In this document: piece after piece, positions 1 through 64,000 of the stretch
Numbering within the stretch: position 1 is the stretch's first letter
Layout of the letters: each line of letters opens with the position of its first letter
Virus record (IMG/VR): IMGVR_UViG_3300027708_000019
Source of the DNA: a virus
Length of the DNA stretch: 64,000 bases
Direction: 5' to 3' (one strand)
Made by a program: the position numbers and the translations under genes
The notes under the pieces: model-generated
The model's database searches: none
What the model saw: only the letters and a program-made list of their open reading frames with translations
Told to the model about the DNA's origin: nothing

Positions 1-167
1 ACTTTCAAGACTTCGCTCAATTTGCTAGTCGATTCGGTTTGTTTCAAATCAGGACATGGTGTTGTCAATTCGGTTGGGACATCAGGAAATTTTCTTTTCA
101 CTGTGACTGTCGTAGAACAACCAGCAACTAAAACAAGAAACAGTGTGAGAGTAATGTATTTAATCAT
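1..167 (-). CDS. Outer-membrane lipoprotein, o-spanin (Rz1-like), runs off window start
   Basis: Not in ORF track. Hand translation from ATG at 167: MIKYITLTLFLVLVAGCSTTVTVKRKFPDVPTELTTPCPDLK...; lipobox VAGC, Pro/Cys-rich mature part, ATGA overlap with upstream i-spanin-like gene. Confidence 0.75.
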   Translation of the reverse strand, partial: MIKYITLTLFLVLVAGCSTTVTVKRKFPDVPTELTTPCPDLKQTESTSKLSEVLK

Positions 168-613
168 TTCTTCACCTCTGGTTTCTTAGCTGCCTCATTA
201 AGGATATCAAGTGCTTCTGGGATGACCTCGCATTTAGCGTCCATCTTTTCTGCTACATTTACAATCTTCTCTTGTATAACTATCTTCGTATCGTGTATAA
301 CTTTTACTTTATCTACGTATACTTTTTTAATGACAGTATTTACTTCTTGCGACTTTGCTTCAGCAATAGCAACTTTTGCTTCTGCTTCTTTAACTTTATC
401 ACGCCACTCCATTTCTGTGGCATAACTTCCATAAAAATATACACCTGCGATTGCAAGTAAAGAACCAATTAACTGAATTGGTGTCTTGTATATTTTTAAT
501 GGTGGTATAAAGTTTACAAATAAACTCAACACATACATACCAACACCACTAGCAAGAATTGCTAATACTGCAAGATGTAACCAACTATCAGGAACAAAAC
601 TAAGAAGCCACAT
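164..613 (-). CDS. Inner-membrane spanin (Rz-like)
   Basis: N-terminal TM helices, coiled-coil periplasmic part, C-terminal Cys; coupled to a lipoprotein gene. Confidence 0.65.
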   Translation of the reverse strand: MWLLSFVPDSWLHLAVLAILASGVGMYVLSLFVNFIPPLKIYKTPIQLIGSLLAIAGVYFYGSYATEMEWRDKVKEAEAKVAIAEAKSQEVNTVIKKVYVDKVKVIHDTKIVIQEKIVNVAEKMDAKCEVIPEALDILNEAAKKPEVKK

Positions 614-1130
614 TTACAGCTTTCCTTCTCGCTAACATTTGATATTTTTTAATACTATTCTTACGAATAATAGGCTCATCAGTTTTTACTCCAGCACCAG
701 TGTGGTTTGCTGGTATACCACCACCTTCGCCATCTTCATTCAGTAAAAACTTTTCTACTAATAAATGTTCATCAACTAATAGTATATCCTCTTTTTGAAT
801 TTTTGTCAAAAGATCTATATACTGCTCTTCAAGATTTGTTGAAGATTTATTATTATCAAGACATTCTTTTACAAGAAAATATGCTGCTGCAAGATTACCA
901 ATTTTTGTATTTAACAAAGGAATCTTTTGCATGATTTTGCGCAAACGAAAAGTCAATCTGTGCAACATAGTATAGGCATCTTTTTCAGTATATGTCATGT
1001 CCTTGATTTTCTTTTGGGGACTGCCATTCTGATCAATTAGACCAAGTTTATATGCTTTTGTTTTTTCAAATGGTGTTACCAACATCGAAAGAACTCTAAA
1101 AGCAATCAGATTGTCAACTAATTGCGACAT
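600..1130 (-). CDS. Conserved T4-like phage hypothetical protein
   Basis: TPFEKTKAYKLGLIDQNG motif recalled from T4-like aquatic phages; coupled to neighbours. Confidence 0.6.
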   Translation of the reverse strand: MSQLVDNLIAFRVLSMLVTPFEKTKAYKLGLIDQNGSPQKKIKDMTYTEKDAYTMLHRLTFRLRKIMQKIPLLNTKIGNLAAAYFLVKECLDNNKSSTNLEEQYIDLLTKIQKEDILLVDEHLLVEKFLLNEDGEGGGIPANHTGAGVKTDEPIIRKNSIKKYQMLARRKAVNVAS

Positions 1131-1501
1131 TAAATTTTCCTTAATTCTTGTATGACTCTGTCGTCTAATCTTAAATCAGTAACTGCTATTGATGTCCCTG
1201 GAATACTATCTGGCATTCTTTGAATATAGATTAAAAATGTTGCCAGTAATCCCCAGTCATCAGGATCAATTTTGTAGAACAGCATTTGTACTGCTGCGTC
1301 ATTAAACAAGTTGAAAAGAACGATGAGGTGGTTGAGGATTAATCTCTCTTTTAACTCATCGTTCTTCTTATATCTTGTAAATAATTTCTTCAAATACAAA
1401 AACTTTTTTAGATCTTCCTCAAATTCACTTACTGTTGAACATTGAGGATTATCATAGTTATGCATTGCATAATGTAAAAATTCAGTCTCACTTTTAAACA
1501 T
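1130..1501 (-). CDS. Conserved T4-like phage hypothetical protein
   Basis: AMHNYDNPQC...EFEEDLKKF...LKERLILNH motif; start trimmed to MFKSE at 1501 to remove overlap with upstream gene. Confidence 0.65.
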   Translation of the reverse strand: MFKSETEFLHYAMHNYDNPQCSTVSEFEEDLKKFLYLKKLFTRYKKNDELKERLILNHLIVLFNLFNDAAVQMLFYKIDPDDWGLLATFLIYIQRMPDSIPGTSIAVTDLRLDDRVIQELRKI

Positions 1502-1505
1502 AACA

Positions 1506-2447
1506 TTATGCGTCGTGTAATTGAACTCCGTAAGATGGGGCAGTTGTTGACCCTGTTGATGCGTATGTTGCACCAGTTACTGGATACCAGCGACCTGTAC
1601 CGTCAATCTTCAACCAAGCAAACTGCATAATATACTTACCAGCAATAGCTGCTGTTCTGTATTTGTAGTACTTAGTACCTTGCTCAGATGCATTCAATGC
1701 ATAAATTGATTGAGAGTTTGTGGTAGTTTGGTTCAATACGAATGTCCAAATCTTACCAGAGTCAGCATCGCTCATACCTGTTGTTGGTAGAGTAATGTTA
1801 TAACTTGCTGCACCTGATTGGTTCAAGTAGATTAGCGAAGTTACGTTCAAGTTAGCGTATGTTAAATCTGTAGATGCAGAGATAGAAATACTGTTTGTGT
1901 TATTAGTAATACCACCAGAAGTTCCAACGAAGCCCAATGATGGGAATTTTGGATACTGGGTTTGTGACCACATATTACCACCAGCATCGATAGCAGATAA
2001 CTGAGTACCACCAACCTTAACACTCAACACACGAGATGAAGATGAAGAAGCAGTATTAGTAACTTGGAAATCGAGGGAAGTAAATACTTGAGCAGCGTTG
2101 TTCCAAGTTTCAACTAATGTCAAACTTGTACCACCGATTGTACCCAAATCACCTACGTTAAATGTAAACTTAGTATTACTACCATTGCTCAACAGCAATG
2201 TTGGTAAGTTTGATGCACTACCAGTAACACGGAAAATACCGTTAGTAGAACTACCACCAGTACCTTTGATGATGTAAGAGTTGGTTGTTAATGTTAATGT
2301 TGGATTAACAGCTGACGATGTCGTCAATCCAGACAACAAATTGTCAAGGGTTAGTTGACGATTGTCGCCTGATTGAACGATCAAGAATCGTTCAGCACCA
2401 GTCAGCGAAGCTGCTGAGTTTAGTTCTGAGATCTTTTTAGATGCCAT
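1506..2447 (-). CDS. Virion structural / tail-fibre-associated protein
   Basis: MASKKISELNSAASL N-terminus typical of fibre-like proteins; S/T/G/N-rich beta composition. Confidence 0.55.
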   Translation of the reverse strand: MASKKISELNSAASLTGAERFLIVQSGDNRQLTLDNLLSGLTTSSAVNPTLTLTTNSYIIKGTGGSSTNGIFRVTGSASNLPTLLLSNGSNTKFTFNVGDLGTIGGTSLTLVETWNNAAQVFTSLDFQVTNTASSSSSRVLSVKVGGTQLSAIDAGGNMWSQTQYPKFPSLGFVGTSGGITNNTNSISISASTDLTYANLNVTSLIYLNQSGAASYNITLPTTGMSDADSGKIWTFVLNQTTTNSQSIYALNASEQGTKYYKYRTAAIAGKYIMQFAWLKIDGTGRWYPVTGATYASTGSTTAPSYGVQLHDA

Positions 2448-2482
2448 TTTAAGTTTCCTTGGTTAGATTATAAAGTTATTTA

Positions 2483-3790
2483 TTAGGTATTTGGAGTTTC
2501 AATTTCAACTAATGAATTAGCATCATCACCAGAAATTAAGCTACGACCAGCTACTAAAACTTCATAACGTACACGACCAGCGAGACCACCAGTACCAACA
2601 GTACGACGAACCCATCCTGGGCTGGCCATAATAGCATGCGAACCAGAACCTAATGTAGCAGTTGCAGTAGCTGCATCAGATGTACCTTGTAGTTCAAAAT
2701 ACTGAGCAGCATTACCAGTACCAGTAATATCAATAACTGTTTCAGTTGTATATGTAAGACCAATTAAAGTACCAGCAGTTGTAACGATAGCAGTACCATC
2801 TTCAGCAGTAAGAGTAAAACCAGTTACGCTTGGTGAAGTACCAGTAACTGCAGAAACTTTATAAGTTGTTCCAGTTGCGTAACTAGTAATAGTACCTGTA
2901 CCAGTATTTGTACCAGTAATAGTAATACGATCACTAGCAGCAAGAGTAGAGTTACCACAAGTAAATTGACCACCAGTACCAGAAGTAGCAACAGTAGCTG
3001 TTAATGTACCAGTTGTGTTAGCAGCTTTAACTTCGAATGCGTTAGCAGTACGACCAGCAGTAGCCACATAGTAAGTTGTACCAGAAGTTAAACCAGTAGC
3101 AGATGTTGAACCACCATTGTTATAAGCAACAGCGTCACCAGCAACTAATAAGTGACCAGTGTATGCGATAGTATCAGTACTAGTAGTAACTGAAGCTGTT
3201 GCAATAGTACGACGTGGCTTACTGATAGCAACAGTTGGTGCTGAAGTATAAGAAGAACCACCATTGCTCAATACAATTGTAGAAACTGCATTAGAAGCAA
3301 CAGTTGTTGATGCAGCTGCAGAAGAACCACCACCACCACTGAATGTTACAGTTGGTGTAGTGCTTGAGTTGTCAGTTGCGATATAACGAGCACCTGCGCT
3401 ACTAATAGCAACAGAAACTACGTTATCACCACCAGCTTTAATTTCAGTTGCACTAATACCATATACTTTTGTAATTGCTGAAACACCACTGGCTTGATTA
3501 GAGTCTTGATATACAAATTTTGGTTGTTGCTGAATTTTAAAGTTAGCAATTGCCAATGATGAATTTGTTGTGCCAGTAAAGTTATTGGCTAATGTCAATG
3601 CAGTATCAGAAGTAACTGATAGTACACGTGCTTTTGTTACAGTTCCTGAGTTGATAATCAACGTGTCGCCGTTTTTAATATCGCTCAAGAATGTTGTACC
3701 ACTGCCTGTTACAGCAGTAGATGCGTTTGTTACGCTGACAGTTGTTCCATTAGATGGTGCTGCAGCGTCTTGTTTACCCCAAAGTGCCAT
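2483..3790 (-). CDS. Virion structural protein (head/neck fibre or decoration-like)
   Basis: MALWG start, VTGSGTTF and GGSSYTSAPTV repeats, C-terminal GWVRRT...GRVRYEVLVA motif. Confidence 0.6.
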   Translation of the reverse strand: MALWGKQDAAAPSNGTTVSVTNASTAVTGSGTTFLSDIKNGDTLIINSGTVTKARVLSVTSDTALTLANNFTGTTNSSLAIANFKIQQQPKFVYQDSNQASGVSAITKVYGISATEIKAGGDNVVSVAISSAGARYIATDNSSTTPTVTFSGGGGSSAAASTTVASNAVSTIVLSNGGSSYTSAPTVAISKPRRTIATASVTTSTDTIAYTGHLLVAGDAVAYNNGGSTSATGLTSGTTYYVATAGRTANAFEVKAANTTGTLTATVATSGTGGQFTCGNSTLAASDRITITGTNTGTGTITSYATGTTYKVSAVTGTSPSVTGFTLTAEDGTAIVTTAGTLIGLTYTTETVIDITGTGNAAQYFELQGTSDAATATATLGSGSHAIMASPGWVRRTVGTGGLAGRVRYEVLVAGRSLISGDDANSLVEIETPNT

Positions 3791-3810
3791 TTTTATTCTC
3801 CTTGTTTGTT

Positions 3811-5769
3811 TTATTTTGGCAGATGTAGTTTATAACCAGTTGAGTCATATCTATCATCGTCTGATTTCGCTGCTGAACCCTTTTGGCGTGCGCCTGAGGC
3901 AGCACCTTTTGGTCTTCCGCGACCACGCTTCTCCTGACCTTCAGGAGTGCTGGTTTCTTTCTCGGCTTTCTCGTAGTCACGCTCATGTCTGTAGCTACCA
4001 TCACCTGTTCCAGTAATAGTACCAGTTCCACTTGCGGATTTACGTGATTCGCCTTTTTTCAAATCTGTATGTCCATACTTTGCTTTATATTCTGGAGTTC
4101 CTGGCCACATGGCTTCGTCCAGTCCTTCTTGCATGTATGATTTAAATGAGTTTAGTTTCATGGTTTCCTCGTTTGTATCTTTATTACTACTAGTCATTGG
4201 TTGCAATGGATTCATTTTATTCTTTTGAACAATGCCAGTTTTTGGATCAACTGATGTAGTTGCATCTTTACCAACCATTGCTAAAAATTGACGTCTACGA
4301 ATTTCTCTATAATGTGGATCCATACCAGCACGATCAGCAAATTCATCGGCATATTGCTCTAATGATTTTTCTTTGTTTTGAGGTTCATCTGATACAGCAG
4401 CTTCCTGAATACCAGCGTCAACACCATATTTCGCTTTAACTGCTGCACCAATATTTTTACCTGTATGTTTTACAATTTTACCATTTGGTGATTTTAACAT
4501 AACAGTTGTTGTACCATCAGCATTTGTTTTCTTAGAGTGTAAAGAATATCCTTCTTCAGAGATAACTTCTTCATCTAATTTATCAGTAACTTTAAACTTA
4601 TGAACAGTTCCTTTTTTCTTAGGATCATAAGAATCATGAGTTTGTTTCATGTGTACTTCAGTGTCGCTCTTATGCATAACTTTACCAGAAACCTTGTCGC
4701 CAGTTTTTGGCTCATAGTAATCATGCTCTTGGCCAACAGACATATGTTTAGCCATGCTTGGATGCATACAGCCAGCACAAGCGTAATCACGATGATTGGC
4801 TTCATCTAAAGATTCAACTTCTTCTTTGTTTAGACGCTGCTTTGCTGCACCCATACCAGTAAGACGTTTTACGTAACGATTCTTAGCATAGTTTGCTTCA
4901 TCTTTGTCACCAGATTTTCTAGAATGAGCATTTGCTTTATTATCGTCTTTAGCAGCAGTATAATAGTTACCAAGTGTGGTTTTGCTTAATTCAGAAATCT
5001 CTTCAACTTCTTCATTTGTTTTTTTCTTTGATGCATAATAAGCACGAAGACTGTCATCAGTTTTGGCTTGAGCAGTTGGGTGACCAACTCTTGGTTTCAT
5101 TTGTTCTTTTTTCTTTGGTGGAACTGGAGCAACAGGTGCTTGTTCATTCATGCAACCACATTTCATTTCACCACACTCTGAGCATGCTTTCTTTTTAGCT
5201 GCTTCAGCAATACGAGAAAGTAAAGTTTGTTCTTTTACTGGAGAGATTGGTGATTGTGCGTTATTTTTTTGTTTGCGTTTTTGCATGTAAAGATCAAACT
5301 TAGCACCTTCAGTACCTTTACCACCATAGTGTTTTGGTGGAGTAACATCTTCTTTCATTGTATGGGCAGGAACATGAGTTGTTCCACCACCATTAGCACC
5401 TTGGAAGTGAACATTGTCACCCATCTTCTTAGCTGTCCAGTGGCGACCAGTTTCGTCTTTGAATTTATGTTCTTGTTGATCTTTCAACTTAGCAATTTCT
5501 TGATGGTGTTCTGGATGTAAAGGAATAGAAAAATCAGATCCGTGATGAACAGTCTTCATAGTTCCCCATGAATATTTCTGTGTATCTACTTTACCACCTT
5601 TACCCAACGCTTTGGCATTGTCTGGGGCATTTTTAGTTTGATCTTGTTTCTCTTCTTTACGAAGAATTTGCAAGTCTTGACCATCAATTTTACCATTGTG
5701 GTTTTTGTCGATCTTTTTTTGCTTTTTGGATAGTTCTTCCAAATACGCTAGTCTAAATGGATTACTCAT
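3811..5769 (-). CDS. Modular Lys/Glu-rich putative internal head polyprotein
   Basis: 652 aa of small modules separated by acidic linkers (EEVEEISE, EEVESLDE, DEEVISEE); EF-hand-like DKNHNGKIDGQDL; AT-hook-like KRGRGRPKG. Confidence 0.5.
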   Translation of the reverse strand: MSNPFRLAYLEELSKKQKKIDKNHNGKIDGQDLQILRKEEKQDQTKNAPDNAKALGKGGKVDTQKYSWGTMKTVHHGSDFSIPLHPEHHQEIAKLKDQQEHKFKDETGRHWTAKKMGDNVHFQGANGGGTTHVPAHTMKEDVTPPKHYGGKGTEGAKFDLYMQKRKQKNNAQSPISPVKEQTLLSRIAEAAKKKACSECGEMKCGCMNEQAPVAPVPPKKKEQMKPRVGHPTAQAKTDDSLRAYYASKKKTNEEVEEISELSKTTLGNYYTAAKDDNKANAHSRKSGDKDEANYAKNRYVKRLTGMGAAKQRLNKEEVESLDEANHRDYACAGCMHPSMAKHMSVGQEHDYYEPKTGDKVSGKVMHKSDTEVHMKQTHDSYDPKKKGTVHKFKVTDKLDEEVISEEGYSLHSKKTNADGTTTVMLKSPNGKIVKHTGKNIGAAVKAKYGVDAGIQEAAVSDEPQNKEKSLEQYADEFADRAGMDPHYREIRRRQFLAMVGKDATTSVDPKTGIVQKNKMNPLQPMTSSNKDTNEETMKLNSFKSYMQEGLDEAMWPGTPEYKAKYGHTDLKKGESRKSASGTGTITGTGDGSYRHERDYEKAEKETSTPEGQEKRGRGRPKGAASGARQKGSAAKSDDDRYDSTGYKLHLPK

Positions 5770-6203
5770 TTAAGATGGCTCCTTATCATCCAACCGTGCT
5801 TATTGTGGACATCAACACGCTCTGGAAGCGAGTTTAATAGTCCTTGTTTATTTAATTTTGTTGCTAACTCTATTGCTTTATTTAGGGATTCTATAACCTG
5901 ATCATTCGTAATTAAGAGATCCTGAAGCATTTCTTCTGGTGTTATTGCTACAACACCTTCATTTACTGTTTTATATTCATACATTTCGCTCAATGTTTTT
6001 GGCGCATATGCGCTTTGAGCACGAATCTCTTCAGCCAATAAATCTGAAGCATCAAAAAGATCTTCATACAAAGACTGGAAAAAACTGTGTAGTTGAGAAA
6101 AGTGAATACCCTCAACATTCCAGTGATGACTATGTGCTTTGAAATACATCAAAAATGTATTTGCATGAGCAATTCTAAGCGACATTACTAATTCAGTATC
6201 CAT
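5766..6203 (-). CDS. dps: Dps / DNA-binding ferritin-like protein
   Basis: HWNVEG..F..LH..F...Y.......D.LAE signature, HNKHGWM C-terminus; start trimmed to MDTELV (SD AAGGA). Confidence 0.9.
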   Translation of the reverse strand: MDTELVMSLRIAHANTFLMYFKAHSHHWNVEGIHFSQLHSFFQSLYEDLFDASDLLAEEIRAQSAYAPKTLSEMYEYKTVNEGVVAITPEEMLQDLLITNDQVIESLNKAIELATKLNKQGLLNSLPERVDVHNKHGWMIRSHLK

Positions 6204-6213
6204 ATTATTTCCT

Positions 6214-8874
6214 TTATTTCCCAGTACCAACTGAGGACTGAGTGTATTTATGATGTTGTAATCTTGCCTTTTCGACTGAACGCACACGTGGTACCAGTCT
6301 ACGTGCTAGACGTTGAATTAACTGTGGTCTAGCATGTAAAAATTTCTCTGCTCTTTCTTTTTCCTGAACAGATGCTGTGCTTGGGTCTTTTCTTAAAAGA
6401 CGTTTCTTAACCATAAATGTGGCTAATCTTTTAGCACGCTTGTTTAATACTGGAATACTTGATGATTTCTTGAGAGCAATTTTTTCTTTTACTTCACGTT
6501 TAGATTTGCTACGTGCCCATCTTTGTCTGCGACGCATACGTTCAGTACGACCAATTGCTTCAGTCAATTCTTCTTGGAAACCTTCTTCATCAAGTTCCTC
6601 ACCAGTTTCTGAATCAATAATTGCTAGTTCGTTATCATTATATGCTTCTAAAATATCTTCTAATAATGAAAGAGAATCTATTTCGTCATAGAAATCTTCT
6701 TCTTTGATATCATCAAATCCTGGGATTACTGTATGTGGATTTTCTTCTTTAACATGTTTGAAATACTCAACTTGTTTTAGACGTTTCTTTGCGCCAGCAA
6801 GAGTTGGAGATTTGCCAAGGTTTTTATTACCATGTTCGCTCTCAACTTCGTATCCACCTTTAACTTTTTCGATATGTTCTGGTACACAGTTAGGTACTTT
6901 TTTAGCACCTTTGTTTTTCATACCAATCATTTTATATCCAGACCAACATGGATTTACTGCTTCACCAAGTTCTTCCTTTGACTGTAGATAATCTCTAACA
7001 GTTGTGATATAGTCTTGTGCTAATGTAATTTTAGACTGAACCCACTCTGGCATGTTGTCGTCATCTTTGATCATATCAATCAAATCTTTACAATTACGTA
7101 GGGTTGTTTGTAATTGTGTGCGAGCCATTTGACCTTCGTAATCGTACTCACCTGGATCGGTTTTAGATAATGCCTCATCGATCGCTTGAAGAATCTCTTC
7201 GTATTCTTCTTTGTTCAATGCTTTCTTAATACCTGCTGTAGTTTTATCAATCTGTTTACCAGTCGCTTTCATAACACCCATCCAGCGATCAGTTGATTTT
7301 TTATGTTTACCTTGTGCTGTTAAATCATCAGCAGATTTCTTTGCTGCTGTTTTATAACGATCTAACAACTCTGATGACACTTCCTCAATTTTTTTTGTTT
7401 CCTGTGAGGAATTCATTTTATCTTGTTGATGTTTATCTTTTAATTCTTTTACTTTGTCTGACCAGTATTTGTGGTTTTTGTCAACATCATATCCATGTTT
7501 CTTCAAAGCACGACTAAATTTTTCATATGACGACAGCTTCTTTGTTTCATCCAACTCAAGATCTTCTTTAACAGTTGGATTTTGTGATATTGATTCAGAA
7601 TTATGCAGACCAATATAATTATGATCATGAACCTTATAACCCTGTTTCTTATAGAAATGTATTGCGCCATCAATTGCAGAGTCTTTATCTTTGGCTTTTA
7701 CTTTTGCTTTTCTATATTGTGTTTCTTTACGTTTCGTAACAGCTGAGTGGTTTGGATTTGACACAGTAACACCAACCACATGATGTTGTTCTTCTGATGA
7801 ACCAAGAGGATTTATTTCAGTAGAAGATTCATTCTCTTTGATATCAACTTTAGATGGAAGTAATTTCTGATCATATTCAATTCCTGCTTCTCTTGCAGTT
7901 TGTAACATATTATGAATAATTGCAATGTACTCTGGGCGCATAGGTTTGCTTCTAACTTTGCGAAGAGCATTGTTAATTAACTGTTCTGCGCTTGATGTTT
8001 TCTCAACATCAGTAACACCCAATGCGTTTGCTATAATTCTAGCAACTTTAATTTTGTCCGTAGCAGTAAATTTCATTTCTGTAACAATTCCCTGGAAATT
8101 GAATGGTTTCTGAGAAATTATAACATCACGAATCCACTTGCTTACTAAATCGCCTTGTTCATTTTGAAGCAGTAAATGATTTGAGCCACGTTTCTGAATT
8201 CTGTAAAGAGTATTATCTGCTTCTACAATATCGCCTACGTTGAATAACTCACCACGAAAATATGATTCTCTTAACCAGTCTGTTGCTAACTTTACTTGTT
8301 CTTTAATAACTTCCAAACCAAAACCTGTGCGCATCTCATTCATTAGACGTTTAGCATCTACTGAGGTGATTGTGTTTGGGAGATTTTCTTTGAAGAGATC
8401 GTAGTCGCCTTTTTTGGCTGACTCACGCAATTTATTGACAGTTGTATCTTCATCGGCATTTCGTTCGCCTGTTGATACAACTTTGATGCTATTGAAATTA
8501 AATTCTTTACCGTTGTGTTTTTCTAACAACTTTTGACACTCAGCAACTTGATCGATTCCAACAACCAAAACGATACTGTTATATTTCTCGTTCAATTCAG
8601 TAGCAGCTTCTAAAAGGTTTCCTGCTGATTTGAATTTGGATTCTGGGAACATGCGATTAAGGTAATATACCTTACGATCGGCTGGTAGGGGATTCTTTTT
8701 GTCGTCTTGCAGTGAAGACGTATAGATAATTTTTGTGGCATTCTGTTGTTCAGCTACCTGTTCAACAGTTTTGATGAGAAGTTCGTGGTCTGCCGTTGGT
8801 GGCTGGAAGCTACCAAATGTGAATACTGCATTTTTAGAGGGCAACCCTCTTAAGAACTGGCTATATGCTTTCAT
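6214..8874 (-). CDS. Multidomain protein: N-terminal degenerate HxGH (cytidyltransferase-like) domain plus virion modules
   Basis: VFTFGSFQPPTADH (degenerate FGRxNPPTxGH); later modules EYDYEGQMARTQL...PEWVQSKIT and CWSGYK...VPNCVPE; Arg-rich C-terminus. Confidence 0.6.
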   Translation of the reverse strand: MKAYSQFLRGLPSKNAVFTFGSFQPPTADHELLIKTVEQVAEQQNATKIIYTSSLQDDKKNPLPADRKVYYLNRMFPESKFKSAGNLLEAATELNEKYNSIVLVVGIDQVAECQKLLEKHNGKEFNFNSIKVVSTGERNADEDTTVNKLRESAKKGDYDLFKENLPNTITSVDAKRLMNEMRTGFGLEVIKEQVKLATDWLRESYFRGELFNVGDIVEADNTLYRIQKRGSNHLLLQNEQGDLVSKWIRDVIISQKPFNFQGIVTEMKFTATDKIKVARIIANALGVTDVEKTSSAEQLINNALRKVRSKPMRPEYIAIIHNMLQTAREAGIEYDQKLLPSKVDIKENESSTEINPLGSSEEQHHVVGVTVSNPNHSAVTKRKETQYRKAKVKAKDKDSAIDGAIHFYKKQGYKVHDHNYIGLHNSESISQNPTVKEDLELDETKKLSSYEKFSRALKKHGYDVDKNHKYWSDKVKELKDKHQQDKMNSSQETKKIEEVSSELLDRYKTAAKKSADDLTAQGKHKKSTDRWMGVMKATGKQIDKTTAGIKKALNKEEYEEILQAIDEALSKTDPGEYDYEGQMARTQLQTTLRNCKDLIDMIKDDDNMPEWVQSKITLAQDYITTVRDYLQSKEELGEAVNPCWSGYKMIGMKNKGAKKVPNCVPEHIEKVKGGYEVESEHGNKNLGKSPTLAGAKKRLKQVEYFKHVKEENPHTVIPGFDDIKEEDFYDEIDSLSLLEDILEAYNDNELAIIDSETGEELDEEGFQEELTEAIGRTERMRRRQRWARSKSKREVKEKIALKKSSSIPVLNKRAKRLATFMVKKRLLRKDPSTASVQEKERAEKFLHARPQLIQRLARRLVPRVRSVEKARLQHHKYTQSSVGTGK

Positions 8875-8945
8875 TTAATCCATCTATATGTTGATATTAT
8901 TCATTTATTTAGTCATCTGGAGAGTTACCCCCTAGAGATAACATT

Positions 8946-9575
8946 CTATTGCATTAATAAAAAGAAATTACCAGGATTTGCTGATACTGCCGCTTCTTTA
9001 ATTGAAAAAGCAAAACTTGTAAAAGTGGCTGCTGTAGATGAGGATGTAGCAGTTCTTACGGTTGTTGCGCCAGCACTTGTTTGCAATTCATCTACTAATA
9101 ATATGCCCCTAATAGATGATGTTCCTGAAGCATTTACCCTTGTGTTTGTAGATGCTGGAGCAGTCCATGTTTGCGCTACAGTAACTTGTGCATAAAAACT
9201 AATAATATAATCATTATTTGTAGTTGTTGTTAATGAATTGGTTGCAATTGTTGAATTTCCAGACGTAGCTTGTTTAAATGTTCCAGTAACACCAAGTCCT
9301 GATTGACCACGATAAGCAACCATTACTACCCTAGTATTGGGTGAAGCAGATGTCATAACAACAGAAGATTCACTTGCACTAGCAGTTTTATAATAAACAA
9401 AACATATTGGTGCTGTAGCGTTATTGCTTAATAATGTCCATCCTGATGGAGTTGATACAGTTGTACCTGTAATGGCAATTATTAATAAATCACCAGCCGC
9501 ATAACCAGTAGGCACAGTAACAGTTGGGTTTGTTCCTGAAGCTACTGTACCAGCCGCTACAAATGAAATAGCCAT
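8946..9575 (-). CDS. Tail-fibre-associated beta-sandwich protein
   Basis: AISFVA...AGDLLII...TPSGWT motifs; C-terminal GNFFLLM tail. Confidence 0.5.
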   Translation of the reverse strand: MAISFVAAGTVASGTNPTVTVPTGYAAGDLLIIAITGTTVSTPSGWTLLSNNATAPICFVYYKTASASESSVVMTSASPNTRVVMVAYRGQSGLGVTGTFKQATSGNSTIATNSLTTTTNNDYIISFYAQVTVAQTWTAPASTNTRVNASGTSSIRGILLVDELQTSAGATTVRTATSSSTAATFTSFAFSIKEAAVSANPGNFFLLMQ

Positions 9576-9576
9576 C

Positions 9577-10767
9577 TTATGCTACCGCCACGCAACGCCA
9601 AACGCTAGAAGCAGCGTTCCATACAAAACCTACATCAAGACGATTTGTAGTAACAGTGGTCGTAGGAAGGGCTACAGTAGAGGCTTCAAATTTTGCACCC
9701 CAAAGAATTGTCCTTGCAGCCGTACCTACAATGTAAATCCATAACTTTTGACCATCTGTAGGTGTACCAGACAAGTTAGTAGTAAATGATGTAATGTTAA
9801 CCGCTTGCGCCGTTAAACCATACATATCCACGTTATCAGTGTTTATGGTAGGTGTTGCACTAGAAGTAGTGGTTGATACTCTAGGTGTTACACGTTTGTT
9901 AGTAAGTGTTTCAGTACCATTAATAGTGGCTAATGTTCCACTTGTTGGCAAGGTTATAGCGGTTGTTCCAGAAACAGTTAGTGTTGTTCCAAAAGCACCA
10001 GAAATTGTAAGCGTGCTTGATGCGTTATTTGCAACACCTGTACCGCCTTGTGCAGGAGTAACTGCGGCATTGGTTGTGAGAATTGTTGTTGTTGCATCTG
10101 GTAAGGTGTATGTTTTTTCTGCTGTAGTTGCACCACTAAACTTAGTAAAACCATTACCAGTACCACCATAAGTAGACGCAATAATTTGAGTCAGTGCAGC
10201 AGAGCCATCAAAACTATTACCGTAGATAGCACGAGCAGTAGTAAGAGTTGCAGCAGAACCATCGATACTAGTAATACCAGTTAATGACTGTGAAGCAGAA
10301 GATCTATTGATAGCAATCGAAGTTGTACCAAGATAGAATGTTTGATTGTTTAACGCAACAGTACCAGTTGTGCTTGGTAGAGTAATTGTAGTTGAATCAG
10401 TACCAGCAAGAGTGATTGTATTATTAACAGTGAATGTTTTACCATCAGCAACAGCAAGAGTTGAACCAGTTGTTGGAGCAGTAATTGTTACTTTGTTAAT
10501 AGATGTAGCAGAAGCAACCCCAAGAGTAGGTGTTGTTAATATTGGGCTAGTAAGAGTTTTGTTAGTTAATGTATCAGTCGTTGCTCGACCAACTAGCGTA
10601 TCTGTTGCAGCTGGTAGAGTTAGAGTAGTAGTCCCTGCAACAGCAGTGGCTAGGACAGTAGTTGTCCCTGATGTTGAGCCATTAAAAATTGCAGATGTTC
10701 CCAACGATAAAGTTGTATCTATAGTTGCTGATCCGTATATTCTTGTGCCAGATAGTAGTTTAGCCAT
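9577..10767 (-). CDS. Tail fibre-like protein
   Basis: T/G/S-rich with TDTLTNKTLTSP repeats, ARAIYGNSFDGSA, C-terminal WRCVAVA. Confidence 0.6.
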   Translation of the reverse strand: MAKLLSGTRIYGSATIDTTLSLGTSAIFNGSTSGTTTVLATAVAGTTTLTLPAATDTLVGRATTDTLTNKTLTSPILTTPTLGVASATSINKVTITAPTTGSTLAVADGKTFTVNNTITLAGTDSTTITLPSTTGTVALNNQTFYLGTTSIAINRSSASQSLTGITSIDGSAATLTTARAIYGNSFDGSAALTQIIASTYGGTGNGFTKFSGATTAEKTYTLPDATTTILTTNAAVTPAQGGTGVANNASSTLTISGAFGTTLTVSGTTAITLPTSGTLATINGTETLTNKRVTPRVSTTTSSATPTINTDNVDMYGLTAQAVNITSFTTNLSGTPTDGQKLWIYIVGTAARTILWGAKFEASTVALPTTTVTTNRLDVGFVWNAASSVWRCVAVA

Positions 10768-10777
10768 AGTTTTCTAT

Positions 10778-12127
10778 TTAGGTAGGTTTAACATATTCAT
10801 CAAAATATCCAGTAACTTGGATTTTTCCAGTTGATGTTTCTTTTTTGACTAAACCTCCACCAGCCCCTTGTAATGTATACTCATCAAACTCACTAGAGTA
10901 TAAAAAATTTGGTGTAAGACTAATTGTAGCCTGAGTAACTTCGTCTAACTCTCCAGATATTGATAATACACCTGTTGATGTAATTCTTGATGCTATTACT
11001 ACACTAGGAGGTGCTGTAAACGTCCAACCTAAATTGTTTGCCCCATTGGTTGAGTGTGTGCCAGCATACCAGGCAGCACCACCTGTGGCGTTTGAATCTC
11101 GTATACTTAAATAATCCACACTCACAGTACCTGATGCCATGGATAGATTCCATCTTGTACCATTAGTAACACTCTTCAAAATCCATAGGCTTCCAGAACT
11201 TCCCGAAACTGTAAAATTGGACACGGTTTGAGTGGAACCTGCCTCAAAAGATATCGTTTTAACACCTTGAATATAATTTGTAGTGATGGTATTAAAAGTG
11301 TTGTTGCCAGTAATCGCTGAGACCTTACCCGTAATTGTTAAATTATAATAGGTGTATCCCATACCACAGAAAAAAGCGCCATATCCTGAGGTCCTACCGC
11401 CCATTTGTATAGTTGATGTTCCGGGATTTATAGTAATGGTGCCATCAGTTATTGGACTGCCAAAATTAATGTTCCAACCAAATGCATTGCCATCATCCCA
11501 AAGTTGCCAAGTTCCCGAACCCATGTTTATGGTGATGGAATTACCTGCGCCAGGATCAAAGATGTTGAAATCCATTGTTTGTATATTAAAATTATTTGCA
11601 TTAAATGTGCTATTAGCAGCTACATAGAATGTGAAACTAGCACCTGAATTGCTGTCTGGTTGAATACACAGGTTATCTCCCAGTGTGGTAGTTGTAGCAG
11701 TTGTACCATCTCCAACTGTTAAACCACTTATTGTTTTTCCTACAGACGTAAGTGTGCCTGTGCCTATCATGTTAACACCAAATCCTGACCCGCCAGATGA
11801 CCCTCCATAAGGAGTTAGAAAATATGTTCCACCACTGGACAATGTAACATTGCCATAAACATTGAAACCCAGTCCGTCAAAAAAGGCAGGTATTGAATTC
11901 AATGTTCCAGTGAAACCTGTGCAGTCTAAAGAAGCACATTCCACTGCACTGCCAGAAATAGTAAAACCAATTATAATTAATCCTGACCCTGAATTTGAAT
12001 CCAAAAAGACTGCATCTGCGGCAGTTGGTATACTGGCACCACCTGACCCACCAGAAGAAGTGCTCCAATGACTTGAGCTACTTCCATCCCATGTACCTGC
12101 GCCACCTACCCAATATCTATTAGCCAT
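10778..12127 (-). CDS. Tail-associated beta-helix/adhesin-like protein
   Basis: MANRYWVGGAGTWD...WSTSSGG...PTAADAVF N-terminus; C-terminal GELDEVT/FDEY repeats. Confidence 0.55.
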   Translation of the reverse strand: MANRYWVGGAGTWDGSSSSHWSTSSGGSGGASIPTAADAVFLDSNSGSGLIIIGFTISGSAVECASLDCTGFTGTLNSIPAFFDGLGFNVYGNVTLSSGGTYFLTPYGGSSGGSGFGVNMIGTGTLTSVGKTISGLTVGDGTTATTTTLGDNLCIQPDSNSGASFTFYVAANSTFNANNFNIQTMDFNIFDPGAGNSITINMGSGTWQLWDDGNAFGWNINFGSPITDGTITINPGTSTIQMGGRTSGYGAFFCGMGYTYYNLTITGKVSAITGNNTFNTITTNYIQGVKTISFEAGSTQTVSNFTVSGSSGSLWILKSVTNGTRWNLSMASGTVSVDYLSIRDSNATGGAAWYAGTHSTNGANNLGWTFTAPPSVVIASRITSTGVLSISGELDEVTQATISLTPNFLYSSEFDEYTLQGAGGGLVKKETSTGKIQVTGYFDEYVKPT

Positions 12128-12135
12128 TTAATTTA

Positions 12136-14394
12136 TTACCCAAAAATTGTATCTAAACTATTTGTAGTAGCATTATATACTTGATATACTGCGCTTACGT
12201 TACTTGCGTTTACGAAACCAACTTTACTTCCTGAACCTACATAAATGTTACCAACAACACCCAATCCACCACCAAGTTTTAATGAACCAGTAGTGCTAGA
12301 TGTAGAAGCTGTTGTATCAGAAAGAGTTGGAGCACCTGTAAAAGTGCCAGACAATGCACCGCTATTAATAGTTGGAGATGTTAATGTTAATCCAGCAAAT
12401 GTAGTTACTGTTGCGCCTAAAGAAACTGCTGTTGAACCAATAGTAACAGAACTGTTGGTCAACATGGTATTTGTTATAGAACTGGCACCCAACAAACCAG
12501 TAATATCTGCTTGAGCAACTGCCACAGTTCCAGTTACTAATCCCTTAGTGTTGGTAGTAATTTTCTTAAATGTGCCAGTACCAGAGTCAGTGATAGTTGC
12601 TAGTGTTAATGCGATAGTTCCAGTGTTTAACGCAGTTGCTGGAGCAGTAGCATCACCAGTAACAGCAAGTGTTTGCGTATATACAAGTTGTTTATCATTC
12701 GTTACATTACCTAAACCAACATCTGTGGATGTTAAAGTAACTACACCAGTTTTACCAGCGACAGAATCAACTGCTCCGCTGGTAATATAAACATAAACAG
12801 AACCTGACCATCTATATGCTTTACTTGTATCTATGGCAATATAGATCTTTCCTGTTTCGCCAGTCGCAGGGAATGCTGCAAGGTTTGCATATTCAAGAAC
12901 ATCATCAACATATGATGGCAAGTACGTAGAAGAAATTTTAGAAGTAGCATCAAGTGGCGCAACACCATTGGCAGCACCAACTAATGATGACGCAACACGA
13001 GCAGTAGAGTCAACTGCGTTAATCGTAATATTAGCAGATCCATCAAATGAAACACCATTAATGGTACGAGCAGTTTGTAATATAGTTGCTGATCCAGCAT
13101 TGCCAGTAACAGTTGTTTGAGCGGTAGAACTAATTACACCGCTGGCAATAGTGATTGTTGTACCATCAACTTTAACACCGCCAAGAACTGTTGTTGATGA
13201 GGTTGGTAGTGAGTAAGCATTAGGTATGTTTGTTAGATCATTATAACTACCAGAGAACAGAGTTGGTTTACCAGTTAGACTAGCGTATGCTCCATCAAAC
13301 AATGTTGGCTTGTTGGTTAAGTCATTATAACTTCCACTGAACAATGCTGGTTTGTTTAGTATCTGTGCTAGTCCAGAACTGGCATTCCAATCACTATTAA
13401 CTTGTGCGGCAGGTATTGTTGGCTTGTTAGTTAAATCAGTATAACTTCCACTGAATGGTGCGGCTACACTGATAACACCTGCGTTGATAGTTATATTGCT
13501 ACCAATCTTTACTCCACCTAATATTGTGTCAGTTGCTGTTGGTAAAGTATAAGCACTGGGTATTGTTGGCTTGTCAGTTAAGTCAGTATAACTACCTGAG
13601 AACAATGTAGGTTTGCCAGTTAGACTAGCGTATGCTCCATCAAACAATGTTGGTTTACCAGTTAGACTAGCGTATGCTCCATCAAACAATGTTGGTTTAC
13701 CAGTTAGACTAGCGTATGCTCCATCAAACAATGTTGGTTTGTTTTTAATAAAACTTTTTAAAGTGTTGTCAGTAACATTCCAATCAGATTGTATCTGAGC
13801 AACACCACCTGAACCACCACTTACTGCAGAGAATTCAAACTTTTTACTTGTACCATTGTACCCAAGATAATATCCATCTTGAATAGTAGAACGATCGATG
13901 TCGTCAAGATATCTTAGGTTTACTTCACCAGATCCTGGACCTGTGGCAGCAATGCGTCCGATTGCTTGCTCTAAAAATTTAAGTTTCTTTTGAATGCCAG
14001 TAATGTTGGGATCTACTGGTTGTGGTGCTGGCTGTTGAAAAGAATCTTTATTGACTACTTCTTTTTCAACAATTACTTCTTTTTCAACAATTACTTCTTT
14101 TTCAACAATTACTTTTTTAACAGGTTGTTTCTTTTCAACAAACAACTCCATCATTTCACCAATATCATTATTGGCTTTGAGACTTTCTTTAACAGCTTTT
14201 AATGCTTTTCCTGCAGGTGTTTTTTCTTGTTCTTCTTTGAGTTTACGTTTCTCTTCAGCAGCAGCTTTGAATAGCGTAGAAAGATTTACTGGCTGTTCTG
14301 GCTCTGACTTTTGTTGTAGCAAAAGTTCTTCCTGCTCTTTGAGTTTACGTTTCTCTTCAGCAGCAGCTTTAAATAGATCACCAAGATCAGTCAT
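12136..14394 (-). CDS. Tail fibre protein with internal repeats
   Basis: Coiled-coil N-terminus, GSGEVNLRYLDD, QSDWN and FSGSYNDLTNKP repeats, LPSYVDDVLEY, SVAGKTGVVTL. Confidence 0.65.
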   Translation of the reverse strand: MTDLGDLFKAAAEEKRKLKEQEELLLQQKSEPEQPVNLSTLFKAAAEEKRKLKEEQEKTPAGKALKAVKESLKANNDIGEMMELFVEKKQPVKKVIVEKEVIVEKEVIVEKEVVNKDSFQQPAPQPVDPNITGIQKKLKFLEQAIGRIAATGPGSGEVNLRYLDDIDRSTIQDGYYLGYNGTSKKFEFSAVSGGSGGVAQIQSDWNVTDNTLKSFIKNKPTLFDGAYASLTGKPTLFDGAYASLTGKPTLFDGAYASLTGKPTLFSGSYTDLTDKPTIPSAYTLPTATDTILGGVKIGSNITINAGVISVAAPFSGSYTDLTNKPTIPAAQVNSDWNASSGLAQILNKPALFSGSYNDLTNKPTLFDGAYASLTGKPTLFSGSYNDLTNIPNAYSLPTSSTTVLGGVKVDGTTITIASGVISSTAQTTVTGNAGSATILQTARTINGVSFDGSANITINAVDSTARVASSLVGAANGVAPLDATSKISSTYLPSYVDDVLEYANLAAFPATGETGKIYIAIDTSKAYRWSGSVYVYITSGAVDSVAGKTGVVTLTSTDVGLGNVTNDKQLVYTQTLAVTGDATAPATALNTGTIALTLATITDSGTGTFKKITTNTKGLVTGTVAVAQADITGLLGASSITNTMLTNSSVTIGSTAVSLGATVTTFAGLTLTSPTINSGALSGTFTGAPTLSDTTASTSSTTGSLKLGGGLGVVGNIYVGSGSKVGFVNASNVSAVYQVYNATTNSLDTIFG
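13616..13740. repeat. Three tandem 42-bp repeats (LFDGAYASLTGKPT), fourth copy near 13271-13308
   Basis: Unit ccagttagactagcgtatgctccatcaaacaatgttggttta repeated near-identically. Confidence 0.9.
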
Positions 14395-14398
14395 ATCA

Positions 14399-15505
14399 TT
14401 ATACTGCTGTAAAGGTAGTCGTCAATGGCACCAAGGTAATTGCAGTTGAGATCTTGTTGGTTGTTCCATATTGGAAAATTGGTCCAGAATATAATACCAC
14501 ATTACCAGCAACCCCATTGATAGCACGATTAGTTGCCTGCGCAGCTGGTACGTTAAATGTACACACACCAAACTGCATGGTTGCTGAGCCACTCATTGAG
14601 ACGCCATAGGTATTGGCACCTGTGCCAGTGTTAGTAATAATACATACACCCATACCCCACTGTACCGTTCCACTTAGAGTAACCACAGCACCTGTGTTGG
14701 CTTCTACTCCACATCTTAGCATATTGCCTGTAGAATCATTTGCCATATTAAGCACTTGTCCTATGCCATTGGTTTCCAGATTGCTTATGCTACAGAATCC
14801 ACGCTGAATGTCTATTAGATATACGGAACCACTGGCTCTAGCCATGGTACAATCATACATTTCCACTCTGCTGCCAGTGCCAGTATTATCCGCATAAACA
14901 CAACTCTTGGTAGCATTGCTTTGATAGCAGTACACATCGTCTAGGTAAAGTTTTGATGGATTGGCGCCAGTCACTTGAATAGCATGATTTGTACTGTTGG
15001 GGTTGACAGCAACATTAAACAAACCAAATCTATTGACGTTTATGGCGTTTGCGCTGGAGTCTGCTGGGGTAATAGTAACATACCCATTAATCCAGATTGG
15101 TACGTGTCCAGCATCAGGAGTAGCAGCACCGATAAAAATATTTCCACGAGTCAGTGCCACGTTTTCTGTAGTTGAACTCAGTAGTTGAATAAACTGTGGG
15201 TTACTAACAACAGCACCACTGATACTGATTGTTAAAGTGTTAGCAGCAATTCTTGCTTCAATATATGCTAAAGCAGCAGTAATAGTTTTAAATGGTTTGG
15301 CTACACTTCCATCTGATGTGTAAGTATCAGTTCTACTTGGATCAACAAGCCAATAGTTATTTGGTGGAACAACTGCGCCAAGTACATAGTTCTTTAATGC
15401 TAATGCTGTTAATTTTTTATTAACACTGCTTTCTACTACTGGAAAAGTTGTTGCATCAGTGGCTGCTGCCAACGATGTCATTGCTGATATTTTTATTTGT
15501 GTCAT
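14399..15505 (-). CDS. Tail spike / beta-helix structural protein
   Basis: MTQIKISAM start, DGSVAKPFKTITAAL motif of pectin-lyase-like beta-helix proteins. Confidence 0.55.
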   Translation of the reverse strand: MTQIKISAMTSLAAATDATTFPVVESSVNKKLTALALKNYVLGAVVPPNNYWLVDPSRTDTYTSDGSVAKPFKTITAALAYIEARIAANTLTISISGAVVSNPQFIQLLSSTTENVALTRGNIFIGAATPDAGHVPIWINGYVTITPADSSANAINVNRFGLFNVAVNPNSTNHAIQVTGANPSKLYLDDVYCYQSNATKSCVYADNTGTGSRVEMYDCTMARASGSVYLIDIQRGFCSISNLETNGIGQVLNMANDSTGNMLRCGVEANTGAVVTLSGTVQWGMGVCIITNTGTGANTYGVSMSGSATMQFGVCTFNVPAAQATNRAINGVAGNVVLYSGPIFQYGTTNKISTAITLVPLTTTFTAV

Positions 15506-15506
15506 T

Positions 15507-16112
15507 TTAGTGTCCCATTCCTTTGCGGACATCATTATACATCTCCGCTTTGTGTGCGTCGCTCATTTTGCTAGGTGCGCCAGCATGGAATTCTTTCTGA
15601 TTGCCAGCTGCAGCATGAGCACGCATTTTACTTGCGGACATGCCACTAGTACCCTCTGCGTCTGGATCACGAGCACCAGAAGAATGAACAGTTATAGATT
15701 TGAAATTATAGTGGCCATGAGCAGAATCTTTACCATTATATTTGTGAAGAAGATTATGCATTTCTTCTTTACGATCAGAACCAGCAACTACATGTAGATG
15801 TTGAGCACCAGCAGCATGAGCAGCTGCTGCGTGATGAAGAATTGTTGGTTTATCTTTACTTGCAGCAGAAACATTTGTTCCAGGAAAGGCACGACCAGCG
15901 TGTTTAACTTTCTGCTCACCAGTCAATGGATTCTTCTTAGCGTCTTGGCTATGAGAAACAACAACACCATGAGTGGCTTTATGTTGTTTCGCAACATCGT
16001 GAACCTTGTTAACAACTGCTTCATGACCAGAAGTAATTGGATTCATACGACCAAATGCCAACACGTGGTGTTGTTCACCAGCTTCTTGTAAGTATTGTTT
16101 TAATGTTTTCAT
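15507..16112 (-). CDS. HxGH-superfamily nucleotidyltransferase (phage 'cytidyltransferase')
   Basis: AFGRMNPITSGH, KNPL, VAGSDR, RDPDAEG..GMSASKMR motifs; start trimmed to MKTLKQYLQE. Confidence 0.8.
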   Translation of the reverse strand: MKTLKQYLQEAGEQHHVLAFGRMNPITSGHEAVVNKVHDVAKQHKATHGVVVSHSQDAKKNPLTGEQKVKHAGRAFPGTNVSAASKDKPTILHHAAAAHAAGAQHLHVVAGSDRKEEMHNLLHKYNGKDSAHGHYNFKSITVHSSGARDPDAEGTSGMSASKMRAHAAAGNQKEFHAGAPSKMSDAHKAEMYNDVRKGMGH

Positions 16113-17011
16113 TAGCAGTGCCACTTTCTTAATGCGAGTGCTTTACGAGTTGGCTCGCCGTTTGGTTTTTTCATTGGACCTTCTACGCCAGACATTCTTG
16201 CGCAGAAAGATTTTCTACGATTAGCAGCTTTACTTCCTGGTTTCAATTTACTTGGCTTTGTTGTAACAGCAGTTTGTAAATGACTACCAGGAGTTTGTCT
16301 ACGATAATGGTCAACACCTTTTTGTGTTAAACCACCAGTAGATGATTTATAACCTTTTGCATCGATAGCATATTCTAGTAATTCTTCATCAGGATAGACT
16401 TCCAACCATTCCCAAACAAGTTCTGAATCAACACCATTGGTAGCTGCCATTTCTTCAACAACTTCTTCAATCAAATCGAACTGTGCTTCAACTTCTTCAG
16501 TTCTAGTTCTACGACCAGCAAAGTTATGTATACCTCTATCTTTTAATTCAGAACGAGATGCTTCATATTCATAACGATTCTTATGAGCACTTGCTGATGT
16601 ATTACCAAGAGTTTTAACTTTTTTATCTAAAGTTGAAGTTGCTTGTGTTTTAGCAATTTTGTTTGTTGCTCTATACAAACCAGTATCTCTTTTATCGCTA
16701 GTATCATTAGACTTTAGATTTTTATTAACATAAGATTTTAAAGTTTTTGTATCTAACTCAGCAATCTGCTCAAATTCTTCATTCTTTGGCTTCTTGCCAG
16801 CTTTTTTGATTGCGATAGCAATTGCTGCTTGCTGGGCAGGATTTGCTGCTTCATTCTGAGAATCTTTTAACGATTTGTCAGTTGGCGCACCTTTACTTCC
16901 TGGCTTACGCATCTTCTCACCAGAACCATGTTTGATTCTTTCTTGTTTGGCATGGATATTATCCCACAATCCACGTTTTGCTTCTTCTAAGTATTCTTTG
17001 AACGAGATCAT
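16112..17011 (-). CDS. Modular basic virion-type protein
   Basis: GLWDNIHAK..., GGLTQKG...RRKSFCARM...ALRKWHC modules recalled from T4-like aquatic phages. Confidence 0.55.
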   Translation of the reverse strand: MISFKEYLEEAKRGLWDNIHAKQERIKHGSGEKMRKPGSKGAPTDKSLKDSQNEAANPAQQAAIAIAIKKAGKKPKNEEFEQIAELDTKTLKSYVNKNLKSNDTSDKRDTGLYRATNKIAKTQATSTLDKKVKTLGNTSASAHKNRYEYEASRSELKDRGIHNFAGRRTRTEEVEAQFDLIEEVVEEMAATNGVDSELVWEWLEVYPDEELLEYAIDAKGYKSSTGGLTQKGVDHYRRQTPGSHLQTAVTTKPSKLKPGSKAANRRKSFCARMSGVEGPMKKPNGEPTRKALALRKWHC

Positions 17012-17012
17012 T

Positions 17013-18233
17013 TTATTTCCTTGTCTTTAATAAGTTGGCTCTTGCGAATTCTGATCTATTGACCAATTTAGTTGGTTCATTAGCATGGTGAACAACGTAA
17101 CCTTCTGGATTAGTTTTCGTACCATTAATAGAATGTTCAACTCCACCACCACCTGAGTGATGCGCATCAAGAGCACCTGTTAATACATGTTTAGCATTAG
17201 CAAGATGCCCATGCATCTGCAATAAATTACCATAATGTTCTTTGTGTTTTTCAACGTGAGCAACCTGAGCAGCACCTTCACCAGTATGCGCTTCTTTTGC
17301 TTTTGGTGTTGAAACTTTCGCAGCTTTTTTCTCATAATGAGATTGAACATGCTGTTGAAAACCTTTAACGCTTGGTTTCTCGCCAGTACGAACAGTTGAG
17401 TTGATATATGTTCCTAGATGACCAGCTTCCCCACTGTGTTGTGGATGGACAGCTGTATACATTGAAGATCCATGTTCTTTATGAATTTTCTCAGCTTCAC
17501 CCATATGTTGATGGAATTCATCTTGTTTCTTTTTATCGTAAGCAACTTTGCTTGTATCAAGATGAGCCGAAGTCTGGTGAACATCAGGATGTTGATTAAA
17601 TCCTGCATGACTTGTTAATGGCTTTGCTTGCATTGAATGCATATCTTTACCATGATACTGAGTATGAGTAACAATACCAAACTTTGATTTCTTAGCAGTT
17701 TCTGCTTCTGGACCAGAATGGGCGTAAGTAATTGTATTTGGCGTATACGATGCTTTACCATCTTTCGTCGTCACATCGCCTTTTGGATTTGCTTTACTTT
17801 TACCACCAGAATGCATCACATCGCCTTGATAGATGCCTTGTTTTGGTGCAACCTTTGGTAGATGTTTTAAAGCAGCATTCATTTTGTCTGCCAATCCTGG
17901 AGCATGACCATGATTCGCTTGAACATCTTTTGATGTGTAATTTAATTTTGGTGTTTTGTTGAATGCGGATTTTGTAGCAACAAAGAATTTACCTGACTCT
18001 GGATGATGTCCGTAAACGATAGATGGCGATCCATCATATTTTGTTGTTAGATTTGAATCTGATTTACCAGTAGCCATATGCTGGTGGGCTTGTTGTAGCG
18101 CACCTTTGGCATGACCATAACCTGCTGCGCCATGGAACAGTGGACGATCCTCAGCGTGGGTAATGTGCTTTAACTTAGCACCTTCTTCGGCTTCTTCTTG
18201 AATTACCTGTAAATATTGTTTTAATTTTAACAT
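17013..18233 (-). CDS. His-rich protein with ATP-dependent ligase-like nucleotidyltransferase motifs
   Basis: Motif I TTKYDGSP, III YQGD, IV PEGYVV, V TKLV. Confidence 0.6.
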   Translation of the reverse strand: MLKLKQYLQVIQEEAEEGAKLKHITHAEDRPLFHGAAGYGHAKGALQQAHQHMATGKSDSNLTTKYDGSPSIVYGHHPESGKFFVATKSAFNKTPKLNYTSKDVQANHGHAPGLADKMNAALKHLPKVAPKQGIYQGDVMHSGGKSKANPKGDVTTKDGKASYTPNTITYAHSGPEAETAKKSKFGIVTHTQYHGKDMHSMQAKPLTSHAGFNQHPDVHQTSAHLDTSKVAYDKKKQDEFHQHMGEAEKIHKEHGSSMYTAVHPQHSGEAGHLGTYINSTVRTGEKPSVKGFQQHVQSHYEKKAAKVSTPKAKEAHTGEGAAQVAHVEKHKEHYGNLLQMHGHLANAKHVLTGALDAHHSGGGGVEHSINGTKTNPEGYVVHHANEPTKLVNRSEFARANLLKTRK

Positions 18234-18257
18234 AAACTTCCTCTATTCCATCTATTT

Positions 18258-18309
18258 ATTATACTATAAAACCGAATAAATGTCAAGCATACCCCTACGG
18301 ACAGTAGGG
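18258..18309 (-). promoter_or_regulatory. Sigma70 promoter TTGACA-17-TATAAT with upstream CCCTAC-N5-GTAGGG palindrome
   Basis: -35 at 18281-18286, -10 at 18258-18263, palindrome at 18293-18309. Confidence 0.85.
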
Positions 18310-18312
18310 TTA

Positions 18313-19629
18313 TTATACACCCTTGACTACAATATACAAAGAGCTGTCAGCACTTACCTTTTTGGAACTATAATAACAAAATGTCATATTTTCTTTAAAT
18401 TTTGCTGGTGTTCCAGCAGCCATCATAAAACTGTAAAGGTAAGATATTAAATTAGCAAATCTGTCTTTTGTTAATTTATCTGCTTTGTCAAATATTGCTT
18501 CAGCTTGTTTATAATCTTTTAATGTATTTGATAATCTTGGGAATTTACCAAACATCTGTTTCAACTCAGTTTTTGCTTTAGTATAATCTTGAGATGTTAC
18601 ACCAACACCACTTCTTACATTATACTGATAATTTTTTTGTACATGTGGTCCATATTGTTTAGCATCAACAGCACCAAGTTGATAACCTGCGCCAATAAAT
18701 CTACCTTCTAATGATACATTCAATGTTGTTGCGGATGCTTTAAAACCACATCTAACAGCAAAACCAGATTTTGTTTGAACAATAAAATTAGCAAAAGTAT
18801 CTGATAAATCTACTTTAGAAAATGACATATCATATTCTAATTGCTGAGACATAGCATTTGCTGGATCAACAATCTCAACTTTCGCAGATTGATTTGATTC
18901 AACTTGCTTCAAAGAGATTGGAATTAAATCTTTCTTTTTGTATGCTGCAGCAATACCATTATTTAATTCTTCAATAGACTTGGCAGCAATTAACTTTTTC
19001 ATATCAAAAGTTTTTTTAATCATCCACACATCAGCAGGATTCCAGTTGTCGTTTGCTTTACCAGAAAGTTTTCTTCCAACTGTATATAAATCTTTTGTCA
19101 AATCTTGCGCTTGTCTCTCGTAAGTATAACCCTTACCAGCTTTCAAAAACTTTTTCAACTCATTAACTTGTTTTACTGCACTCTCATAATACAAACTATC
19201 GTAATATGTTTTCTTTGCGCCAAGTTTATCGCGAATAGTGTCCTCTGATAACATTTTATTGTTTTCAAACACACTCTCAAAAAGATACATACTAACAAGT
19301 TCTTTAATCTCAGTAAGTTTACCTGTATCACTTTTTGCATTTTCACTAAAATGATTAAATGCAGTATTGATAGAACTCTCTGAACCTTTAATTAGAATTA
19401 CTTTATTCTTCTCATCTTTAACATACAGTGTCGCAGATCCAGCAGCCAACTCAATAACTGTTGAAATGTCTTTTGTTTTTGCTGATTTTGTAATGGAGAA
19501 TACAGACTCGCCAAGTTTATACTTTTGAGCAGTAAACTTGCTACCAATCGCAGCAGATATTTTGCTTGCGTCTTTTAGGACAATTTTATGCCCTTCTCCG
19601 TATTTTGTGCTTCCTGCAATCGATGCCAT
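18313..19629 (-). CDS. Putative PD-(D/E)xK-type endonuclease
   Basis: E...WNPADVW...ISLK catalytic-like pattern. Confidence 0.5.
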   Translation of the reverse strand: MASIAGSTKYGEGHKIVLKDASKISAAIGSKFTAQKYKLGESVFSITKSAKTKDISTVIELAAGSATLYVKDEKNKVILIKGSESSINTAFNHFSENAKSDTGKLTEIKELVSMYLFESVFENNKMLSEDTIRDKLGAKKTYYDSLYYESAVKQVNELKKFLKAGKGYTYERQAQDLTKDLYTVGRKLSGKANDNWNPADVWMIKKTFDMKKLIAAKSIEELNNGIAAAYKKKDLIPISLKQVESNQSAKVEIVDPANAMSQQLEYDMSFSKVDLSDTFANFIVQTKSGFAVRCGFKASATTLNVSLEGRFIGAGYQLGAVDAKQYGPHVQKNYQYNVRSGVGVTSQDYTKAKTELKQMFGKFPRLSNTLKDYKQAEAIFDKADKLTKDRFANLISYLYSFMMAAGTPAKFKENMTFCYYSSKKVSADSSLYIVVKGV

Positions 19630-19646
19630 AGATATTCCAGTAAAAA

Positions 19647-20321
19647 TTACTGAATATTTAGGTATTCGGCACGCTGTTGATATTTTCTATCCCAGCGTAG
19701 GATTTCCTTGTAGAGATACTTGAGAGGATAGTCAAATCCGTCAAACGACTTCTTGATTGCCTTCAATGTAGGTGAGTAGCGTCCTATGCGTTTAGCACGG
19801 AGCATTTCGTGAACTGGTTTTTTGAGATTAACTGATCTCATTTCCATAAGAATACAGTGAGAATATGCTTGTATCTCACACCAAGCAGCATAGTATTCTC
19901 TATCCTCTTGTTTGTCTGGGTCGTTGCTTTCTCTATGTAGCAACACAAACTCATACTCATTTTCATGGAAAGACCACTGCATGTGGTGAATATACTCATG
20001 CATCATGGTGATAATAATTTCAAATTTGAACTTGTCCCATTCTGCGTTGGTGAAGATTCGTGGACGAACTGTAAAGACTTGAATCTTTTCTTCGTCAAAG
20101 GCAAACTCGCCTGATACAGTAAAGTCCGAATTTTTGGATCTTTCTGTATACAGGGTTGTTTTATAGTAGCGTGCTAGATAACGCTTCAGATTGATTCCGA
20201 GATAGTCATCTCGGTATTTGTCCAACTTGCGCCACAGCTGTGATGGAACAAGTTTGGGCAAATCTACATTCAACAGTTCGGTAAAATTACCATTATAATT
20301 GCTTAAGAATTGCCCTTTCAT
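19647..20321 (-). CDS. HExxH zinc-metallopeptidase-like protein
   Basis: MMHEYIHH plus downstream EIQAY; own consensus promoter at 20342-20370. Confidence 0.55.
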   Translation of the reverse strand: MKGQFLSNYNGNFTELLNVDLPKLVPSQLWRKLDKYRDDYLGINLKRYLARYYKTTLYTERSKNSDFTVSGEFAFDEEKIQVFTVRPRIFTNAEWDKFKFEIIITMMHEYIHHMQWSFHENEYEFVLLHRESNDPDKQEDREYYAAWCEIQAYSHCILMEMRSVNLKKPVHEMLRAKRIGRYSPTLKAIKKSFDGFDYPLKYLYKEILRWDRKYQQRAEYLNIQ

Positions 20322-20341
20322 TTTCTGTCTCCTAAAGCATT

Positions 20342-20370
20342 ATTATACTATAAAATACAGGAAATGTCAA
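20342..20370 (-). promoter_or_regulatory. Sigma70 early promoter
   Basis: TTGACA-17-TATAAT perfect. Confidence 0.8.
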
Positions 20371-20371
20371 G

Positions 20372-21721
20372 CTACCCGAAGAACTCGTCCAGTCCTTGGG
20401 TTGTTGGTGCTTCGAAATGTTCATCGAACATATTTCTTGCATTTCTGGGGATATTTGGATCATAATTCGACTTCGTCTTGAGTTCGTTTAGGAAACCTGT
20501 AGTTCTACCCATAGCCAAGTCGATGTAGTGCTGAGCAACTACTTTTCGATCAAATTGTTTAATCAATTCGTAGTTATTTAGCTGAATCTGTCTGTAGTCT
20601 TGTTCGCGCATGAAACAATAGTTAGCGATCGCTTCGCCATATTCTTTTGGTGTAAAATCCTTTTTGAGCATACAGTAGTTAACACCTGCCTTCAAAACAG
20701 TTCCCATACCCTCATCGTTGTTGGAAACCCCATAATTTACAGCGATGGGCACAGTCCCGATGCGCATAGCATCAATGACAACCCTATTGAAATGCTCACC
20801 AAAAGTGTTAGACCAGCTAGGATCAACAAGAAATTTAGAAGTTGCCAAAATTTCGTCACGTTTTGCTCCAGAAATAAAACCAAGATATTGAAAATTGCCT
20901 GAATTTTCAGCATTCTCCCAAATACGTTTACCTTCTCTATCTGGTGTAACATCTGGATCATACTGAGAAGTCGCAAAATATTCTTCTTTACATTTATCTT
21001 TGGACATCATATATGCTGCTTCAATACCATATCCACCAACCAGTGTTTTTACATCTTTCATGTAAGGAACAGCACGAACCAAATCATCGACACGTTTCCA
21101 ACGCTTAAATGTTTGGATAGATAAAATCTTATTTTCACGCTGATTGAATGGTGGTGTTTCAGGAATACCAGCAATGTCTTGTGGGTTTAAAATCAAGGCA
21201 CGTGGTACGTCCATAAAATCAGCTGAGTCATATGCTGCTGGATGTACACAAGCCAAACCAGCAAAGTGTTTCTCAAACAAAACAATCCAAGGATATAACT
21301 TTTTAAGATTAGCATCATGAATAATTGGAACCTGCTTTGATGTAATTTGTTCAATCATCGGCAGCCATTCTAGATACTGCTCAGTGTCTTTATTTTTAAA
21401 ACCAAAAATAGACTGCCAAATAACCAAGTCGTGTTTGTTAGCATCTTCAACAAACTGATCAATAGACTCTTTAACTTTATACGAATAGTATGGAGCAATC
21501 CAGCCATCGCCTTGATGAACAGGATAACCTGTACCGATACCAATTTCGTAGCCTTCTTTTAACTCAGAAGGAATTTCAACTGGCTTCACTTGTTTATTTG
21601 GTTTAAGATAAGCAAATGTTACCTCATGACCAATTTCTTTCAATCCTGCTACGAGATGTTCACAGTGATTGATAATACCTCCAAAGTTGTTGAAGGTGTG
21701 CATTACCATCATAATCTTCAT
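20372..21721 (-). CDS. GT-B fold (GT4-like) glycosyltransferase, probable DNA glycosyltransferase
   Basis: MKIMMV...FGGI..H, KRWKRVDDLVRA, EHFNRVVIDAM..G..PI motifs; C-terminal LDEFFG. Confidence 0.75.
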   Translation of the reverse strand: MKIMMVMHTFNNFGGIINHCEHLVAGLKEIGHEVTFAYLKPNKQVKPVEIPSELKEGYEIGIGTGYPVHQGDGWIAPYYSYKVKESIDQFVEDANKHDLVIWQSIFGFKNKDTEQYLEWLPMIEQITSKQVPIIHDANLKKLYPWIVLFEKHFAGLACVHPAAYDSADFMDVPRALILNPQDIAGIPETPPFNQRENKILSIQTFKRWKRVDDLVRAVPYMKDVKTLVGGYGIEAAYMMSKDKCKEEYFATSQYDPDVTPDREGKRIWENAENSGNFQYLGFISGAKRDEILATSKFLVDPSWSNTFGEHFNRVVIDAMRIGTVPIAVNYGVSNNDEGMGTVLKAGVNYCMLKKDFTPKEYGEAIANYCFMREQDYRQIQLNNYELIKQFDRKVVAQHYIDLAMGRTTGFLNELKTKSNYDPNIPRNARNMFDEHFEAPTTQGLDEFFG

Positions 21722-21903
21722 AGTGTTTTCCTTAGTTCATAACTTTTATGTTGTTGTTCAAGCCACTCTTGTGCTTCTATTTCGCTGTCAAAATATGGAC
21801 TCACCAAATTACGATAAGTTCTATTGATCCAAAAATAAGTATAGGTGTGCATACCAACGTCCCTATACTTAATTAGTTCCATGCCATCAAGTCCAGAGTC
21901 CAT
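21718..21903 (-). CDS. Hypothetical protein
   Basis: Coupled ORF with VSPYFDSEIEAQEW motif. Confidence 0.45.
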   Translation of the reverse strand: MDSGLDGMELIKYRDVGMHTYTYFWINRTYRNLVSPYFDSEIEAQEWLEQQHKSYELRKTL

Positions 21904-22735
21904 GGCGCACCTTGATAAGTCGTATCATCATTTCTTCGTCTTCAGTCTCATACGCTTGTTCAATTTTATGACACTCATCAAGCATTTTAGAAACTCTTTC
22001 TTTTTCTTCTGGTGTTTTTTCTTCACGACCCATAAAGCCATATGGTTCGCCATCTTCATCGCGATCGTTTCTACGCTCATCGCAGTAAGCAGACCATCCT
22101 GATGCTTCGTGAGGATCAACACGTTTTGGTCTTTCAATTGTCCACCAATTATATAGATCTAGAATTTCTTGTGCTTTAATTGCTTGGTGAGTTGGTTTAC
22201 CATAATCAGGACTATCTTTCTCTACCCACTGTTCATCATGAACCAACTTACGTTGCCATTCTAAATTAGCAAGACCACATTCAGGTTTGCGCCATGTGCG
22301 CCAGCGGAACCATCCCCAAGCCCACCATGGTGCAACAAATTTCTTACGAGCATCTTCATCCCATGCTACATGCCACCATGCTAATTCAATTTCAACAAAA
22401 TCGACAAGTTCATTAAACAAACAAGGAAGAAACCTATTACCCACGTCACACCAACTACCAGGACTGATATCACGAGCATGGGCAGTAAGAGAATGAGTGC
22501 GAGTAACAAATCTATTGTTAATATAATATTTGAGAGCATAAAGTTTGTCCACTGGATAAAAGATTGTTTTTTGAATAATATCAAGTCCTTCTTCTGCCAA
22601 CCAGTAGCGGAAAGGATGTGACTTTTTTGCTTGCTTGTTCCATTTGTGCCAACCTTCGCTGGTTTCAGCAGTTGGTTTCATTGTGCCACGAAGCCAGTCG
22701 GCAAACTTAGAACATGTCCAATAATTGTTTCTCAT
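21887..22735 (-). CDS. Conserved Trp-rich phage hypothetical protein
   Basis: SD GGAG and consensus promoter at 22753-22781. Confidence 0.6.
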   Translation of the reverse strand: MRNNYWTCSKFADWLRGTMKPTAETSEGWHKWNKQAKKSHPFRYWLAEEGLDIIQKTIFYPVDKLYALKYYINNRFVTRTHSLTAHARDISPGSWCDVGNRFLPCLFNELVDFVEIELAWWHVAWDEDARKKFVAPWWAWGWFRWRTWRKPECGLANLEWQRKLVHDEQWVEKDSPDYGKPTHQAIKAQEILDLYNWWTIERPKRVDPHEASGWSAYCDERRNDRDEDGEPYGFMGREEKTPEEKERVSKMLDECHKIEQAYETEDEEMMIRLIKVRHGLWT

Positions 22736-22777
22736 AATTACTCCAAAAGTATATTATACTATGTATTTGAGTTTTTG

Positions 22778-24100
22778 TCAAGCAAAGAATTCATCTAAGT
22801 CAGCGTTATTTGCTGCTGGGTGATACTTAGCAACCATCGCATCGCCATTTGGTTGTTTACGAAGATAGTCATACCATTCTTCATCATCCCACATTCCTGG
22901 ACTTACGCCATTCCAAAGTTTCTTCCACAACTTATGTTCTTTATTTAGACGACGTGATTCAACATACTCATAACGAGCATTCTCATATTCCCAACTACCA
23001 AGTTGCATCATATTTTCACGAAGATAAACAACAAGAGAAATACGCTCTGAACCTTCTTCACAAACAATCGGTGTGTTACCATGGATGACTTCATGATTGT
23101 TTACCAATAACAAATCTCCTGGACGAACATTAACAGCAGTGCGAATCTCTGGGAAAATTAAATAACCACCTGTATATTTACCATCATTAGACAATGTCAA
23201 CAGATTAGACATACCTTCAGTAAAATCACCAGCATCACGATGAGCAGCTGTACGGAATGTTTTATTAACTGTTACTGTAGTAAATGGTGTTGCCTCAATA
23301 ACAAATTTCTGATCAATCTTATCAGTTGCTGTTTTCTGATTAGCATAACGCTGTGGTAGTAGTGTTTTAAAACCACGTGCCAATGATTGTAGAAATGGAT
23401 ATGCCATTCTAAACTTCTCAGGATTATCTCGAGTATAAGTTGTCGCACGACCAAAAGGAATTCTAGGATAACGATCAAACCAACCTGCGATACCAGAATC
23501 AACTGGATTACCATAAGATGTTTCACTAATCATAGTCATAACTTCTTCTGTTGCTTTCGCACGTTCTTCTGGATTGAGTTTGATGATTGAATCAACCCAC
23601 TCATCGAAATTAAACTTGTTACGGAAACGTGAGATAACCCAAACATTATTTTTACCAGAACCCAATGCTTTCAAACGTGATTCTTGCGTTGGATACTTTT
23701 CTCTAATTGTGGTAATAACATCATCATCAGACAATCGAGCAAAACGAGCAGACAGCAACTCACTAATCATTTCTTCTTGATAGTTAGTAACCCACTCACG
23801 TCCTTCGCCTGTGACAGAAGTTCCTGCTTTGATACCAGAAGCAAGTCCACGATTTTCAGTACGAACTGCTGCTTCACGCAATCCAACATATGCTTGTTCC
23901 TGTTCTTCTTTGGTGAAGAAGTTCTTACGGAATTTAAAAGCGATCTTTGCTTCGCTGTGTGGATTGTCGTCTTCATGATCAGGTGGCAAATAGAAATCAG
24001 TATCTTCCTCAACCAAAAGATCATAATGAGATTCATCTACGAACATACCAAGTAAATGTTCTGAATCGTGAATTTTATCTGCTACAATAATTTTTGTCAT
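22778..24100 (-). CDS. TET/JBP-family 2OG-Fe(II) dioxygenase (5-methylpyrimidine oxygenase)
   Basis: TPFTTVTVNKTFRTAAHRDAGD (HxD), VRPGDLLL..HEVIHGNTPI (distal H), ERISLVVYLRE (2OG Arg); ATGA overlap with gp41. Confidence 0.8.
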   Translation of the reverse strand: MTKIIVADKIHDSEHLLGMFVDESHYDLLVEEDTDFYLPPDHEDDNPHSEAKIAFKFRKNFFTKEEQEQAYVGLREAAVRTENRGLASGIKAGTSVTGEGREWVTNYQEEMISELLSARFARLSDDDVITTIREKYPTQESRLKALGSGKNNVWVISRFRNKFNFDEWVDSIIKLNPEERAKATEEVMTMISETSYGNPVDSGIAGWFDRYPRIPFGRATTYTRDNPEKFRMAYPFLQSLARGFKTLLPQRYANQKTATDKIDQKFVIEATPFTTVTVNKTFRTAAHRDAGDFTEGMSNLLTLSNDGKYTGGYLIFPEIRTAVNVRPGDLLLVNNHEVIHGNTPIVCEEGSERISLVVYLRENMMQLGSWEYENARYEYVESRRLNKEHKLWKKLWNGVSPGMWDDEEWYDYLRKQPNGDAMVAKYHPAANNADLDEFFA

Positions 24101-25491
24101 ACCTTAAATCCCTCAAAATTGTTTTCTTTCATTCTTTTGCCAAACTTAGACTGATCAAACAAAGGTGTGTCATCATCAACAGTTCCCTGTCCTGCGATAT
24201 TCATTTGAGCACTCATCTCAACATCATACAATCTCATTTGCTTTCTATCAATACCAATAACAAAACGCTTGAAATAATTTGGATCTGAATAACGATTCTT
24301 CAACTGTTTTACCATAACCTGATTCATCTGATCCAACTCTTCAGTCGCAATTAACGCAACCATCAAATCAGCAGTTGCTGGCAAACCAAACGATTCTGAA
24401 GTATCCTCAAGTCCTGGATCTGTGTTAGCATATCCAGAACGAGTCGTTTGTGTTGCGGAAACAATTGGCACTTTATATTCACCAGCCAAACCACGCAACT
24501 CTTCAGCAATCGACTTAATATATGTATAAGAGTTTACATTGGCTCCCATACGAATTCTTTGAGAAGAACAAATGTTCAAGTAATCAATGTAAATAATATC
24601 TGGTTTGAAATTACGTTTCATCTTAAGTTCTTCAATCAATGCTCGGAAATGACCAGAATGAGCAGAAGAAGTTGGATATTCTTTAACAATGAATTTACCT
24701 TGTGTTTTGTTACGGACTTTCTCAAGTCTAGCATCAAATACACGTTTCTCAACCATAGGAATTGATTCAATTGACAACTCAAGTAAGTTCGCATCAATAC
24801 GCTCAGCAATCTTTTCTTCAGCCATCTCCATAGTTATGTATAATACATTTTTACCAGTCAACAAATTAGCAGCAGCAAAATGACACATCGCCAAAGATTT
24901 ACCAACACCTGTACCTGCCAAAATAATGTTGAGGGTTTTCTTACTCAAACCACCATTCGTGATTTTGTTAAGGATCTCCAAGTCGAAAGGAATTTTCTCT
25001 TCAACTCTGTGATAAAAATCATACCTCGCATCTGAGTCATCAAGATAGTCATGTCCAACATGTGAGTCGAATGTGACACCCAACGCTTTAGACAATAAAT
25101 CTGGGATCGCATCTTGTGTTCTAATCTTATCTTTACCATCAATAATTTTAATTGAATCGATAATCGCATTATAAACAGCCTTGTCTTTACAAAACTTTTC
25201 AGTAGAAGTTGTGATCCAATCAATGTGAGTTTTCTCAGAATTGGTTGAATCGAGAATCTCATTCGCAAGTCTAACTTGATCTTCAGTTACATCGGTGCGA
25301 TTTGAGATTTCAATTTTCAATACATCTTTTGTTGGTGCTTCATTATATGTGACAAAGAATTTTGTTATCTCTTCAAAAACTACTCTGTCAGTTCTATCGG
25401 TAAAATATTCTGGCTGAAGGAAAGGCATAACCTTTCTTGAATATTCTTCATGACACAATAAATTACCGAAGATTTGGTCTTCAATTCGCAT
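24097..25491 (-). CDS. gp41: Replicative DNA helicase
   Basis: AGTGVGKS Walker A, YITMEMAEE, SESFGLPATAD, KQLKNRY. Confidence 0.95.
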   Translation of the reverse strand: MRIEDQIFGNLLCHEEYSRKVMPFLQPEYFTDRTDRVVFEEITKFFVTYNEAPTKDVLKIEISNRTDVTEDQVRLANEILDSTNSEKTHIDWITTSTEKFCKDKAVYNAIIDSIKIIDGKDKIRTQDAIPDLLSKALGVTFDSHVGHDYLDDSDARYDFYHRVEEKIPFDLEILNKITNGGLSKKTLNIILAGTGVGKSLAMCHFAAANLLTGKNVLYITMEMAEEKIAERIDANLLELSIESIPMVEKRVFDARLEKVRNKTQGKFIVKEYPTSSAHSGHFRALIEELKMKRNFKPDIIYIDYLNICSSQRIRMGANVNSYTYIKSIAEELRGLAGEYKVPIVSATQTTRSGYANTDPGLEDTSESFGLPATADLMVALIATEELDQMNQVMVKQLKNRYSDPNYFKRFVIGIDRKQMRLYDVEMSAQMNIAGQGTVDDDTPLFDQSKFGKRMKENNFEGFKV

Positions 25492-26536
25492 CTACTTCTT
25501 CCTCTATCTCTTGTGGGGTATCTTCTTCACTACCATAATTATACTTGCTTTTGCAGTATTTGTCAAGTTGTTTCAAGATATCTTCGGAGAAAAATTCAGA
25601 AGGATTATTTGCGATATTTTTGCCGAACACTTTACGTCCATCGTGGACTTCAATTCGACCACCTTGGGATTTCCAAATTCCTGCCTCAATCGCAAGATCA
25701 GCAAGTCCGTGGTATCGGTCAAGACCTTTGGTAAATGAAAGTTTAGTTTCGACCATGGATTTCTCGCGAGTGAAGCGAGATTTTTCCAGTTTACATTTTA
25801 TAATATTACCAACCACTTCGGTGCCGTCTTTATCTTGCGATTTTGACAGAAACACAATAGTAGATGCTGCGTACTTAAGACCATCGCCACCACCCATAGT
25901 TTTCGTTGGCATATACGCACCAACAACAGCATAGGTATGATTAGTAACAACCATAGCAACATCCAACTTTGATAGTTTCAATGATAGAACACGAAATGCT
26001 CCACGAATTAACTGAGCACGTGTCATATCACGAGTATCTTTACCTTCAAGTGTATCTTCCATCTCTTTAGAAGTTGAGAGCATACCCAATGAATCAAGAA
26101 AGAACATCAATGGTGGACGATCTTTCTTTGGTGTTTTTTCATAAGCATCTAAAACTTTAGTAGCTTGAGTGCGGAATTCTTGAATCGTAGAAACAGGAAC
26201 AATCATGAAACGCTTGGTATCAATACCACGATCAACCAACATATCTTTGTTCAGTGCTCCTTCTGTTTCAAAGTATATAACTCCAGCCTGTTCATTAGTT
26301 CGTAGAAAATTGTTCGCAATGCCAATAGCATAAAATGTTTTTCCTGTGGAAGACTCACCAGCCAGAGCTGTAACTTTGTTGCCAGGAAGACCACCATAGA
26401 TGCTACCGCTGACAAGAGCATTAAGGGAATAAGAACCAGTGTCGATAAAACTACTAGTATCACCAACCACACCATCATCAGCAAGTCCCGCATATTCATT
26501 ATCAAGTTCCTTTACGATATTCTTTAAAAAACTCAT
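25481..26536 (-). CDS. uvsX: RecA-like recombinase
   Basis: GESSTGKT, DSLGML, DMTRA, MGGG. Confidence 0.95.
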   Translation of the reverse strand: MSFLKNIVKELDNEYAGLADDGVVGDTSSFIDTGSYSLNALVSGSIYGGLPGNKVTALAGESSTGKTFYAIGIANNFLRTNEQAGVIYFETEGALNKDMLVDRGIDTKRFMIVPVSTIQEFRTQATKVLDAYEKTPKKDRPPLMFFLDSLGMLSTSKEMEDTLEGKDTRDMTRAQLIRGAFRVLSLKLSKLDVAMVVTNHTYAVVGAYMPTKTMGGGDGLKYAASTIVFLSKSQDKDGTEVVGNIIKCKLEKSRFTREKSMVETKLSFTKGLDRYHGLADLAIEAGIWKSQGGRIEVHDGRKVFGKNIANNPSEFFSEDILKQLDKYCKSKYNYGSEEDTPQEIEEEVDAN

Positions 26537-26781
26537 TCTTGTGTCTCCTTATTTGGTACCAATTTAACTTCAGCAGTAATCATCTGTAAATATTCAGCGA
26601 TGCATACTAAACAGTAGTGTTCATCCTCAATCCCAAACTCTGGCATGTTTACACGAATCGTGTATTCACCAATCTCACCATGTTTATCACAAACAACTTT
26701 TGGTGGTGTCTTGAGATCAATTTCTTCTGTTTTTACATCTTTAAATTTGACATCTTGGATGTCTGGAAATTCTTGTGTCAT
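26533..26781 (-). CDS. Hypothetical Zn-binding protein
   Basis: CDKHG...YCLVC; SD AAGGAG; promoter TTGATT-17-TATAAT at 26802-26830. Confidence 0.55.
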   Translation of the reverse strand: MTQEFPDIQDVKFKDVKTEEIDLKTPPKVVCDKHGEIGEYTIRVNMPEFGIEDEHYCLVCIAEYLQMITAEVKLVPNKETQE

Positions 26782-26834
26782 ATTAAACTCCTTATTTCAG
26801 TATTATACTATATTCCGTATTAAAAATCAAATAA

Positions 26835-29336
26835 TTAAAAGAATTCTGCCAAGTCATTCTTTTCGTCAACAGACCAGCCAATCGAATTCATAATTGCGGA
26901 AAGTGGGTCAAGGAAAACTTTTTCAAATTGTTTTTCATAATCTACGTATTTATGTAGGTCTAACTGTTTGGGTAATGTTGTAGTAAACGCAATAACATCT
27001 TCACGAATAGTATTTGGTTCACGAAGATAGATAAATTTAATTCTATCGCCTTCACGAATCGGTTGGTATAATTCTGTTAACCCAAGTTCCTTAATGTGAT
27101 GATTGAACATCAACGCACCTCGAACATGAATCGGTGTTGATTTGCGATAAATCGAACCAGAATCAGAATACTCTTTCAAATTGTTTACGCTTCGTGGGAA
27201 TGCGATATCTTCAATCGGTAACCCATAAAACTCTTTTCTAAAATCAACAATAAATTTACGTAATTGAATCTCATCACCAGCAATCAAAATCTTCATTGAA
27301 TCTTTTAATTTACCACGAACTACCATAGGGGTTGACGACTTAACCATCTCAAGACCCATGATTTTCATTTTGGGTTCAGCATATTGAACACCCTCAGAAT
27401 TGTGTACGTTAAGAACATAACGCTTCTTCGCAGTCCACACACCCTTGTCGGCAATAACTTCACGCTTCATAATCATTTTCTGAGAGAATGCGTTTTGTCT
27501 TTGAGCCAAGTCAGAATAACACTTATCTATGTATAATTGAATTTTATCTTCACAAATCTTATCAATATATTCAACAACTTTTGTTTTATCTTTCTGTTGT
27601 TCTTTCGTGAATACTTTATCAACAAGTGGACCAAATCGTAGATATACAGAGTCAGTGTCAACAGCAATTACATAATCTTCTTTTTCAGTCTTGAGTAATT
27701 TGTTGAAGTATTCATTAAATTTCTTTTCCATCCAACGAATAGACAACTGACCACTCAACGTGATACCTTCAGACATGCGTTTGTCATAATATCGGAAATA
27801 TTGATTAGCCAACGCACCATAAGCTGAGTTCAACGCAATCTTAAGAGCCATCTGAAGATTATTCAATCGAGATATCTCATTTGTTAGAGATTCGTCTTTT
27901 GTGTTTTCATATTCTTGTTGAATCTTCAACATTTGTTTCTTTGCTTTACTGCGATTGATGTACATAGTTTCCATCAACTCAGGCAAGAAACCTTTGATGT
28001 CTTTACGGTAACACCAACCATTCGCAGTACAAGATAAATCTAAATCATGAAAACCACCAGTTTCTTCATGCTCAAGGAAATACCCAACACCACCAACGTG
28101 TTTATAACCTGCGTCCATTGTTTCAGGACTAATGTTATATTGCATAATCAAATGAGGATATAGACTGTTCAAGTCAAAAGAAACAACCCAGTTATGCATA
28201 CCAACAAGTGGTTCTTTAACATAAGCACCTTCAATAACAGAATCTTTATCATTGTGTTGTTTGTTTGGAATCACAATCTTTTTAGAACGCAAATGATTAT
28301 AGATGATTGTATCCCACATTCTAACTTGAGAGAACACATCCTCATAGTTTACCTTTGCGTTATACGCCATAACCATAGCCAATTCAATCAACTTCATCTT
28401 GTCTTCAAGTTTATCAACAAGCACAGTATCATGAATGTTATAATCAACAAACTTCTTCCATCCGTAGGTATAGAAATCTTTGAAAGTATCGTATTCAGAA
28501 TAATCTAATTTGTTTTCACCAAGTTCAACAAACGCAATGTGATCCAACTTGTATGATTCTTGCATTGAGTAAGTAAACTTTTTATACAAGTCAATATAAT
28601 CAAGAGCAGAAATACCTGCGATGTCATATGAGATTTCTTCAGATCCCTTAACATGAATCCTACGTTCGTTTATAATACCCCATGGGGATAGTTGCTTAGC
28701 ATGAGATTCGCCAAGCACATTCATAATCCTGCGTGTTAGATACGGAATATCAAAGAAGTTGATGTTCCAGCCTGTAACGATGTCGGGATAGTTTTCTTTC
28801 CAGAAGTCCAGGAAATTCATAAGAAGTGCTCGCTCACTTTCGCAGTGATGAAATCTTACTTCTCTATTTCCTGTGTATGGATTTTTACCAAAGGTATGAA
28901 TCTCTTTGGTTTTGTTGTCCATAAGTGTGATGAGAAGGATTTCCTCATTAGCAGTTTCTATGTTAGGAAATCCTTCCTCGGTTGTGGTTTCAATATCAAT
29001 AGAGAAACATTTGATTAGATCTTTATTGAATGTGATGTCAGTAGGATATGTATCTGAGATATACTGGTAAGCAAAGTTTGTGTTACCATATACCATGAAT
29101 CCTTGAACGTCTTTATAACGATCGATAAATTCTTTTGAGTCGCGAATAGATCCTGGACGAATTGAGTAAACAACCTCACCATCAAGTGTACGGAAAATTT
29201 CACCAGCATTTTTACTCTTAGATGATGCGTAGAGTGTTGGCTTGAAATCTATTTTGTCTGTATATTGTTTTCCGTTTTGATATCCACGTACACAAAGTTT
29301 GTTTCCCAGAGGGAACACATTTGTATAAAATTCCAT
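26835..29336 (-). CDS. gp43: Family B DNA polymerase
   Basis: DIET exonuclease, SFDLNSLYP, KIALNSAYG, DTDS, KKRY; uninterrupted. Confidence 0.97.
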   Translation of the reverse strand: MEFYTNVFPLGNKLCVRGYQNGKQYTDKIDFKPTLYASSKSKNAGEIFRTLDGEVVYSIRPGSIRDSKEFIDRYKDVQGFMVYGNTNFAYQYISDTYPTDITFNKDLIKCFSIDIETTTEEGFPNIETANEEILLITLMDNKTKEIHTFGKNPYTGNREVRFHHCESERALLMNFLDFWKENYPDIVTGWNINFFDIPYLTRRIMNVLGESHAKQLSPWGIINERRIHVKGSEEISYDIAGISALDYIDLYKKFTYSMQESYKLDHIAFVELGENKLDYSEYDTFKDFYTYGWKKFVDYNIHDTVLVDKLEDKMKLIELAMVMAYNAKVNYEDVFSQVRMWDTIIYNHLRSKKIVIPNKQHNDKDSVIEGAYVKEPLVGMHNWVVSFDLNSLYPHLIMQYNISPETMDAGYKHVGGVGYFLEHEETGGFHDLDLSCTANGWCYRKDIKGFLPELMETMYINRSKAKKQMLKIQQEYENTKDESLTNEISRLNNLQMALKIALNSAYGALANQYFRYYDKRMSEGITLSGQLSIRWMEKKFNEYFNKLLKTEKEDYVIAVDTDSVYLRFGPLVDKVFTKEQQKDKTKVVEYIDKICEDKIQLYIDKCYSDLAQRQNAFSQKMIMKREVIADKGVWTAKKRYVLNVHNSEGVQYAEPKMKIMGLEMVKSSTPMVVRGKLKDSMKILIAGDEIQLRKFIVDFRKEFYGLPIEDIAFPRSVNNLKEYSDSGSIYRKSTPIHVRGALMFNHHIKELGLTELYQPIREGDRIKFIYLREPNTIREDVIAFTTTLPKQLDLHKYVDYEKQFEKVFLDPLSAIMNSIGWSVDEKNDLAEFF

Positions 29337-29339
29337 TAA

Positions 29340-29909
29340 TTATTTTCCATGTACTAGTTGCATGATGTCATATGCGCAGTCATGCACAGGATGATGTTTA
29401 ATTACATTTGATCCCTTGTCGAAAGGAATTGTTAAATCACAGTAACCATTTTTTGCTGTTGTTGTTAAACAGTCTAATGCTGTTCTTACATCTCGCCATT
29501 GATTATATGGTGCGAGTAACTCTTGACCTGTGACTTTACACAAACTGTCAATCGCCATTTGATCTAGTGAACCACGTGCCCAAAATGTATTTTTACCTGG
29601 ATTTCCAATGTAATCACGAAGTCGATTGATGCCTTCGATCGCTTCTAGGTCGTCTTCCTCACTCGGAATGAAACTTACCTTGCGAACGTAGTCATGTTGA
29701 TTTGACCACCACTCAATGGTAGATTTATCAATCGTACGTTTATACTTAGCTACTTGTTCCTGCACATTAAACTTTACAAACAGTGCTTCGGAGATATAGT
29801 CATCGTAGGTTTGTGTTTTATCGTTTGGGTCAAATGCGATAATCGCAGCAGACAATACAACAGTCGTAGACTCTACACCGAGAGTCTCAATATCAAACAT
29901 ATACATCAT
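29340..29909 (-). CDS. dexA: DEDDh 3'-5' exonuclease (DexA-like)
   Basis: FDIETLG, WARG..D, RDVRT, HHPVHDCAYD. Confidence 0.8.
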   Translation of the reverse strand: MMYMFDIETLGVESTTVVLSAAIIAFDPNDKTQTYDDYISEALFVKFNVQEQVAKYKRTIDKSTIEWWSNQHDYVRKVSFIPSEEDDLEAIEGINRLRDYIGNPGKNTFWARGSLDQMAIDSLCKVTGQELLAPYNQWRDVRTALDCLTTTAKNGYCDLTIPFDKGSNVIKHHPVHDCAYDIMQLVHGK

Positions 29910-30073
29910 TTTTCGTTATCCTTATCAATTCGAATTATTCGCACTTCATCATATAGAGTGCCACGTTTCAACATATCTTCCGCTACTTGATCTGCTTCAA
30001 GCCAGTTGTCGCAATGTTCTGTTGACATTACCAAACCCTGACGATATGCGACTACTTTAAATTGTGGTACCAT
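29906..30073 (-). CDS. Small hypothetical protein (55 aa)
   Basis: Hand-translated MVPQFKVVAYRQG...; overlaps both neighbours. Confidence 0.5.
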   Translation of the reverse strand: MVPQFKVVAYRQGLVMSTEHCDNWLEADQVAEDMLKRGTLYDEVRIIRIDKDNEK

Positions 30074-30318
30074 TACAAAATCATCCTTTGTAGTTTCAAC
30101 TTCGCTTCGTGTACTGATTTGAACAAATCTCCGTTGATTTTAATGTTGCGATTATGCTTGATTGCGACAGTAACATTACCAGCAGTGAGTGTGGTAGTGT
30201 CAGTTGTCTTTGTTTTTGATACTGTGTTACCAGTAGAGAAGAATAGCGTGTCCATGAGTTCGTCAGAAGCCATTTTACGCAAAAAGTGGTTATTAGCCAT
30301 ACAATACCCCATAATCAA
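30073..30318 (-). CDS. Hypothetical protein
   Basis: Follows consensus promoter at 30332-30360; exact start uncertain. Confidence 0.5.
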   Translation of the reverse strand: MIMGYCMANNHFLRKMASDELMDTLFFSTGNTVSKTKTTDTTTLTAGNVTVAIKHNRNIKINGDLFKSVHEAKLKLQRMIL

Positions 30319-30331
30319 GAATTATAGTATA

Positions 30332-30360
30332 ATTATACCTCGAAACCTATTAAATGTCAA
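30332..30360 (-). promoter_or_regulatory. Sigma70 promoter for the dexA-gp43 block
   Basis: TTGACA-17-TATAAT perfect. Confidence 0.8.
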
Positions 30361-30530
30361 GGGTTTTTCCGAAAAAGACCAAATTGGAGCGATTTTGGAC
30401 GATTTTTGTGGTTTGGGAGGGGTAAAGGTCGGTCCAGACAGAAAAATCGTCCCTGTAGGGTCTAAAATCGGTCTACAGGGACGTTTTTTTGGGTTTTTAG
30501 ACCCTATGAGGACCCCTATGAGGACGCTTT

Positions 30531-30743
30531 TTAGACGTTTCCAAGGGTCAAATACTCTAAAAACATAACACTTTCTTGATATGAACCAAATATTCTAGTA
30601 AAATAGTCGCCTGTTACCTCATTATAACCAACAATCATAATCTGCTCATCAAGGTATACAGACGCTTTGATGAACCAATCACCTCTCATCGCAGTTGCGT
30701 AAGATATAATACCTTTACCGATGGTGACTTTTTTTATACTCAT
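30531..30743 (-). CDS. Hypothetical protein
   Basis: Start trimmed to MSIKKV; GATAAATA late-like motif upstream. Confidence 0.5.
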   Translation of the reverse strand: MSIKKVTIGKGIISYATAMRGDWFIKASVYLDEQIMIVGYNEVTGDYFTRIFGSYQESVMFLEYLTLGNV

Positions 30744-30765
30744 GCATTTATTTATCAGATGCATG

Positions 30766-30785
30766 AAGGGAGCCGAAGCTCCCTT
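30766..30785. terminator. Hairpin AAGGGAGC-UUCG-GCUCCCUU downstream of the hsp20 block
   Basis: Perfect 8-bp stem, UUCG loop on minus strand; T-tract is clearer on plus strand. Confidence 0.6.
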
Positions 30786-30960
30786 GTTTTTATTTCACTG
30801 GTTTTGGTTCAGGTGACTTTTCATTCACCCAATCCCAATCATCATCTGTCATTGGGATCCAGTTGTTCATCTTCCAATACCTCTTGTTATTGCATCCGCA
30901 CGTGCTTTGCGTGCTTCACCAATTGATTCAAGAATTGATTTGAAAAATGTACCAATTAGT

Positions 30961-31458
30961 TTAAAGAGTTTCAGTGATCGCATCTTGCTCTTCCTCTGTT
31001 AGAAGTTGTTTCTTAGATGCTTTCGCGTCTTTCACTTCAATCTTTTTTGGCTTTTTGTGTTCAGGAATAACACGCTCTAAGAAAATCTTTAGCATGCCAT
31101 TGAACATTTCCGCATCCTTAATTTCTGTTTGATCATTAAGTGCGAATGTACGAGTAAACGCACGATTAGCAATACCTTTGAAGACATAGTCAGAACCATC
31201 TTCTGCAGTAGTACCCTTAACAATCAACTTGTCTCCATCAATCTCAATCTCGATGTCTTGCTTAGCAAAGCCAGCAACAGCGATCTCAATGACATACTTG
31301 TTCTCGTCTGTCTTCTTGATGTTGTAAGGTGGGTAGTTTGGGATATTTTTTGTTAGATCATCATGTAGTTTTGCTAGTTGATTGAATTGCTCATCAAAAC
31401 CAACAAACACTCTATCAAAGTCTTGACCGAAAATGGTCGGAATGAATTTATGTACCAT
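30961..31458 (-). CDS. hsp20: Small heat-shock protein (IbpA-like)
   Basis: NYPPYNI, IEIAVAGF, GIANRAFTRTF, NGMLKI, IPEHKKP; start at MVHKF with SD AGGAG. Confidence 0.95.
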   Translation of the reverse strand: MVHKFIPTIFGQDFDRVFVGFDEQFNQLAKLHDDLTKNIPNYPPYNIKKTDENKYVIEIAVAGFAKQDIEIEIDGDKLIVKGTTAEDGSDYVFKGIANRAFTRTFALNDQTEIKDAEMFNGMLKIFLERVIPEHKKPKKIEVKDAKASKKQLLTEEEQDAITETL

Positions 31459-31460
31459 AA

Positions 31461-31523
31461 GTTTTCTCCTATTAAGCGAGTTAGAAAAACCCTCAAGCAA
31501 TCCCCGAAAGCGATTGAAGAGAG
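31461..31523 (-). ncRNA. ROSE-like RNA thermometer in hsp20 5' UTR
   Basis: CUCGCU-UAAU-AGGAG pairs anti-SD with SD around a bulged G, closed by GUUUU/AAAAC; preceded by another hairpin. Confidence 0.65.
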
Positions 31524-31534
31524 CCATATTAAAT

Positions 31535-31716
31535 ACTGGTTACGATTCCAGCGATATCGTGACGCCATATCCGCTTTATGCGATTCGTTACTTAGCGGTC
31601 CTAAGGTGAATCCAAATTAGTGGGGGTTCTGGGCTGGTTTCCCCCAACCAGTTTATCCTAGAGTATTACGTCGCGATAGGACTAGGTTCCATCTTTGACG
31701 TTCCCATCCCTGAGAA
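31535..31716 (-). ncRNA. Structured RNA with tandem pseudoknots between pqqA and hsp20
   Basis: Hand-found pairings, listed in findings. Confidence 0.5.
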
Positions 31717-31720
31717 TCGT

Positions 31721-31792
31721 TTAGCGATTGGCTACGTACATTGTAATTTCAAAGCCAAAACGCATTTCCGTTGCAGTAGGTTTAGTCCACAT
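31721..31792 (-). CDS. pqqA: Pyrroloquinoline quinone precursor peptide PqqA
   Basis: Below ORF-track cutoff. Translation [23 protein letters not shown]; W-x-K-P, RFGFE and ExxxY core; SD GGAG 8 nt upstream. Confidence 0.93.
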
Positions 31793-31890
31793 GTTTTCAT
31801 CTCCGTATATGTCCGATTTGGACAATAATACTTATTGCCCGAAGGCAAATAAATGGCTAATGAAAATCATTAAAATCTACTAACTGTTTT

Positions 31891-31898
31891 TATTTATA
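31891..31898 (-). promoter_or_regulatory. T4-type late promoter upstream of pqqA
   Basis: TATAAATA on minus strand. Confidence 0.5.
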
Positions 31899-32063
31899 TT
31901 ATCAAACTTCATCAAAGCAAGTTGCCTTGCTAAAAAAAGTCTAAATTTTACATGTGCACTAAGATCTGTATCTGTATCTTCTTGAACAATTTTTGGACGA
32001 CGATAGGGTGATTGAATATCTAGTTCATCAAACCAATCGTCATCATCGTCATCAATTTCTAAA

Positions 32064-32363
32064 TTACTTAGAAGTTGCTGTTGCTTTCTTTGTGTCCTTG
32101 GTAGGTGTAGCTTGACTTTTAGTGGCTGCTTTAGCAGCGTCCTTTTCTTTCTTGGCTTCTACCTTTGCCTTAGCATTTGCAGCTGCTTTCTCTTGAACAG
32201 AAGTTGGAGCATGTTTCGCTTCATCTTTCTTAGCAACTGGTTTCTTTGTCTCAGCTTTTTTGGCTGGGGCAGTAGCTGCTGGTTTTGGTTCAGGTGATTT
32301 GGCTGGTTGAGCAAATGATACTGTTGCTACTGAAAGTGCTACGATTGCGATAAGATTTTTCAT
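32064..32363 (-). CDS. Secreted Lys/Ala/Pro-rich protein
   Basis: Signal peptide MKNLIAIVALSVATVSFA followed by low-complexity basic sequence. Confidence 0.7.
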   Translation of the reverse strand: MKNLIAIVALSVATVSFAQPAKSPEPKPAATAPAKKAETKKPVAKKDEAKHAPTSVQEKAAANAKAKVEAKKEKDAAKAATKSQATPTKDTKKATATSK

Positions 32364-32548
32364 GATTGCGTTTCCTCATTAGTTGAAGTTTGGATTTCCT
32401 GCGCTTCTTGGATCGCTTTCCATTGTGGTACAGCTTGATTGCGTAACTTCTCAATTAAGCCACTTACTTTGATGTATGGTTGTTCGCCAAGCGCAGATAA
32501 CACAAGATCAACCTCATCAACATTAAGATTCAATTTAATAATACTCAT
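32360..32548 (-). CDS. Hypothetical protein
   Basis: VLSALGEQPY..V..LIEKLR motif; ATGA-coupled to next gene. Confidence 0.6.
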   Translation of the reverse strand: MSIIKLNLNVDEVDLVLSALGEQPYIKVSGLIEKLRNQAVPQWKAIQEAQEIQTSTNEETQS

Positions 32549-32573
32549 AATTTCCTACTCTCCATAGTAATAT

Positions 32574-32600
32574 AACGCTACAGCATTATAATTGGTTGAC
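32574..32600 (-). promoter_or_regulatory. ECF-sigma-like promoter GTCAAC-N17-CGTT
   Basis: Same motif and spacing recurs at 43341-43367. Confidence 0.45.
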
Positions 32601-33023
32601 TTACTTCTTAACTTTTTTCCCAATATTATACTTGGGTACAAGTTCCCATTCGTCTTTCTCTTTGAAAGACAATACTTTAATTTGTGACAATGATGCTTGT
32701 GGTTCAGCTTCTGCTGGTTTTATAATTTTCAACAGTCCCCAATCTTGAAGCAACACAGCAACTGTGTTCCTACGTTCAATATCATTGTTTGTTAAATTTG
32801 ATTCTTTTCCATCCAAAGCAAATAGTTCTTTGAAATGCACCAAGAAATATCTACCCTGTTTGTGTAGAATATGACATGACTGAAACAACTTATGCTCTTT
32901 ACGTGATGCGATCCCAATACGTGTCAATGTTTCCTTAATCTTAAGGAAATTGTCTGGTTCTGGGAGTGTCACTTCGAGCATACTGTCTGATGTCCAATCA
33001 TAATAAACAGTTTCAACACTCAT
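32601..33023 (-). CDS. regA: Translational repressor RegA
   Basis: FLKIKETLTRIGIA, QSCHILHKQGRY..VHFKELF. Confidence 0.95.
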   Translation of the reverse strand: MSVETVYYDWTSDSMLEVTLPEPDNFLKIKETLTRIGIASRKEHKLFQSCHILHKQGRYFLVHFKELFALDGKESNLTNNDIERRNTVAVLLQDWGLLKIIKPAEAEPQASLSQIKVLSFKEKDEWELVPKYNIGKKVKK

Positions 33024-33403
33024 TTTCTTCCACCTTTATCCATTTTTCGTTTTATCAGTTGTAACTGTTCTTCTGTCAAAATGTCGAGAACAGTCATTGC
33101 TTTACGCTTACTATAATCATAGTATTGCATTACCATTTCCAAGTCATCTGTTTTTGGGACTTTCTCAGCCCATTTACTGAATCGTTTTTTCTTGGTAATT
33201 GTATTTAGCAAATACGAAAATTGCCAATCTTTCGGAATGGCACGATGGATATTCATCTGATTGGCTTGAAGTACTGTATCTGGAAAGTACGCCAAACCTC
33301 TGTTGATGATGAAAGAGTTATAGTCTTTTTCAGCTTGTGGTTCTTTTATTAGATCCTTGTTTTTGTTGTCGCAGATCGCATTAATAAAATCAAATGGGGT
33401 CAT
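33020..33403 (-). CDS. gp62: Clamp loader small subunit
   Basis: PFDFIN, YNSFIINRGL, KKRFSKW; synteny 45-44-62-regA. Confidence 0.9.
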   Translation of the reverse strand: MTPFDFINAICDNKNKDLIKEPQAEKDYNSFIINRGLAYFPDTVLQANQMNIHRAIPKDWQFSYLLNTITKKKRFSKWAEKVPKTDDLEMVMQYYDYSKRKAMTVLDILTEEQLQLIKRKMDKGGRK

Positions 33404-33410
33404 GATAACC

Positions 33411-34352
33411 TCACTTGAATTTACAGTTTGCCATAATCTCTGTCAAAGCAGCAACATTATTAACTTCAATGTCAGCAACGAATGCTGCTTTATACTGATA
33501 ATCAGCAAGTATCAACACAAGCTGAGGAACAGATTGTCCCTCAACAATATCTGCAGCAGTGTCATAAAGTCTTCGGAATAATACCGAAGTTTCAATGTCG
33601 TTGTTTCTAGCAACCCACTTACGTGCTTCAATAAAGTTTTTCTCCTTGAGATAACCAACCAACTCTTTCATGGTTTCATCGGACATGTTGGCCAAAATGC
33701 CAGCATCAACTTTACCACTAACACTATATCTTTGAAGTTCGTTAAGAACTCTACGGAAGTCTGGGAAAAATGTTTCTACAACTTTAGCAACAACTTTAGA
33801 ATCAGATTCTACACCTTCAGATGTTAGAACATCATTAACCCTGCGGAAAAATGATGCTGCGATCTTTGGTTTATCTTTGCTTTCAATCTTAAAGTCTACG
33901 ACTGCACATCGACTGTGGAGTGGGGCAATGATTCTGTTTTTGAAGTTACATGTAAGGATGAATCGACAGTTGTTTGAAAACTCTTCGATAAAAGCACGCA
34001 AGGCTGCTTGTGTGTCTGGCGTAAGATAGTCGGCTTCGTCAAGGATGACGACTTTTGCACCTTCTGCGGTGATACTAACAGACGAGGCAAATTGTTTGAT
34101 TTTTGTACGTAAGACATCGATTCCTCTTTCTTCAGATCCGTTGATAAACAAATAATCAGCACCCAACTCATTACACAAAGCACGTGCCACTGTAGTTTTA
34201 CCTACACCAGCACTGCCTGAGAAAATAAAATTGGGCAACTGTCCCTCAGCAATATATTGCTTAAATGTATCTTTGATTTGTTGCGGTAGGATGCAATCAT
34301 CAATAACTTGTGGGCGATACTTCTCGCACCAGAGAAACTCTTCACGACTCAT
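33411..34352 (-). CDS. gp44: Clamp loader AAA+ subunit
   Basis: EKYRP, GVGKTT, ILDEAD, LHSRC. Confidence 0.95.
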   Translation of the reverse strand: MSREEFLWCEKYRPQVIDDCILPQQIKDTFKQYIAEGQLPNFIFSGSAGVGKTTVARALCNELGADYLFINGSEERGIDVLRTKIKQFASSVSITAEGAKVVILDEADYLTPDTQAALRAFIEEFSNNCRFILTCNFKNRIIAPLHSRCAVVDFKIESKDKPKIAASFFRRVNDVLTSEGVESDSKVVAKVVETFFPDFRRVLNELQRYSVSGKVDAGILANMSDETMKELVGYLKEKNFIEARKWVARNNDIETSVLFRRLYDTAADIVEGQSVPQLVLILADYQYKAAFVADIEVNNVAALTEIMANCKFK

Positions 34353-34370
34353 AATATAATATCCTTAAAA

Positions 34371-35030
34371 TTATTCAGATGTTGAATCAGATTCAACTGC
34401 TACATAATATGATAGACTTGTTTTTGCAGATTTAAAACGACAAATTTTCATCTTAGCAATAGAAACATCATATGCTCCTGGAAGCATTTTGAAGTTTTCA
34501 ATTTTAAGGTTTGCTGTAAAGTTCTTATCAGTTGTACCAACCTCAACTTCAAATTTATTTGTTAGAGGATTTTTCTTATCCACAACAACAGCATTTACTT
34601 TGCCATTTGAACCGATGAAAGATACATCAGATACTTTAAGAACACCAGCAGCACGGATCAAGTTTGATAGATCGCCAGCTGAGAGTGAGAAATTGATTTC
34701 CGCTTCTGGGAAATTGATTGCCTTGGCAGGTGTCTTCAAAGTAGTTTCTTCCGCAGCACGGTAACTAATTTGATTCTTACCTTCTTTGATTGTTACAGTG
34801 TTTCCACTGAAAGATAGATCTGGGTCATTGAACAATGACAATGTGCCAAGAAATTCATTGATATCATAGATACCAAAATTTTGTGGGAATGTTTCAGGAA
34901 CAATTACTTCCCCAAACACAGTTTTGTTTTCAGTCATCGAATAGATGCTGTTACCTTCACGAAGCAACAGGTTTAAATTGATAGAAGCAAAGTTCTTCAA
35001 TACCTCTTGCGTTTCTTTACTAATCTTCAT
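34371..35030 (-). CDS. gp45: Sliding clamp
   Basis: LKNFASIN, FGIYDINEFL, Y(Y)VAVE; consensus promoter at 35072-35100. Confidence 0.92.
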   Translation of the reverse strand: MKISKETQEVLKNFASINLNLLLREGNSIYSMTENKTVFGEVIVPETFPQNFGIYDINEFLGTLSLFNDPDLSFSGNTVTIKEGKNQISYRAAEETTLKTPAKAINFPEAEINFSLSAGDLSNLIRAAGVLKVSDVSFIGSNGKVNAVVVDKKNPLTNKFEVEVGTTDKNFTANLKIENFKMLPGAYDVSIAKMKICRFKSAKTSLSYYVAVESDSTSE

Positions 35031-35096
35031 TCACGTCTCCTTTAAAAATGATATATCAATATGTATAAAGTATTATACCTATAAAAGTGTTTTGTG

Positions 35097-35648
35097 TCAA
35101 ATATATTTACTGTTGGCAGGATGATCTAACGAATGTGGCACATCGAACACAAAGGTAAGACGTTCTTCGTCACCAACTTGTTTCGCAGCATGATACTCTT
35201 TATTATTAAACCAAAAGAAAGTTCCTGGCTCAATGATATGTTGCTCATCGCCACATGTGTAAAGATATTTTCCTTGTAGACAAAGATGAAATCTATCACG
35301 TGTTTTGTAATATGTTCCATCATCGATGTGAGACAAAACTTCTCCACCAATTGCCAACTTGAAAAATGCTGCTCGGGAATGTTCAGTTATTCCACGCTCG
35401 ATCAGCCATTTCCTAATCTCAGTGTATTTTGTGTATAGTGGTGTGTTCATTTGTAGTTCTGAGTTCTTAGGATTGTCTCCTTCTTTACGAACTACTGCCA
35501 TAGTCAAAGGCATAAAGCCATATGGCTTGAGATCGCCAGCAATGTTCTTATAAGAAGACACTGCTTGCCAATCTTGTGGGTTGTCCAATACTTGTTCTAG
35601 TATCGAACTAACATCAACATTATAATTCCAAAATTTAAAATTACTCAT
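35097..35648 (-). CDS. Aspartyl/asparaginyl beta-hydroxylase-like 2OG-Fe(II) oxygenase
   Basis: HIDDG..Y..RDRFH, FWFNNKEYH, RLTFVFD. Confidence 0.75.
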   Translation of the reverse strand: MSNFKFWNYNVDVSSILEQVLDNPQDWQAVSSYKNIAGDLKPYGFMPLTMAVVRKEGDNPKNSELQMNTPLYTKYTEIRKWLIERGITEHSRAAFFKLAIGGEVLSHIDDGTYYKTRDRFHLCLQGKYLYTCGDEQHIIEPGTFFWFNNKEYHAAKQVGDEERLTFVFDVPHSLDHPANSKYI

Positions 35649-35886
35649 CTATCTGATAAAACCTTTTTTCTTGTATGGTTTTTTCACCAAGTGTTTTTCT
35701 TGGATTAGAACACATAAAACAATCTGGATTTCCACAATCCATAGCGTGATGTTTATTCAATCTATGTGGTTGTTGCAAATACTTGTTTATACCAGATACT
35801 GTTGCTATCTTTAACTGTTTTCGTATCTTAACTTCTTTTTGATGGATACGTTTAGAGTGTTGTTCTTTGTCGAGTTCATTTGACAT
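35641..35886 (-). CDS. Hypothetical Zn-binding protein
   Basis: HAMDCGNPDCFMCSNPRK. Confidence 0.55.
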   Translation of the reverse strand: MSNELDKEQHSKRIHQKEVKIRKQLKIATVSGINKYLQQPHRLNKHHAMDCGNPDCFMCSNPRKTLGEKTIQEKRFYQIDE

Positions 35887-35914
35887 ATATCCTCCATAGA
35901 GTTAAGTAGTAAAG

Positions 35915-36280
35915 TTATTTATCAGTGTCCTTTGAGTATTTTACATCATGTTCATATAAAAACATCAAACAACACATTGCATGTGCCAAATGATTTTTAT
36001 CAGTTTCGGGATCGTTTTGTTCACCATTTTTCCATGCCCATAGATGCCTTTGCATTGCGTCAAAGTATCTACGTTTAGAATCAGGAACATGTTTCCAATT
36101 ATCTGGTTCGTATTTCTCCGCACCAAATGTCAGAATATCCACAGTTGCTTCTAGAGCAAGTGGAGGCAACAAGCCATATTGAAGTTTACCACCATCAAAT
36201 TTACGACCACCAGTAGTGGCAGTTTGAGATGCTTTGATATTATCTTGAATCAAGTCTCTAGTTGTTTTACTTCTAGCCAT
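35915..36280 (-). CDS. dATP/dGTP diphosphohydrolase-like (DUF5664-type) protein
   Basis: KFDGGK..Y.LLP, GAEKY..DNW, AMQRH, DPET...HLAHA.CCL.FL. Confidence 0.75.
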   Translation of the reverse strand: MARSKTTRDLIQDNIKASQTATTGGRKFDGGKLQYGLLPPLALEATVDILTFGAEKYEPDNWKHVPDSKRRYFDAMQRHLWAWKNGEQNDPETDKNHLAHAMCCLMFLYEHDVKYSKDTDK

Positions 36281-36299
36281 TTGTTTTCTCCATAAATGA

Positions 36300-36332
36300 T
36301 GGATCTGGACACTTTCCCAATGTCCAGATCCA
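36300..36332. other. Perfect 12-bp intergenic hairpin
   Basis: TGGATCTGGACA-9nt-TGTCCAGATCCA; no U-tract. Confidence 0.6.
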
Positions 36333-36341
36333 GTTACTCAA

Positions 36342-36599
36342 TTAACGTGAGAACATGCCTGTACCAGCAACACGATAAGCGAGAGCGAGCATACGCTTGC
36401 TTGGCTTGCCGATGCGATACTTAACAGCAACTGCGCCATTGCTCAATTTTGCTGTGTTGCTATAAACACAATAACCTTGTTCACGCAAGTTACGAACAGC
36501 AGAAGCAGGGTGGGCGATACCGAAAGAAGCAGCGATTTGCTTTGCGGTAAATGCTTTACCAGCTTGTAGGTGTTTCAACAAAAGACTTTGCTTTGTCAT
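36342..36599 (-). CDS. Winged-helix DNA-binding protein
   Basis: FTAKQIAASFGIAHPASAVRNLREQGY; start trimmed to MTKQ with SD GGAG. Confidence 0.65.
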   Translation of the reverse strand: MTKQSLLLKHLQAGKAFTAKQIAASFGIAHPASAVRNLREQGYCVYSNTAKLSNGAVAVKYRIGKPSKRMLALAYRVAGTGMFSR

Positions 36600-36621
36600 A
36601 ATTAATACTCCATAAAATAAT

Positions 36622-36674
36622 GTCACCAAATAAATGGGAAAAGGATGCGCTGGTGACCACACGCATCCATCCCA
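36622..36674 (-). ncRNA. H-type pseudoknot in the 5' leader of the wHTH gene
   Basis: Stem GGAUGCG/CGCAUCC plus UGGGA/UCCCA; loop GUCACCA pairs downstream UGGUGAC. Confidence 0.55.
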
Positions 36675-36687
36675 CGAAACTATCTAA

Positions 36688-37074
36688 TTAAGAATTGATA
36701 TCAGCAATGTCTTGCTTAATACTCTCAAGTTCTTCATCATACCCATCGTCAATCTCAGGAACATCTACGATACCATCGTTAACGATTTGTTCAAACTTTT
36801 GTTTTTCTGCATTAGCAGTTTTCTTTGCTTTCGCAGCAACTGCTTCTGGCATTGGCAAAGCAAACACACCACGACCAACCTTGTTAGGTCCAGTCAACCA
36901 GTTAGGGAAACCAACTTTCTCCCCACCTTTGGCACGCTTCTCATTCAAAGTCCAGTAGATTGACTCAAGTTCCTTACGGGAAACTGTGCCAGTCTTTTTA
37001 ACTTCAGGAAATTCACGAACAACTGTATCAACGAAACGCTTTTGCGCTTTTGTTAGATCATTATACTTCAACAT
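36688..37074 (-). CDS. Hypothetical early protein, similar to N-terminus of adjacent AAA protein
   Basis: Shares FP.V...GTVSR and PNWL...NKVGRG with 37124-38278; own promoter at 37106-37134. Confidence 0.6.
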   Translation of the reverse strand: MLKYNDLTKAQKRFVDTVVREFPEVKKTGTVSRKELESIYWTLNEKRAKGGEKVGFPNWLTGPNKVGRGVFALPMPEAVAAKAKKTANAEKQKFEQIVNDGIVDVPEIDDGYDEELESIKQDIADINS

Positions 37075-37123
37075 AATAATACTCCTTTATCAATTTACAA
37101 AAATAATTATACCTGATTTACTA

Positions 37124-38278
37124 TTAAATGTCAAGCACTTTTTCTGTTTCTTCGGAAACAGGTACTTGCTCTGTTACAACAGCAGTTGGTTCCGAAGAAA
37201 CTTTATCGAACAAGTCCATAAAAGCATCTTTGGTGTGACTGTCAAATCGATTGATAGCCAACTGTACTGCCTTACGCTTGTCCTTATAGATCGCAAAGTT
37301 TTTCACAATGTGAACCAAACGACGAGTCGTAATTGTTTCGTCAACACCACCATCCTCGAAGGTGCGACGAATTGCATCAGCCCATTTAATTAGAACCGAA
37401 GTAAAATCACCATCTAAACAGTCAAGAGACTTCATCAGATTGGTAACGATTTTCGCTTCAACCTTTTGACCAGGATATTCCTGCTCGAAGACAATAGCGA
37501 ACCGCTCGAGGAATGCTTCATTCAAGACGTTGGTGCCGATATAGCGACCATCGTCACTGCCTTTACCTTTGGTGTTAGCAGTTGCGATTACATTAAAACC
37601 CTTCTGTGGGTATACGATTTCGTTCTTGGCTTTGATGTAAAGTGGCTTACCTTCAAGAACACCCTGCAAACACATAAGCAAGTTTGCGCCACCAGCGTCA
37701 ATCTCATCAATCAAGATTGGGATACCCTTACGCATCGCAATCACAACTGGACCATCTTCAATAACCACGTTACCTTCAACCAAAGTCTTAGATGCGATCA
37801 ACTTATCTTCGTCATCAGTTGCGTTCAAGTTAACACGGATAAGAGGTGTCTTTTGTTTTGCACAAATCTGTTCAACCATAGTTGACTTACCATTCCCAGT
37901 CGGACCTGTGATATAGATCGGGTGAAACAATTTAGATTTTACAATCGCTTCAACATCAGTGTGGTTACCCCAAGCAACATAATTGCTATCAACGATTGGA
38001 GCAGCAACTGTGGCTTCAGTAATATATGTAGGTTTGTTCACAGCATTCTCACCGATTTCTTGTTCAACAACTTTACGGACTGTGTTACCACCAGCAATTG
38101 CGTAAAGACCACGACCAACTTTATTGGTCATCAGCCAGTTAGGATACTTAGTAGTACCCAAGGCATTCATCGTGTCAACAATTTGAGCACGACTAACAGT
38201 CCCAGTGTCAACAACATCGGGAAACATTTCAAACAATTTAGACTCAAAAACATTTTGTTCCATCACAAACTCCATCAT
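37124..38278 (-). CDS. MoxR/CobS-like AAA+ ATPase
   Basis: GPTGNGKS, LIDEID, TANTKG.G...GRY.GTNVLNEAFLERF. Confidence 0.85.
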   Translation of the reverse strand: MMEFVMEQNVFESKLFEMFPDVVDTGTVSRAQIVDTMNALGTTKYPNWLMTNKVGRGLYAIAGGNTVRKVVEQEIGENAVNKPTYITEATVAAPIVDSNYVAWGNHTDVEAIVKSKLFHPIYITGPTGNGKSTMVEQICAKQKTPLIRVNLNATDDEDKLIASKTLVEGNVVIEDGPVVIAMRKGIPILIDEIDAGGANLLMCLQGVLEGKPLYIKAKNEIVYPQKGFNVIATANTKGKGSDDGRYIGTNVLNEAFLERFAIVFEQEYPGQKVEAKIVTNLMKSLDCLDGDFTSVLIKWADAIRRTFEDGGVDETITTRRLVHIVKNFAIYKDKRKAVQLAINRFDSHTKDAFMDLFDKVSSEPTAVVTEQVPVSEETEKVLDI

Positions 38279-38288
38279 GTAAAATTAT

Positions 38289-38341
38289 ATTATACCGCAT
38301 TTACGAATTAATGTCAAGCATTAACCCTACAACCTGTAGGG
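38289..38341 (-). promoter_or_regulatory. Sigma70 promoter + CCCTAC-N5-GTAGGG palindrome
   Basis: TTGACA-17-TATAAT; palindrome at 38325-38341. Confidence 0.85.
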
Positions 38342-38343
38342 GT

Positions 38344-38808
38344 TTACCAAGACGACTGGTAGTAAAAATCTGCTTTCTCAAAGGCAGGATCAGCAAGGAT
38401 TTTTCCAATACGTTGAGCAGTATGATCAACATCGCCCATATACCAGTCATCGTATTCAGTTGAGCCAAAGAAGAAACCACTCTTGGTTGGCAACAATTCA
38501 CGAGCAAGTTTCTTATCTTTAAGAATATCTTGACACAGTTTCATCAAGCTGTCCAACTGTTCACGACTAACACGGTATTCGCCACAATCATCTTCACCAT
38601 CCTGAACATTGTCAACGAACCACTGATGGATTGCGTTGGCTTTACGCCAGTAGGCTACTTTGAAGATAACTTCTTGCGCACCATAATCATTTTCTTCATC
38701 GCCATCGACTCCGAACAAATCATTAATGGAAGCAATCTTATCAGAATCAGCTGGATCGAAATACTTACTCATATATTTCCTTGCTGACAAATACATATCC
38801 AAACCCAT
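38344..38808 (-). CDS. Conserved phage hypothetical protein
   Basis: MGLDMYL, YWRKANAIH.WF, GFFFGS.EYD, YQSSW. Confidence 0.7.
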   Translation of the reverse strand: MGLDMYLSARKYMSKYFDPADSDKIASINDLFGVDGDEENDYGAQEVIFKVAYWRKANAIHQWFVDNVQDGEDDCGEYRVSREQLDSLMKLCQDILKDKKLARELLPTKSGFFFGSTEYDDWYMGDVDHTAQRIGKILADPAFEKADFYYQSSW

Positions 38809-38840
38809 AATCTAACTCCTTTTATCAATTCAATAGAGTA

Positions 38841-38933
38841 ATTATACTCTAAACCCGAATAAATGTCAAGCACTTTATTGGGATAACCCTACGTCTTGTA
38901 GGGTTATTTTTCCCATTTAAAATCAATGACTTA
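38841..38933 (-). promoter_or_regulatory. Sigma70 promoter + ATAACCCTAC-N5-GTAGGGTTAT palindrome + IHF-like site
   Basis: -10 at 38841, -35 at 38864, perfect 10-bp IR at 38883-38907, AATCAATGACTTA at 38921-38933. Confidence 0.85.
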
Positions 38934-41204
38934 CGCAACCGCAGCCACAAACCGATTCAGAAGGATTCGGCTGGTCTTCTTTGCCCCCAAATATTTGCCG
39001 AATTTCTTAGCAATTTGGTTCGAAGTCAGATTAGCCATACCCTCATCGAGTTCGGTTTCATCAACTTTGATTGAGTTCGGCAACAAGAACATTTCTGTAT
39101 GACCAGTCATGGTGATTGGGAAGAACATCTCATCGTTGAAACCCTTACGGATTTTGATAGCCAAGTCATTTTCTTGGTAGCTGTTGGTAGCAATACCATA
39201 GCGACCAATTGTGTACATAAGTTCACGACGACCTTTACCAACAACATGATAACCAACAACGCTGGCATCATAACGATCTTGAATCATTTTACAGATAATG
39301 TTGGTACAACTATGAGCAGCGTAGGTATACGTTTTCTTTGAAACTTTGTCAGTCAACAGAGTAACAATCTTTGTACGTTTACGTTCACCATCTTCATAAG
39401 AATAGTCCATTGTGTTGATCCACTCTGAACCTTTGGATACATCATCAGTAAAGTAAGAAGTAGCACCAGTGGCATCACCATCGGTCAACTTGATGACAGT
39501 CAATTTCTCAACTTGGTTAACAGTTTTGAATTCACCGACATAGTTATACAACCACATCATACCTTCGTTGAGCGGAGTGCCATTGAGTTCGTACTTACCA
39601 CTGAATTTTACATTCTGGTCAATATACTCAGACTCATGACAATAAGGTGAGCGGAAACGACCAGTCGTACTCATTATGTATAGATTTTTACAAGCAGTAT
39701 TGAATTCACTGTTTGTCATCTTATGGCTGAAGAATTCAATCATCTGAAAATCATGAGTGAAAGTCAGAGTATTTGGCTGAGACATCACTGTATGATCATG
39801 CGCACGTTCTTCAGCAGTTTTCTCACAGTTATCGCTGAAGGCAAATACTTCAAATGGAATCTTTAGACGATAGCAGAATGTAACCAAAGAGATCAACTGT
39901 TTTACAGTTTCCTCAAGGTAATCTCCCATCGAACCAGACCAGTCGATAGTAAACACCATACCATGTTTCTTACCATCCTTAGTGATTTGAATTTGTTTGA
40001 ACAAGTCCTCACGGATTTTGTAAGAAGCAAGTTTACGAACATCAAGAACACCAGTCTTAGCAACGCTGGTACGTTTGTAGTCAGACGCAGCTTTCTTCAT
40101 CTCAAATTCTTTGATGAGATAGTTTACGATACGACTAGTATCAACACGGAATTGATCATAGTTCTTTTCTGAAGTTGTAAACATCTCATAGAATCGTGCC
40201 TGTGGATTCTTAAACTGTTTCAACATCATAGTTGTCTCAGCAAGATAAGTTTTGTAAGGAATACGGATGTGTTTCGTTTTGCTTGTATCAGGCAACGACA
40301 CTTGAATGTACTTGGTTGAAGTATCGGCAGACTCAGCCAGTTTCTCAGCGAATGCGTTTTGAGTAATACTCTCAGTAGCATCATCAGGCAACGATGGCTC
40401 GTCGGATTGTTTCACCTCATCAGGTGCTTGGTTACCCTTTACCTTAACTTCTTCCTGTTCTTCATCAGGTGTTTCGTCAGTTTCCTCAGGATCACTGTAG
40501 TCAACATCGGATGCCCAGTCGTCATCGTCAAAAGATTCATCTTGCTGTAGTTCAAGTTGTTCTTCCAACAAATCTTTAGCAGCATCTTCTGCTTCCTCTT
40601 GTTTCATTTTCTTGTACTCAGAATCATTTTCACGTTCTTTGTGCTTACGCTCATTTTCACGTTTGATGAATTCATAGATTGCGTTACCAAGAGAAACCAC
40701 ATTGTCGATGGACTCAAGTTTCTCAGCACGTTCGACAAGATATTTCTCAGCGACAGAGAATCGCACACCAGATTTGAAACCAACTTTGAACCAAAGATTG
40801 ATACGATCAATCAAACTCAATTGAGTTACATCGCGACGACTCACATTAAAGAAATCCAATTCATTCAACTCAGCGTAACCCAAGTTGAAAGTTTTACGCA
40901 GTCCTGGATACTTACGCTTCATCAATTTCTCGATGCGAGCATCTTCTAAAATGTTAAGAATAGCAAAGGGAACAGAGGATTTTTGTGCTTTCTCAGCAAA
41001 CAGTTTTTCATCGGTATAGATAGCATGACCAACTTCGTGGGCTTTCAGCATTTCCTCAATTTGAGGTGTCATGTTTTGCCACATTGGCAATGTTAAAATT
41101 CGATTCCTAACATCAAACGAAGCAGTCTTAACAGGTGCTCGGTTGATGAGTAAGTTTTCCTGAGCCAACAGGCGAGTGGATAAGTCGTTCGTAATTTCAG
41201 TCAT
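38931..41204 (-). CDS. CobT-like protein: HExxH peptidase-like domain + acidic linker + vWA domain
   Basis: AHEVGHA, NILEDARIE, IDWSGSM (MIDAS), GTPLNE, LTDGD. Confidence 0.8.
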   Translation of the reverse strand: MTEITNDLSTRLLAQENLLINRAPVKTASFDVRNRILTLPMWQNMTPQIEEMLKAHEVGHAIYTDEKLFAEKAQKSSVPFAILNILEDARIEKLMKRKYPGLRKTFNLGYAELNELDFFNVSRRDVTQLSLIDRINLWFKVGFKSGVRFSVAEKYLVERAEKLESIDNVVSLGNAIYEFIKRENERKHKERENDSEYKKMKQEEAEDAAKDLLEEQLELQQDESFDDDDWASDVDYSDPEETDETPDEEQEEVKVKGNQAPDEVKQSDEPSLPDDATESITQNAFAEKLAESADTSTKYIQVSLPDTSKTKHIRIPYKTYLAETTMMLKQFKNPQARFYEMFTTSEKNYDQFRVDTSRIVNYLIKEFEMKKAASDYKRTSVAKTGVLDVRKLASYKIREDLFKQIQITKDGKKHGMVFTIDWSGSMGDYLEETVKQLISLVTFCYRLKIPFEVFAFSDNCEKTAEERAHDHTVMSQPNTLTFTHDFQMIEFFSHKMTNSEFNTACKNLYIMSTTGRFRSPYCHESEYIDQNVKFSGKYELNGTPLNEGMMWLYNYVGEFKTVNQVEKLTVIKLTDGDATGATSYFTDDVSKGSEWINTMDYSYEDGERKRTKIVTLLTDKVSKKTYTYAAHSCTNIICKMIQDRYDASVVGYHVVGKGRRELMYTIGRYGIATNSYQENDLAIKIRKGFNDEMFFPITMTGHTEMFLLPNSIKVDETELDEGMANLTSNQIAKKFGKYLGAKKTSRILLNRFVAAVA

Positions 41205-41227
41205 CGTTTTCTCCAATTTATAGAGTA

Positions 41228-41314
41228 ATTATACACTATTTCGGAATAAATGTCAATACCCCTGCAAAGTCTTATCTGCAGGGGTTTGAATAACCCTACT
41301 GTTCGGAGGGTTAT
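41228..41314 (-). promoter_or_regulatory. Sigma70 promoter + hairpin + palindrome
   Basis: TTGACA-17-TATAAT; CCCCTGCA/TGCAGGGG IR; ATAACCCTAC-N5-GGAGGGTTAT. Confidence 0.8.
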
Positions 41315-42444
41315 AGTGCACGCCAGTCGTAGAAGGTTTCGACTTTCTTGGTCAGCACAGCCTCAGCCTGTGAGTTGCGGAAGATGTAGCGACCTTCCTG
41401 TGGGAATACTTGATATAAGTCATTTGGTTTAAATGTCAAGTCAATCCAGCGATCTCCATCCTCATCGTCATCAATAGCAGCAGTAAGAGCAGGAGCCAGA
41501 GTAGATTTGATTTTACCTTTGGTTCCCTTTACTACAGGTTTTGTTTTCTTAGACTTGAAGAAGAAAGAGAAACACACATCATCATTGAGAGGATTACCTT
41601 TCCACTCATCGCGACGTAGTTCAGTAATTTTCTCACCCTCAAATGTAACTTCAACAGAATACTTTGAACCTGAGTCAAACTCTGGCTTGGCATTCAGAAT
41701 ACGCAGGGCATCGGCTGGTGATTCATCATAGCGATTCATCTCCTCAACCAGTGCCTTCAACATGTCAAAATTAAACTGATCGAACATAGATGCGATCGTG
41801 CAGATTTTCTCAATGTATTGTTTAGCATTAAGATTATCTTGGCAGTACTCAATGATGAAGGCATGGTCTAAACCTTTGTAGTCGATCATGTAGTACAGGC
41901 GACCAGGACGATTGCGCATATGAGAGTTGATGCGCCACTTGTCATTACAAGTTAGAACAAACAGTTTCTTGGTAGGAAACACACCATCCATCAAAGTCAG
42001 AACAGCTTCCTGAGTTTCTTCACCATAAACTTTCTCAAACTCATCAAACATAATGATGGCTGGCTGGTTGATGTCTTGAATCAACTTGTTAAATTTATCA
42101 CCATGCCAATCGGTGTTGATGATAATAGTAGGAATACCTTTGTTACCAGCTTCGATAGACAGAGTCTTAGCAAGCAAAGTTTTACCTGAACCTTTCTCAC
42201 CATTCAGAAGCACACCTGTTGACATCTCACGTGAGTCAAATGTGTTGAGAATGCGATCTGCGTTCTTCAGCGCATCACCATAAACTTTCTTGATTGGTTT
42301 AAATTGTTCGACTTCCTCAAGGAAGAAGTTCTCGAACGGATCGATCTTTACGATGTAGTTTCCAGCAGGAAGAAACTCATGGACTTCGATGGCTTTGTCA
42401 TCGGCAACACGGAACGTATTACCATTACGAAAAAAATGTGACAT
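41311..42444 (-). CDS. AAA+ ATPase
   Basis: GEKGSGKT, FDEFEK, NRPGR; promoter at 42480-42508. Confidence 0.85.
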   Translation of the reverse strand: MSHFFRNGNTFRVADDKAIEVHEFLPAGNYIVKIDPFENFFLEEVEQFKPIKKVYGDALKNADRILNTFDSREMSTGVLLNGEKGSGKTLLAKTLSIEAGNKGIPTIIINTDWHGDKFNKLIQDINQPAIIMFDEFEKVYGEETQEAVLTLMDGVFPTKKLFVLTCNDKWRINSHMRNRPGRLYYMIDYKGLDHAFIIEYCQDNLNAKQYIEKICTIASMFDQFNFDMLKALVEEMNRYDESPADALRILNAKPEFDSGSKYSVEVTFEGEKITELRRDEWKGNPLNDDVCFSFFFKSKKTKPVVKGTKGKIKSTLAPALTAAIDDDEDGDRWIDLTFKPNDLYQVFPQEGRYIFRNSQAEAVLTKKVETFYDWRAL

Positions 42445-42532
42445 TGTAACTCCTTGATGAATGTCAGCTTCAAAATTATATTATACCTGCTAAGTCCTTA
42501 TTTGTCAAGGACTATTTCCGAATAAATATTCG

Positions 42533-42616
42533 GACAGTGGGTCAATAACGCATAGCAGGATGCCGTGGGTAAGGTTTTCGTTATTTCCCCCACAACTGGC
42601 CAAATGCTACACTGTC
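42533..42616 (-). ncRNA. Candidate structured RNA with pseudoknot
   Basis: Nested stems GACAGUG/CACUGUC, UAGCA/UGCUA, GUGGG/CCCAC; loop AAUAACG pairs CGUUAUU. Confidence 0.5.
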
Positions 42617-42836
42617 ACTCTCCACCAAAGTATTCGATGAGTTTGTTCATAGAACGGATCAGGACAAAGTTGTTCGCTAGATCGTCAGGATGTAGCCAGT
42701 AGCCATCAGGATTGTCCTCGCTCTTAGGATTAGCCAACCACTGGTCGTTCTCCGACTTAAGATAGTTGCGATAATCAATCAGAGTTGCCTTAGTAATACC
42801 ATCAGCAACTTCACTTGGGATTTTAATTTCTCTCAT
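42615..42836 (-). CDS. Hypothetical protein
   Basis: Coupled ORF, YWLHPDD motif. Confidence 0.55.
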   Translation of the reverse strand: MREIKIPSEVADGITKATLIDYRNYLKSENDQWLANPKSEDNPDGYWLHPDDLANNFVLIRSMNKLIEYFGGE

Positions 42837-43174
42837 CGACTCACTCTCAATTCTGCATCTGGATTATCCCAGCATGCGTTACGATACTTATACACAAAGT
42901 CACAGAGTCCTTCATATGAACCCCATCCATTCTCTGGATTGAATTTCTTATACTTTTCTGGATCTGATAGTAGATCATTCCAACCTTCATCAAGAAATTC
43001 TGAGATATCTTTAGCGTATTTCCAACCACACTCATCTGGACGCCATAGTACATGATACAAAGTTGCTCCATTTGATAATTCTACTTTAGCAGCCATTATA
43101 TTCAGATTGTGCGTGATATTACCTTCATACACAGAGACTGGTTGCGTCACCATTAAATCAACATCTAAACTCAT
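42833..43174 (-). CDS. Conserved phage hypothetical protein
   Basis: NITHNL..MA, NPENGWGSY. Confidence 0.6.
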   Translation of the reverse strand: MSLDVDLMVTQPVSVYEGNITHNLNIMAAKVELSNGATLYHVLWRPDECGWKYAKDISEFLDEGWNDLLSDPEKYKKFNPENGWGSYEGLCDFVYKYRNACWDNPDAELRVSR

Positions 43175-43308
43175 CAAGTCACTCCATTTATAAAATCAAC
43201 AACAGCTTGAATCAAGTAAGGATCCAAGTGTAACTTATGGGCAATATCATTTACCCCAAAACGCTCCATCATTTCTCTAACTTCTAAGACCAAACTTCTG
43301 TTGAACAT
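43174..43308 (-). CDS. Small HTH-like protein (44 aa)
   Basis: Hand-translated MFNRSLVLEVREMMERFGVNDIAHKLHLD...; SD AAGGAG. Confidence 0.5.
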   Translation of the reverse strand: MFNRSLVLEVREMMERFGVNDIAHKLHLDPYLIQAVVDFINGVT

Positions 43309-43340
43309 ACGATTCTCCTTTTAGTGGCTCGTATATATAC

Positions 43341-43367
43341 AACGCTCGAACAGAGAGTTTGGTTGAC
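43341..43367 (-). promoter_or_regulatory. ECF-sigma-like promoter GTCAAC-N17-CGTT
   Basis: Second copy of the motif at 32574-32600. Confidence 0.45.
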
Positions 43368-43369
43368 GA

Positions 43370-43780
43370 TTAGTTAATCCAACCTGCAATAGTAACATGA
43401 GATTTTTTTATATTGTGTGCTGTCAACAGCCATTCCGACAGTCTCCTAAGAGATAATCCTTGTTTACGCATACTTCTCACATCCTCTATAATTTCCAATT
43501 CTTTTGTATTCTTTATCAGTTTATTATTCTTAAGTCTATAACCAAAGGGAACATGTCCTCCTAGGAATATTCCGTTTTCTTTTTGTTTCGTTTTGGCTGC
43601 TCGGATTAGTTCAGCTGAATGAACACGATTGCTAGAAAGGTTGTGTATCTTTACATGATGTTTTGAACATAAAGTCAATATATTTTCTTCTTCATCAGAA
43701 CCACCAAGGGATTTTGGCACTACATGATGATGCTCCAATTTATCAGTTACCCCACACAGAACACAGAAATTAAGTTTCAT
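43370..43780 (-). CDS. HNH endonuclease with recombinase-type DNA-binding C-terminus
   Basis: CVLCG...EHHHVVP..LGG....N...LC..HH; GGHVPFGY...SLRRLSEWL. Confidence 0.7.
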   Translation of the reverse strand: MKLNFCVLCGVTDKLEHHHVVPKSLGGSDEEENILTLCSKHHVKIHNLSSNRVHSAELIRAAKTKQKENGIFLGGHVPFGYRLKNNKLIKNTKELEIIEDVRSMRKQGLSLRRLSEWLLTAHNIKKSHVTIAGWIN

Positions 43781-43781
43781 T

Positions 43782-44225
43782 TCAGAACAACCTCTCAACA
43801 ATAATAGCACTACCCATGTCATCACCAAGAGTAAGGTTATCATAATGGGTACGCACAAGACCCTTACGATCCAAGCCAACAATAGCAATAATGTTCACCA
43901 TCATACCAAGCTGGGTTCGGATTTTTTCTAGATCGCTCAAGTCATCCGTACCCTCAGCAGAAGCCAACATACAAGTCAGAAGCATAATCTGCTCCATACT
44001 TTCTTCAACACCAGCAGACACCAAGTCAGCCAACTCAAGCAGTTCATTCATGCTGGTTTCAGGTAGCGCACGGAACCAGTCTCCAATTCTCACATACGGA
44101 TTTTTTTGTAAATCCATAGCAAGCAATCTAATAGTAGGCGACACATGGGAAGCCATAGCAATCTCAGAAAGGTTAAGAGAATAACCCTCCTCGCTAAACT
44201 CGATACGAAAATCATCCTCATCCAT
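43782..44225 (-). CDS. Hypothetical protein
   Basis: Start trimmed to MDEDDF with SD AAGGAG. Confidence 0.55.
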   Translation of the reverse strand: MDEDDFRIEFSEEGYSLNLSEIAMASHVSPTIRLLAMDLQKNPYVRIGDWFRALPETSMNELLELADLVSAGVEESMEQIMLLTCMLASAEGTDDLSDLEKIRTQLGMMVNIIAIVGLDRKGLVRTHYDNLTLGDDMGSAIIVERLF

Positions 44226-44275
44226 CACCATTCTCCTTATATCATCATTCTGTCGTTTACGCCAAAGACTAGCCA

Positions 44276-44428
44276 TTATACCCTCACTGGTCCAAGATGC
44301 CAAGAGGTAGGTGAGTATAGAGATTCTATTAGTCGCCTTGCCTGAAACACATCATTTGCTTGCACAATCACTTCTATCATCGATCCCCCAACCTTTGGTG
44401 TAATCGTTGCTTTCCATGAACTACTCAT
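44276..44428 (-). CDS. Small hypothetical protein
   Basis: MSSSWKATITP...ARRLIESLY. Confidence 0.5.
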   Translation of the reverse strand: MSSSWKATITPKVGGSMIEVIVQANDVFQARRLIESLYSPTSWHLGPVRV

Positions 44429-44588
44429 AATTATCCTCATCATATAAGCCACGCATCTCCATCTGCTCTTCAATCATGGTGAGATAATGTTCATCATCCA
44501 CACTGAGAGAGGTAAGTGTTGAGTAAAAGTTGTATGCCTCAAACACTTCACTGTCTGTCATGTTAATGGGATTAAGTCTTATTGTCAT
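44421..44588 (-). CDS. Small hypothetical protein (55 aa)
   Basis: Hand-translated MTIRLNPINMTDSEV...; fills the gap between neighbours. Confidence 0.45.
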   Translation of the reverse strand: MTIRLNPINMTDSEVFEAYNFYSTLTSLSVDDEHYLTMIEEQMEMRGLYDEDNYE

Positions 44589-44592
44589 AGTG

Positions 44593-44811
44593 TTACCTTA
44601 TTAAATCAATATACTCGCCAAAGTGTGTGTCAAATACAGCCAGTAAGTGTTCATAATCCCCTGCCTGCATTTCTTCAGTGATCGCTTTCCAGTCTAAGCC
44701 ATTGTCCTTAGCAATCTGCTTAGCATAACCAAGAAGTGCGAATGCGTTGCCATCTGGACCCCTAAGATTAATGTAAGGTTTACGTCCCTTCAAGTCTTCG
44801 ATAATAGCCAT
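44593..44811 (-). CDS. Conserved phage hypothetical protein
   Basis: INLRGPDGNAFALLG...GDYEHLL; promoter at 44845-44873. Confidence 0.65.
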   Translation of the reverse strand: MAIIEDLKGRKPYINLRGPDGNAFALLGYAKQIAKDNGLDWKAITEEMQAGDYEHLLAVFDTHFGEYIDLIR

Positions 44812-45119
44812 TCATATTCTCCATTTAGAATTGTATACACTGATATTATACCTGAATGCGGTATTAATGTCAAGGGTGTAGTGTATACAGTTACCCCCCC
44901 ACGATTCAAACCATCTGCCAAGTTTCGGACTTTTAACCCCCCCCCCCTTTGGAGATGGATACTAAAGGTGTAAGAAAATTGGGTGGGGGCAAGCCGATAG
45001 GGACCCGAGCCAAATTTTAGGGGACCCGAATTTAACTTCCCTTTTTGAACCCCTACCCCCCTTATGCTCTCAGCGAAAGGTTAGGGTGTTTCCGCAAAGA
45101 AACTATTACAACTTTCTAC

Positions 45120-45320
45120 TCAGCAATCTGGATCAAAATCGTGCCACTCCTGTGCTTCATCAACAGTATCATAGCGAGCAAATGTTTCCTCAAGAAAATC
45201 TACTGCATCATATACTACATCAACAGGCACACTCAGCATAGCAGCAATCTCTGGTACTGTCATATCAGTAGTGCTTAGCAACTCTTCAACATCAACCAAG
45301 ATATCTTTGAATACACTCAT
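45120..45320 (-). CDS. HTH-like hypothetical protein
   Basis: TVPEIAAMLSVPV; EAQEWHDFDPDC tail; promoter at 45365-45393. Confidence 0.55.
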   Translation of the reverse strand: MSVFKDILVDVEELLSTTDMTVPEIAAMLSVPVDVVYDAVDFLEETFARYDTVDEAQEWHDFDPDC

Positions 45321-45475
45321 AATTTATTACTCCTCTTTTATCTTTTATCAAACCCAACACTGTTATTATACAGCATTCATAATTATTTGTCAAATCAATT
45401 TCCGAACAACACTCACATGCTGTTCGCTTCACAATGAGGCACTAGTATATATACCCCCCCATCAGCATTAAGGGT

Positions 45476-45775
45476 TCATCCCTTTCCCATGGAGAAAGTC
45501 ATTAACAGCTGTTGCGCATCAGAAAGGTCTTCCTCAGCAATACTATCAATGTCATTCAGCAACAGCAGCTGCTCTAGCAATTCAACTTCACGTTGGTCAC
45601 TAGTAGATATACCCCTCTTCCAGGAAAGGTACTCATCATACTCATCAATAGACCACATCTTGTCGAGCAATTTTATTTGCTTTTTATTTACGCCTGTTAT
45701 TGTTACCGAATCTTTGCTCATCTTTGTCTGGCTCCACAAATTAAAAATCAAACCTACTGCCACATTGGCGAACAT
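45476..45775 (-). CDS. Hypothetical protein
   Basis: Q..LLDKMWSID motif; start probably at MSKDSV. Confidence 0.5.
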   Translation of the reverse strand: MFANVAVGLIFNLWSQTKMSKDSVTITGVNKKQIKLLDKMWSIDEYDEYLSWKRGISTSDQREVELLEQLLLLNDIDSIAEEDLSDAQQLLMTFSMGKG

Positions 45776-45920
45776 AAACCACTGTTTTCAGCCAGTGCGA
45801 TCACTACTTCCAATGCCTACGCTAATGCCAATACCGCCAGCACAAAACCCAATATGGGATACCCAGCGAACACTAAAGCAAGGGCAATGATTACGCCCAC
45901 GACCACGGCATCCCTCTCAG

Positions 45921-46205
45921 TCATAAACTACTGCCAATAACGCTACGCTGAACAATATCATAAGTCACCACATCACTCACCTCGTCAACAAGGTCTTTAT
46001 CTGCCACTTCACTCTCGTCAATGTCAAAATATTCACGAATGATGGTAAACTTTTCCTGCTCAGCCAGTTCATAGGTTTCATATACACCGATAACAGCATA
46101 TCCGACATCATAATGGCTCTCAGTCAACACATAAACTTGATTGTTACTCATAGTCTTTTTTATCTCCGTATTCTTCATTGTAATCGTAACCAGCGTTATA
46201 GGCAT
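45921..46205 (-). CDS. Hypothetical protein
   Basis: VYVLTE...IGVYETYELA; start probably at MSNNQ. Confidence 0.5.
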   Translation of the reverse strand: MPITLVTITMKNTEIKKTMSNNQVYVLTESHYDVGYAVIGVYETYELAEQEKFTIIREYFDIDESEVADKDLVDEVSDVVTYDIVQRSVIGSSL

Positions 46206-46350
46206 GAACCTCTGCTTCTGTCAGTTCAGTTACCTTTGGGCTGGTTGCTGTTCCCTGCTCATAGTAATGCGGATCACGTGGGCGACGATAATAACTGTCA
46301 GCCGAACCACGATCAAACGCACCTCCATGTCTCTTGTCAAAATTTGTCAT
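46144..46350 (-). CDS. Conserved phage hypothetical protein
   Basis: RHGGAFDRGSADSYY.R...Y.AGY...GDKKDY. Confidence 0.65.
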   Translation of the reverse strand: MTNFDKRHGGAFDRGSADSYYRRPRDPHYYEQGTATSPKVTELTEAEVHAYNAGYDYNEEYGDKKDYE

Positions 46351-46364
46351 ATTATTTCCTTATT

Positions 46365-46400
46365 AAAAAAACAGCCGATACCACAGATTGGTTTGGCTGC
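46365..46400 (-). terminator. Rho-independent terminator
   Basis: CAGCC...GGCUG stem followed by U-tract. Confidence 0.55.
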
Positions 46401-46499
46401 TCACAGTCCCATCAGACGCAAGCGCAAGAGCTGTCCCAGTGTAGGTTTCAAGCCCAGTCGTTTGCGTAACAGCTGTCCCAATGTTTTCTTTTCTTTCAT
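46401..46499 (-). CDS. 32-aa cationic peptide with duplicated TLGQLLR
   Basis: MKEKKTLGQLLRKRLGLKPTLGQLLRLRLMGL; SD GGAGG upstream. Confidence 0.5.
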   Translation of the reverse strand: MKEKKTLGQLLRKRLGLKPTLGQLLRLRLMGL

Positions 46500-46522
46500 A
46501 TCACTTTCCTCCCTTGTTCTTA

Positions 46523-47455
46523 TTAAGCAGTCAACATATAAGTAGCAAGATCTTTCCAGTTGTCATTGCTAGCACGAACCTTGCTAACAGCGATAAGGGT
46601 ACGCAGGCTGATTTCCTTCACGTCGTCCTTGATCTCACGAATCAAAGCCAAAGCATCAGATTTGATTGTCTTGCTGTACTCAGGCAGGAATTCAGCTGAC
46701 TGGGCGATAGTTTCCATACGATCAATTTTCTGATCAAGCGACATAGTCAAGTCAATCATCATAGAACGTGAACGAATGGCTTGGTCAATTTTGTCTTCAG
46801 TCATATTGCTAATGAAAATAACACGACCTTCAAAATTGAATGACTTTGGCAGGTCTTCGTCTTTGAAGTCAGCATTCCAGCTGATGATGCGTTTGCCGTA
46901 GCTGTCAAGTGCACCTTTCAACAGGTTCAACGCAACTGGGTCTTTGAGGATAGCATCACAGTCATCAAACACAACGATTGACTTGTTGTTTTCGAACAGA
47001 GTGCGGTACAAACCCTTAGCAGTCGAGAAACCCTTGACCATACGGAAGCACTTACGCATAGACACAACGCTACCTACTTGAAACTCAGCCAAGTCAGAGA
47101 TATCGGTGTAGCCTTTGGTTTCCAAAGTCTTAGTCACAGTATAGGTTTTACCCAAGCCACCTTCACCAGTGATAACTGCGGAGGGCTGAACACCATCAGC
47201 AACCATAGACACGAGTTGCTCAACAAAGGCGAAACGCTGGTTGATACCGAAACGCTGGTCTTTCTTGGCTTTGGCTTCAACAGCACCAGCAGTGATTTCG
47301 TCATAGGACAAGTCCATACCTGTCACTTGTTTGAATTTCCACTCAATGTGGGATTTTTTACCAGTGGTGAAGGGTTTAGCATCACCGATTTGGCAGGTAT
47401 ATTTGCCAGTGTTTTTGTCGAAATTCACAGTAGTTTTCACGGTATTCTTAGTCAT
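46523..47455 (-). CDS. P-loop/AAA-type ATPase (early)
   Basis: GEGGLGKT, VFDDCD, FISN, AIRSR; start trimmed to MTKNT. Confidence 0.75.
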   Translation of the reverse strand: MTKNTVKTTVNFDKNTGKYTCQIGDAKPFTTGKKSHIEWKFKQVTGMDLSYDEITAGAVEAKAKKDQRFGINQRFAFVEQLVSMVADGVQPSAVITGEGGLGKTYTVTKTLETKGYTDISDLAEFQVGSVVSMRKCFRMVKGFSTAKGLYRTLFENNKSIVVFDDCDAILKDPVALNLLKGALDSYGKRIISWNADFKDEDLPKSFNFEGRVIFISNMTEDKIDQAIRSRSMMIDLTMSLDQKIDRMETIAQSAEFLPEYSKTIKSDALALIREIKDDVKEISLRTLIAVSKVRASNDNWKDLATYMLTA

Positions 47456-47491
47456 TTTCAGTTCCTTCTTCATTATCAAGTCAATATAGTA

Positions 47492-47557
47492 ATTATGCCT
47501 TAAAACCGAATTTACGTCAAGCACTAAATTCGATTCCCCTACTCACAGTAGGGTTAT
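47492..47557 (-). promoter_or_regulatory. Promoter TTGACG-17-CATAAT + palindrome
   Basis: CCCTAC-N5-GTAGGGTTAT at 47537-47557. Confidence 0.75.
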
Positions 47558-47712
47558 TGGTTCATCGCCTTTACGCCAGATGCCAGGATAGCCAGACCGA
47601 CCAAGGCAACCAGCAACAGGGGCAACAGCTGGGCATCGGTACAGGTGTCCATGCCACCAACAGCACCGAAAGTCACTAGAAAACCCACACCAGCACGAAT
47701 AGAACCACGCAT
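47554..47712 (-). CDS. Small membrane protein (52 aa)
   Basis: MRGSIRAGVGFLVTFGAVGG...; stop TAA inside palindrome arm. Confidence 0.55.
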   Translation of the reverse strand: MRGSIRAGVGFLVTFGAVGGMDTCTDAQLLPLLLVALVGLAILASGVKAMNQ

Positions 47713-47748
47713 AATTAACTCACTTTCTTTATCAATTTCAATACCGTA

Positions 47749-47815
47749 AGTATACCTGAATTACGAATTAATGTCAATCACTACCTACGTATAACCCTAC
47801 TGTGTGAAGGGTTAT
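47749..47815 (-). promoter_or_regulatory. Promoter TTGACA-17-TATACT + palindrome
   Basis: ATAACCCTAC-N5-GAAGGGTTAT at 47791-47815. Confidence 0.75.
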
Positions 47816-48177
47816 TTACGGAAGTAGCCATAGGGCAGACCAACCAAAAAGCACAGGTACTCATCGTCGCCATCGCTACCTTCGGCTTCGTGTACCCAAC
47901 GCAATGCCATCTCATAGGACTTGGCTCCGCTCATCATCAAATTCTGCATGCGCATTTCAAAGTCATGGGCTGCTGCTTCTTGCGCTACCTGCTCATCAGC
48001 GTAGTTGCGCTGAATGGTAGTGGCGAGTCGTTCAAACTCTTGCTCAAACTGCTCAAGCGACCACTCGGTTGTGTCGATTCCACGAGGACGGACGCCATAC
48101 GCATCCTTGTACATATCCCAATACTGACACTGGGCTTGCTCAACAGGGGACATTTCATTCCAACTCAACATACTCAT
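47812..48177 (-). CDS. Conserved early hypothetical protein
   Basis: YWDMYKDAYGVRPR...ALRW...GLPYGYF. Confidence 0.65.
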   Translation of the reverse strand: MSMLSWNEMSPVEQAQCQYWDMYKDAYGVRPRGIDTTEWSLEQFEQEFERLATTIQRNYADEQVAQEAAAHDFEMRMQNLMMSGAKSYEMALRWVHEAEGSDGDDEYLCFLVGLPYGYFRK

Positions 48178-48186
48178 CTCCAAAAA

Positions 48187-48315
48187 TTAACGTGACAATT
48201 CATAGCTGGTTGTCTTGACTGTGTCAACGGCACGATCAAGCACACGTGCCACACCAGCGAAACCGATAGTAGACACAACCACACCAAGGATAAAACCGAT
48301 TACCAATTTAGTCAT
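48187..48315 (-). CDS. Small membrane peptide (42 aa)
   Basis: MTKLVIGFILGVVVSTIGFAGVARVLD... Confidence 0.5.
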   Translation of the reverse strand: MTKLVIGFILGVVVSTIGFAGVARVLDRAVDTVKTTSYELSR

Positions 48316-48351
48316 TTTTTTCTCACTTTCATTTTCAATTTCAATAGAGTA

Positions 48352-48417
48352 AGTATACTAAAAAACCGAATTTCCGTCAAGCATTTTCGGAAATAACCTT
48401 ACAACTTGTAGGGTTAT
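48352..48417 (-). promoter_or_regulatory. Promoter TTGACG-17-TATACT + palindrome
   Basis: ATAACCTTAC-N5-GTAGGGTTAT at 48393-48417. Confidence 0.75.
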
Positions 48418-48605
48418 GCCTGTGGACCAGAAAAGGTAGTTTTACGTGGGAAACCAACAGCAAAGCCAGATGTACCTGTGGAAGCCGAGCGAGTCGTTTT
48501 ACCAGACATCCAGCCAGACTTGGGGGTCTTGCGTGGTTTGTACACAGTCACTGTAACGCCATTTTCAACAGTCACAGACAACACATTACGAGGGATCTTA
48601 GTCAT
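48414..48605 (-). CDS. Small basic hypothetical protein
   Basis: Start MTKIPR with SD AAGGA. Confidence 0.55.
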   Translation of the reverse strand: MTKIPRNVLSVTVENGVTVTVYKPRKTPKSGWMSGKTTRSASTGTSGFAVGFPRKTTFSGPQA

Positions 48606-48641
48606 TTTTATTTCCTTTTCTTTATCAATTTCAATACAGTA

Positions 48642-48708
48642 AGTATACCTGAATTCGGAATTAATGTCAACCACTTTATTCGGATAACCCTACTACCTGT
48701 AGGGTTTT
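48642..48708 (-). promoter_or_regulatory. Promoter TTGACA-17-TATACT + palindrome
   Basis: ATAACCCTAC-N5-GTAGGGTTTT at 48684-48708. Confidence 0.75.
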
Positions 48709-48932
48709 ACATCAGCGTGCTTGACGATAATCACTGAGCGATAGCTACCTTCATACTTCATGGGCAGGTCAAGCGTAACAGTCAAAATTGGACCATCATC
48801 GGTGCTGCGGATGTCATCACTACCTACGGTGCCAACGAAAGGAATTCCGTGGTAGCGACCAAACACACGTGCGCCGAATTCATAAACAGGCTGGTATGCT
48901 TTGTTGTTAAAATAATCTGCTAGTGTTCCCAT
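48693..48932 (-). CDS. Hypothetical SH3-like protein
   Basis: RVFG.Y.GIPFVGTVG; last codons KPYR are encoded by the palindrome. Confidence 0.55.
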   Translation of the reverse strand: MGTLADYFNNKAYQPVYEFGARVFGRYHGIPFVGTVGSDDIRSTDDGPILTVTLDLPMKYEGSYRSVIIVKHADVKPYR

Positions 48933-48945
48933 GTTATGTCCTTGT

Positions 48946-49335
48946 TCAAGCGTAGTTTTTGTAGCGATTCAAATCGCCAGAGAGCCTACTTTTAATTTTA
49001 TGACAGATTACACATAATTCTTGTATATTAGAAACTCTGTTGTCAGCATGGTCTCCATTTATGTGATCAATTTCAGTAAGATGCATATCCTTAGGCAACA
49101 GCTTGTGATTGACTGCACATTTAAATCCTAATTTACCATCTGTGTTCTCACAAATTCCAGTACGATATGGAACAACTCCAGCTGCATATGATTGTCTATT
49201 TTGTTGTGCTTTTTCACAAGAACAGCATATAGGTTTCCAACGATATGTTCCATCTTGATTTTTACGATTCCATGTCACAGGTTTTTTACAACCCTTGTTT
49301 ATACAGATTGGTCTGAATTCTAAAATTTTTGCCAT
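48946..49335 (-). CDS. HNH-like endonuclease with Cys clusters
   Basis: EIDHINGDHADNRVSN.QELCVICH..K. Confidence 0.7.
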   Translation of the reverse strand: MAKILEFRPICINKGCKKPVTWNRKNQDGTYRWKPICCSCEKAQQNRQSYAAGVVPYRTGICENTDGKLGFKCAVNHKLLPKDMHLTEIDHINGDHADNRVSNIQELCVICHKIKSRLSGDLNRYKNYA

Positions 49336-49337
49336 GA

Positions 49338-49547
49338 TTAAACCTTTGAAATTTGAACATCATACGAAACACGATTCATCTTGTGATCGTAAACATGCAT
49401 CGTTGAACCGATACCCACTGCGTTGAACATGTTTTCAAACAGCTGGCGCACGACAGTGTTAACACTGACTGAGTTTCCGACGCCACGTTTGATGGCAGCA
49501 CCAGATGCATAAAAAGACACACCATTCACAACGACAAGGTATTTCAT
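49338..49547 (-). CDS. Hypothetical protein
   Basis: ATGA-coupled to upstream gene. Confidence 0.55.
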   Translation of the reverse strand: MKYLVVVNGVSFYASGAAIKRGVGNSVSVNTVVRQLFENMFNAVGIGSTMHVYDHKMNRVSYDVQISKV

Positions 49548-49780
49548 ACAGTTTCCTTTGCTTCCATCATTTCACACAAAATAAATTTTGCGATATTGAT
49601 ATTCTTGCGAGCTTGGTCAGTTGCTTGAGCATGACCGAAGGACATCAATTCTTGAGCATCGGACAGGACACCCATCGCAACCATTTCAAGACCAGACAAC
49701 TTAGCAGTGATGCTATTCATGTATTGCTCACGGATGTCATCTTGAGTCATACCGTAGCAGTTTTTTTCGAATTCAGTCAT
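49544..49780 (-). CDS. Conserved early hypothetical protein
   Basis: MTEFEKNCYGM...LSDAQE...N.AKF. Confidence 0.6.
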   Translation of the reverse strand: MTEFEKNCYGMTQDDIREQYMNSITAKLSGLEMVAMGVLSDAQELMSFGHAQATDQARKNINIAKFILCEMMEAKETV

Positions 49781-49813
49781 TTTTTTCCTTTCGTTTTCAA
49801 TCACAATAAAGTA

Positions 49814-49895
49814 ATTATGCCTGAATTCGGAATTTATAGCAAGCACTAAATGTGAAAAACCCTACACTCGATAGGGTTATTGTAAGTCATTGATT
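49814..49895 (-). promoter_or_regulatory. Promoter TTGCTA-17-CATAAT + palindrome + IHF-like site
   Basis: AAAACCCTAC-N5-ATAGGGTTAT at 49856-49880; AATCAATGACTTA (minus) at 49883-49895. Confidence 0.7.
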
Positions 49896-49908
49896 TGCTT
49901 AGGTTTTT

Positions 49909-50232
49909 TTACGTCCAGATGTCGCCATCAGCGTCCTTCTCATAGCTGAAGCCAATGTCGCTTGGGGGCACCACTCCGTATTCCTCCATCTCGGCATACA
50001 GCTGTGCTTCTGTTTTGCCGTCAGCCCTGCGTTGCTGTGTGATGAGCCAGCGTTGCCTTTCGGCTACTTCGGTTTCGCTATTCATGTGCTTGCGTTGCGC
50101 AGCACGTTTGACTTCTTTCTGTTCTTCCGTATAGGTGCGTTTGTTACCACAACTACGTGAACAATATGGACCACGTTTCCTGTGCTCCGCACCACACGAA
50201 GGACATTCCTTTAGTCTATATACGTTTGGCAT
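49909..50232 (-). CDS. Zn-finger protein
   Basis: CPSCG...YCSRSCGN. Confidence 0.55.
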   Translation of the reverse strand: MPNVYRLKECPSCGAEHRKRGPYCSRSCGNKRTYTEEQKEVKRAAQRKHMNSETEVAERQRWLITQQRRADGKTEAQLYAEMEEYGVVPPSDIGFSYEKDADGDIWT

Positions 50233-50233
50233 T

Positions 50234-50491
50234 TTATTCAGCCAATAATTCTTCAATCATTTGAATTGCCATCTCACGCTTCATCTCATCACTAGTGTGA
50301 TTCAATGCATCAAGAGCAATTTCTAGTGCTCCTTTATAACGCTGAAGACCAAGACCAATACTCAAGATGGCTTGTGATTCTTGCTCTCTTAATGTTAGTG
50401 GTGAGATCTGTGTTGGTGTCTTATCATATGTGCCATCGAAAGGGTTTTCTAATATGATTGAATCAACCAGCTGTTTTGTGCTATCATTCAT
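50234..50491 (-). CDS. Hypothetical protein
   Basis: ORF in coupled chain. Confidence 0.5.
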   Translation of the reverse strand: MNDSTKQLVDSIILENPFDGTYDKTPTQISPLTLREQESQAILSIGLGLQRYKGALEIALDALNHTSDEMKREMAIQMIEELLAE

Positions 50492-50705
50492 CTGTTTTCT
50501 CCTGTGGGGTTGCTTCTTTTTTAGATAGGATTACTTGATTGGTTTCATTTTCGCCACGCACAATTTCCCATACGAGTGTGTCGCCTTCTGCCCAGCCAAG
50601 TACCTCAAGCATGTCTGGACTGAGTGGGATAACGAGATCTTTCGTTTCTGGATCTTCCTCAACAACAACTGTCCAGCAATTAACACTTATGCGTTCTGAT
50701 ATCAT
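50484..50705 (-). CDS. AbrB/MazE-like DNA-binding protein
   Basis: LVIPLSPDMLEVLGWAEGDTLVW. Confidence 0.6.
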   Translation of the reverse strand: MISERISVNCWTVVVEEDPETKDLVIPLSPDMLEVLGWAEGDTLVWEIVRGENETNQVILSKKEATPQEKTDE

Positions 50706-51007
50706 AACTTCAATCCTTGCATTGATGGTACGATTTGAATTCCGCTACCAAATGATGTGTTATAGTGATTGGCCAGATCAGGAGTTGGCTCATAGTCAGC
50801 AGCAATAGCATGTGGGTAGATGCCAATTGTTTTGTCTGGAATTCCATATGCAGCATATGGAAGGAAATTCAGTTTGACTTTTCCACTCATTTCATCTTGG
50901 GCTGGTGCGAGTATCATTGGTGATTTGATTTCAACAACACCTGTTGGTTGTGCTGACACATCACCAATAATTTCTTCGCCTGTCATTAATTTAATAATAC
51001 GTATCAT
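50702..51007 (-). CDS. Sm-like fold T4-type hypothetical protein
   Basis: IIKLMTGEEIIG...Y...FGSGI. Confidence 0.6.
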   Translation of the reverse strand: MIRIIKLMTGEEIIGDVSAQPTGVVEIKSPMILAPAQDEMSGKVKLNFLPYAAYGIPDKTIGIYPHAIAADYEPTPDLANHYNTSFGSGIQIVPSMQGLKL

Positions 51008-51240
51008 TATGCTCCTCTCGCTGCTGCTTTCACAACAGGTTTCGTTGGTAGTTGACTATTGTTTTTCATCACACGTTTGGTTGCTTCCTTAACAAGTTTC
51101 TTTGCTGCTTTCGGACCAACTTGTGGTGTGATTTCTTTTCTTGCTTTTTTCTTTGCTTTACGCAACTCACGTTCTTGTTTCCATCGTGTTTTGCTATCAA
51201 TGTATATAGGTGCGGTAACGATCGCTGATTCATCTGTCAT
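51007..51240 (-). CDS. Basic hypothetical protein
   Basis: Lys/Arg-rich; coupled. Confidence 0.5.
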   Translation of the reverse strand: MTDESAIVTAPIYIDSKTRWKQERELRKAKKKARKEITPQVGPKAAKKLVKEATKRVMKNNSQLPTKPVVKAAARGA

Positions 51241-51860
51241 AATTTTAACTCCGTAAGTGAATTGTTAGAACCAAGTGTGCCTTTAACAAACACATTAAAT
51301 GCCAAACTAATCCGTGTCTTAGTATTTCCTTCTGGTATAATTTCTACCATATGCTGCATCCAACTTGGGAAAATCAACAACAGCCCTGTTCTGGTTGAGA
51401 AATCCCATGTCTCTGTGTTGAAATGATTTACTTCTTTGTGTTGAATTTTAATTGTGCGATACGTATCATTGATGAACACAAGTTTATCTTTAGTATCATC
51501 AGCAGCAATATAGAACACACCAGACAGATAACTGTTACTATGATTATGTTTGTGGTGCCATTCGCCAGGACGTGTCCAGTTCATCCAACTTTGTGTGATA
51601 TACAATTCTATATCGTTTTGGGCTGGTGCCATAATATTGTCACGCCACTGTAACAATACATCTTCAATTTCTTTTTTGATATCTGCCAACTCTGGCTCAT
51701 TCAAAATATAATTGTTGTGGCTCATTGAGTTGCCAACATTTCTTGTTTGTTTGCTATTTTGTTTAGCAAGAAACTTTCTTTCCACATCAGTGAAGTCACG
51801 TTCTAATTGTGATACACAGATAGGTGTTGGAAATATTGGTTGAATGATTGGATCTCTCAT
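51237..51860 (-). CDS. 2OG-Fe(II) oxygenase (TIGR02466-like)
   Basis: IFPTPI, SW.N, H.H.NS.LSGVFY, LLIFPSW..H.V, RISLAFN. Confidence 0.8.
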   Translation of the reverse strand: MRDPIIQPIFPTPICVSQLERDFTDVERKFLAKQNSKQTRNVGNSMSHNNYILNEPELADIKKEIEDVLLQWRDNIMAPAQNDIELYITQSWMNWTRPGEWHHKHNHSNSYLSGVFYIAADDTKDKLVFINDTYRTIKIQHKEVNHFNTETWDFSTRTGLLLIFPSWMQHMVEIIPEGNTKTRISLAFNVFVKGTLGSNNSLTELKL

Positions 51861-51994
51861 TTAAAATTTTCCTTGTAATATTTGAACATCTTCACATACC
51901 ATGCGAATCGTTTTGGCTCATGTTCAAAGTTTGGTAACTCACCATAATGCTCAAGCATTTCGTTATAAAATTTCAATACTTCCTCATCTGTCAT
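51857..51994 (-). CDS. Small hypothetical protein (45 aa)
   Basis: MTDEEVLKFYNEM...LPNFEHEPKRF; ATGA overlaps at both ends. Confidence 0.55.
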   Translation of the reverse strand: MTDEEVLKFYNEMLEHYGELPNFEHEPKRFAWYVKMFKYYKENFK

Positions 51995-53703
51995 ACTATC
52001 ACCGAGAAGTCATTTTTCTTTTCAAATTTAACAACTGATCTAAATTTATCAAACAGTTGGTCACCTTTGTGGCTGATGACAAACACATTCGTCTTATCAT
52101 CAAAACTATTCATCAGCGATAAGAAATAATCGGTACCTGACACATCCAAACTACTGTCAAAGATTTCATCAAGTAACAATAGGTTTGTATTAACAGAGTT
52201 TTTCATCTTAGCAATCTGTCTCCATGTGAATAACATTGCCAAGTCAATGCGCATCTTCTCACCTTCAGAGAATGAATCATATGTGAATTCATCACGATAT
52301 CTGGCTTTGATCTTTTCGTTGAATGTTTCATCCAACTCAAAATGAACATAGAAGTCCATTGATGCCAAATATTTGTTGATCAATTTATTCATCACAGGCA
52401 AATACTCACGGATGATTGTTGTTTTGATTCCTGTGTCTCTCAATAGATTTGATGCTAGTTCTTCATATTGTCTTTTCTCAATGAGTTCATTTTTTCTATT
52501 AAGATATGACAACGCTTCTTCAGCCATTGCCTTGAGTTTTGACTTCTCATCATCCACATTACCAGTATCATTCTTTGCGTTTTCCATTTCCTCAGCCAAT
52601 TCTCTGTTAAGTTTATTCAACAAAGAAACAGTTTGATTGGCTGTGGATATTTCGATGTTCTTATCTGTTATTTGTTCTTGTATTGCATTGATGGTTTCTA
52701 GTCTGGTAGTCAACTTTCCTAGTGCCTTTGTAATCTCGTCAATATTCGCTCGATTTTGTTCAATTTCGCGATTAATTTCGTCAATAATTGAGGATTTATG
52801 CTCATGTGGGATGTCTTGTTCACACTGAGGGCATATATCATTATTGTTAAAGAAATCGACAGTTACAGTGAGATCTGTGCTCTTGTTAGATTTCTTATTG
52901 GCAAAAACTTTCGCCTTTTCGATGTCTTCGAGAACTGACTTCCTGTCTGTGATACTCGATTTAAGATTACCAAGGTCTTGATTGAGAACATTAAGAGTTT
53001 CATTCGTGGTAATGATTTGTACTTCATTATCGCTAATCTTTTTCTGTATCGCTGATACAGCATCTTTTCTAGTTTCGAGCAAAATCTTAATGGTTTTCTG
53101 CTGATTGTCAACCCTCTCACGTGCCAAGTTGAGCGCAGATTCGGTACGATTGATTTCATCTTTTGTCTCCTGCATTCTTTGTTTCAACAACGTGTTCATT
53201 GTGCTGAACACACGGATATCTAAGATATCTTCGATAACCTCACGTCTTTGATGTGATGGCAACTGCATGAATGGCACAAATGAAGCACTACCAAGTATAA
53301 CTACTTGAGTAAAGGTTTTATAATTCAACTTCAGAATCTGTTGTTCAAGAACCTTTTGGTAGTCTCTTGATGCAGCATCCTGATTCATTAATTCATTGTC
53401 GCACCAGATTTCAAATTTGTTTGGTTTGATTGTACGAATAACTTTATAATCTTTACCACCAACAGTAAATTCAACTGTGGTTTCACAGTTCTTTCCATTA
53501 ATGCTGTTAATCAACTGTGGTTTATTGATGTTACGAAATGGTTTTCCAAACAATGAAAAGCACAATGCATCTAGGATTGTGCTTTTACCTTCACCATTTT
53601 TACCAACGATTAATGTACTTGATGATTTGTCAAGTAGAATTTTGTTTGCTTGGTTACCTGTTGATAGGAAATTTTTCCATTCAACACTTTTGAATTTAAT
53701 CAA
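51991..53703 (-). CDS. gp46: Recombination endonuclease ATPase subunit (Rad50/SbcC-like)
   Basis: GKNGEGKST, CPQC hook, FSEGEK, LLDEIFD. Confidence 0.95.
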   Translation of the reverse strand: MIKFKSVEWKNFLSTGNQANKILLDKSSSTLIVGKNGEGKSTILDALCFSLFGKPFRNINKPQLINSINGKNCETTVEFTVGGKDYKVIRTIKPNKFEIWCDNELMNQDAASRDYQKVLEQQILKLNYKTFTQVVILGSASFVPFMQLPSHQRREVIEDILDIRVFSTMNTLLKQRMQETKDEINRTESALNLARERVDNQQKTIKILLETRKDAVSAIQKKISDNEVQIITTNETLNVLNQDLGNLKSSITDRKSVLEDIEKAKVFANKKSNKSTDLTVTVDFFNNNDICPQCEQDIPHEHKSSIIDEINREIEQNRANIDEITKALGKLTTRLETINAIQEQITDKNIEISTANQTVSLLNKLNRELAEEMENAKNDTGNVDDEKSKLKAMAEEALSYLNRKNELIEKRQYEELASNLLRDTGIKTTIIREYLPVMNKLINKYLASMDFYVHFELDETFNEKIKARYRDEFTYDSFSEGEKMRIDLAMLFTWRQIAKMKNSVNTNLLLLDEIFDSSLDVSGTDYFLSLMNSFDDKTNVFVISHKGDQLFDKFRSVVKFEKKNDFSVIV

Positions 53704-54767
53704 ACGACCTCCGTATTAACTGCTTCAGTATATAGTTCCTTCATATACTGTTTAATCTTTTCCTTATCCGAATCTGTTTGAATTGAATCAACATAATTCT
53801 CAAGTACAGACATGGTGTCTTCAAGATTAATGTCACCATCGATTGTTCCTTCTTCAAATTCGCTGAAGTTTTCAACAATCTTAATGTCCGCACAACCCTT
53901 ATTATACAACTTCTGAGTAAATTGGTCAAATTTATAATAGTCTGTTTTGTTAACAACAATCAATTTTACAAATTTGCCTTTGAAGTCACATTCACTTAGA
54001 TCAAGTGGTTCTGTTTCCTTGTCGTCGTATTCGACTCTGAAGAACATTCTATTTGGATTCTGTATGAATTCAAGTCCTCTTGTTGCAAGATCGAACAAGT
54101 GGAATCCTCGGGGATCGTTATAGTCCTGCCATGTGAGTTCGTACGGATTTCCCAAATAATAGATATGATCATTAGAACTACGATGATGGTAATGCCCACT
54201 GAACACCATATCAAACCTTTTAAACAAATCTTTAGAAAGTCCTTCATGCGATTCCATCCCTCTATGCATTGCAAAACCAGCAATTTCCAAATGTCCCATA
54301 CATAAGGTTGCTGATGTGTTGTTAATTTCGTCCATACTTTGTTGATAATTATCAGCACAAATCCATGGCAACATCAATACATCTGCTGACGTATCTTCAT
54401 AGTTTAAATGAATCGTTTGTGGTGTATCAATAACAGTAATATTTTCATATTCACATAACAATAAGTCAGGTGAGTTTACATCATTTGTGTTTTTATAGTA
54501 AGTATCATGATTGCCAGCAAGCATGTATACATTGATGTTACGAGCAGCAAGTTTATCAAAGAACATTTCTTTTGCTCTTTGAAGTGAATAGAAGTTCACA
54601 TATTTGCGTCGATCAAAAGTATCACCAAGAATAAGAACAGTGCTAATACCAGCTGCGTCGATATCAGGAAAGAAAGTATTGTCATAAAATTCCTGAAAGA
54701 AATCTAGAAATCCAATACTATCATTGCGTGCACCAAAATGTTGGTCTGTAATAATTGCTACTTTCAT
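53700..54767 (-). CDS. gp47: Recombination endonuclease nuclease subunit (Mre11/SbcD-like)
   Basis: TDQHFG, GDTFD, GNHD, SGHYH. Confidence 0.95.
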   Translation of the reverse strand: MKVAIITDQHFGARNDSIGFLDFFQEFYDNTFFPDIDAAGISTVLILGDTFDRRKYVNFYSLQRAKEMFFDKLAARNINVYMLAGNHDTYYKNTNDVNSPDLLLCEYENITVIDTPQTIHLNYEDTSADVLMLPWICADNYQQSMDEINNTSATLCMGHLEIAGFAMHRGMESHEGLSKDLFKRFDMVFSGHYHHRSSNDHIYYLGNPYELTWQDYNDPRGFHLFDLATRGLEFIQNPNRMFFRVEYDDKETEPLDLSECDFKGKFVKLIVVNKTDYYKFDQFTQKLYNKGCADIKIVENFSEFEEGTIDGDINLEDTMSVLENYVDSIQTDSDKEKIKQYMKELYTEAVNTEVV

Positions 54768-54964
54768 TAGCTGAAGTCCAAGTCTGCGTCAGGATATCCT
54801 TCGGGAATTTCTATTTGTCCTTGTTCGACAACTCTATCTCCCACTCTTTTTGCGAATTCATCCGCATCTTGTTTTGATCTATAAAATTTAGATAGAATAG
54901 CACTTTCCGCAGATGATTCTTGCGGACGAAATGTTACTTTATATAAGAATTTTGTTTCACTCAT
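54767..54964 (-). CDS. Hypothetical protein
   Basis: Coupled ORF between gp55 and gp47. Confidence 0.5.
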   Translation of the reverse strand: MSETKFLYKVTFRPQESSAESAILSKFYRSKQDADEFAKRVGDRVVEQGQIEIPEGYPDADLDFS

Positions 54965-55517
54965 TACTGTCCTCTTCTAAAAATGTTTCAAGTGAATTTT
55001 TGGGTTTCTTTTTTGCTGCTTTCTTCACTGGCATATTATAATTGGCATCGTTATTGCTACGTAAATAATCCATCATCTGATTAGTATACTCACCACCTTC
55101 GTCTTGTTCTTGGAGTTCGAACATTTCGAATGGCATCTCCATAATCATTTTATTCTTGACGTATGTTTGTTTCTTTTCTTTTTGGATTTTTCGAATGAAT
55201 GCATAGTAAATGATTTGAGTAAAGTAAGCGAATGGGTTACTTGACTTTGTGGGATCAAAATTGTGGATGTACTGTAAACAGTTCTCAACACCATCGAGAA
55301 TCATATCTTCTCGGTATGTATAATTGATGAAGTTTGCTTTATACGATAAATGTGTGGCTATCTTTAATAGACACTCACCTATGTACTCAGGTACTCTTGG
55401 TTTATCTTCGCCAGCTGCTTCTGCTTCGATTACAGATTCTCTATACTTTTTAATTGCTACTAGAAAATCAGCATTGCTTACATAATGTGCTTTGGCTTTG
55501 GGTATTGCTTCGGTCAT
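54957..55517 (-). CDS. gp55: Late-transcription sigma factor
   Basis: HYVSN..F, YIGEC..KIA, NPFAYFTQI.YYAF.R.I..EKKQ; promoter at 55545-55573. Confidence 0.95.
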   Translation of the reverse strand: MTEAIPKAKAHYVSNADFLVAIKKYRESVIEAEAAGEDKPRVPEYIGECLLKIATHLSYKANFINYTYREDMILDGVENCLQYIHNFDPTKSSNPFAYFTQIIYYAFIRKIQKEKKQTYVKNKMIMEMPFEMFELQEQDEGGEYTNQMMDYLRSNNDANYNMPVKKAAKKKPKNSLETFLEEDSNE

Positions 55518-55579
55518 GATTCACTCCACTTACTATAATTATTCATTATACCTCATAATCAATAAATTGTCAAATTTAT

Positions 55580-56050
55580 TTAATGTACTGTCTTATTTGG
55601 TGGTGTCCAAATGTGAGCATCAGAAACTGAAGTCTCTTCTTCAATTTCTTCCATTTTGTTTATAAGATTTTCGACACGTGTTTGTATGTCTTGTTTAAAT
55701 TCATCTTGTTGATTCTCTTCTGGCGCAACCAATTCTTCTAAGTTATATGCCTTGAGCGCATCAACTTCTTCGTGTCTATTCAACATCTCAATATAATATG
55801 GAACAGCATGCTCAGACATTGGTTTGATGTATGTTAATTCGTGTTTCCAAAATGTAAAATGTTTGTCATCGCTGAATGGACAAAATATAGTTGTTGAGTG
55901 GATTTCGCGGAGAATATTTTTTGCTATCGGAACATGTTGTGTTCTGATTGAAAGTGGGAACAATACATTGATTGTATCATCTGTTTCTGATTCTACTATG
56001 CACAGGAAACTTTCTCCTGTGTTCATACGGATAACTCTAAAATCTGTCAT
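55580..56050 (-). CDS. Sm-like fold hypothetical protein (uvsW-downstream)
   Basis: VIRMNTGESFLC; conserved position. Confidence 0.55.
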   Translation of the reverse strand: MTDFRVIRMNTGESFLCIVESETDDTINVLFPLSIRTQHVPIAKNILREIHSTTIFCPFSDDKHFTFWKHELTYIKPMSEHAVPYYIEMLNRHEEVDALKAYNLEELVAPEENQQDEFKQDIQTRVENLINKMEEIEEETSVSDAHIWTPPNKTVH

Positions 56051-57534
56051 AGGTCAATCTCTACAATCTTAGCTGAAAATTGTTCTTCTGAGTACAGTTT
56101 AACTCTCTCCAAAAAATGATTTAATGTATGATTCTTCCAAGATTTATATGTTAAGTCATCAGCAATGTCATATAGATTACAATGTGTTTTGCCTTCATTA
56201 AGTCTTAGACCACGACCAATTGATTGTAGGTTACGTATCTTAGACTTACTTGGGCTTGCAAAAATAACATTCTCAATTGATGGCATGTTAATACCAGTAG
56301 AGAATGTACCATATGAAGCAAACACTAACATATTACTATTCTTAGTAGCTTTATATCTAATTGCCTCACGTTCTGTTACTTTTACATCACCATGAACAAT
56401 GTGTACTTCTAAATCTTCAGAATCTTTACACATATCATAAAGCACTATACCATGTTTGTCCACATACTGAAATAAGACAAGTGTATTTCCTTTTAGGGAT
56501 TTGGCAAGATTTACTATGAAACGATTACGTTTGGAGTTGCTGACTAAAAAGTCCATCTCTTCTTGGTATAAATTATTCTTGCGCTTCTTTCTGGTGTCCT
56601 CATCATATTTCAGCAGTAGACATTTAATATTTAGTTCAGCGACTCTTCCTGACTTCATCAGTTCTTTTGTAGTTGTTACTTTAAACACTGGTCCAAACAT
56701 ACCTTCAAGCACTAGGCGATGTACTTGTTTACCATCAAGTGTTCCTGTGGTACCGATGCGATATGGGATATTTGTCATCTTTTCCATAACAGTTCCCAAT
56801 GATTTTGCTTTAAATTGATGCGCTTCGTCACCGAATACTACATTGAATTGTTCAAACCAAGCACGTGGTTGTTTATAAATTGATTGCCATGTTGTAATCA
56901 ATACATCAGACGTAATGTCTTTAGTGAAACCACTGTATAATTTCTGACAGTATCTATCAACTGGCCACTGGTTAACATATGAGTAGTCTTCAAAATCTTT
57001 ATACATTTGTTCAACAAGTGATGTTGTTGGTACGATAAGAATACATTTCTTACCAGTACCTACGTAATGTCTCATCAGCGTATAGATTATTAGGGATTTA
57101 CCTGATGCGGTAGGAGAGAGCAACATAGCACGATGTTCATTCATGCATTTTTGTATTGCGTCTAATTGATAGTCACGAATCTCGATTGATTCGCCACGTG
57201 CTGTTAGTTCTAAACTATCAGCAAACTCTTCAACATTTTCATATGTAAAATTGCCTACTGGTAGTTTTTTGTATGTATCATTTTTAGCATCAAGGAATTG
57301 ATAACCATTGCGATTAGCAAATTCTCTAACATAACTATACAATCCTGCGTATAATGTTTTACGATGGATATCATATAATCTTATCTTCCCATCCCATAAA
57401 CGTGCTTTATATGCTGGCATAAACTTAGCACCTGGAACTTCGAATGTAAAAAAGTTTGCCAGTTCTTGTTCTATTCCTGCATCTGAAAACACACGGATAT
57501 ATACATCATCAACTTGTTCTACGTATATCTTCAT
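56047..57534 (-). CDS. uvsW: SF2 DNA helicase
   Basis: SPTASGKS, DEAH, QSIGRGLR. Confidence 0.95.
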   Translation of the reverse strand: MKIYVEQVDDVYIRVFSDAGIEQELANFFTFEVPGAKFMPAYKARLWDGKIRLYDIHRKTLYAGLYSYVREFANRNGYQFLDAKNDTYKKLPVGNFTYENVEEFADSLELTARGESIEIRDYQLDAIQKCMNEHRAMLLSPTASGKSLIIYTLMRHYVGTGKKCILIVPTTSLVEQMYKDFEDYSYVNQWPVDRYCQKLYSGFTKDITSDVLITTWQSIYKQPRAWFEQFNVVFGDEAHQFKAKSLGTVMEKMTNIPYRIGTTGTLDGKQVHRLVLEGMFGPVFKVTTTKELMKSGRVAELNIKCLLLKYDEDTRKKRKNNLYQEEMDFLVSNSKRNRFIVNLAKSLKGNTLVLFQYVDKHGIVLYDMCKDSEDLEVHIVHGDVKVTEREAIRYKATKNSNMLVFASYGTFSTGINMPSIENVIFASPSKSKIRNLQSIGRGLRLNEGKTHCNLYDIADDLTYKSWKNHTLNHFLERVKLYSEEQFSAKIVEIDL

Positions 57535-57971
57535 TACATTCCAACTAAAAATTCTTTCCATTGAATGCTATTTCTAATTTGCCAATCACGTTGTTTGATT
57601 GCATTTAGAACTGACTCAAGAAACATAACAACAGTATTCAAGTATTCAACTTTCTGTTGCATTTGAACAAGGTCGGTGTCGCCTTCTAAAAATTCTTCCA
57701 TCTCATTCTTTAATGGTTTTAGTCCTTGCCATTGTAACCAACCAAGATCTTCTAACTCTTGACGACTCAACTCACCACGATAGTAGCGAAACTTATTCTT
57801 GCGAAGAATATTATAGTCGCCTTTGAGTTTACTCAATTTTAGTTTATAAGTTACAAGATACTGAATATACTCTGCGTGAAGATTTGGTGTATATGTTGAT
57901 GCTTCACCAAGATGATCATCATCAATCGAACAGTCATCTTCCCATTTCTTCATCAATTGCTCAAGATTCAT
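57534..57971 (-). CDS. uvsY: Recombination mediator
   Basis: W..D..ID, P.LH..Y, R.WQIRNSI.W. Confidence 0.9.
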   Translation of the reverse strand: MNLEQLMKKWEDDCSIDDDHLGEASTYTPNLHAEYIQYLVTYKLKLSKLKGDYNILRKNKFRYYRGELSRQELEDLGWLQWQGLKPLKNEMEEFLEGDTDLVQMQQKVEYLNTVVMFLESVLNAIKQRDWQIRNSIQWKEFLVGM

Positions 57972-57988
57972 AACAACTCCAATTTTAA

Positions 57989-58588
57989 TTATGCAAATTC
58001 GTAATACGTATACTTAAATGTAGCATTTCCAATCAAATATGTAACATCAGTATCAACACCTGTGAATGTCAATGTGTCTAGCGATGTCGGAAATACGTTC
58101 CTGAAGTTTAATAGTATATTCTCACTGTTATTATTTGTCAAAATAAAAAGCGAAGCATCTGAATAGTTCTTCGATAAATCATTTCGATCTGTTATGCCAC
58201 TGACTGTGTCTTGTGTAACACCTGTTGGGAATGCTGATGTTGGAAAAGATTGATCAATCTTTTGAAAGTTTACATATTGTTGATAATTTTGTGGAAATCC
58301 AAGACCATACATCCATCCTTGAATTGCTTTAAAATTTTCCATGTTTTTATCAATCAAAAACTGTACTTGTAAATCAGAAAAGGTAAGGGTGTCGCCAGGA
58401 AGTGGAATTGCTGAGAATGGTGTTCCGAACGATGGTTCACCAAGCACGATGCCTGGAAGATTTACTGTTTGGCAGTAAAATTGTAATTTTGGTAGTTTTT
58501 GAATACCGAATCGAAAACCAGTGGGCGACAGTGGATTGATGTTGTCTGGTATTTTGGTTTTCCATTCTGCTGCTACTTGGATAGTCAT
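57989..58588 (-). CDS. gp3: Tail completion / tube terminator protein
   Basis: N.LSPTGF.F, VNLPG, PGD, F..VFPTSL; position after gp23. Confidence 0.8.
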   Translation of the reverse strand: MTIQVAAEWKTKIPDNINPLSPTGFRFGIQKLPKLQFYCQTVNLPGIVLGEPSFGTPFSAIPLPGDTLTFSDLQVQFLIDKNMENFKAIQGWMYGLGFPQNYQQYVNFQKIDQSFPTSAFPTGVTQDTVSGITDRNDLSKNYSDASLFILTNNNSENILLNFRNVFPTSLDTLTFTGVDTDVTYLIGNATFKYTYYEFA

Positions 58589-58613
58589 TTATGTATCTCC
58601 TGAGATAATCCAC

Positions 58614-58621
58614 TATTTATA
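58614..58621 (-). promoter_or_regulatory. T4 late promoter
   Basis: TATAAATA upstream of gp3. Confidence 0.75.
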
Positions 58622-58625
58622 TGTG

Positions 58626-58653
58626 AAAAAAAAGGGCACCGAAGTGCCCTTTT
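58626..58653 (-). terminator. Rho-independent terminator after gp23
   Basis: GGGCAC-UUCG-GUGCCC-U8. Confidence 0.9.
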
Positions 58654-58682
58654 AAGTACTGATCTTACGTCAGCTTCATCAA

Positions 58683-60038
58683 TTATAGTACGTTCTGTAC
58701 ACGTACACGGCGATAGTATACGTTGTTGTTAGAACCAATTGAAGATGCTAATGTAGTACCTGTTGCGAATGGGTTAGCAGCCATACCGTAACGTGTCTTG
58801 AAACCAATTTTAGGTTGGAAGGTGTTAGGGTCAACAGCACGAACCATTTGTAGAGGTACGTATGGGCAGTAGAATACACCAGCGTCAAACGCTGAAGCAC
58901 CTTTGTAACCAACTACATAGAATTGGTCGTTTGCGCCACCATTAGATGCATATGGATCGATATAAACTTTATAACGACCATTCAATACGCCAGCGAAAGT
59001 ATTACCTGTGTCATCAACAGTTAGGTTAGTTGATAGAGCAGGAGCGTAGTCAAGAACACCAGCCATTGCTAATGCAGATGCAACATCTGAAGAGCAAAGG
59101 ATGAAGTTACCTTTTCCACGACGTGTTTCTTGAGCGATTACGTTAGCATCACGTTCGATTTGGAACAATAGACCTTTGAATTTCTCAACAGACCAACGAC
59201 CATTAGAGTCAGTATCCAAGTCAAAAATACCAGCTGTTGTAACTGTACCACTGTTAGCACCAGACTTAGCTGTGTAATAGATTGTACGGATAACTTCACG
59301 ATTGATTTCGGCAAGAATTTCTGTTGAAAGAATATTGCTTAGTTCGCTTTCAGCGTCAAGACCATGAACTGATTTCAAGTCTTGTGCTAATTCGATTGAG
59401 TATTCAGCCTTTAGAGCACGTGACTTAGCAGTAACGCTTGTCTTCTCGATTGAGAATGCCATTTGGTTGAATGTTGTAGAACCAGGACCTGGATCAGAAG
59501 CAGGTGAAGCACCTGTTTGTGAAGATGTATAACCACCTTCAGCCTGAGCTGTAGTCATACCACCTGGAGCATTAACTGAACTAAACCAGTTAGAACCAGA
59601 GATAGTTGATTCGTTAGTGTTAGCACCTAAGTCACCACCAGAGAACTCAGCGTCAGCTTCGTTGTATAGTGCCTCAGTACCACCTTGTGTTGAATAACGT
59701 GACTTCATCGCGAAGATTAAGCCAGTTGGACCAGTCATCGGTTGAACACCGCAAATGTCATAAGCGATCATTTGTGGAGCAGCACGACGTACTAGGTTGA
59801 TAAGAATTGGGTCATACTTAGCAACACCACCAGTGTCTGGGTTTGTTGATGAGCCGTTGTAGTTAGACATTGTTGGAGCTGTCTCAAACAATGCGCTACG
59901 CTCTTCGCGTAATGCCTTTTCTTGGTTTTCTAAAAGAACTGCAGTAACTTCTTTACGGTACTGGTCTTTGATTTCTGGCGCAGATTCGTGTTCTAGAATC
60001 GGTGCCCATTTTTTTACGAGATCTTCTCTTAACATCAT
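58683..60038 (-). CDS. gp23: Major capsid protein
   Basis: KWAPILEH, GVQPMTGPTG, ELAQDLK.VHGLDAE, FQPKIGFKTRYG. Confidence 0.98.
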   Translation of the reverse strand: MMLREDLVKKWAPILEHESAPEIKDQYRKEVTAVLLENQEKALREERSALFETAPTMSNYNGSSTNPDTGGVAKYDPILINLVRRAAPQMIAYDICGVQPMTGPTGLIFAMKSRYSTQGGTEALYNEADAEFSGGDLGANTNESTISGSNWFSSVNAPGGMTTAQAEGGYTSSQTGASPASDPGPGSTTFNQMAFSIEKTSVTAKSRALKAEYSIELAQDLKSVHGLDAESELSNILSTEILAEINREVIRTIYYTAKSGANSGTVTTAGIFDLDTDSNGRWSVEKFKGLLFQIERDANVIAQETRRGKGNFILCSSDVASALAMAGVLDYAPALSTNLTVDDTGNTFAGVLNGRYKVYIDPYASNGGANDQFYVVGYKGASAFDAGVFYCPYVPLQMVRAVDPNTFQPKIGFKTRYGMAANPFATGTTLASSIGSNNNVYYRRVRVQNVL

Positions 60039-60066
60039 TGTAGTTTCTCCTGAAAGGGTTTTGGTT

Positions 60067-61140
60067 TTATCTTAGTTTCTTAATTGCTGAAGCATAATGA
60101 GCCACTGATTCATTAATCATCTGCTCATCAGTTGACACTTGAGTATCAACATCTTTAGCCACAGGGGATGACTTCTTGAAATATGATTCACGAATCAACT
60201 GTAGTTTACCTTGTAGGGTATCAGCATCTTCGCTAACAATTTCAGCTGCCAAACCTTTGAATTTCTCTGCTTCTGTGTCAGTTAAACCTTCACATAAGCC
60301 AGAAACGATTTCTGCTCGCTTCATTTCTGCAATTTGCTTGCTCATTTCAATATTTGCATTTACGGAATCATTCAATTTGCTGCCTAATTCACTGACTTGT
60401 TCTTCAAGTGATCCTAGAACATCATACTTCTCTGCTGGGACATCGACGTAGTGCTCTTCGAATACTCTCTTGATACCATCAATGAAAGATTCTGCAAGTT
60501 CAGCTTTAATTCCGCTTTCGAGGGCAAGTTCATTCTGTTTCATCCACTGCTCGGTAATATAACCGAGATATCCATCAACCTTTTCAACGAGTTCCTCTTT
60601 AATTTTCACAAACTCTTCTACGAGTTGTGCATCATACTGCTCTTGGATTTTAACAAGTTCAGTTTTGATTCTTGACGTAACAGCTGCTTCAAAAATAGTA
60701 GCTGCTTTTTCTTTAAATTCTTCTGATAGGTCTTCACCATCAACCAATGCTGCAACATCTTCAGCCATGCCATGAGAAACACCACCTGGAGTGATATCAA
60801 TTTTAGCACCTGCTGCTTTGTATTGACCAGCAACTGGATCTTTTACACTTGGTTGTGGCTCAGAGCCAGCACCACCTTGACCAGATCTAGATGTATCTTT
60901 AGATGTTCCTGGAGCTGGAGGTGCAAAGTTGTTGTTACGATCATTGTCGTCATTATCACCATCAACATTAGCATCAGAAGATACCTGTTTGTTTGATTTT
61001 TCTTTGATTGTTGCTTTAGCAGATGTGTTGTTAGAACCTTCTGATGCTTCACCATCTGGATCTTGACCATTAATGGCTTTTAATTCCTGAAGTTTTTGCG
61101 ATTCAGCTAACAATTCTGCGATTTTTCTTTCAATTGACAT
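60067..61140 (-). CDS. gp22: Prohead core scaffolding protein
   Basis: LSEEFKEKAATIFEAAV, VDGYL..I.EQW; late promoter TATAAATA at 61192-61199. Confidence 0.9.
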   Translation of the reverse strand: MSIERKIAELLAESQKLQELKAINGQDPDGEASEGSNNTSAKATIKEKSNKQVSSDANVDGDNDDNDRNNNFAPPAPGTSKDTSRSGQGGAGSEPQPSVKDPVAGQYKAAGAKIDITPGGVSHGMAEDVAALVDGEDLSEEFKEKAATIFEAAVTSRIKTELVKIQEQYDAQLVEEFVKIKEELVEKVDGYLGYITEQWMKQNELALESGIKAELAESFIDGIKRVFEEHYVDVPAEKYDVLGSLEEQVSELGSKLNDSVNANIEMSKQIAEMKRAEIVSGLCEGLTDTEAEKFKGLAAEIVSEDADTLQGKLQLIRESYFKKSSPVAKDVDTQVSTDEQMINESVAHYASAIKKLR

Positions 61141-61203
61141 TCTAGTCTCCTGTTTTTAAGTAGGTTATGTCCGATTAGTTTCGATAAAGTCTATTTATAA
61201 TTT

Positions 61204-61854
61204 TCAAAGTTTAGATAAAAACTTCTGAAATTCAATAATAGATTGTTCTTTAAGTCTTCTAGAAGGAGTGTTTCGGATAGTTCTTTTTGCTTCTTCTATG
61301 TTTCTTTGCACATATTTTCCATCAACATATACCCACTCTACGTTTTCCATAATGCCACGAACGAAGGCATCTGGAGCACTTGGGTCGGCGACGATATCAG
61401 CTGCAGTTGATAACATAAAGTCATCCTGAACAATCTGAACACCTTCGTTGTTTGCTTTTAGAGATCCAAGCGCACGGCTTGAAACACCAAGATTTGCGCC
61501 ACCATCAAGTAATCCTCTTGCGATCATACCCATTGGTGTCTCTAAAATTTTGGCTCTACCAATCCAGTTTGTTCCTTCTTTCTTTAAAGAAGTAATCATG
61601 TGTGAAACACGATCTAGATTGATTGTTGGTGTATCAGGATGTCCCAATTCACCATAAGCACGATTCTTTTCAACATACTCTTTGATGTAACGATTAACTT
61701 CATTATCCATTGTTTTCTCTGGATACATACGACCATTACGATTCTTGAGTTCTGATTGAAGGTACACACCTTCAATGTAATATTGTTTACCCTTACCTAG
61801 TTTTTCTTCAACTATGTAACTTGTTTGTTCGAAAACTTCTCTAATTAGTTTCAT
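61204..61854 (-). CDS. gp21: Prohead protease
   Basis: KNRNGR.Y, GELGHP, GVSSRALGS, DIVADPSAPDA. Confidence 0.95.
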   Translation of the reverse strand: MKLIREVFEQTSYIVEEKLGKGKQYYIEGVYLQSELKNRNGRMYPEKTMDNEVNRYIKEYVEKNRAYGELGHPDTPTINLDRVSHMITSLKKEGTNWIGRAKILETPMGMIARGLLDGGANLGVSSRALGSLKANNEGVQIVQDDFMLSTAADIVADPSAPDAFVRGIMENVEWVYVDGKYVQRNIEEAKRTIRNTPSRRLKEQSIIEFQKFLSKL

Positions 61855-61856
61855 GA

Positions 61857-62285
61857 TTAACTTCCTACAGCAGCTGGGTTATCACCACCACCAAATTGAG
61901 CAGTCTCAATTTTAGGTGAGTATCCAGTTTGTTTACGTAGTTTGAGAATTAGAGTTGCTTCAGCACCAGAAACAGTAACTACGATATCAGAAGTGTTGTT
62001 TTGCGTTTGCGCAAACCCTTGTCCTTGAAAATCAAACGTACCACTGTTTTCTGGTGCGAATGTCATTTGGTTAACAGAGTTACGAGTAACAGTAATTGCT
62101 GATGTTAGTAAACCAGAAACCATATAACCAGTAATATCAACAGTTGGTGTACCACCAGAAGTAAGTGACTGCGAGGAAGCAAGCAAGTCTGTGTTTAGAC
62201 TGATGGTCGCTGAAGCAGCAGTACCACTAACTTGGACAATAGTCTCTAAGTTAGTATTTCTTAAAATTGTTTTTGTAACAGCCAT
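61857..62285 (-). CDS. Hypothetical virion protein in head module
   Basis: Beta-rich ORF between gp20 and gp21. Confidence 0.55.
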   Translation of the reverse strand: MAVTKTILRNTNLETIVQVSGTAASATISLNTDLLASSQSLTSGGTPTVDITGYMVSGLLTSAITVTRNSVNQMTFAPENSGTFDFQGQGFAQTQNNTSDIVVTVSGAEATLILKLRKQTGYSPKIETAQFGGGDNPAAVGS

Positions 62286-62288
62286 TTG

Positions 62289-62855
62289 TTATCCTTGTAA
62301 TTGTCTGACTACTGACACAAAATTATCTCTACTTTCTGTCATATAATCAATAATCTCTTGTTTATCATTACAATTATTTAGCAATTCACTGATCTTTTGC
62401 ATCGTTTGTTCACCGATAGCAACTTGTTTACCATCATTTAATTTAAAATCTAATTTTGTATCAAAAATATTGGCAGTTTTATAAGAATTTCTCATCTCCA
62501 ACAAAACTGGATCAATAGTAAAAACCTTAGAGGAAGCAAGAGTCATGTAGTTTTCAATAAGTTTGGTCGTAATTTTAGTATCTTCGTTATATTTTTTGAT
62601 AGTCGATGCAATCTTAGTTTCTGATATGTCTTCGTATAGTCTTATCTTCGTCTTGCTTGCTGTCTCTTGTAAATCAATATAATCTCTTACTTCCTCTAAA
62701 CTTTCTAACCTTACCTCTAACTGAATACCATCAACAAAATATTCACCTTTATCATTTTCCACAATTTTGTGGTTGTAATGTGAAGCAACGGAAACTACGT
62801 TGCCGTAGTTCCCTTGTGAACTGTATAGTTTGCTAACAAACTCATTCAGTTTCAT
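62289..62855 (-). CDS. Hypothetical prohead-core-region protein
   Basis: Position in the gp67/gp68 slot. Confidence 0.5.
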   Translation of the reverse strand: MKLNEFVSKLYSSQGNYGNVVSVASHYNHKIVENDKGEYFVDGIQLEVRLESLEEVRDYIDLQETASKTKIRLYEDISETKIASTIKKYNEDTKITTKLIENYMTLASSKVFTIDPVLLEMRNSYKTANIFDTKLDFKLNDGKQVAIGEQTMQKISELLNNCNDKQEIIDYMTESRDNFVSVVRQLQG

Positions 62856-63057
62856 CTGCCTGTTCCTCTGTTGCTAATTCTTCTACTTCAAGATCTTCTT
62901 CTGCAACAGGATTAAAATATGTGTTAGCAACTTCTTGACGATATGTATCAATTCTATCTGCTACTCTAGTAACCATCAAATCATTGAATGTTGCCTCAGA
63001 TCCTACTGGGTTTTCATCAATAATTGTATCAATCAGTTCGCGAATTTTGTCATCCAT
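62842..63057 (-). CDS. Prohead core protein gp67-like
   Basis: Small acidic ORF directly after portal. Confidence 0.6.
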   Translation of the reverse strand: MDDKIRELIDTIIDENPVGSEATFNDLMVTRVADRIDTYRQEVANTYFNPVAEEDLEVEELATEEQADETE

Positions 63058-63059
63058 AA

Positions 63060-64000
63060 TTACTCTCCTTGTTGTTGGGCAGTTGGTGCTTCCTGTGCTT
63101 CAGGTGGAGCATTTTGCTGCAAATAATTTTGTTGGGCTGTTTGTGTAACACCAGCAACCATACCTTGATGGTCAGCTGCCACAACATCCAAATCTTTCTC
63201 AGTTTCAATCTGAGTCTGAATTTCTTTAATATCCTGATCAGTCAAGCGTAGGATCTTAGATTGGATATACTCTCTTGAGTAATATTTACCAACGAAAGGA
63301 TCCATTTGTTGCACCATTGCAACACGACCATTCACGATTTCATTTTCTTTTAGTTCTGAATAGTAATTATCTCTTACATAATCAAAACGAATATTCTTTT
63401 TAATTTCATCCCACTCATCTTCACGAATGATTCCTTTAAGAATCAACTGAACACGAATTACCTCTAAAAACAACATAGAGAAACGTGCACGAAGTCTATC
63501 AATAAACTTTGAAAACTTCACCTCATCACGAGATATTTCTGAAGATTTACCAAGATTGAAGCCATTTGATTCTTGGCTTTGTCTTGACATTGGGACGTTC
63601 AATGACATAAGCAATTTTGTCTTGAAGTAAGTGACGTCATCCATCTGTCCTAGATTCTGACCACCCTGCAATGTTGTAATTTCTGTACCCTTGCCACCTT
63701 CGCGACGAGGCATCCAAAAATCTTCAAGCATTGACATATGCTTACGGTCATCTCTAATCTCACCAGTTGTTGCATCATAAACAAGTTTATTACGATACTT
63801 GTTCATAATATCACGGATATATTGTTCCGCTTTAATCTTTGGTAAGTTACCCACGTCAATATAGAAAATACGACGTTCAGGCGCACGACTTACTCGATAG
63901 ATAACGATTGAATCCTCAAGCATTTTTAACATGTTAACTGGCTTAATTGCCTTGTGTAAATAACTTAGAACCAAGTTCTTAGTTGTATCAACAAGACCAG
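63060..64000 (-). CDS. gp20: Portal protein (5' part outside window)
   Basis: SYLHKAIKP.N.L, RAPERRIFYIDVGNLP, EDFW.PRREGG.GTEI; frame open to window end. Confidence 0.97.
   Translation of the reverse strand, partial: GLVDTTKNLVLSYLHKAIKPVNMLKMLEDSIVIYRVSRAPERRIFYIDVGNLPKIKAEQYIRDIMNKYRNKLVYDATTGEIRDDRKHMSMLEDFWMPRREGGKGTEITTLQGGQNLGQMDDVTYFKTKLLMSLNVPMSRQSQESNGFNLGKSSEISRDEVKFSKFIDRLRARFSMLFLEVIRVQLILKGIIREDEWDEIKKNIRFDYVRDNYYSELKENEIVNGRVAMVQQMDPFVGKYYSREYIQSKILRLTDQDIKEIQTQIETEKDLDVVAADHQGMVAGVTQTAQQNYLQQNAPPEAQEAPTAQQQGE

Follow-up and report, generated by a model that had tools for sequence, protein, structure and literature searches.

A putative clamp-tethered dioxygenase and glycosyltransferase pair for DNA hypermodification in a T4-like phage

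The window, a stretch of 64,000 nucleotides of viral DNA (IMGVR_UViG_3300027708_000019), encodes a TET/JBP-family dioxygenase and a GT1-family glycosyltransferase (GT), both of which end in a short peptide shared with the DNA polymerase gp43. In this uncultured T4-like myovirus, the pair probably works as a clamp-bound module that hypermodifies pyrimidines after replication: the TET enzyme would oxidize thymine, the GT would add a sugar and both would dock on the gp45 sliding clamp. Since both enzymes share the clamp peptide of the polymerase, newly replicated DNA is probably where thymine would be converted to a base with a sugar cap. Post-replicative oxidation and glycosylation had been suggested by a first-pass annotation of the sequence, and this reading is supported by the enzyme assignments, the conservation of the tail and the alignment of the gp43 tail.

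Locus organization and enzyme families

All the features described lie on the minus strand. The genes of the family-B DNA polymerase gp43 (26835–29336, 833 aa; Pfam DNA_pol_B_exo1 and DNA_pol_B), of the UvsX recombinase, a context gene (25481–26536; Pfam RecA, 1.2e-13), and of the replicative helicase gp41 (24097–25491; Pfam DnaB_C, 9e-20) are followed by the TET gene (22778–24100, 440 aa). The translational coupling of the latter to gp41 was borne out by the sequence, where the TET start ATG and the gp41 stop overlap as ATGA. The GT gene (20372–21721, 449 aa; PF00534 and PF13692) lies 1,057 bp downstream, in agreement with the distance of about 1 kb first given. Between both enzymes stand a small, weakly conserved orf61 (21718–21903), which overlaps its two neighbours, and orf282 (21887–22735), a conserved, Trp-rich, phage-only protein with no Pfam or PHROG match and no tail motif, whose Atlas neighbours are viral hypothetical proteins only and whose AF2 model is poor (pLDDT 64.7). 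Since some relatives do without orf282, it appears optional; in loci L057 and L058, where it is missing, TET directly abuts the GT. Directly past the GT stop, a consensus sigma-70 promoter (TTGACA-N17-TATAAT, 20342–20370) was read in the sequence, which marks the boundary where the gp41-TET-GT transcription unit ends and orf224 begins. The window also encodes gp45, the proposed docking partner (34371–35030; phrog_223 at 1.8e-67), the clamp-loader pair gp44 (33411–34352) and gp62 (33020–33403; phrog_168 2.5e-122 and phrog_225 4.7e-40 for the pair), and the late sigma factor gp55 (54957–55517; phrog_234 at 8.4e-61).

The 440-aa protein is, by family, a TET/JBP (5mYOX) Fe(II)/2OG dioxygenase, for which oxidation of 5-methylpyrimidines in DNA is predicted. 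PF12851 (Tet_JBP) was matched over residues 222–362 at 90 bits (cut-off 34.9; E 1.2e-25), and a profile search of the PDB reached TET2 at 3e-8. The HxD...H...R motifs reported earlier correspond to the Fe(II) triad H287-x-D289 and H340 and to the 2OG-binding R353, all of them invariant in an alignment of 68 sequences with identities down to 27%. Moreover, the AF2 model (mean pLDDT 93.8, pTM 0.89) resembles solved TETs in its double-stranded beta-helix (DSBH), the top Foldseek matches being CcTet, human TET2, CMD1 and NgTET1 (E 2e-11 to 7e-9, probability 1.0). An NRG motif is followed by a long variable insertion (about residues 95–190) and the DSBH core, after which a helical extension runs to H427-P428 and leads, through a variable linker, to the tail DLDEFFA. 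In a tree built in this analysis, the TETs of about 440 aa formed a clade apart from most forms of about 300 aa. Several phage TETs of clades C1/D were inactive in E. coli assays (PMC8256090).

The first-pass assignment of the second enzyme as a GT-B glycosyltransferase was likewise upheld at the sequence level by PF00534 (Glycos_transf_1; 37.5 bits against a cut-off of 26.4) and by an EX7E-like motif, G308-E309-H-F-N-R...D317, whose residues G308, E309, H310, F311, N312, R313 and D317 do not vary among 37 homologues. The protein ends, again behind a variable linker, in GLDEFFG. Profile searches gave no solved relative, and neither TAGT (PF20691) nor any solved DNA GT was matched. PF00534 enzymes act mostly on cell-envelope glycans and, because of this and of the lack of a solved match, a DNA acceptor rests on the context and on the tail; from the synteny with TET and the clamp-type tail, the GT may transfer a sugar to a hydroxymethylpyrimidine in DNA.

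It should therefore be weighed whether the two enzymes serve separate pathways, with TET acting alone (5hmU being the end product, or RNA the target) and the GT modifying some other target, for instance an envelope component of the host or a protein. Its family is dominated by envelope glycosyltransferases and it is annotated as such in the sources, TET homologues of DLP6, Cr30 and C48C1 occur without this GT, and the unrelated orf282 stands between both genes here. Nevertheless, in every GT-bearing relative the two genes are adjacent or have only orf282 between them, a DNA-clamp tail would make no sense on an envelope enzyme, and other sugar genes stand beside TET where this GT is absent: TAGT and a nucleotidyltransferase in DLP6, a UDP-galactopyranose mutase in C48C1, and TAGT with a glucose-1-phosphate thymidylyltransferase in S-CBWM1. 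Two unconnected pathways are thus considered improbable.

The shared C-terminal peptide and the sliding clamp

The near-identical endings that had been noticed were read as ...ADLDEFFA in TET (codons of DLDEFFA, 22781–22801), ...QGLDEFFG in the GT (codons of GLDEFFG, 20375–20395) and ...EKNDLAEFF in gp43 (motif codons 26838–26855), with the consensus [S/T/D]-L-[D/E]-x-F-F common to the three. As the codons behind the three endings are not the same, it is the peptides that resemble each other, and a DNA repeat was rejected as the source. Among 88 non-overlapping ORFs in the window, only gp43, TET and the GT carry the strict motif, where 0.05 matches were expected from the motif frequency in the proteome. 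Two complete relatives, G002 and G003, added a single strict match, a baseplate protein in which the terminus is part of the Pfam domain, the TET of G003 bearing a variant, LGDEWFA, missed by the strict pattern. The late sigma factor has a related motif, SLETFL (54978–54995), preceded by a basic linker and followed by six acidic residues to the protein end, so the resemblance formerly noted is real, although it falls six residues short of the terminus; in relatives it reads NLESFL or SLEVFF.

The tail is conserved in homologues, a point on which the earlier reading had made itself depend: it is kept in 114 of 120 TET and 115 of 120 GT homologues, with an entropy of at most 0.9 bit at the L, F and F columns against 2–3 bits in the preceding linker. 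In 20 IMG/VR loci gp43, TET and the GT were all tailed and gp41, UvsX, orf282 and orf224 never were, the tails of UvsX orthologues being acidic and without the motif. The high linker entropy and, in TET, the fall of pLDDT to 69 in the last ten residues set the tail off from the folded body. As judged from these alignments, the tail is under selection.

One link with the clamp is gp43, whose tail aligns residue for residue with the gp43 ends of T4 (...EEKASL and five further residues) and RB69 (...KKASLFD and four further residues). By this alignment it is homologous to their clamp-binding tail and constitutes the predicted reference clamp-binding peptide of this phage. In T4, gp43, gp33 and gp55 bind the clamp through C-terminal motifs that can replace one another and that sit on flexible linkers of divergent sequence, and RB69 gp45 has been co-crystallised with an 11-mer of gp43 (PMC2988020; the gp45-peptide structure is 1B8H). 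The gp45 of the window matches, as a profile, T4 gp45 (1czd) and RB69 gp45 (1b77/1b8h) at about 1e-41.

In addition, the tail was found on TETs of other gp45-encoding phages, with TLGDFFV in DLP6, SLEEFFV in C48C1, GATLF in Cr30 and NLNDFLGE in Melnitz, the respective gp43 ends being TLDSFFA, TLEDFFG, DLSSLFD and TLEDFFG. The gp45 profile had matches in Cr30 and Melnitz, and none was found in S-CBWM1, HTVC112P or P12024L, whose TETs are all untailed; in this small sample of seven phage genomes, the presence of the TET tail follows that of gp45. Stenotrophomonas phage DLP6 moreover encodes, two genes upstream of TET, a non-homologous TET-associated GT (PF20691) which ends in DLSSFFN, and this tail on an unrelated GT represents, from the sequences compared, a case of convergence.

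A complex of gp45 with TET residues 396–440 was predicted with a score of 0.44, the best of three controls reaching 0.00, with at least 81% of the contacts agreeing between runs and a partner pLDDT of at least 47; this weak pass may echo a comparable complex that has been solved, RB69 gp45 bound to the gp43 peptide. Of 80 solved complexes 58 reached the mark applied to such predictions, as did two of 110 mismatched pairs, and passes at 0.60 or less came from only 7 of the 80 solved complexes and from both of those mismatches.

This weak prediction also leaves some room for a tail that docks another replisome partner, such as gp32, gp59 or the clamp loader, or acts as a turnover or localisation signal, so that the enzymes would not be clamp-loaded. 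Acidic-aromatic C-termini do make other replisome contacts in other phages, as the tails of T7 gp2.5 and gp4 do. Such a role is nevertheless unlikely, given that the motif stands on gp43 exactly where the T4 and RB69 polymerases bear their clamp-binding tail, that a related motif follows a basic linker in gp55, just as in the T4 protein (PMC2988020), and that the tail tracks gp45 in the seven genomes checked. What stands of the proposed clamp tails is, therefore, a conserved, linker-separated peptide of the cognate gp43 type, aligned with the T4 and RB69 tails; that the TET and GT tails themselves bind gp45 is a step that we infer.

Thymine or 5-methylcytosine as substrate

The first-pass annotation had left two substrates, thymine or 5mC made elsewhere, and had seen no C5-methyltransferase in the window. 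This absence extends to close relatives: PF00145 had no match in G001, which is the nearest record, nor in three relatives that are 90–100% complete, in a search positive in 10 of 14 control genomes. Neither were N6/N4 and Dam-type methyltransferases (PF01555, PF02086) or a ThyA-family hydroxymethylase (PF00303) found in the 90–100% complete relatives, nor ParB (PF02195) in G001–G004, and ThyX is encoded in the complete ones. Because of this combination, thymine is the likely substrate, and the 5mC option is less favoured. Moreover, the locus fits the neighbourhood of the ParB-independent T-dioxygenases of clade C2, with no C5-MT, no ParB and a GT nearby, and phage 5mYOXs without a neighbouring C5-MT are T-dioxygenases, often paired with a GT (PMC13229309).

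The same tethered enzymes could instead convert 5mC to 5hmC and then to glycosyl-5hmC, with the methyl group supplied by a host enzyme or by a phage methyltransferase that escaped recognition. In favour of this, the best structural matches among solved proteins are 5mC dioxygenases, the T4-like Melnitz has a short, similarly tailed TET right after an HhaI-like C5-MTase, between gp43 and recA, and the methyltransferase searches cover the nearest record and relatives, the window being only a partial sequence of its own genome. Against this, those searches were empty with most controls positive, the published surveys class such 5mYOXs as T-dioxygenases, and host methylation at sparse sites would protect little. 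A 5mC route is accordingly given a small chance.

On the favoured thymine route, TET would be made early alongside the replisome, its start overlapping the gp41 stop, and would oxidize thymine already in phage DNA to 5-hydroxymethyluracil, the new hydroxyl of which the GT-B enzyme would then sugar to give a base-J-like product. The [S/T/D]-L-[D/E]-x-F-F peptide, behind its short variable linker, would dock each enzyme on gp45 as for gp43 and, since both carry this docking peptide, clamps that stay on the new DNA after being loaded at the fork could recruit them and slide them along the nascent duplex. Within this scheme, thymine as the substrate, 5hmU in DNA as the GT acceptor and the identity of the sugar are likewise what we infer.

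Relation to known systems and implications

This scheme has more precedent than the first-pass annotation implied: phage TET/JBP and GT pathways acting on T or 5mC have been published (Burke 2021, PMC8256090; O'Toole 2026, PMC13229309; Pyle 2024, bioRxiv 10.1101/2023.12.21.572611), and the T4 alpha-GT is known on the clamp. The phage 5mYOX pathways share with this locus the TET/JBP core, the variable insertion that separates the NRG motif from the DSBH core, the associated GT, the lack of a neighbouring C5-MT and of ParB, and the post-replicative logic. By contrast, the protein described here is longer (about 440 aa, where theirs have about 300) and bears at its C-terminus a helical extension followed by a linker and the clamp-type tail, and its gene is embedded in a T4-type replication gene block. 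These three papers describe no clamp binding by the enzymes, 'clamp' appearing only in gene-neighbourhood lists or with ParB, and the literature search found no paper on a clamp tether of these enzymes. The ParB-dependent T-dioxygenases (PMC13229309) are also 5mYOXs with a subclass-specific C-terminal extension which rely on a DNA-associated partner, but theirs is a ParB homologue, whereas here the complete relatives have no ParB and the partner would be gp45.

The T4 alpha-GT, also a DNA glycosyltransferase of a T4-type phage on the clamp, binds and co-purifies with gp45 (Sommer 2004, as relayed in PMC13216743), an interaction confirmed by pull-down (PMC13216743), and its glycosylation has been proposed to be concomitant with replication. 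However, that enzyme (PF11440) acts on 5hmC incorporated before replication, whereas the GT found here belongs to the unrelated PF00534 family and ends in a tail of the canonical polymerase type; the oxidase that would make the hydroxymethyl group is likewise tailed. With the epitopes of T4/RB69 gp43, gp33 and gp55 the tails share a short hydrophobic-acidic C-terminal peptide on a divergent flexible linker, the gp43 tail aligning; they differ in the consensus [S/T/D]L[D/E]xFF and in being carried by DNA-modifying enzymes instead of a polymerase or transcription factors. Promoter-swap experiments in T4 showed that the extent of alpha-glucosylation is set mainly by something other than clamp binding (PMC13216743), so the tether may matter less than its conservation suggests.

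Kinetoplastid base J synthesis (JBP1/JBP2 and JGT) follows the same chemistry, with a TET/JBP enzyme turning thymine in DNA into 5hmU prior to O-glycosylation, but it is eukaryotic, uses a GT of another family and targeting by J-binding or SNF2 domains instead of a clamp, and modifies a small fraction of T. DNMT1, recruited to PCNA by its PIP-box for replication-coupled maintenance methylation, offers another parallel, as a short linear motif brings a DNA-modifying enzyme to the replication clamp; being a eukaryotic methyltransferase, it is analogous in logic only.

Why and how phages choose post-replicative hypermodification over the nucleotide-pool route has been explicitly left open (PMC13229309, section 12), and a clamp tail on both oxidase and transferase gives a concrete, testable answer, that the enzymes ride the replication clamp. 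The test is direct, as the motif is short, the partner known and DLP6 a cultured phage with a tailed TET and a tailed TAGT; if the tails proved dispensable, the finding would shrink to one more TET and GT cassette. The tail is, in addition, an easily read signature by which DNA-modifying enzymes could be found in T4-like genomes. In a wider sense, gp45 might be a general tool-belt for DNA hypermodification in T4-like phages, a portable [S/T]L[D/E]xFF tail having been added more than once to non-homologous DNA-modifying enzymes (the TET/JBP dioxygenases in their long and short forms, the GT-B transferase and the TAGT of DLP6), with oxidation and glycosylation processive on clamps behind the fork; we see the chances for and against this as even. 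If true, the clamp would do for these enzymes what the ParB partner does for the other phage T-dioxygenases that need it, which would explain how a post-replicative route can be fast enough to modify a whole genome. The clamp tails also suggest a general rule, by which 5mYOX enzymes recruit a DNA-encircling partner, gp45 here and ParB elsewhere.

Genome setting and the two enzymes

The window is a portion of a T4-like myovirus genome, whose relatives measure 165-174 kb. Its nearest record, G001, is 99% identical across the common parts and, together with two complete relatives (G002 and G003), was used as a stand-in for the window's own genome. Positions 1-6800 and about 9000-15500, which are tail-fibre and structural regions, gave no alignment to G001 and represent a hypervariable host-range region. 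The replication block runs on the minus strand from gp43 (26835-29336) through a small ORF, UvsX (25481-26536) and gp41 (24097-25491) to the 440-aa TET/JBP dioxygenase (TET, 22778-24100), followed by orf282, orf61 and the 449-aa glycosyltransferase (GT, 20372-21721). The region 33020-35030 encodes the gp45 clamp with its gp44/62 loader, and gp55 is encoded at 54957-55517. The TET start codon and the gp41 stop overlap as ATGA, which upholds the translational coupling proposed in the first-pass annotation. Moreover, a perfect sigma-70 promoter (TTGACA-N17-TATAAT; 20342-20370, minus strand) begins 1 base past the GT stop, ahead of orf224, so that GT is the last gene of the gp41-TET-GT unit and orf224 is served by an early-type promoter of its own. 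The 3.7-kb region gave no blastn match among 50,697 phage records, its isolate relatives being found at the protein level only.

Between the two enzyme genes, orf282 (21887-22735, minus strand) encodes a Trp-rich, well-conserved, phage-only protein with no Pfam or PHROG match, Atlas hits to viral hypothetical clusters only and a poor AF2 model (pLDDT 64.7). In two related loci (L057 and L058) it is missing and TET abuts GT, so the module can probably do without it. The gene past GT, orf224 (19647-20321, minus strand), carries a HEYIHH motif, is syntenic after GT in all relatives and falls in phage-only clusters; an Atlas link to SprT-like metalloproteases is faint (score 0.85, 21% of members).

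Both enzyme assignments made from the sequence were confirmed. TET matches PF12851 (90 bits), its H287xD289, H340 and R353 are invariant among 68 homologues, and its AF2 model (pLDDT 93.8) has a TET-like fold, the best structural matches being CcTet, human TET2, CMD1 and NgTET1. Compared with the usual phage enzymes of about 300 aa, it has a long stretch inserted behind the conserved NRG motif and a helical C-terminal extension to H427-P428, followed by a variable linker and the tail. Many of those shorter enzymes (representatives P0376-P0509) end in another shared signature, ...EELERAK(x)R(x2-3)GDPLY/W/F, which could correspond to the published C-terminal extension linked to ParB (PMC13229309) or to another docking motif. 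The GT-B assignment of GT is sustained by a Glycos_transf_1 match above threshold and a retained EX7E-like motif (GEHFNR...D); searches against PDB sequences, with the single sequence and with a profile, gave no credible match and no close solved relative, and no homologue was found in the phages DLP6, Cr30, C48C1, Melnitz or S-CBWM1.

Specificity and conservation of the C-terminal tails

The near identity of the TET and GT ends, and their likeness to that of gp43, was borne out: gp43 ends in DLAEFF, TET in DLDEFFA and GT in GLDEFFG, and a strict terminal motif (consensus [S/T/D]-L-[D/E]-x-F-F) occurs in these three of the 88 window ORFs only, against 0.05 expected. Different codons are used in the three tails, so that the likeness lies at the peptide level. 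In both complete relatives the motif is found on gp43 and GT, and in G002 on TET too, while the G003 TET ends in a variant (LGDEWFA) missed by the strict motif. The sole further strict match there, a 236-aa baseplate protein (PF12322) of both genomes, was rejected as a false positive, its end sitting within a folded domain.

Among database homologues, the motif closes 114 of 120 TETs (65-100% identity) and 115 of 120 GTs (53-98% identity); the tail L, F and F are nearly fixed and the five preceding residues are highly variable. Across 20 IMG/VR loci plus two more contigs the tail was present on gp43, TET and GT alike, and never on gp41, UvsX, orf282 or orf224. A co-variation of FF and LF forms between gp43 and the enzymes was also considered, and it fails in L057 and L058, where gp43 and TET end in FF and GT in LF, so that either form seems acceptable. 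On well-supported branches of a 131-representative tree the tail has to be gained or lost at least 5 times; as a FastTree reconstruction on fragments, the tree is no proof of independent gains.

Two other ends in the window are loosely similar. A 752-aa tail-fibre-like protein (12136-14394, minus strand) ends in SLDTIFG, resembling T4-type clamp tails, which is probably due to chance, the carrier being structural; a 73-aa ORF with no family match (42615-42836, minus strand) ends in KLIEYFGGE (LIKAFGGSE in a relative).

The sliding clamp as probable partner

The window gp43 tail can be aligned to the C-terminal end of gp43 from T4 and RB69. These tails, like the similar gp33 and gp55 ends, are clamp-binding epitopes that can replace one another and that sit on flexible linkers of divergent sequence, and RB69 gp45 has been crystallised with the polymerase 11-mer (PMC2988020; 1b8h). 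In the window and its relatives, gp55 retains [S/N]LExF[L/F] behind a basic linker. Directly past gp55, a 65-aa ORF (54767-54964, minus strand) with no family match has an acidic-hydrophobic end that is conserved (ADLDFS; in relatives, AELDLL and AELDFS) and could be a gp33-like clamp-binding co-activator.

The tail also tracks gp45 among isolates. In the gp45-encoding DLP6, C48C1, Cr30 and Melnitz, the TETs are tailed and resemble their own gp43 tails; in S-CBWM1, HTVC112P and P12024L no gp45 match was obtained, and the TETs end otherwise. The cultured Stenotrophomonas phage DLP6 (KU682439.2; cassette at 4057-8347) encodes a glycosyltransferase of the TAGT family (PF20691), a 563-aa sugar nucleotidyltransferase and TET (TLGDFFV), the last annotated as 'SNF2 DNA repair protein' and the others as hypothetical proteins. 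Its TAGT transferase, unrelated to GT, lying two genes upstream of TET and beside the nucleotidyltransferase, ends in DLSSFFN, so that a second DNA glycosyltransferase independently bears a polymerase-type tail. The DLP6 publication describes an 18-enzyme restriction panel (PMC5349666).

Binding was weakly supported by a complex prediction of gp45 with TET residues 396-440, which scored 0.44 (best control, 0.00). This mark was attained by 58 of the 80 solved complexes and by 2 of the 110 mismatched pairs, although passes at or below 0.60 comprise only 7 solved complexes plus both passing mismatches, and the pass may reflect memorisation of a like complex that has been solved. The runs agreed in at least 81% of contacts, with a partner pLDDT of at least 47. 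Overall, the TET and GT tails are probably gp45-binding peptides.

Substrate and place among known pathways

The first-pass annotation had left thymine or 5mC made elsewhere as the substrate. Profile searches of G001 and relatives 90-100% complete found no C5-, N6/N4- or Dam-type methyltransferase, no ThyA-family enzyme (including dUMP/dCMP hydroxymethylases) and no ParB, while ThyX is present beyond the window. The phage would thus make dTMP through ThyX, without a known hydroxymethylation route ahead of replication and without a methyltransferase gene, which leaves DNA thymine as the self-sufficient substrate. In agreement, phage TET/JBP 5-methylpyrimidine dioxygenases without a neighbouring cytosine-5 methyltransferase have been shown to be thymine dioxygenases, often paired with glycosyltransferases, such a methyltransferase being part of only about 6% of these pathways (PMC13229309). 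Thymine is thus favoured over 5mC. What looks like a 5mC-route counterpart is found in the Methylophilales phage Melnitz-3 (MZ577098.1, 1-3528), where gp43 (TLEDFFG) is followed, at the same genome position, by a HhaI-like C5-methyltransferase without a tail and a short, 328-aa TET (NLNDFLGE).

Sugar genes stand beside TET in other lineages too, namely TAGT with a nucleotidyltransferase, UDP-galactopyranose mutase and glucose-1-phosphate thymidylyltransferase; the Synechococcus phage S-CBWM1 has, at 2875-6285, an untailed full-length TET homologue followed by TAGT, a phosphatase and the thymidylyltransferase.

Hypermodification by phage TET/JBP enzymes with glycosyltransferases is established (PMC8256090; bioRxiv 10.1101/2023.12.21.572611; PMC13229309). 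Our literature search found no TET/JBP enzyme, PF00534 transferase or TAGT transferase described with a clamp tail of the polymerase type. A precedent for clamp-bound DNA glycosylation is T4 alpha-GT: it binds gp45 (Sommer 2004), as a pull-down also showed, and this interaction was not the main determinant of the glucosylation share (PMC13216743). Computational evidence supports the interpretation, with gp45 binding, the GT acceptor and the sugar as predictions; as a whole, a clamp-tethered conversion of T to 5hmU and then to glycosyl-5hmU is a reasonably probable model for this phage.

Follow-up and report, generated by a model that had tools for sequence, protein, structure and literature searches.

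Does a 23-codon open reading frame on the minus strand of a freshwater phage genome encode PqqA, the precursor peptide of the cofactor PQQ, and, if so, what would the peptide alone do for a virus? PqqA is consumed at one peptide per PQQ, and its glutamate and tyrosine are cross-linked by PqqE together with PqqD. The stretch of DNA analysed here (the window) comprises 64,000 nucleotides of IMG/VR record IMGVR_UViG_3300027708_000019, in which the initial annotation had proposed a minus-strand frame of 23 amino acids with a GGAG Shine–Dalgarno sequence and a TATAAATA motif ~100 nt upstream; all three can be read directly where they were placed. The coding sequence (31721–31792, minus strand) consists of 23 codons and a stop, and the GGAG ribosome-binding site (31801–31804, minus strand) lies 8 nt before the ATG at 31792, with (A)GGAG(A) at an equal distance in every T4-like cassette that we compared. 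The translated peptide matches both PqqA profile models, as had been predicted: TIGR02107 scores 41.8 bits (cut-off 20, E = 6.5e-11, model positions 1–21 of 21) and the Pfam PqqA model, PF08042, scores 40.4 bits (cut-off 21.1, E = 2.7e-10, model positions 1–19 of 19), in each case about twice the curated cut-off and over the full length of the model. Residues that match the family are W2, K4, P5, E9, R11, G13, E15, T17 and Y19, which include the Glu-X3-Tyr pair (E15-I-T-M-Y19) whose Glu15 and Tyr19 are the sources of PQQ. The segment is a genuine pqqA, with a match far beyond chance, and it lies at 31.7 kb of the 64-kb window, away from the contig edge. A longer, TTG-initiated reading in the same frame (34 amino acids) is not supported, because its upstream codons differ among relatives.

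The genome around this gene is that of a freshwater T4-like myophage. Minus-strand genes in the window encode a gp43 polymerase, an exonuclease, hsp20, regA, the gp62/gp44 clamp loader, gp46/47-like nuclease subunits, UvsW, the gp23 capsid protein and a scaffold protein, and T4-like core genes flank pqqA on either side for tens of kilobases. The G+C content ranges from 35 to 43%, the closest cultured polymerases are those of cyanomyophage (~55% identity), and a megablast search of window positions 29000–35000 against GenBank phages returned no match. The sequencing runs that contain this stretch are freshwater and lake metagenomes. A 102.5-kb IMG/VR record that is 99% identical to the window has the same pqqA, and independent records and sequencing runs place it at the same position. 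What we observe is a host-type metabolic gene within a bona fide viral genome, free of host contamination. The earlier statement that pqqB–E are missing also held, in that tblastn searches of the 64-kb window with PqqB, PqqC, PqqD and PqqE were empty; a methanol/ethanol-type PQQ dehydrogenase (TIGR03075) was likewise not found in the 102.5-kb near-identical record, itself 62% complete. Having no PQQ enzymes of its own, the phage must rely on enzymes from another genome. Elsewhere in the window, an AAA_5/CbbQ_C ATPase of 384 amino acids (37124–38278, minus strand) adjoins a 761-amino-acid protein without a Pfam match (38931–41216, minus strand), and the two may resemble the cobS/cobT-like pair of marine T4-like phages.

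Within this genome, pqqA lies between regA, the translational repressor gene that forms the upstream boundary of a variable slot (32601–33023, minus strand; phrog_242, E = 5.1e-60), and hsp20 immediately downstream (30961–31527, minus strand; phrog_432, E = 1.3e-42), matches that bear out the flanking genes named in the initial annotation. When the region was compared by blastn and MAFFT with the five closest relatives, which are cassette-free (L391, L392, L396, L398 and L399; regA 91–93% identical), homology ended at ~31884 and restarted at 31715, two points that in each relative are 0–6 nt apart. This places pqqA in a cleanly bounded cassette of 168 nt (31716–31883, minus strand) that holds a leader, the ribosome-binding site, the open reading frame and 5 further nt. 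No transposase, repeats or target-site duplication were found at its junctions. The slot between regA and hsp20 holds different cargo in different relatives. A search for a recent or close donor of the cassette was negative: beyond the phage population to which the window belongs, the best matches cover only the open reading frame, at 84–93% identity.

At least 23 further T4-like viral contigs show the synteny that had been anticipated, with pqqA again between regA and hsp20; their replication proteins are only 35–83% identical to those of the window. For an unbiased estimate of prevalence, we picked 80 loci by regA similarity alone, 72 of which had enough downstream sequence. The gene is present in 21 of these 72, always 109–812 nt after regA and on the same strand, and its occurrence is patchy with respect to relatedness: it is found in 2 of 12 loci with regA identity of at least 85% (both from the window's own phage population), in 19 of 35 loci at 75–85% identity and in 0 of 25 at 60–75%. 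In two near-complete relatives, of 174 kb and 147 kb, a search with a positive control detected no PqqA at any position. Thus, with the five closest relatives lacking the cassette, these two genomes lacking any PqqA and only 21 of the 72 regA-selected loci having the gene, pqqA is dispensable.

Upstream of the cassette, the T4-type late-promoter motif TATAAATA (31891–31898, minus strand) begins 106 nt before the ATG. The motif proposed in the initial annotation is therefore present, but it is conserved in relatives without pqqA and so is ancestral to the hsp20 unit, pre-dating the insertion of the pqqA cassette behind it. Its placement, rather than its number, carries the weight: the window has three copies versus 4.2 expected, no excess over chance, whereas TATAAATA occurs in 12 of 42 distinct T4-like pqqA leaders, always 88–107 nt before the ATG, compared with 1 of 42 for the reverse-complement control. 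The three copies in the window (31891–31898, 58614–58621 and 61192–61199, all minus strand) all lie on the coding strand directly upstream of genes, namely pqqA/hsp20, the gene after gp23 and a gp22-like scaffold gene, a placement consistent with T4-type late promoters. A scan for sigma-70 promoters found none near pqqA. The region is present in RNA libraries: four lake metatranscriptome studies yielded assembled contigs that are identical to it, although such contigs can stem from contaminating DNA and reveal neither strand, level nor transcript ends. Gaps in RNA-contig cover, for example at gp44, were given no weight. One 1076-nt contig from an RNA library spans 30796–31871, taking in hsp20, the intergenic stretch, pqqA and its leader up to the palindrome described below. 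Transcription of pqqA is probably late and common with hsp20, with a start predicted a few bases beyond 31891.

The 5′ end of the cassette is marked by a palindrome, TAATGATTTTCATTAG (31857–31872, minus strand), the same element that stands upstream of orphan pqqA genes in hosts. Among bacterial pqqA copies, ATGA-N(2–5)-TCAT occurs 40–200 nt upstream in 65 of 126, versus 3 of 126 in the control, and 51 of 121 viral copies are preceded by a looser motif, ATG(A/G)TTTT, versus 5 of 118 in the control. Unlike this looser motif, the perfect host-type palindrome was discarded as a general viral feature, being present in only 3–4 of 121 viral leaders. In the orphan pqqA genes of Methylophilaceae, the common palindrome is typically TCATGAAAATCATGA or TAATGAAAATCATGA and could be a regulator binding site or the 5′ hairpin of the pqqA transcript. 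Following the palindrome, the cassette leader contains two candidate hairpins, TTGCC-TTCG-GGCAA (31835–31848, minus strand), present in the minimum-free-energy fold, and GTCC-AAATC-GGAC (31811–31823, minus strand), for which locus L017 has GTAG...CTAC at the same place, one compensatory change by eye. The fold of the whole cassette has z = −1.75.

Between pqqA and hsp20 lies a structured non-coding stretch, the hsp20 leader (31528–31715, minus strand), which is found in relatives with and without pqqA, including L253, L254, L288, L289, L291, L309, L310, L321, L392 and L398. Searches against Rfam found no family around pqqA or in eight relatives, only sub-threshold matches at chance level. The stretch starts with a TCCC-loop-GGGA hairpin and GGGAA, followed by a CTGGTT...AACCAG stem whose loop, GGGGG in the window, can pair with a downstream CCCCC. 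Both the stem (GTAGTT/AACTAC) and the loop-tail pairing (GGAGG/CCTCC, GGTAGG/CTACC, GGCAG/CTGCC) change together in relatives, which suggests an H-type pseudoknot. Just upstream of hsp20 in relative L291 (6764–6823, minus strand), a weak match to ROSE_3, an RNA thermometer, that falls below threshold (24.7 bits, E = 0.7) is a hint only that such a thermometer might act on phage hsp20. On the other side of the gene, an open frame of ~85 codons (~31880–32135, minus strand) contains no potential start codon (ATG, GTG or TTG) before its final 11 codons, continues in the +1 frame from the end of a 99-amino-acid open reading frame (32064–32363; a signal peptide and a Lys/Ala-rich region) and ends ...KFRLFLARQLALMKFDNINKNS, its last codons including the TATAAATA motif. 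Because three of the cassette-free relatives (L391, L392 and L398) share this two-frame layout with conserved amino acids, the frame may be reached by a programmed +1 frameshift or from a non-canonical start.

Which bacterium would supply the missing enzymes? We scanned a species-representative genome collection for pqqA genes restricted to the EMR(F/Y)GFE(V/I)TMY core, which yielded at least 120 loci. Among the 80 records listed, 50 are named as Methylophilus, Methylotenera, Methylovorus, Methylobacillus, Methylopumilus or Methylophilaceae, and the rest comprise 24 with general betaproteobacterial or proteobacterial labels and 6 from other taxa. This predominance of Methylophilaceae fits the earlier guess of a PQQ-producing betaproteobacterial host, possibly a methylotroph, as does a tblastn search of 50,697 GenBank phage records with the peptide, which returned phages of Methylophilales/Methylophilaceae, one uncultured spring phage and one bacterial contig; bar the spring phage, the true phage matches are all Methylophilales/Methylophilaceae phages. 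The commonest viral peptide (29 copies) and the commonest bacterial peptide (52 copies) are the same residue for residue. The window's exact peptide was absent from all bacterial loci sampled and is 3–4 positions removed from Methylopumilus copies, and its substitutions, T6, I16, A21 and R23, are each seen in bacterial PqqA variants. The host is most likely a Methylophilaceae methylotroph, an assignment at the level of the family only. The G+C content of Ca. Methylopumilus/LD28 would, we presume, suit the 35–43% of the window.

The pqqA genes of these hosts have a distinctive arrangement. Among the matches listed, 34 of 120 bacterial loci with the EMRFGFE(V/I)TMY subtype lie beside pqqB–E and 86 of 120 are orphans. 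In the Methylopumilus family, all 41 sampled genomes have pqqA, in 1–12 copies each (median 4), and genomes of only 1.3–1.6 Mb hold 3–7 copies. A methylotrophic strain used for PQQ production has five pqqA genes, and those with the highest expression include an orphan copy (PMC9851590). Together, this universal and multiple occurrence and the high expression of an orphan copy indicate that pqqA dosage matters to hosts. The window gene resembles the Methylophilaceae orphans in its 23-residue length, EMRFGFE(V/I)TMY core, stand-alone position, own ribosome-binding site and upstream palindrome, (T/C)(A/C)ATGA-N-TCAT; it differs in its phage location, in the T4-type late promoter that precedes it and in the distance from palindrome to ATG, which is ~65–80 nt in the window and mostly 100–160 nt in the orphans. 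Many of the orphan copies have a downstream terminator hairpin. Operon-linked PqqA, as in the pqqABCDE operons of Klebsiella, Methylorubrum and Acinetobacter, belongs to the same HMM family and has the same Glu-X3-Tyr pair, but adjoins pqqB–E, which the window copy lacks alongside; such linkage is not strictly defining, since the 86 orphan bacterial loci are unlinked as well.

The gene is widespread among viruses. Viral and bacterial copies were collected with a degenerate DNA pattern that covers residues W2 to Y19, and scans of IMG/VR returned at least 120 contigs with Glu at residue 9 and at least 120 more with Asp at that residue. All of the IMG/VR matches listed are intact open reading frames of 22–36 amino acids, nearly all of 23–25, and nearly all start with ATG and end four codons beyond Tyr19, features that lie outside the search pattern. 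In the fetched loci among the matches listed, pqqB–E were nearby in 0 of 240 viral cases versus 34 of 120 bacterial ones. When the first 120 viral loci were typed by shared proteins, using best-reference assignment and Louvain communities, they fell into at least six phage types (window-type T4-like, Melnitz-like, Venkman/Manatee-like, MEP301-like, MEP401-like and P19250A-like) plus ~15 unassigned loci. Single-linkage clustering was abandoned because it merged the loci into one component owing to mosaicism. The Methylophilales phage isolates returned all have pqqA (Venkman, MEP301, MEP401/402, P19250A and four Melnitz genomes), and in every isolate genome inspected the frame is unannotated, lying in an annotation gap or beneath a wrong-strand call. 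In Melnitz (MZ577097.1, 76140–76205), for example, the pqqA frame directly precedes a tRNA-Leu gene and is overlapped on the opposite strand by an annotated hypothetical protein (locus tag _152) that is probably a miscall. One apparent phage match, ‘Acinetobacter phage MD-2021a’ (CAKLQF020000010.1), was rejected; it holds a 5′-nucleotidase gene, ppk and a full pqqABCDE operon and looks like a bacterial chromosome.

The pattern of variation among viral copies points to selection on the peptide. The viral collection contains 104 distinct 72-nt genes but only 48 peptides, and entropy by codon position is 7.6, 5.2 and 20.7, the third position being three to four times as variable as the first and second. 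The pN/pS ratio is 0.17 for viral copies versus 0.16 for bacterial ones, the viral value being biased downwards by the nine residues fixed by the search pattern; Glu15 and Tyr19, both forced by that pattern, are invariant across the 48 peptide variants. Even with the bias that pattern-based sampling brings to pN/pS, phage pqqA appears to be maintained by purifying selection.

We think it probable that this genuine pqqA of a lytic, T4-like myophage of freshwater lakes supplies the consumable PQQ precursor to the PqqB–E enzymes of its host; we infer translation, processing and benefit from the established biochemistry of PqqA and from the amplification of pqqA in hosts. The 168-nt cassette, directly behind the T4-type late promoter, would be transcribed together with the hsp20 leader, and the 23-residue product would be passed to host PqqD, PqqE, PqqB and PqqC, which would cross-link Glu15 to Tyr19 and release PQQ. 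PqqA is the sole consumed component of this pathway, and its supply from the host would cease when the phage turns off transcription in the host, so a phage copy would keep PQQ synthesis running and thereby sustain PQQ-dependent methanol dehydrogenase and respiration during infection. As counterpoints, the gene is dispensable, and PQQ is a recycled cofactor, so fresh PQQ may not be needed over a single round of infection. There is an analogy, not a homology, with the psbA gene (D1 protein) of cyanophages, in that the phage encodes just the fast-consumed part of the host's energy-harvesting system and leaves all other parts to the host, although the protein and pathway are unrelated. The benefit of cyanophage psbA has been shown by experiment, whereas that of phage pqqA is a proposal.

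Other explanations must be weighed against supply of the precursor. The gene might be a neutral passenger that brings no benefit here, the pqqA cassette being a small, recombination-prone or mobile module that moves among host chromosomes and phages. The clean 168-nt indel relative to the nearest relatives, the patchy distribution in T4-like relatives, the many dispersed orphan copies in hosts, the upstream palindrome common to hosts and phages, and a regA–hsp20 slot with differing cargo all speak for this reading. Nevertheless, we judge it unlikely, as a neutral passenger would hardly show variation mostly at third codon positions, with a pN/pS of 0.17 over 104 distinct viral genes, or keep its start, stop and ribosome-binding site intact in all or nearly all of at least 240 viral copies; moreover, at least six phage types retain it, all methylotroph-linked where hosts are known, and the junctions lack the transposase, repeats or target-site duplication of a mobile element. 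A chance short frame, or host DNA misassembled into a viral contig, is effectively excluded. Lists of frames of only 23 codons are full of noise, but HMM E-values of ~1e-10 are not expected from noise, and the recurrence of the gene at this position across independent assemblies and sequencing runs, with T4-like core genes on either side for tens of kilobases, argues against misassembly.

It is also conceivable, at a probability well below that of a neutral passenger, that the phage peptide works against the host pathway or as a regulator, either as a decoy for PqqD/PqqE or as a signal through a pqq regulatory circuit. The window peptide does differ at 3–4 positions from every host copy sampled, and the phage does not encode the PQQ enzymes. 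Against this, Glu15, Tyr19 and the whole leader are retained, a single sequence is the commonest among viral and bacterial peptides alike, and T6, I16, A21 and R23 all have precedents in bacterial variants. Slightly less probable still is that selection acts on the RNA, in which case the cassette would be a small RNA or would lead or stabilise the hsp20 mRNA, and its open reading frame would be incidental. The cassette lies within the hsp20 leader behind the hsp20 promoter, it contains three small hairpins, and one RNA-library contig covers both pqqA and hsp20; yet leaders vary widely among cassettes while the peptide is conserved, the fold is unexceptional (z = −1.75), and the same frame recurs in unrelated phages without hsp20. 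We therefore continue to favor supply of the precursor peptide to the host pathway.

More broadly, and as a tentative extension that we hold to be possible but rather improbable, the whole unit of palindrome, structured leader, ribosome-binding site and 23-codon frame (168 nt here) may be a self-contained cassette that has moved time and again between the chromosomes of methylotrophs and many phages unrelated to one another, landing in plastic slots such as that between regA and hsp20. The shared palindrome would then be its regulatory or recombination site, and pqqA would act as a dosage device and, at the same time, offer a sequence marker for predicting that an uncultured phage infects PQQ-dependent methylotrophs.

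Viral pqqA is not new as an idea. Coutinho et al. (2020, Microbiome 8:163; PMC7678222) reported PqqA in T4-like phages of Lake Baikal with predicted Methylophilaceae hosts (population VP_266) and interpreted it as we do, as an auxiliary metabolic gene with a boost to PQQ and methanol oxidation as its effect; viral pqqA also appears in a list of auxiliary genes in a 2026 paper. Like the window, the VP_266 phages are freshwater, low-G+C and T4-like and have the precursor peptide gene alone of the PQQ pathway; by contrast, Baikal populations also encode methanol dehydrogenase, which was not found in the 102.5-kb near-identical record, a comparison made between descriptions rather than sequences. 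The cassette structure, the regA–hsp20 slot and the patchy distribution are described here and are absent from PMC7678222. New for this locus are the boundary of the 168-nt cassette, the placement behind a late promoter, the unbiased prevalence in relatives and the metatranscriptome matches, and our results mainly confirm and refine a known phenomenon. The gene goes unmentioned in the publications describing Melnitz and MEP401/402, and we found no description in the literature of its presence in all Methylophilales phage isolates.

Methylophilaceae, including LD28, OM43 and Methylotenera, are major methanol consumers in lakes and coastal seas and obtain energy via PQQ-dependent dehydrogenases. 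If the phage gene feeds the sole consumable step of PQQ synthesis, phages could tune the flow of carbon through these bacteria. Phage pqqA would rank among the smallest auxiliary metabolic genes known, one that routine gene callers miss, and its 23-codon motif may help to flag uncultured phages of methylotrophs. Cultured host–phage pairs exist, OM43 strain H5P1 with Venkman or Melnitz and LD28 strain IMCC19250 with P19250A, which makes the hypothesis directly testable. Finally, viral contigs L272, L280, L308, L324, L334 and others of the set L251–L370 have orphan pqqA genes of other subtypes, among them MWKKPAFIDMRLGLEVTLYISNR, which we take to resemble the enterobacterial type, and several unplaced types, such as MIWEKPTYIDMRYGFEVTMYINMR; these other-subtype copies raise the possibility that phage pqqA may not be limited to phages of Methylophilaceae.

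Follow-up and report, generated by a model that had tools for sequence, protein, structure and literature searches.

A family of probable PeSL-type hairpin and early-promoter cassettes in a T4-like phage genome

Introduction

Promoter-early stem-loops (PeSLs) were described in the T4-type phage groups RB49/phi1, T4/PST and KVP40/nt-1 (Arbiol et al., 2010, PMC2839356; Comeau et al., 2014, PMC4122927). Each consists of a stem-loop, followed closely by a sigma70-like early promoter and, at the 3' end, by an SD and an ATG. PeSLs are clustered in hyperplastic regions, their stems are lineage-specific and crossovers were mapped between the -10 box and the ATG (PMC4122927, PMC2839356). In these phages, they insulate genes and allow swapping (PMC2839356, PMC4122927). 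It was also speculated that the conserved stem-loop might be the target of a helper protein (PMC2839356).

The window analysed here is a stretch of 64,000 nucleotides of the IMG/VR record IMGVR_UViG_3300027708_000019. To judge from its sequence, it belongs to a T4-like, Kyanoviridae-like phage, an uncultured one from a lake and probably of freshwater. gp23, a helicase, gp47 and the DNA polymerase were identified, as well as a gp46 that is 50% identical to that of the Kyanoviridae phage Melnitz. As in PeSLs, a stem-loop immediately precedes a strong sigma70-like early promoter that has SD and ATG at its 3' end, and many copies per genome are found among small non-essential genes in hyperplastic regions. 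The stem is likewise lineage-specific, and close relatives differ by whole genes placed between two units, the crossovers falling within the promoter or leader. This unit type is already known from T4-type phages, and the present family is a clear new example rather than a new kind of element. An earlier note on this DNA had rightly pointed to PeSLs, with which the cassettes agree in anatomy, in genomic setting and in being linked to the gain and loss of genes. However, PeSLs were described in Straboviridae, and their stems are of the GGGG..CCCC or A3-4G3..C3T3-4 type, whereas the stem is here CCCTAC/GTAGGG with a nearly fixed 5-nt loop. Moreover, about 30% of copies have the TAA of the upstream gene in their left arm, weak U-tails are frequent, and a compact subtype in one relative, G002, uses the tail as the -35 box.

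Other repeated palindromes bear a more partial likeness. Rho-independent terminators also have a GC-containing stem with A-rich 5' and T-rich 3' flanks, located right after stops, and a full T-run is found at 49856 and in many relatives. Here, however, a single stem is reused, mostly with a TTAT tail and nearly always fused to a promoter, whereas the ordinary terminators of the relatives are diverse and have UUCG loops. Small, mostly unknown genes placed between imperfect palindromes, with a content that varies cassette by cassette among relatives, recall integron attC arrays. Integron cassettes are promoterless, whereas here each cassette has its own promoter, no integrase was found, the palindrome is conserved in sequence and not only in structure, and the crossover lies in promoter homology. 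loxP/FRT sites share two inverted arms of about 10-13 bp and a short asymmetric centre, but here every centre differs, no recombinase was found and the exchange point is outside the palindrome. Finally, REP/BIME elements are short, conserved palindromes that recur in intergenic regions behind stop codons, and a role in stabilising mRNA 3' ends or in termination has been attributed to them. The present element differs in being phage-borne and promoter-coupled; the matches listed for the exact palindrome among 185,579 bacterial species genomes (at least 120, with an estimated 140 or so expected by chance) were scattered and single.

Nine copies in the window

The consensus ATAACCCTAC-N5-GTAGGGTTAT has nine matches with at most three mismatches in the whole window, and none in 100 dinucleotide shuffles. 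The 25-mers start at 18289, 38321, 38883, 41290, 47533, 47791, 48393, 48684 and 49856 on the minus strand, which is the coding strand of all window genes, so that all nine read as sense. In this order, the sense-strand centres are TGTCC, AGGTT, AAGAC, GAACA, TGTGA, ACACA, AAGTT, AGGTA and CGAGT, no two of them alike. The nine copies with conserved arms and a variable 5-nt centre described in the earlier note are thus confirmed, some of its positions being core starts, 4 nt further in than the 25-mer. Of the 41 exact cores found in the window and five relatives, 39 have a centre of 5 nt, and the half-site centres, as read from the sequence, are spaced by 11 bp. This strict centre length and the invariant CCCT/AGGG represent a regularity beyond what pairing alone requires. 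The features are as follows.

18233-18313, minus strand: cassette 1 (hairpin 18289-18313, -35 18281-18286, -10 18258-18263, ATG 18233). Sense hairpin ATAACCCTAC-TGTCC-GTAGGGGTAT, -10.5 kcal/mol; heads a 406-aa gene (17013-18233) in the core block, outside the variable region.
38278-38345, minus strand: cassette 2 (hairpin 38321-38345, -35 38312-38317, -10 38289-38294). Core CCCTACA-ggt-TGTAGGG; left arm overlapped by the stop of the upstream gene 38344-38808; followed by a CobS-like AAA_5 ATPase gene (37124-38278).
38808-38907, minus strand: cassette 3 (hairpin 38883-38907, -35 38864-38869, -10 38841-38846, ATG 38808). Perfect hairpin, -13.7 kcal/mol; leader tactctattgaattgataaaaggag; heads a 154-aa gene.
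41204-41314, minus strand: cassette 4 (hairpin 41290-41314, -35 41251-41256, -10 41228-41233, ATG 41204). Left arm holds the TAA of a 377-aa AAA ATPase gene; second hairpin at about 41259-41284; heads a 757-aa gene (phrog_459).
47455-47557, minus strand: cassette 5 (hairpin 47533-47557, -35 TTGACG 47515-47520, -10 CATAAT 47492-47497). Followed by an AAA ATPase gene (phrog_1250), with a likely start MTKNTVKT at about 47455 and its end at 46523.
47712-47815, minus strand: cassette 6 (hairpin 47791-47815, -35 47772-47777, -10 TATACT 47749-47754, ATG 47712). One T.T mismatch; heads a 52-aa membrane-like ORF.
48315-48417, minus strand: cassette 7 (hairpin 48393-48417, -35 TTGACG 48375-48380, -10 48352-48357, ATG 48315). 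C.A mismatch mid-stem, right arm GTAAGG, -9 kcal/mol; heads a 42-aa ORF, then a 123-aa ORF (47812-48183).
48605-48708, minus strand: cassette 8, hybrid (hairpin 48684-48708, -35 48665-48670, -10 48642-48647, ATG 48605). Heads a 63-aa ORF, MTKIPRNV.
49780-49880, minus strand: cassette 9 (hairpin 49856-49880, -35 TTGCTA 49837-49842, -10 CATAAT 49814-49819, ATG 49780). Hairpin followed by TTTTTC, the only strong U-tract among window copies; heads a 78-aa ORF; equivalent found directly after gp46 in many relatives.
42480-51990, minus strand: most variable part, in the interval from gp46 (51991-53703) to the DNA polymerase (26835-29336), with patchy or relocated small ORFs.

The copies cluster in this variable interval from gp46 to the DNA polymerase. 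Its most variable part holds five of the nine cassettes, as well as palindrome-free early promoters at 45393, 44873 and 42508; cassettes 2-4, at 38.3-41.3 kb, are close to the lower end of that part.

Anatomy of the cassettes

In all nine copies, the order is upstream stop, hairpin, -35/N17/-10, leader, SD and ATG, and the promoter is sigma70-like and near the TTGACA-N17-TATAAT consensus. The gap between 25-mer and -35 is 12-13 nt in six copies, in agreement with the distance of usually about 13 nt given in the earlier note, which had also seen a promoter downstream of each copy. It is 2-3 nt at 18289 and 38321, and 33 nt at 41290, with a second hairpin, CCCCTGCA..TGCAGGGG, in between. The leader noticed earlier in several copies is tactctATTGAAATTGATAAA-like and common to seven of the nine. 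The upstream gene had also been said to end in or against the arm in seven copies, and this holds. The genes ending at 41311, 47554, 47812 and 48414 use the TAA within ATAACCC as their stop; in the gene ending at 48693, the left arm is translated as K-P-Y-R and a TAG stop spans the loop/right-arm junction; in copies 18289 and 38321, the upstream stop overlaps the first bases of the arm. In copies 38883 and 49856, the stop is 23-28 nt upstream of the 25-mer. Folding energies of the nine hairpins range from -8.8 to -13.7 kcal/mol (z = -1.0 to -5.1, with z <= -2.2 in eight of nine).

Distribution among related phages

The number of copies per genome is 4-24 in five related genomes, with the maximum in G002 (24), and the palindrome was not found in Melnitz, the nearest cultured relative. 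Over the six genomes, a -35 is no more than 17 nt away from 55 of the 61 copies; in the compact form of G002, the U-rich tail doubles as the -35 (GTAGGGGC-TTTACT). In IMG/VR, a promoter is present within 75 nt of 52 of 122 exact palindromes, against 2/122 and 0/26 for two control palindromes. Core genes are collinear in G002-G005, where the genes corresponding to 42-52 kb have a patchy distribution or another location. Relatives differ in whether they have a given cassette-headed gene and in where it lies: cassette 3 and its gene are missing from G002 and located elsewhere in G003-G005, and a cassette also precedes the homologue of the phrog_1250 AAA ATPase gene in G002-G005.

Pairing and terminator character

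Compensated double changes occur in relatives (CCTTAC/GTAAGG, ACCCC/GGGGT, CCCCAC/GTGGGG, CCCTCT/AGAGGG, CCCTCA/TGAGGG) and also within single genomes. The earlier note had taken compensatory stem changes as the sign of a plain RNA terminator hairpin. Fully compensated variants do exist, but a formal covariation test on 61 copies was not significant (paired cells 82.6% versus 83.3% in shuffles), the set having been chosen by likeness to the consensus, a choice that works against finding covariation. A variant with a C.A mismatch in mid-stem recurs in 10 distinct copies. Extended stems and other loops are found (N13 in G002, N6 in G004, 4 nt in L447), and the ATAA of the left arm persists in copies whose right arm is unable to mirror it (GTAGGGGC). 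Most window copies have a tail of TTAT plus mixed bases, none was called by a simple terminator scan of the sense strand, and only 17 of the 61 copies have at least five T in the 8 nt after GGG. In the relatives, canonical terminators combine GC stems of diverse sequence with UUCG tetraloops and long T-runs, so that the CCCTAC hairpin stands apart as a repeated element of its own rather than as one terminator among others.

Taken together, it is probable that the palindrome is the hairpin half of PeSL-type hairpin and early-promoter cassettes of a T4-like phage. The RNA hairpin (6-10 bp stem, -9 to -14 kcal/mol, short U-rich tail) would end or attenuate upstream transcription and mark the 3' end of the message. 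Then, the host-sigma70-type early promoter would restart transcription, so that each small gene may behave as a self-contained, insulated unit. The unpaired 5-nt loop would drift freely.

Alternatively, the hairpin may be an RNA signal rather than a terminator, either a processing or stabilising 3' end or a site for a phage RNA-binding protein or nuclease recognising the CCCU/AGGG stem. The weak U-tract of most copies, the constant position at the 3' end of the coding region on the sense strand, and a CCCT/AGGG stem base that does not vary among phages with a core-gene nucleotide identity of only about 70% agree with this proposal. We nevertheless consider it unlikely. The loop is the usual protein contact of RNA hairpins, and loops are random here; no Rfam family matches the hairpin and, to our knowledge, no candidate protein exists for such recognition. 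Moreover, textbook terminators with TTTTT tails occur in the window (49856) and in many relatives, and the same position holds ordinary, different terminators at greater divergence.

It has also been proposed that the palindrome is an operator. In such a model, a dimeric phage or host protein would bind CCCTAC and GTAGGG half-sites one helical turn apart in duplex DNA, leaving the 5-bp centre uncontacted, and would control early promoters or block read-through as a roadblock. Conservation of the arms as sequence, not merely as pairs, is in line with this idea, as are the 11 bp between half-site centres, the centre of fixed length (5 in 39/41 exact cores) and random sequence, the tolerated and inherited mid-stem mismatches and the difference from the canonical UUCG-loop terminators of these genomes. 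However, distances from palindrome to -35 fall into classes of 2, 6-8, 15-17 and 37-56 nt, with no common helical face, and not every copy overlaps the promoter. Extended stems, the other loop lengths and the compensated changes within single genomes also argue against a duplex site, and an ATAA kept without its right-arm mirror is more readily explained by a stop codon than by a symmetric site. Of the regulators suggested in the earlier note, the wHTH protein (36342) has a homologue in Melnitz, which is without the palindrome, and the AbrB-like protein (50484) is absent from G002 with its 24 copies. As neither candidate tracks the palindrome, the proposal finds no support in this form, and an operator in general appears improbable.

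Exchange, gain and loss of units

The genome G001, about 99% identical to the window, has a 505-bp two-ORF unit between two cassettes, A and B, where the window has the single hybrid cassette 8. This cassette equals cassette A upstream of the promoter spacer and cassette B downstream of it. The change from one parent to the other falls within this spacer, 25-30 nt downstream of the palindrome, and the hairpin belongs entirely to one parent. The ORF1 protein of this unit is 88% identical in G005, against about 65% for core proteins, and nucleotide homology extends there only from the hairpin to the ORF stop. Several differences between the window and G001 lie away from cassettes, and other indels occur at short direct repeats or at no repeat. 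Breakpoints in relatives had been expected at the palindrome: whole units flanked by cassettes are indeed gained or lost, but in the single exchange that could be resolved cleanly the crossover is in the promoter spacer instead.

The exchange also bears on the loxP-like crossover site put forward in the earlier note. Lox/FRT-type exchange needs identical spacers, and all nine centres differ. The search for a tyrosine recombinase that had been suggested, extended to serine recombinases, detected neither PF00589 nor PF00239 in G001 and four complete relatives, while positive controls were found in 14 and 12 of 14 control genomes, respectively. A loxP/FRT-like or integron attC-like system inserting or excising gene cassettes at the palindrome is thus very improbable, even if the array resembles a cassette array in which whole promoter-gene units are gained, lost and moved, and even if a helper protein was speculated on for PeSLs (PMC2839356), since no such recombinase was detected in these genomes, the resolved switch falls outside the palindrome and other indels are at short direct repeats or none.

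In the PeSL-type reading, because about 90-100 bp of near-identical sequence recur between genes, promoter-gene units could be deleted, inserted and moved by the homologous recombination of the phage, that is, by a general pathway. The arms would be alike because the cassettes are old paralogues, kept similar by selection (pairing, stop codon, U-tail) and by exchange between cassettes. The hairpin of cassette 6 differs from its G001 orthologue at 4 of 25 positions, within flanks that are about 97% identical.

Organization of the cassettes

An earlier note on this DNA had claimed nine copies of a palindrome, and a search for ATAACCCTAC-N5-GTAGGGTTAT with at most three mismatches indeed returns nine sites in the window (18289, 38321, 38883, 41290, 47533, 47791, 48393, 48684, and 49856), with no match in 100 dinucleotide-preserving shuffles. 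All sizeable ORFs of the window are carried by the minus strand; therefore, the cassettes are to be read on that strand. The same order is then observed in the nine copies: end of the upstream gene, palindrome, linker, -35 box, 17-nt spacer, -10 box, leader, SD motif, and ATG. A near-consensus promoter had also been proposed downstream of each palindrome. It is present in 9/9 copies as a sigma70-like early promoter, which in five of them is TTGACA-N17-TATAAT (12/12 positions); the remaining promoters have either TATACT or CATAAT as -10 box, or TTGACG or TTGCTA as -35 box. The leader, usually tactctATTGAAATTGATAAA, is conserved in seven of the nine copies, and all have a purine-rich SD followed by an ATG located 13-39 nt past the -10 box (start codon counted). 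About 24 promoters of this kind are found on the minus strand of the window, the palindrome accompanying nine only.

The linker between the palindrome and the -35 box measures 2-13 nt, except in copy 41290 (33 nt). In this copy a second hairpin is found, a related form of which occurs in G005, one of four complete but more distant relatives (G002-G005). This indicates that the clade has more than one stem family.

Window 41259-41284, minus strand: second hairpin, CCCCTGCA..TGCAGGGG, between palindrome 41290 and its promoter
G005 ~130985-131010: CCCCTAC-aactt-GCAGGGG, a form related to the second hairpin, at the head of a cassette

The centre of the palindrome is 5 nt long in 39 of the 41 exact cores collected from the window and five relatives, and the end of the hairpin lies at most 17 nt from the -35 box in 55 of 61 copies from six genomes. 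Folding energies of the nine window hairpins range from -8.8 to -13.7 kcal/mol.

As had been noticed earlier, the palindrome also serves the upstream gene. The TAA within ATAACCC terminates the genes at 41311, 47554, 47812, and 48414, and the last residues of the gene ending at 48693, K-P-Y-R, are encoded by the arm; in two more copies, the stop of the upstream gene overlaps the beginning of the arm. Across the six genomes, upstream ORFs stop exactly at the arm TAA in 18 of 61 copies, and about a dozen more stop within 10 nt. At the other end of the cassettes, several ORF calls begin too early, at GTG or TTG codons inside the promoters or leaders:

46523-47524, minus strand: ORF call starting too early
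48414-48674, minus strand: ORF call starting too early
49544-49846, minus strand: ORF call starting too early
38931-41216, minus strand: ORF call starting too early

Translation more likely begins at the ATGs that follow the SD motifs, near 47455, 48605, 49780, and 41204, respectively, which shortens the proteins by 4-23 residues.

Genome context and distribution

No match was obtained when 50,697 phage records were searched for near-identical DNA, and no GenBank phage is close to the virus at the DNA level; relatives were drawn from IMG/VR instead. The major head protein (gp23), a helicase, gp47, gp46, and the DNA polymerase are recognized, in an order matching that of Methylophilales phage Melnitz (Kyanoviridae), the nearest cultured relative. 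The Rad50-like gp46 is 50% identical to that of Melnitz and 48% identical to those of cyanophage and Stenotrophomonas T4-likes. Eight of the nine copies fall in the interval from gp46 to the polymerase; relatives differ patchily in the genes they have there, whereas the flanking core is collinear. In the T4 literature, such a variable stretch between conserved core blocks is called a hyperplastic region.

A close relative, G001 (IMG/VR, 102.5 kb), is about 99% identical to the window over most of its length. Among the IMG/VR matches listed, about 60 contigs with the exact palindrome share about 70% nucleotide identity with the window. In G002-G005 (160-174 kb), 24, 9, 4, and 5 oriented copies are found, respectively, including a 14-copy array inside 9 kb of G002. 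Melnitz has no copy, and the jumbo phages among the matches have one to three copies each. An origin from host REP-like elements was rejected, the bacterial matches listed being scattered single palindromes in unrelated taxa.

The raw number of exact palindromes in IMG/VR was discarded as a sign of enrichment, since one control palindrome of the same composition likewise gives at least 122. Because raw counts did not separate the palindrome from the control, the useful contrast is the association with promoters. Among the IMG/VR matches listed, a sigma70-type promoter lies within 75 nt of the exact palindrome in 52 of 122 cases, vs 2 of 122 and 0 of 26 for two same-composition controls, both of which are mostly plain terminators.

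An apparent deep conservation of the palindrome ahead of an AAA-ATPase gene of jumbo phages (about 33% protein identity) was set aside as an effect of ascertainment, as it is striking only in loci selected for the palindrome. When 80 ATPase loci were picked regardless of the palindrome, it was present only in relatives at least 60% identical, more distant ones having other hairpins or none. As a separate observation, six IMG/VR contigs (L078, L056, L061, L103, L128, and L134; ~340-kb jumbo phages included) carry the exact palindrome, a TTTTT tail, and a promoter TTGACC..GCTATAAT. Next comes a conserved leader of ~50 nt (taacataatgtagtttttagacaacactttt), and the arrangement precedes a gene pair for an AAA-ATPase (phrog_1250) and a helicase by ~350 nt. 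Such a long, conserved leader may act as a regulatory RNA.

Relation to the PeSLs of T4-type phages

In promoter-early stem-loops (PeSLs), a stem-loop stands immediately upstream of a sigma70-like early promoter, and the 3' end carries an SD and an ATG; these elements occur in many copies in hyperplastic regions, with a stem consensus that varies by phage lineage (PMC2839356, PMC4122927). Their promoter and terminator activities were proven by reporters, genes were found to be gained or lost between flanking units, excised mini-circles were described, and crossovers were mapped between the -10 box and the ATG, or between the SD and the -10 box (PMC2839356, PMC4122927). The resemblance to PeSLs to which the earlier note had pointed holds for every sequence-level feature: promoter, position of the stem-loop, SD and ATG, T4-type phage genome, hyperplastic placement, and a unit-bounded indel. 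Judged by these features, the window cassettes are a well-supported example of PeSLs in a distant T4-like lineage. No new kind of system is revealed, PeSLs themselves being already published. The traits particular to these cassettes are the embedded stop codon, a compact form in one relative in which the tail acts as -35 box, and a stem conserved clade-wide. PeSL-type regulatory and recombination cassettes are thereby extended from coliphage and vibriophage relatives of T4 to distant, abundant, uncultured freshwater T4-like phages, in which the cassette provides a simple marker of early transcription units and variable regions.

The hairpin and its possible roles

The earlier note had named compensatory stem changes as the mark of a plain RNA terminator hairpin. 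In favour of a structural role, individual fully compensated variants do exist: CCTTAC/GTAAGG (two, in G002) and ACCCC/GGGGT (three), as well as CCCCAC/GTGGGG, CCCTCT/AGAGGG (4-nt loop), and CCCTCA/TGAGGG at the ATPase-anchored loci picked regardless of the palindrome. At still greater divergence, unrelated terminators, or nothing, occupy the equivalent position. Statistical covariation is not seen: in the 61 oriented copies, a consensus-biased set, 82.6% of positions are paired vs 83.3% in shuffles. A C.A variant in the middle of the stem has been inherited by 10 distinct copies.

Loops are identical in eight of nine orthologous pairs between the window and G001, which rules out loop hypermutation. 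The diversity of the loops must then be old, as would be expected if the copies are ancient paralogues in which the arms are under selection and the loops are not. An apparent flip of one loop (GGACA vs TGTCC) was taken as a coincidence.

Of the two features of an intrinsic terminator, the stable GC-containing hairpin is present, and the U-tract varies from copy to copy: downstream of the hairpin, the first 8 nt contain at least five T in 17 of 61 copies, four in 31, and fewer in 13. Most window copies have a weak U-tail, whereas that of 49856 and those of many relatives are full-length; in the compact form of G002, the tail doubles as the -35 box (GTAGGGGC-TTTACT). The ordinary terminators of G002-G005 are unlike the CCCTAC hairpins, with diverse GC-rich stems, UUCG tetraloops, and long T-runs. 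Examples with a UUCG loop are:

G002 28122 and 143336: ordinary terminators
G003 21594 and 80539: ordinary terminators
G004 34684: ordinary terminator
G005 69159: ordinary terminator

Rfam 15 yields no family at or above its gathering score in the window. Apart from the cassettes, a perfect 14-bp hairpin of the type TGGATCTGGACATT-ggga-AATGTCCAGATCCA, followed by TCATTTAT, is found at 36300-36332 (minus strand), immediately behind the stop codon of the wHTH gene 36342-36662. It resembles a terminator and has no relation to the CCCTAC family.

It can be proposed, with good though not full confidence, that the cassettes combine a terminator or attenuator with an early promoter, insulating small early genes, and serve as linkers for homologous recombination. 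The hairpin and promoter composite would make every small early gene an insulated unit, and the repeated 90-100 bp of the cassette would offer linkers to the homologous recombination of the phage. With a stop codon in the left arm, the terminating ribosome would, from what is generally known of ribosome footprints, cover the arm. Read-through and translation of the upstream gene could thereby be coupled.

The strictness with which one stem sequence and a 5-nt loop have been kept raises another, rather unlikely, possibility. The CCCT(AC)-N5-(GT)AGGG hairpin may be more than a terminator kept by descent, namely a sequence-specific signal for a candidate factor of the lake T4-like clade or of its hosts. 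Such a factor would explain why the base of the stem is invariant, why the centre is held at 5 nt while its sequence is free, and why the ordinary UUCG-loop terminators of the relatives look different. For example, a protein loading on the hairpin, as RNA or as extruded DNA, would set read-through or start the recombination that moves cassettes.

The palindrome had also been viewed as an operator for a dimeric regulator, either the wHTH protein (36342) or an AbrB-like protein (50484). Neither protein tracks the palindrome: the wHTH candidate occurs in Melnitz, a phage with no site, and the AbrB-like candidate is absent from G002, a genome with 24 sites. Moreover, distances from GGG to the -35 box fall into classes of 2, 6-8, 15-17, and 37-56 nt; neither the position nor the helical phase of the palindrome with respect to the promoter is constant. 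This spread speaks against a regulator requiring a fixed position.

Exchange between cassettes

The preferred reading, in which cassettes act as linkers for homologous recombination, can be considered in light of the comparison with G001. There, two cassettes (A and B) flank two small ORFs (505 bp) at 51541-52192, at a place where the window has a single cassette, 48605-48708. In alignment A3, the latter is equal to A across the upstream gene, the hairpin, and the -35 box (TTGACATTAATTC); from the base after TTGACATTAATTC it is equal to B, across the -10 box, the leader, and the gene. This switch from A to B puts the exchange within the promoter spacer or the 23 identical bases that follow, not in the palindrome. 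This is one clean case of a PeSL-type indel bounded by units, with the crossover inside the unit. The palindrome, which had been suggested as a crossover site, is not the breakpoint in this case, the resolved crossover falling in the promoter spacer.

Also against a lox- or attC-like site are the lack of matches to tyrosine (PF00589) and serine (PF00239) recombinases in G001 and the four complete relatives (control genomes being positive), and the nine different centres of the nine window palindromes, exchange at such sites requiring the same central spacer.

The first ORF of the G001 unit has a counterpart in G005 with 88% protein identity; for the core proteins of G005 and the window, the figure is about 65%. 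Nucleotide similarity between the two spans the hairpin to the ORF stop only, and the neighbours differ. From these alignments, the likeness looks like the recent transfer of one cassette. Together with the hybrid cassette and its promoter crossover, the contrast between the cassette gene and the core proteins adds sequence-level support to the proposed mechanism. Gain, loss, and relocation at the unit level are also seen in G002-G005; for instance, cassette 38883 and its 154-aa gene are absent from that place in G002 and lie elsewhere in G003-G005.

Differences outside the cassettes

Not all differences between the window and G001 involve cassettes, and published PeSL cases likewise include some indels away from the units. 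A 174-bp small-ORF indel has ends without a cassette. Three further stretches differ:

45814-45927: 113-bp stretch absent from G001, flanked by a 12-nt near-repeat (ATTGGCAGTAGT / ATTGGAAGTAGT)
48946-49335, minus strand: 129-aa ORF, weakly similar to HNH_3 (20.2 bits, under the Pfam cut-off)
42523-42617: 94 nt absent from G001, between the stop of a 73-aa gene (42615-42836) and promoter 42508

Judging from its flanking sequences, the first is a short-repeat deletion unrelated to cassettes. In G001 (50834-51313; L010:6834-7313), the neighbours of the HNH-like ORF are conserved and the very slot between them is filled by an unrelated 159-aa ORF, as is typically seen when free-standing homing endonucleases turn over; a Pfam search of this replacement ORF and of the cassette ORFs gave nothing. 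Upstream of the 94-nt indel, the window and G001 are 82% identical, down from 98.7%, which points to a mosaic boundary at promoter 42508, a promoter without the CCCTAC palindrome. As the 94 nt are missing from so close a relative, they are dispensable.

Two minor observations can be added. A run of 11 G is found at 44920-44935 (minus strand), upstream of promoter 44873, where two promoter-like sites overlap; this homopolymer could vary in length. Finally, G001 has 487 bp more than the window (71461-71948 vs window 29922-29928) just downstream of the DNA polymerase operon.
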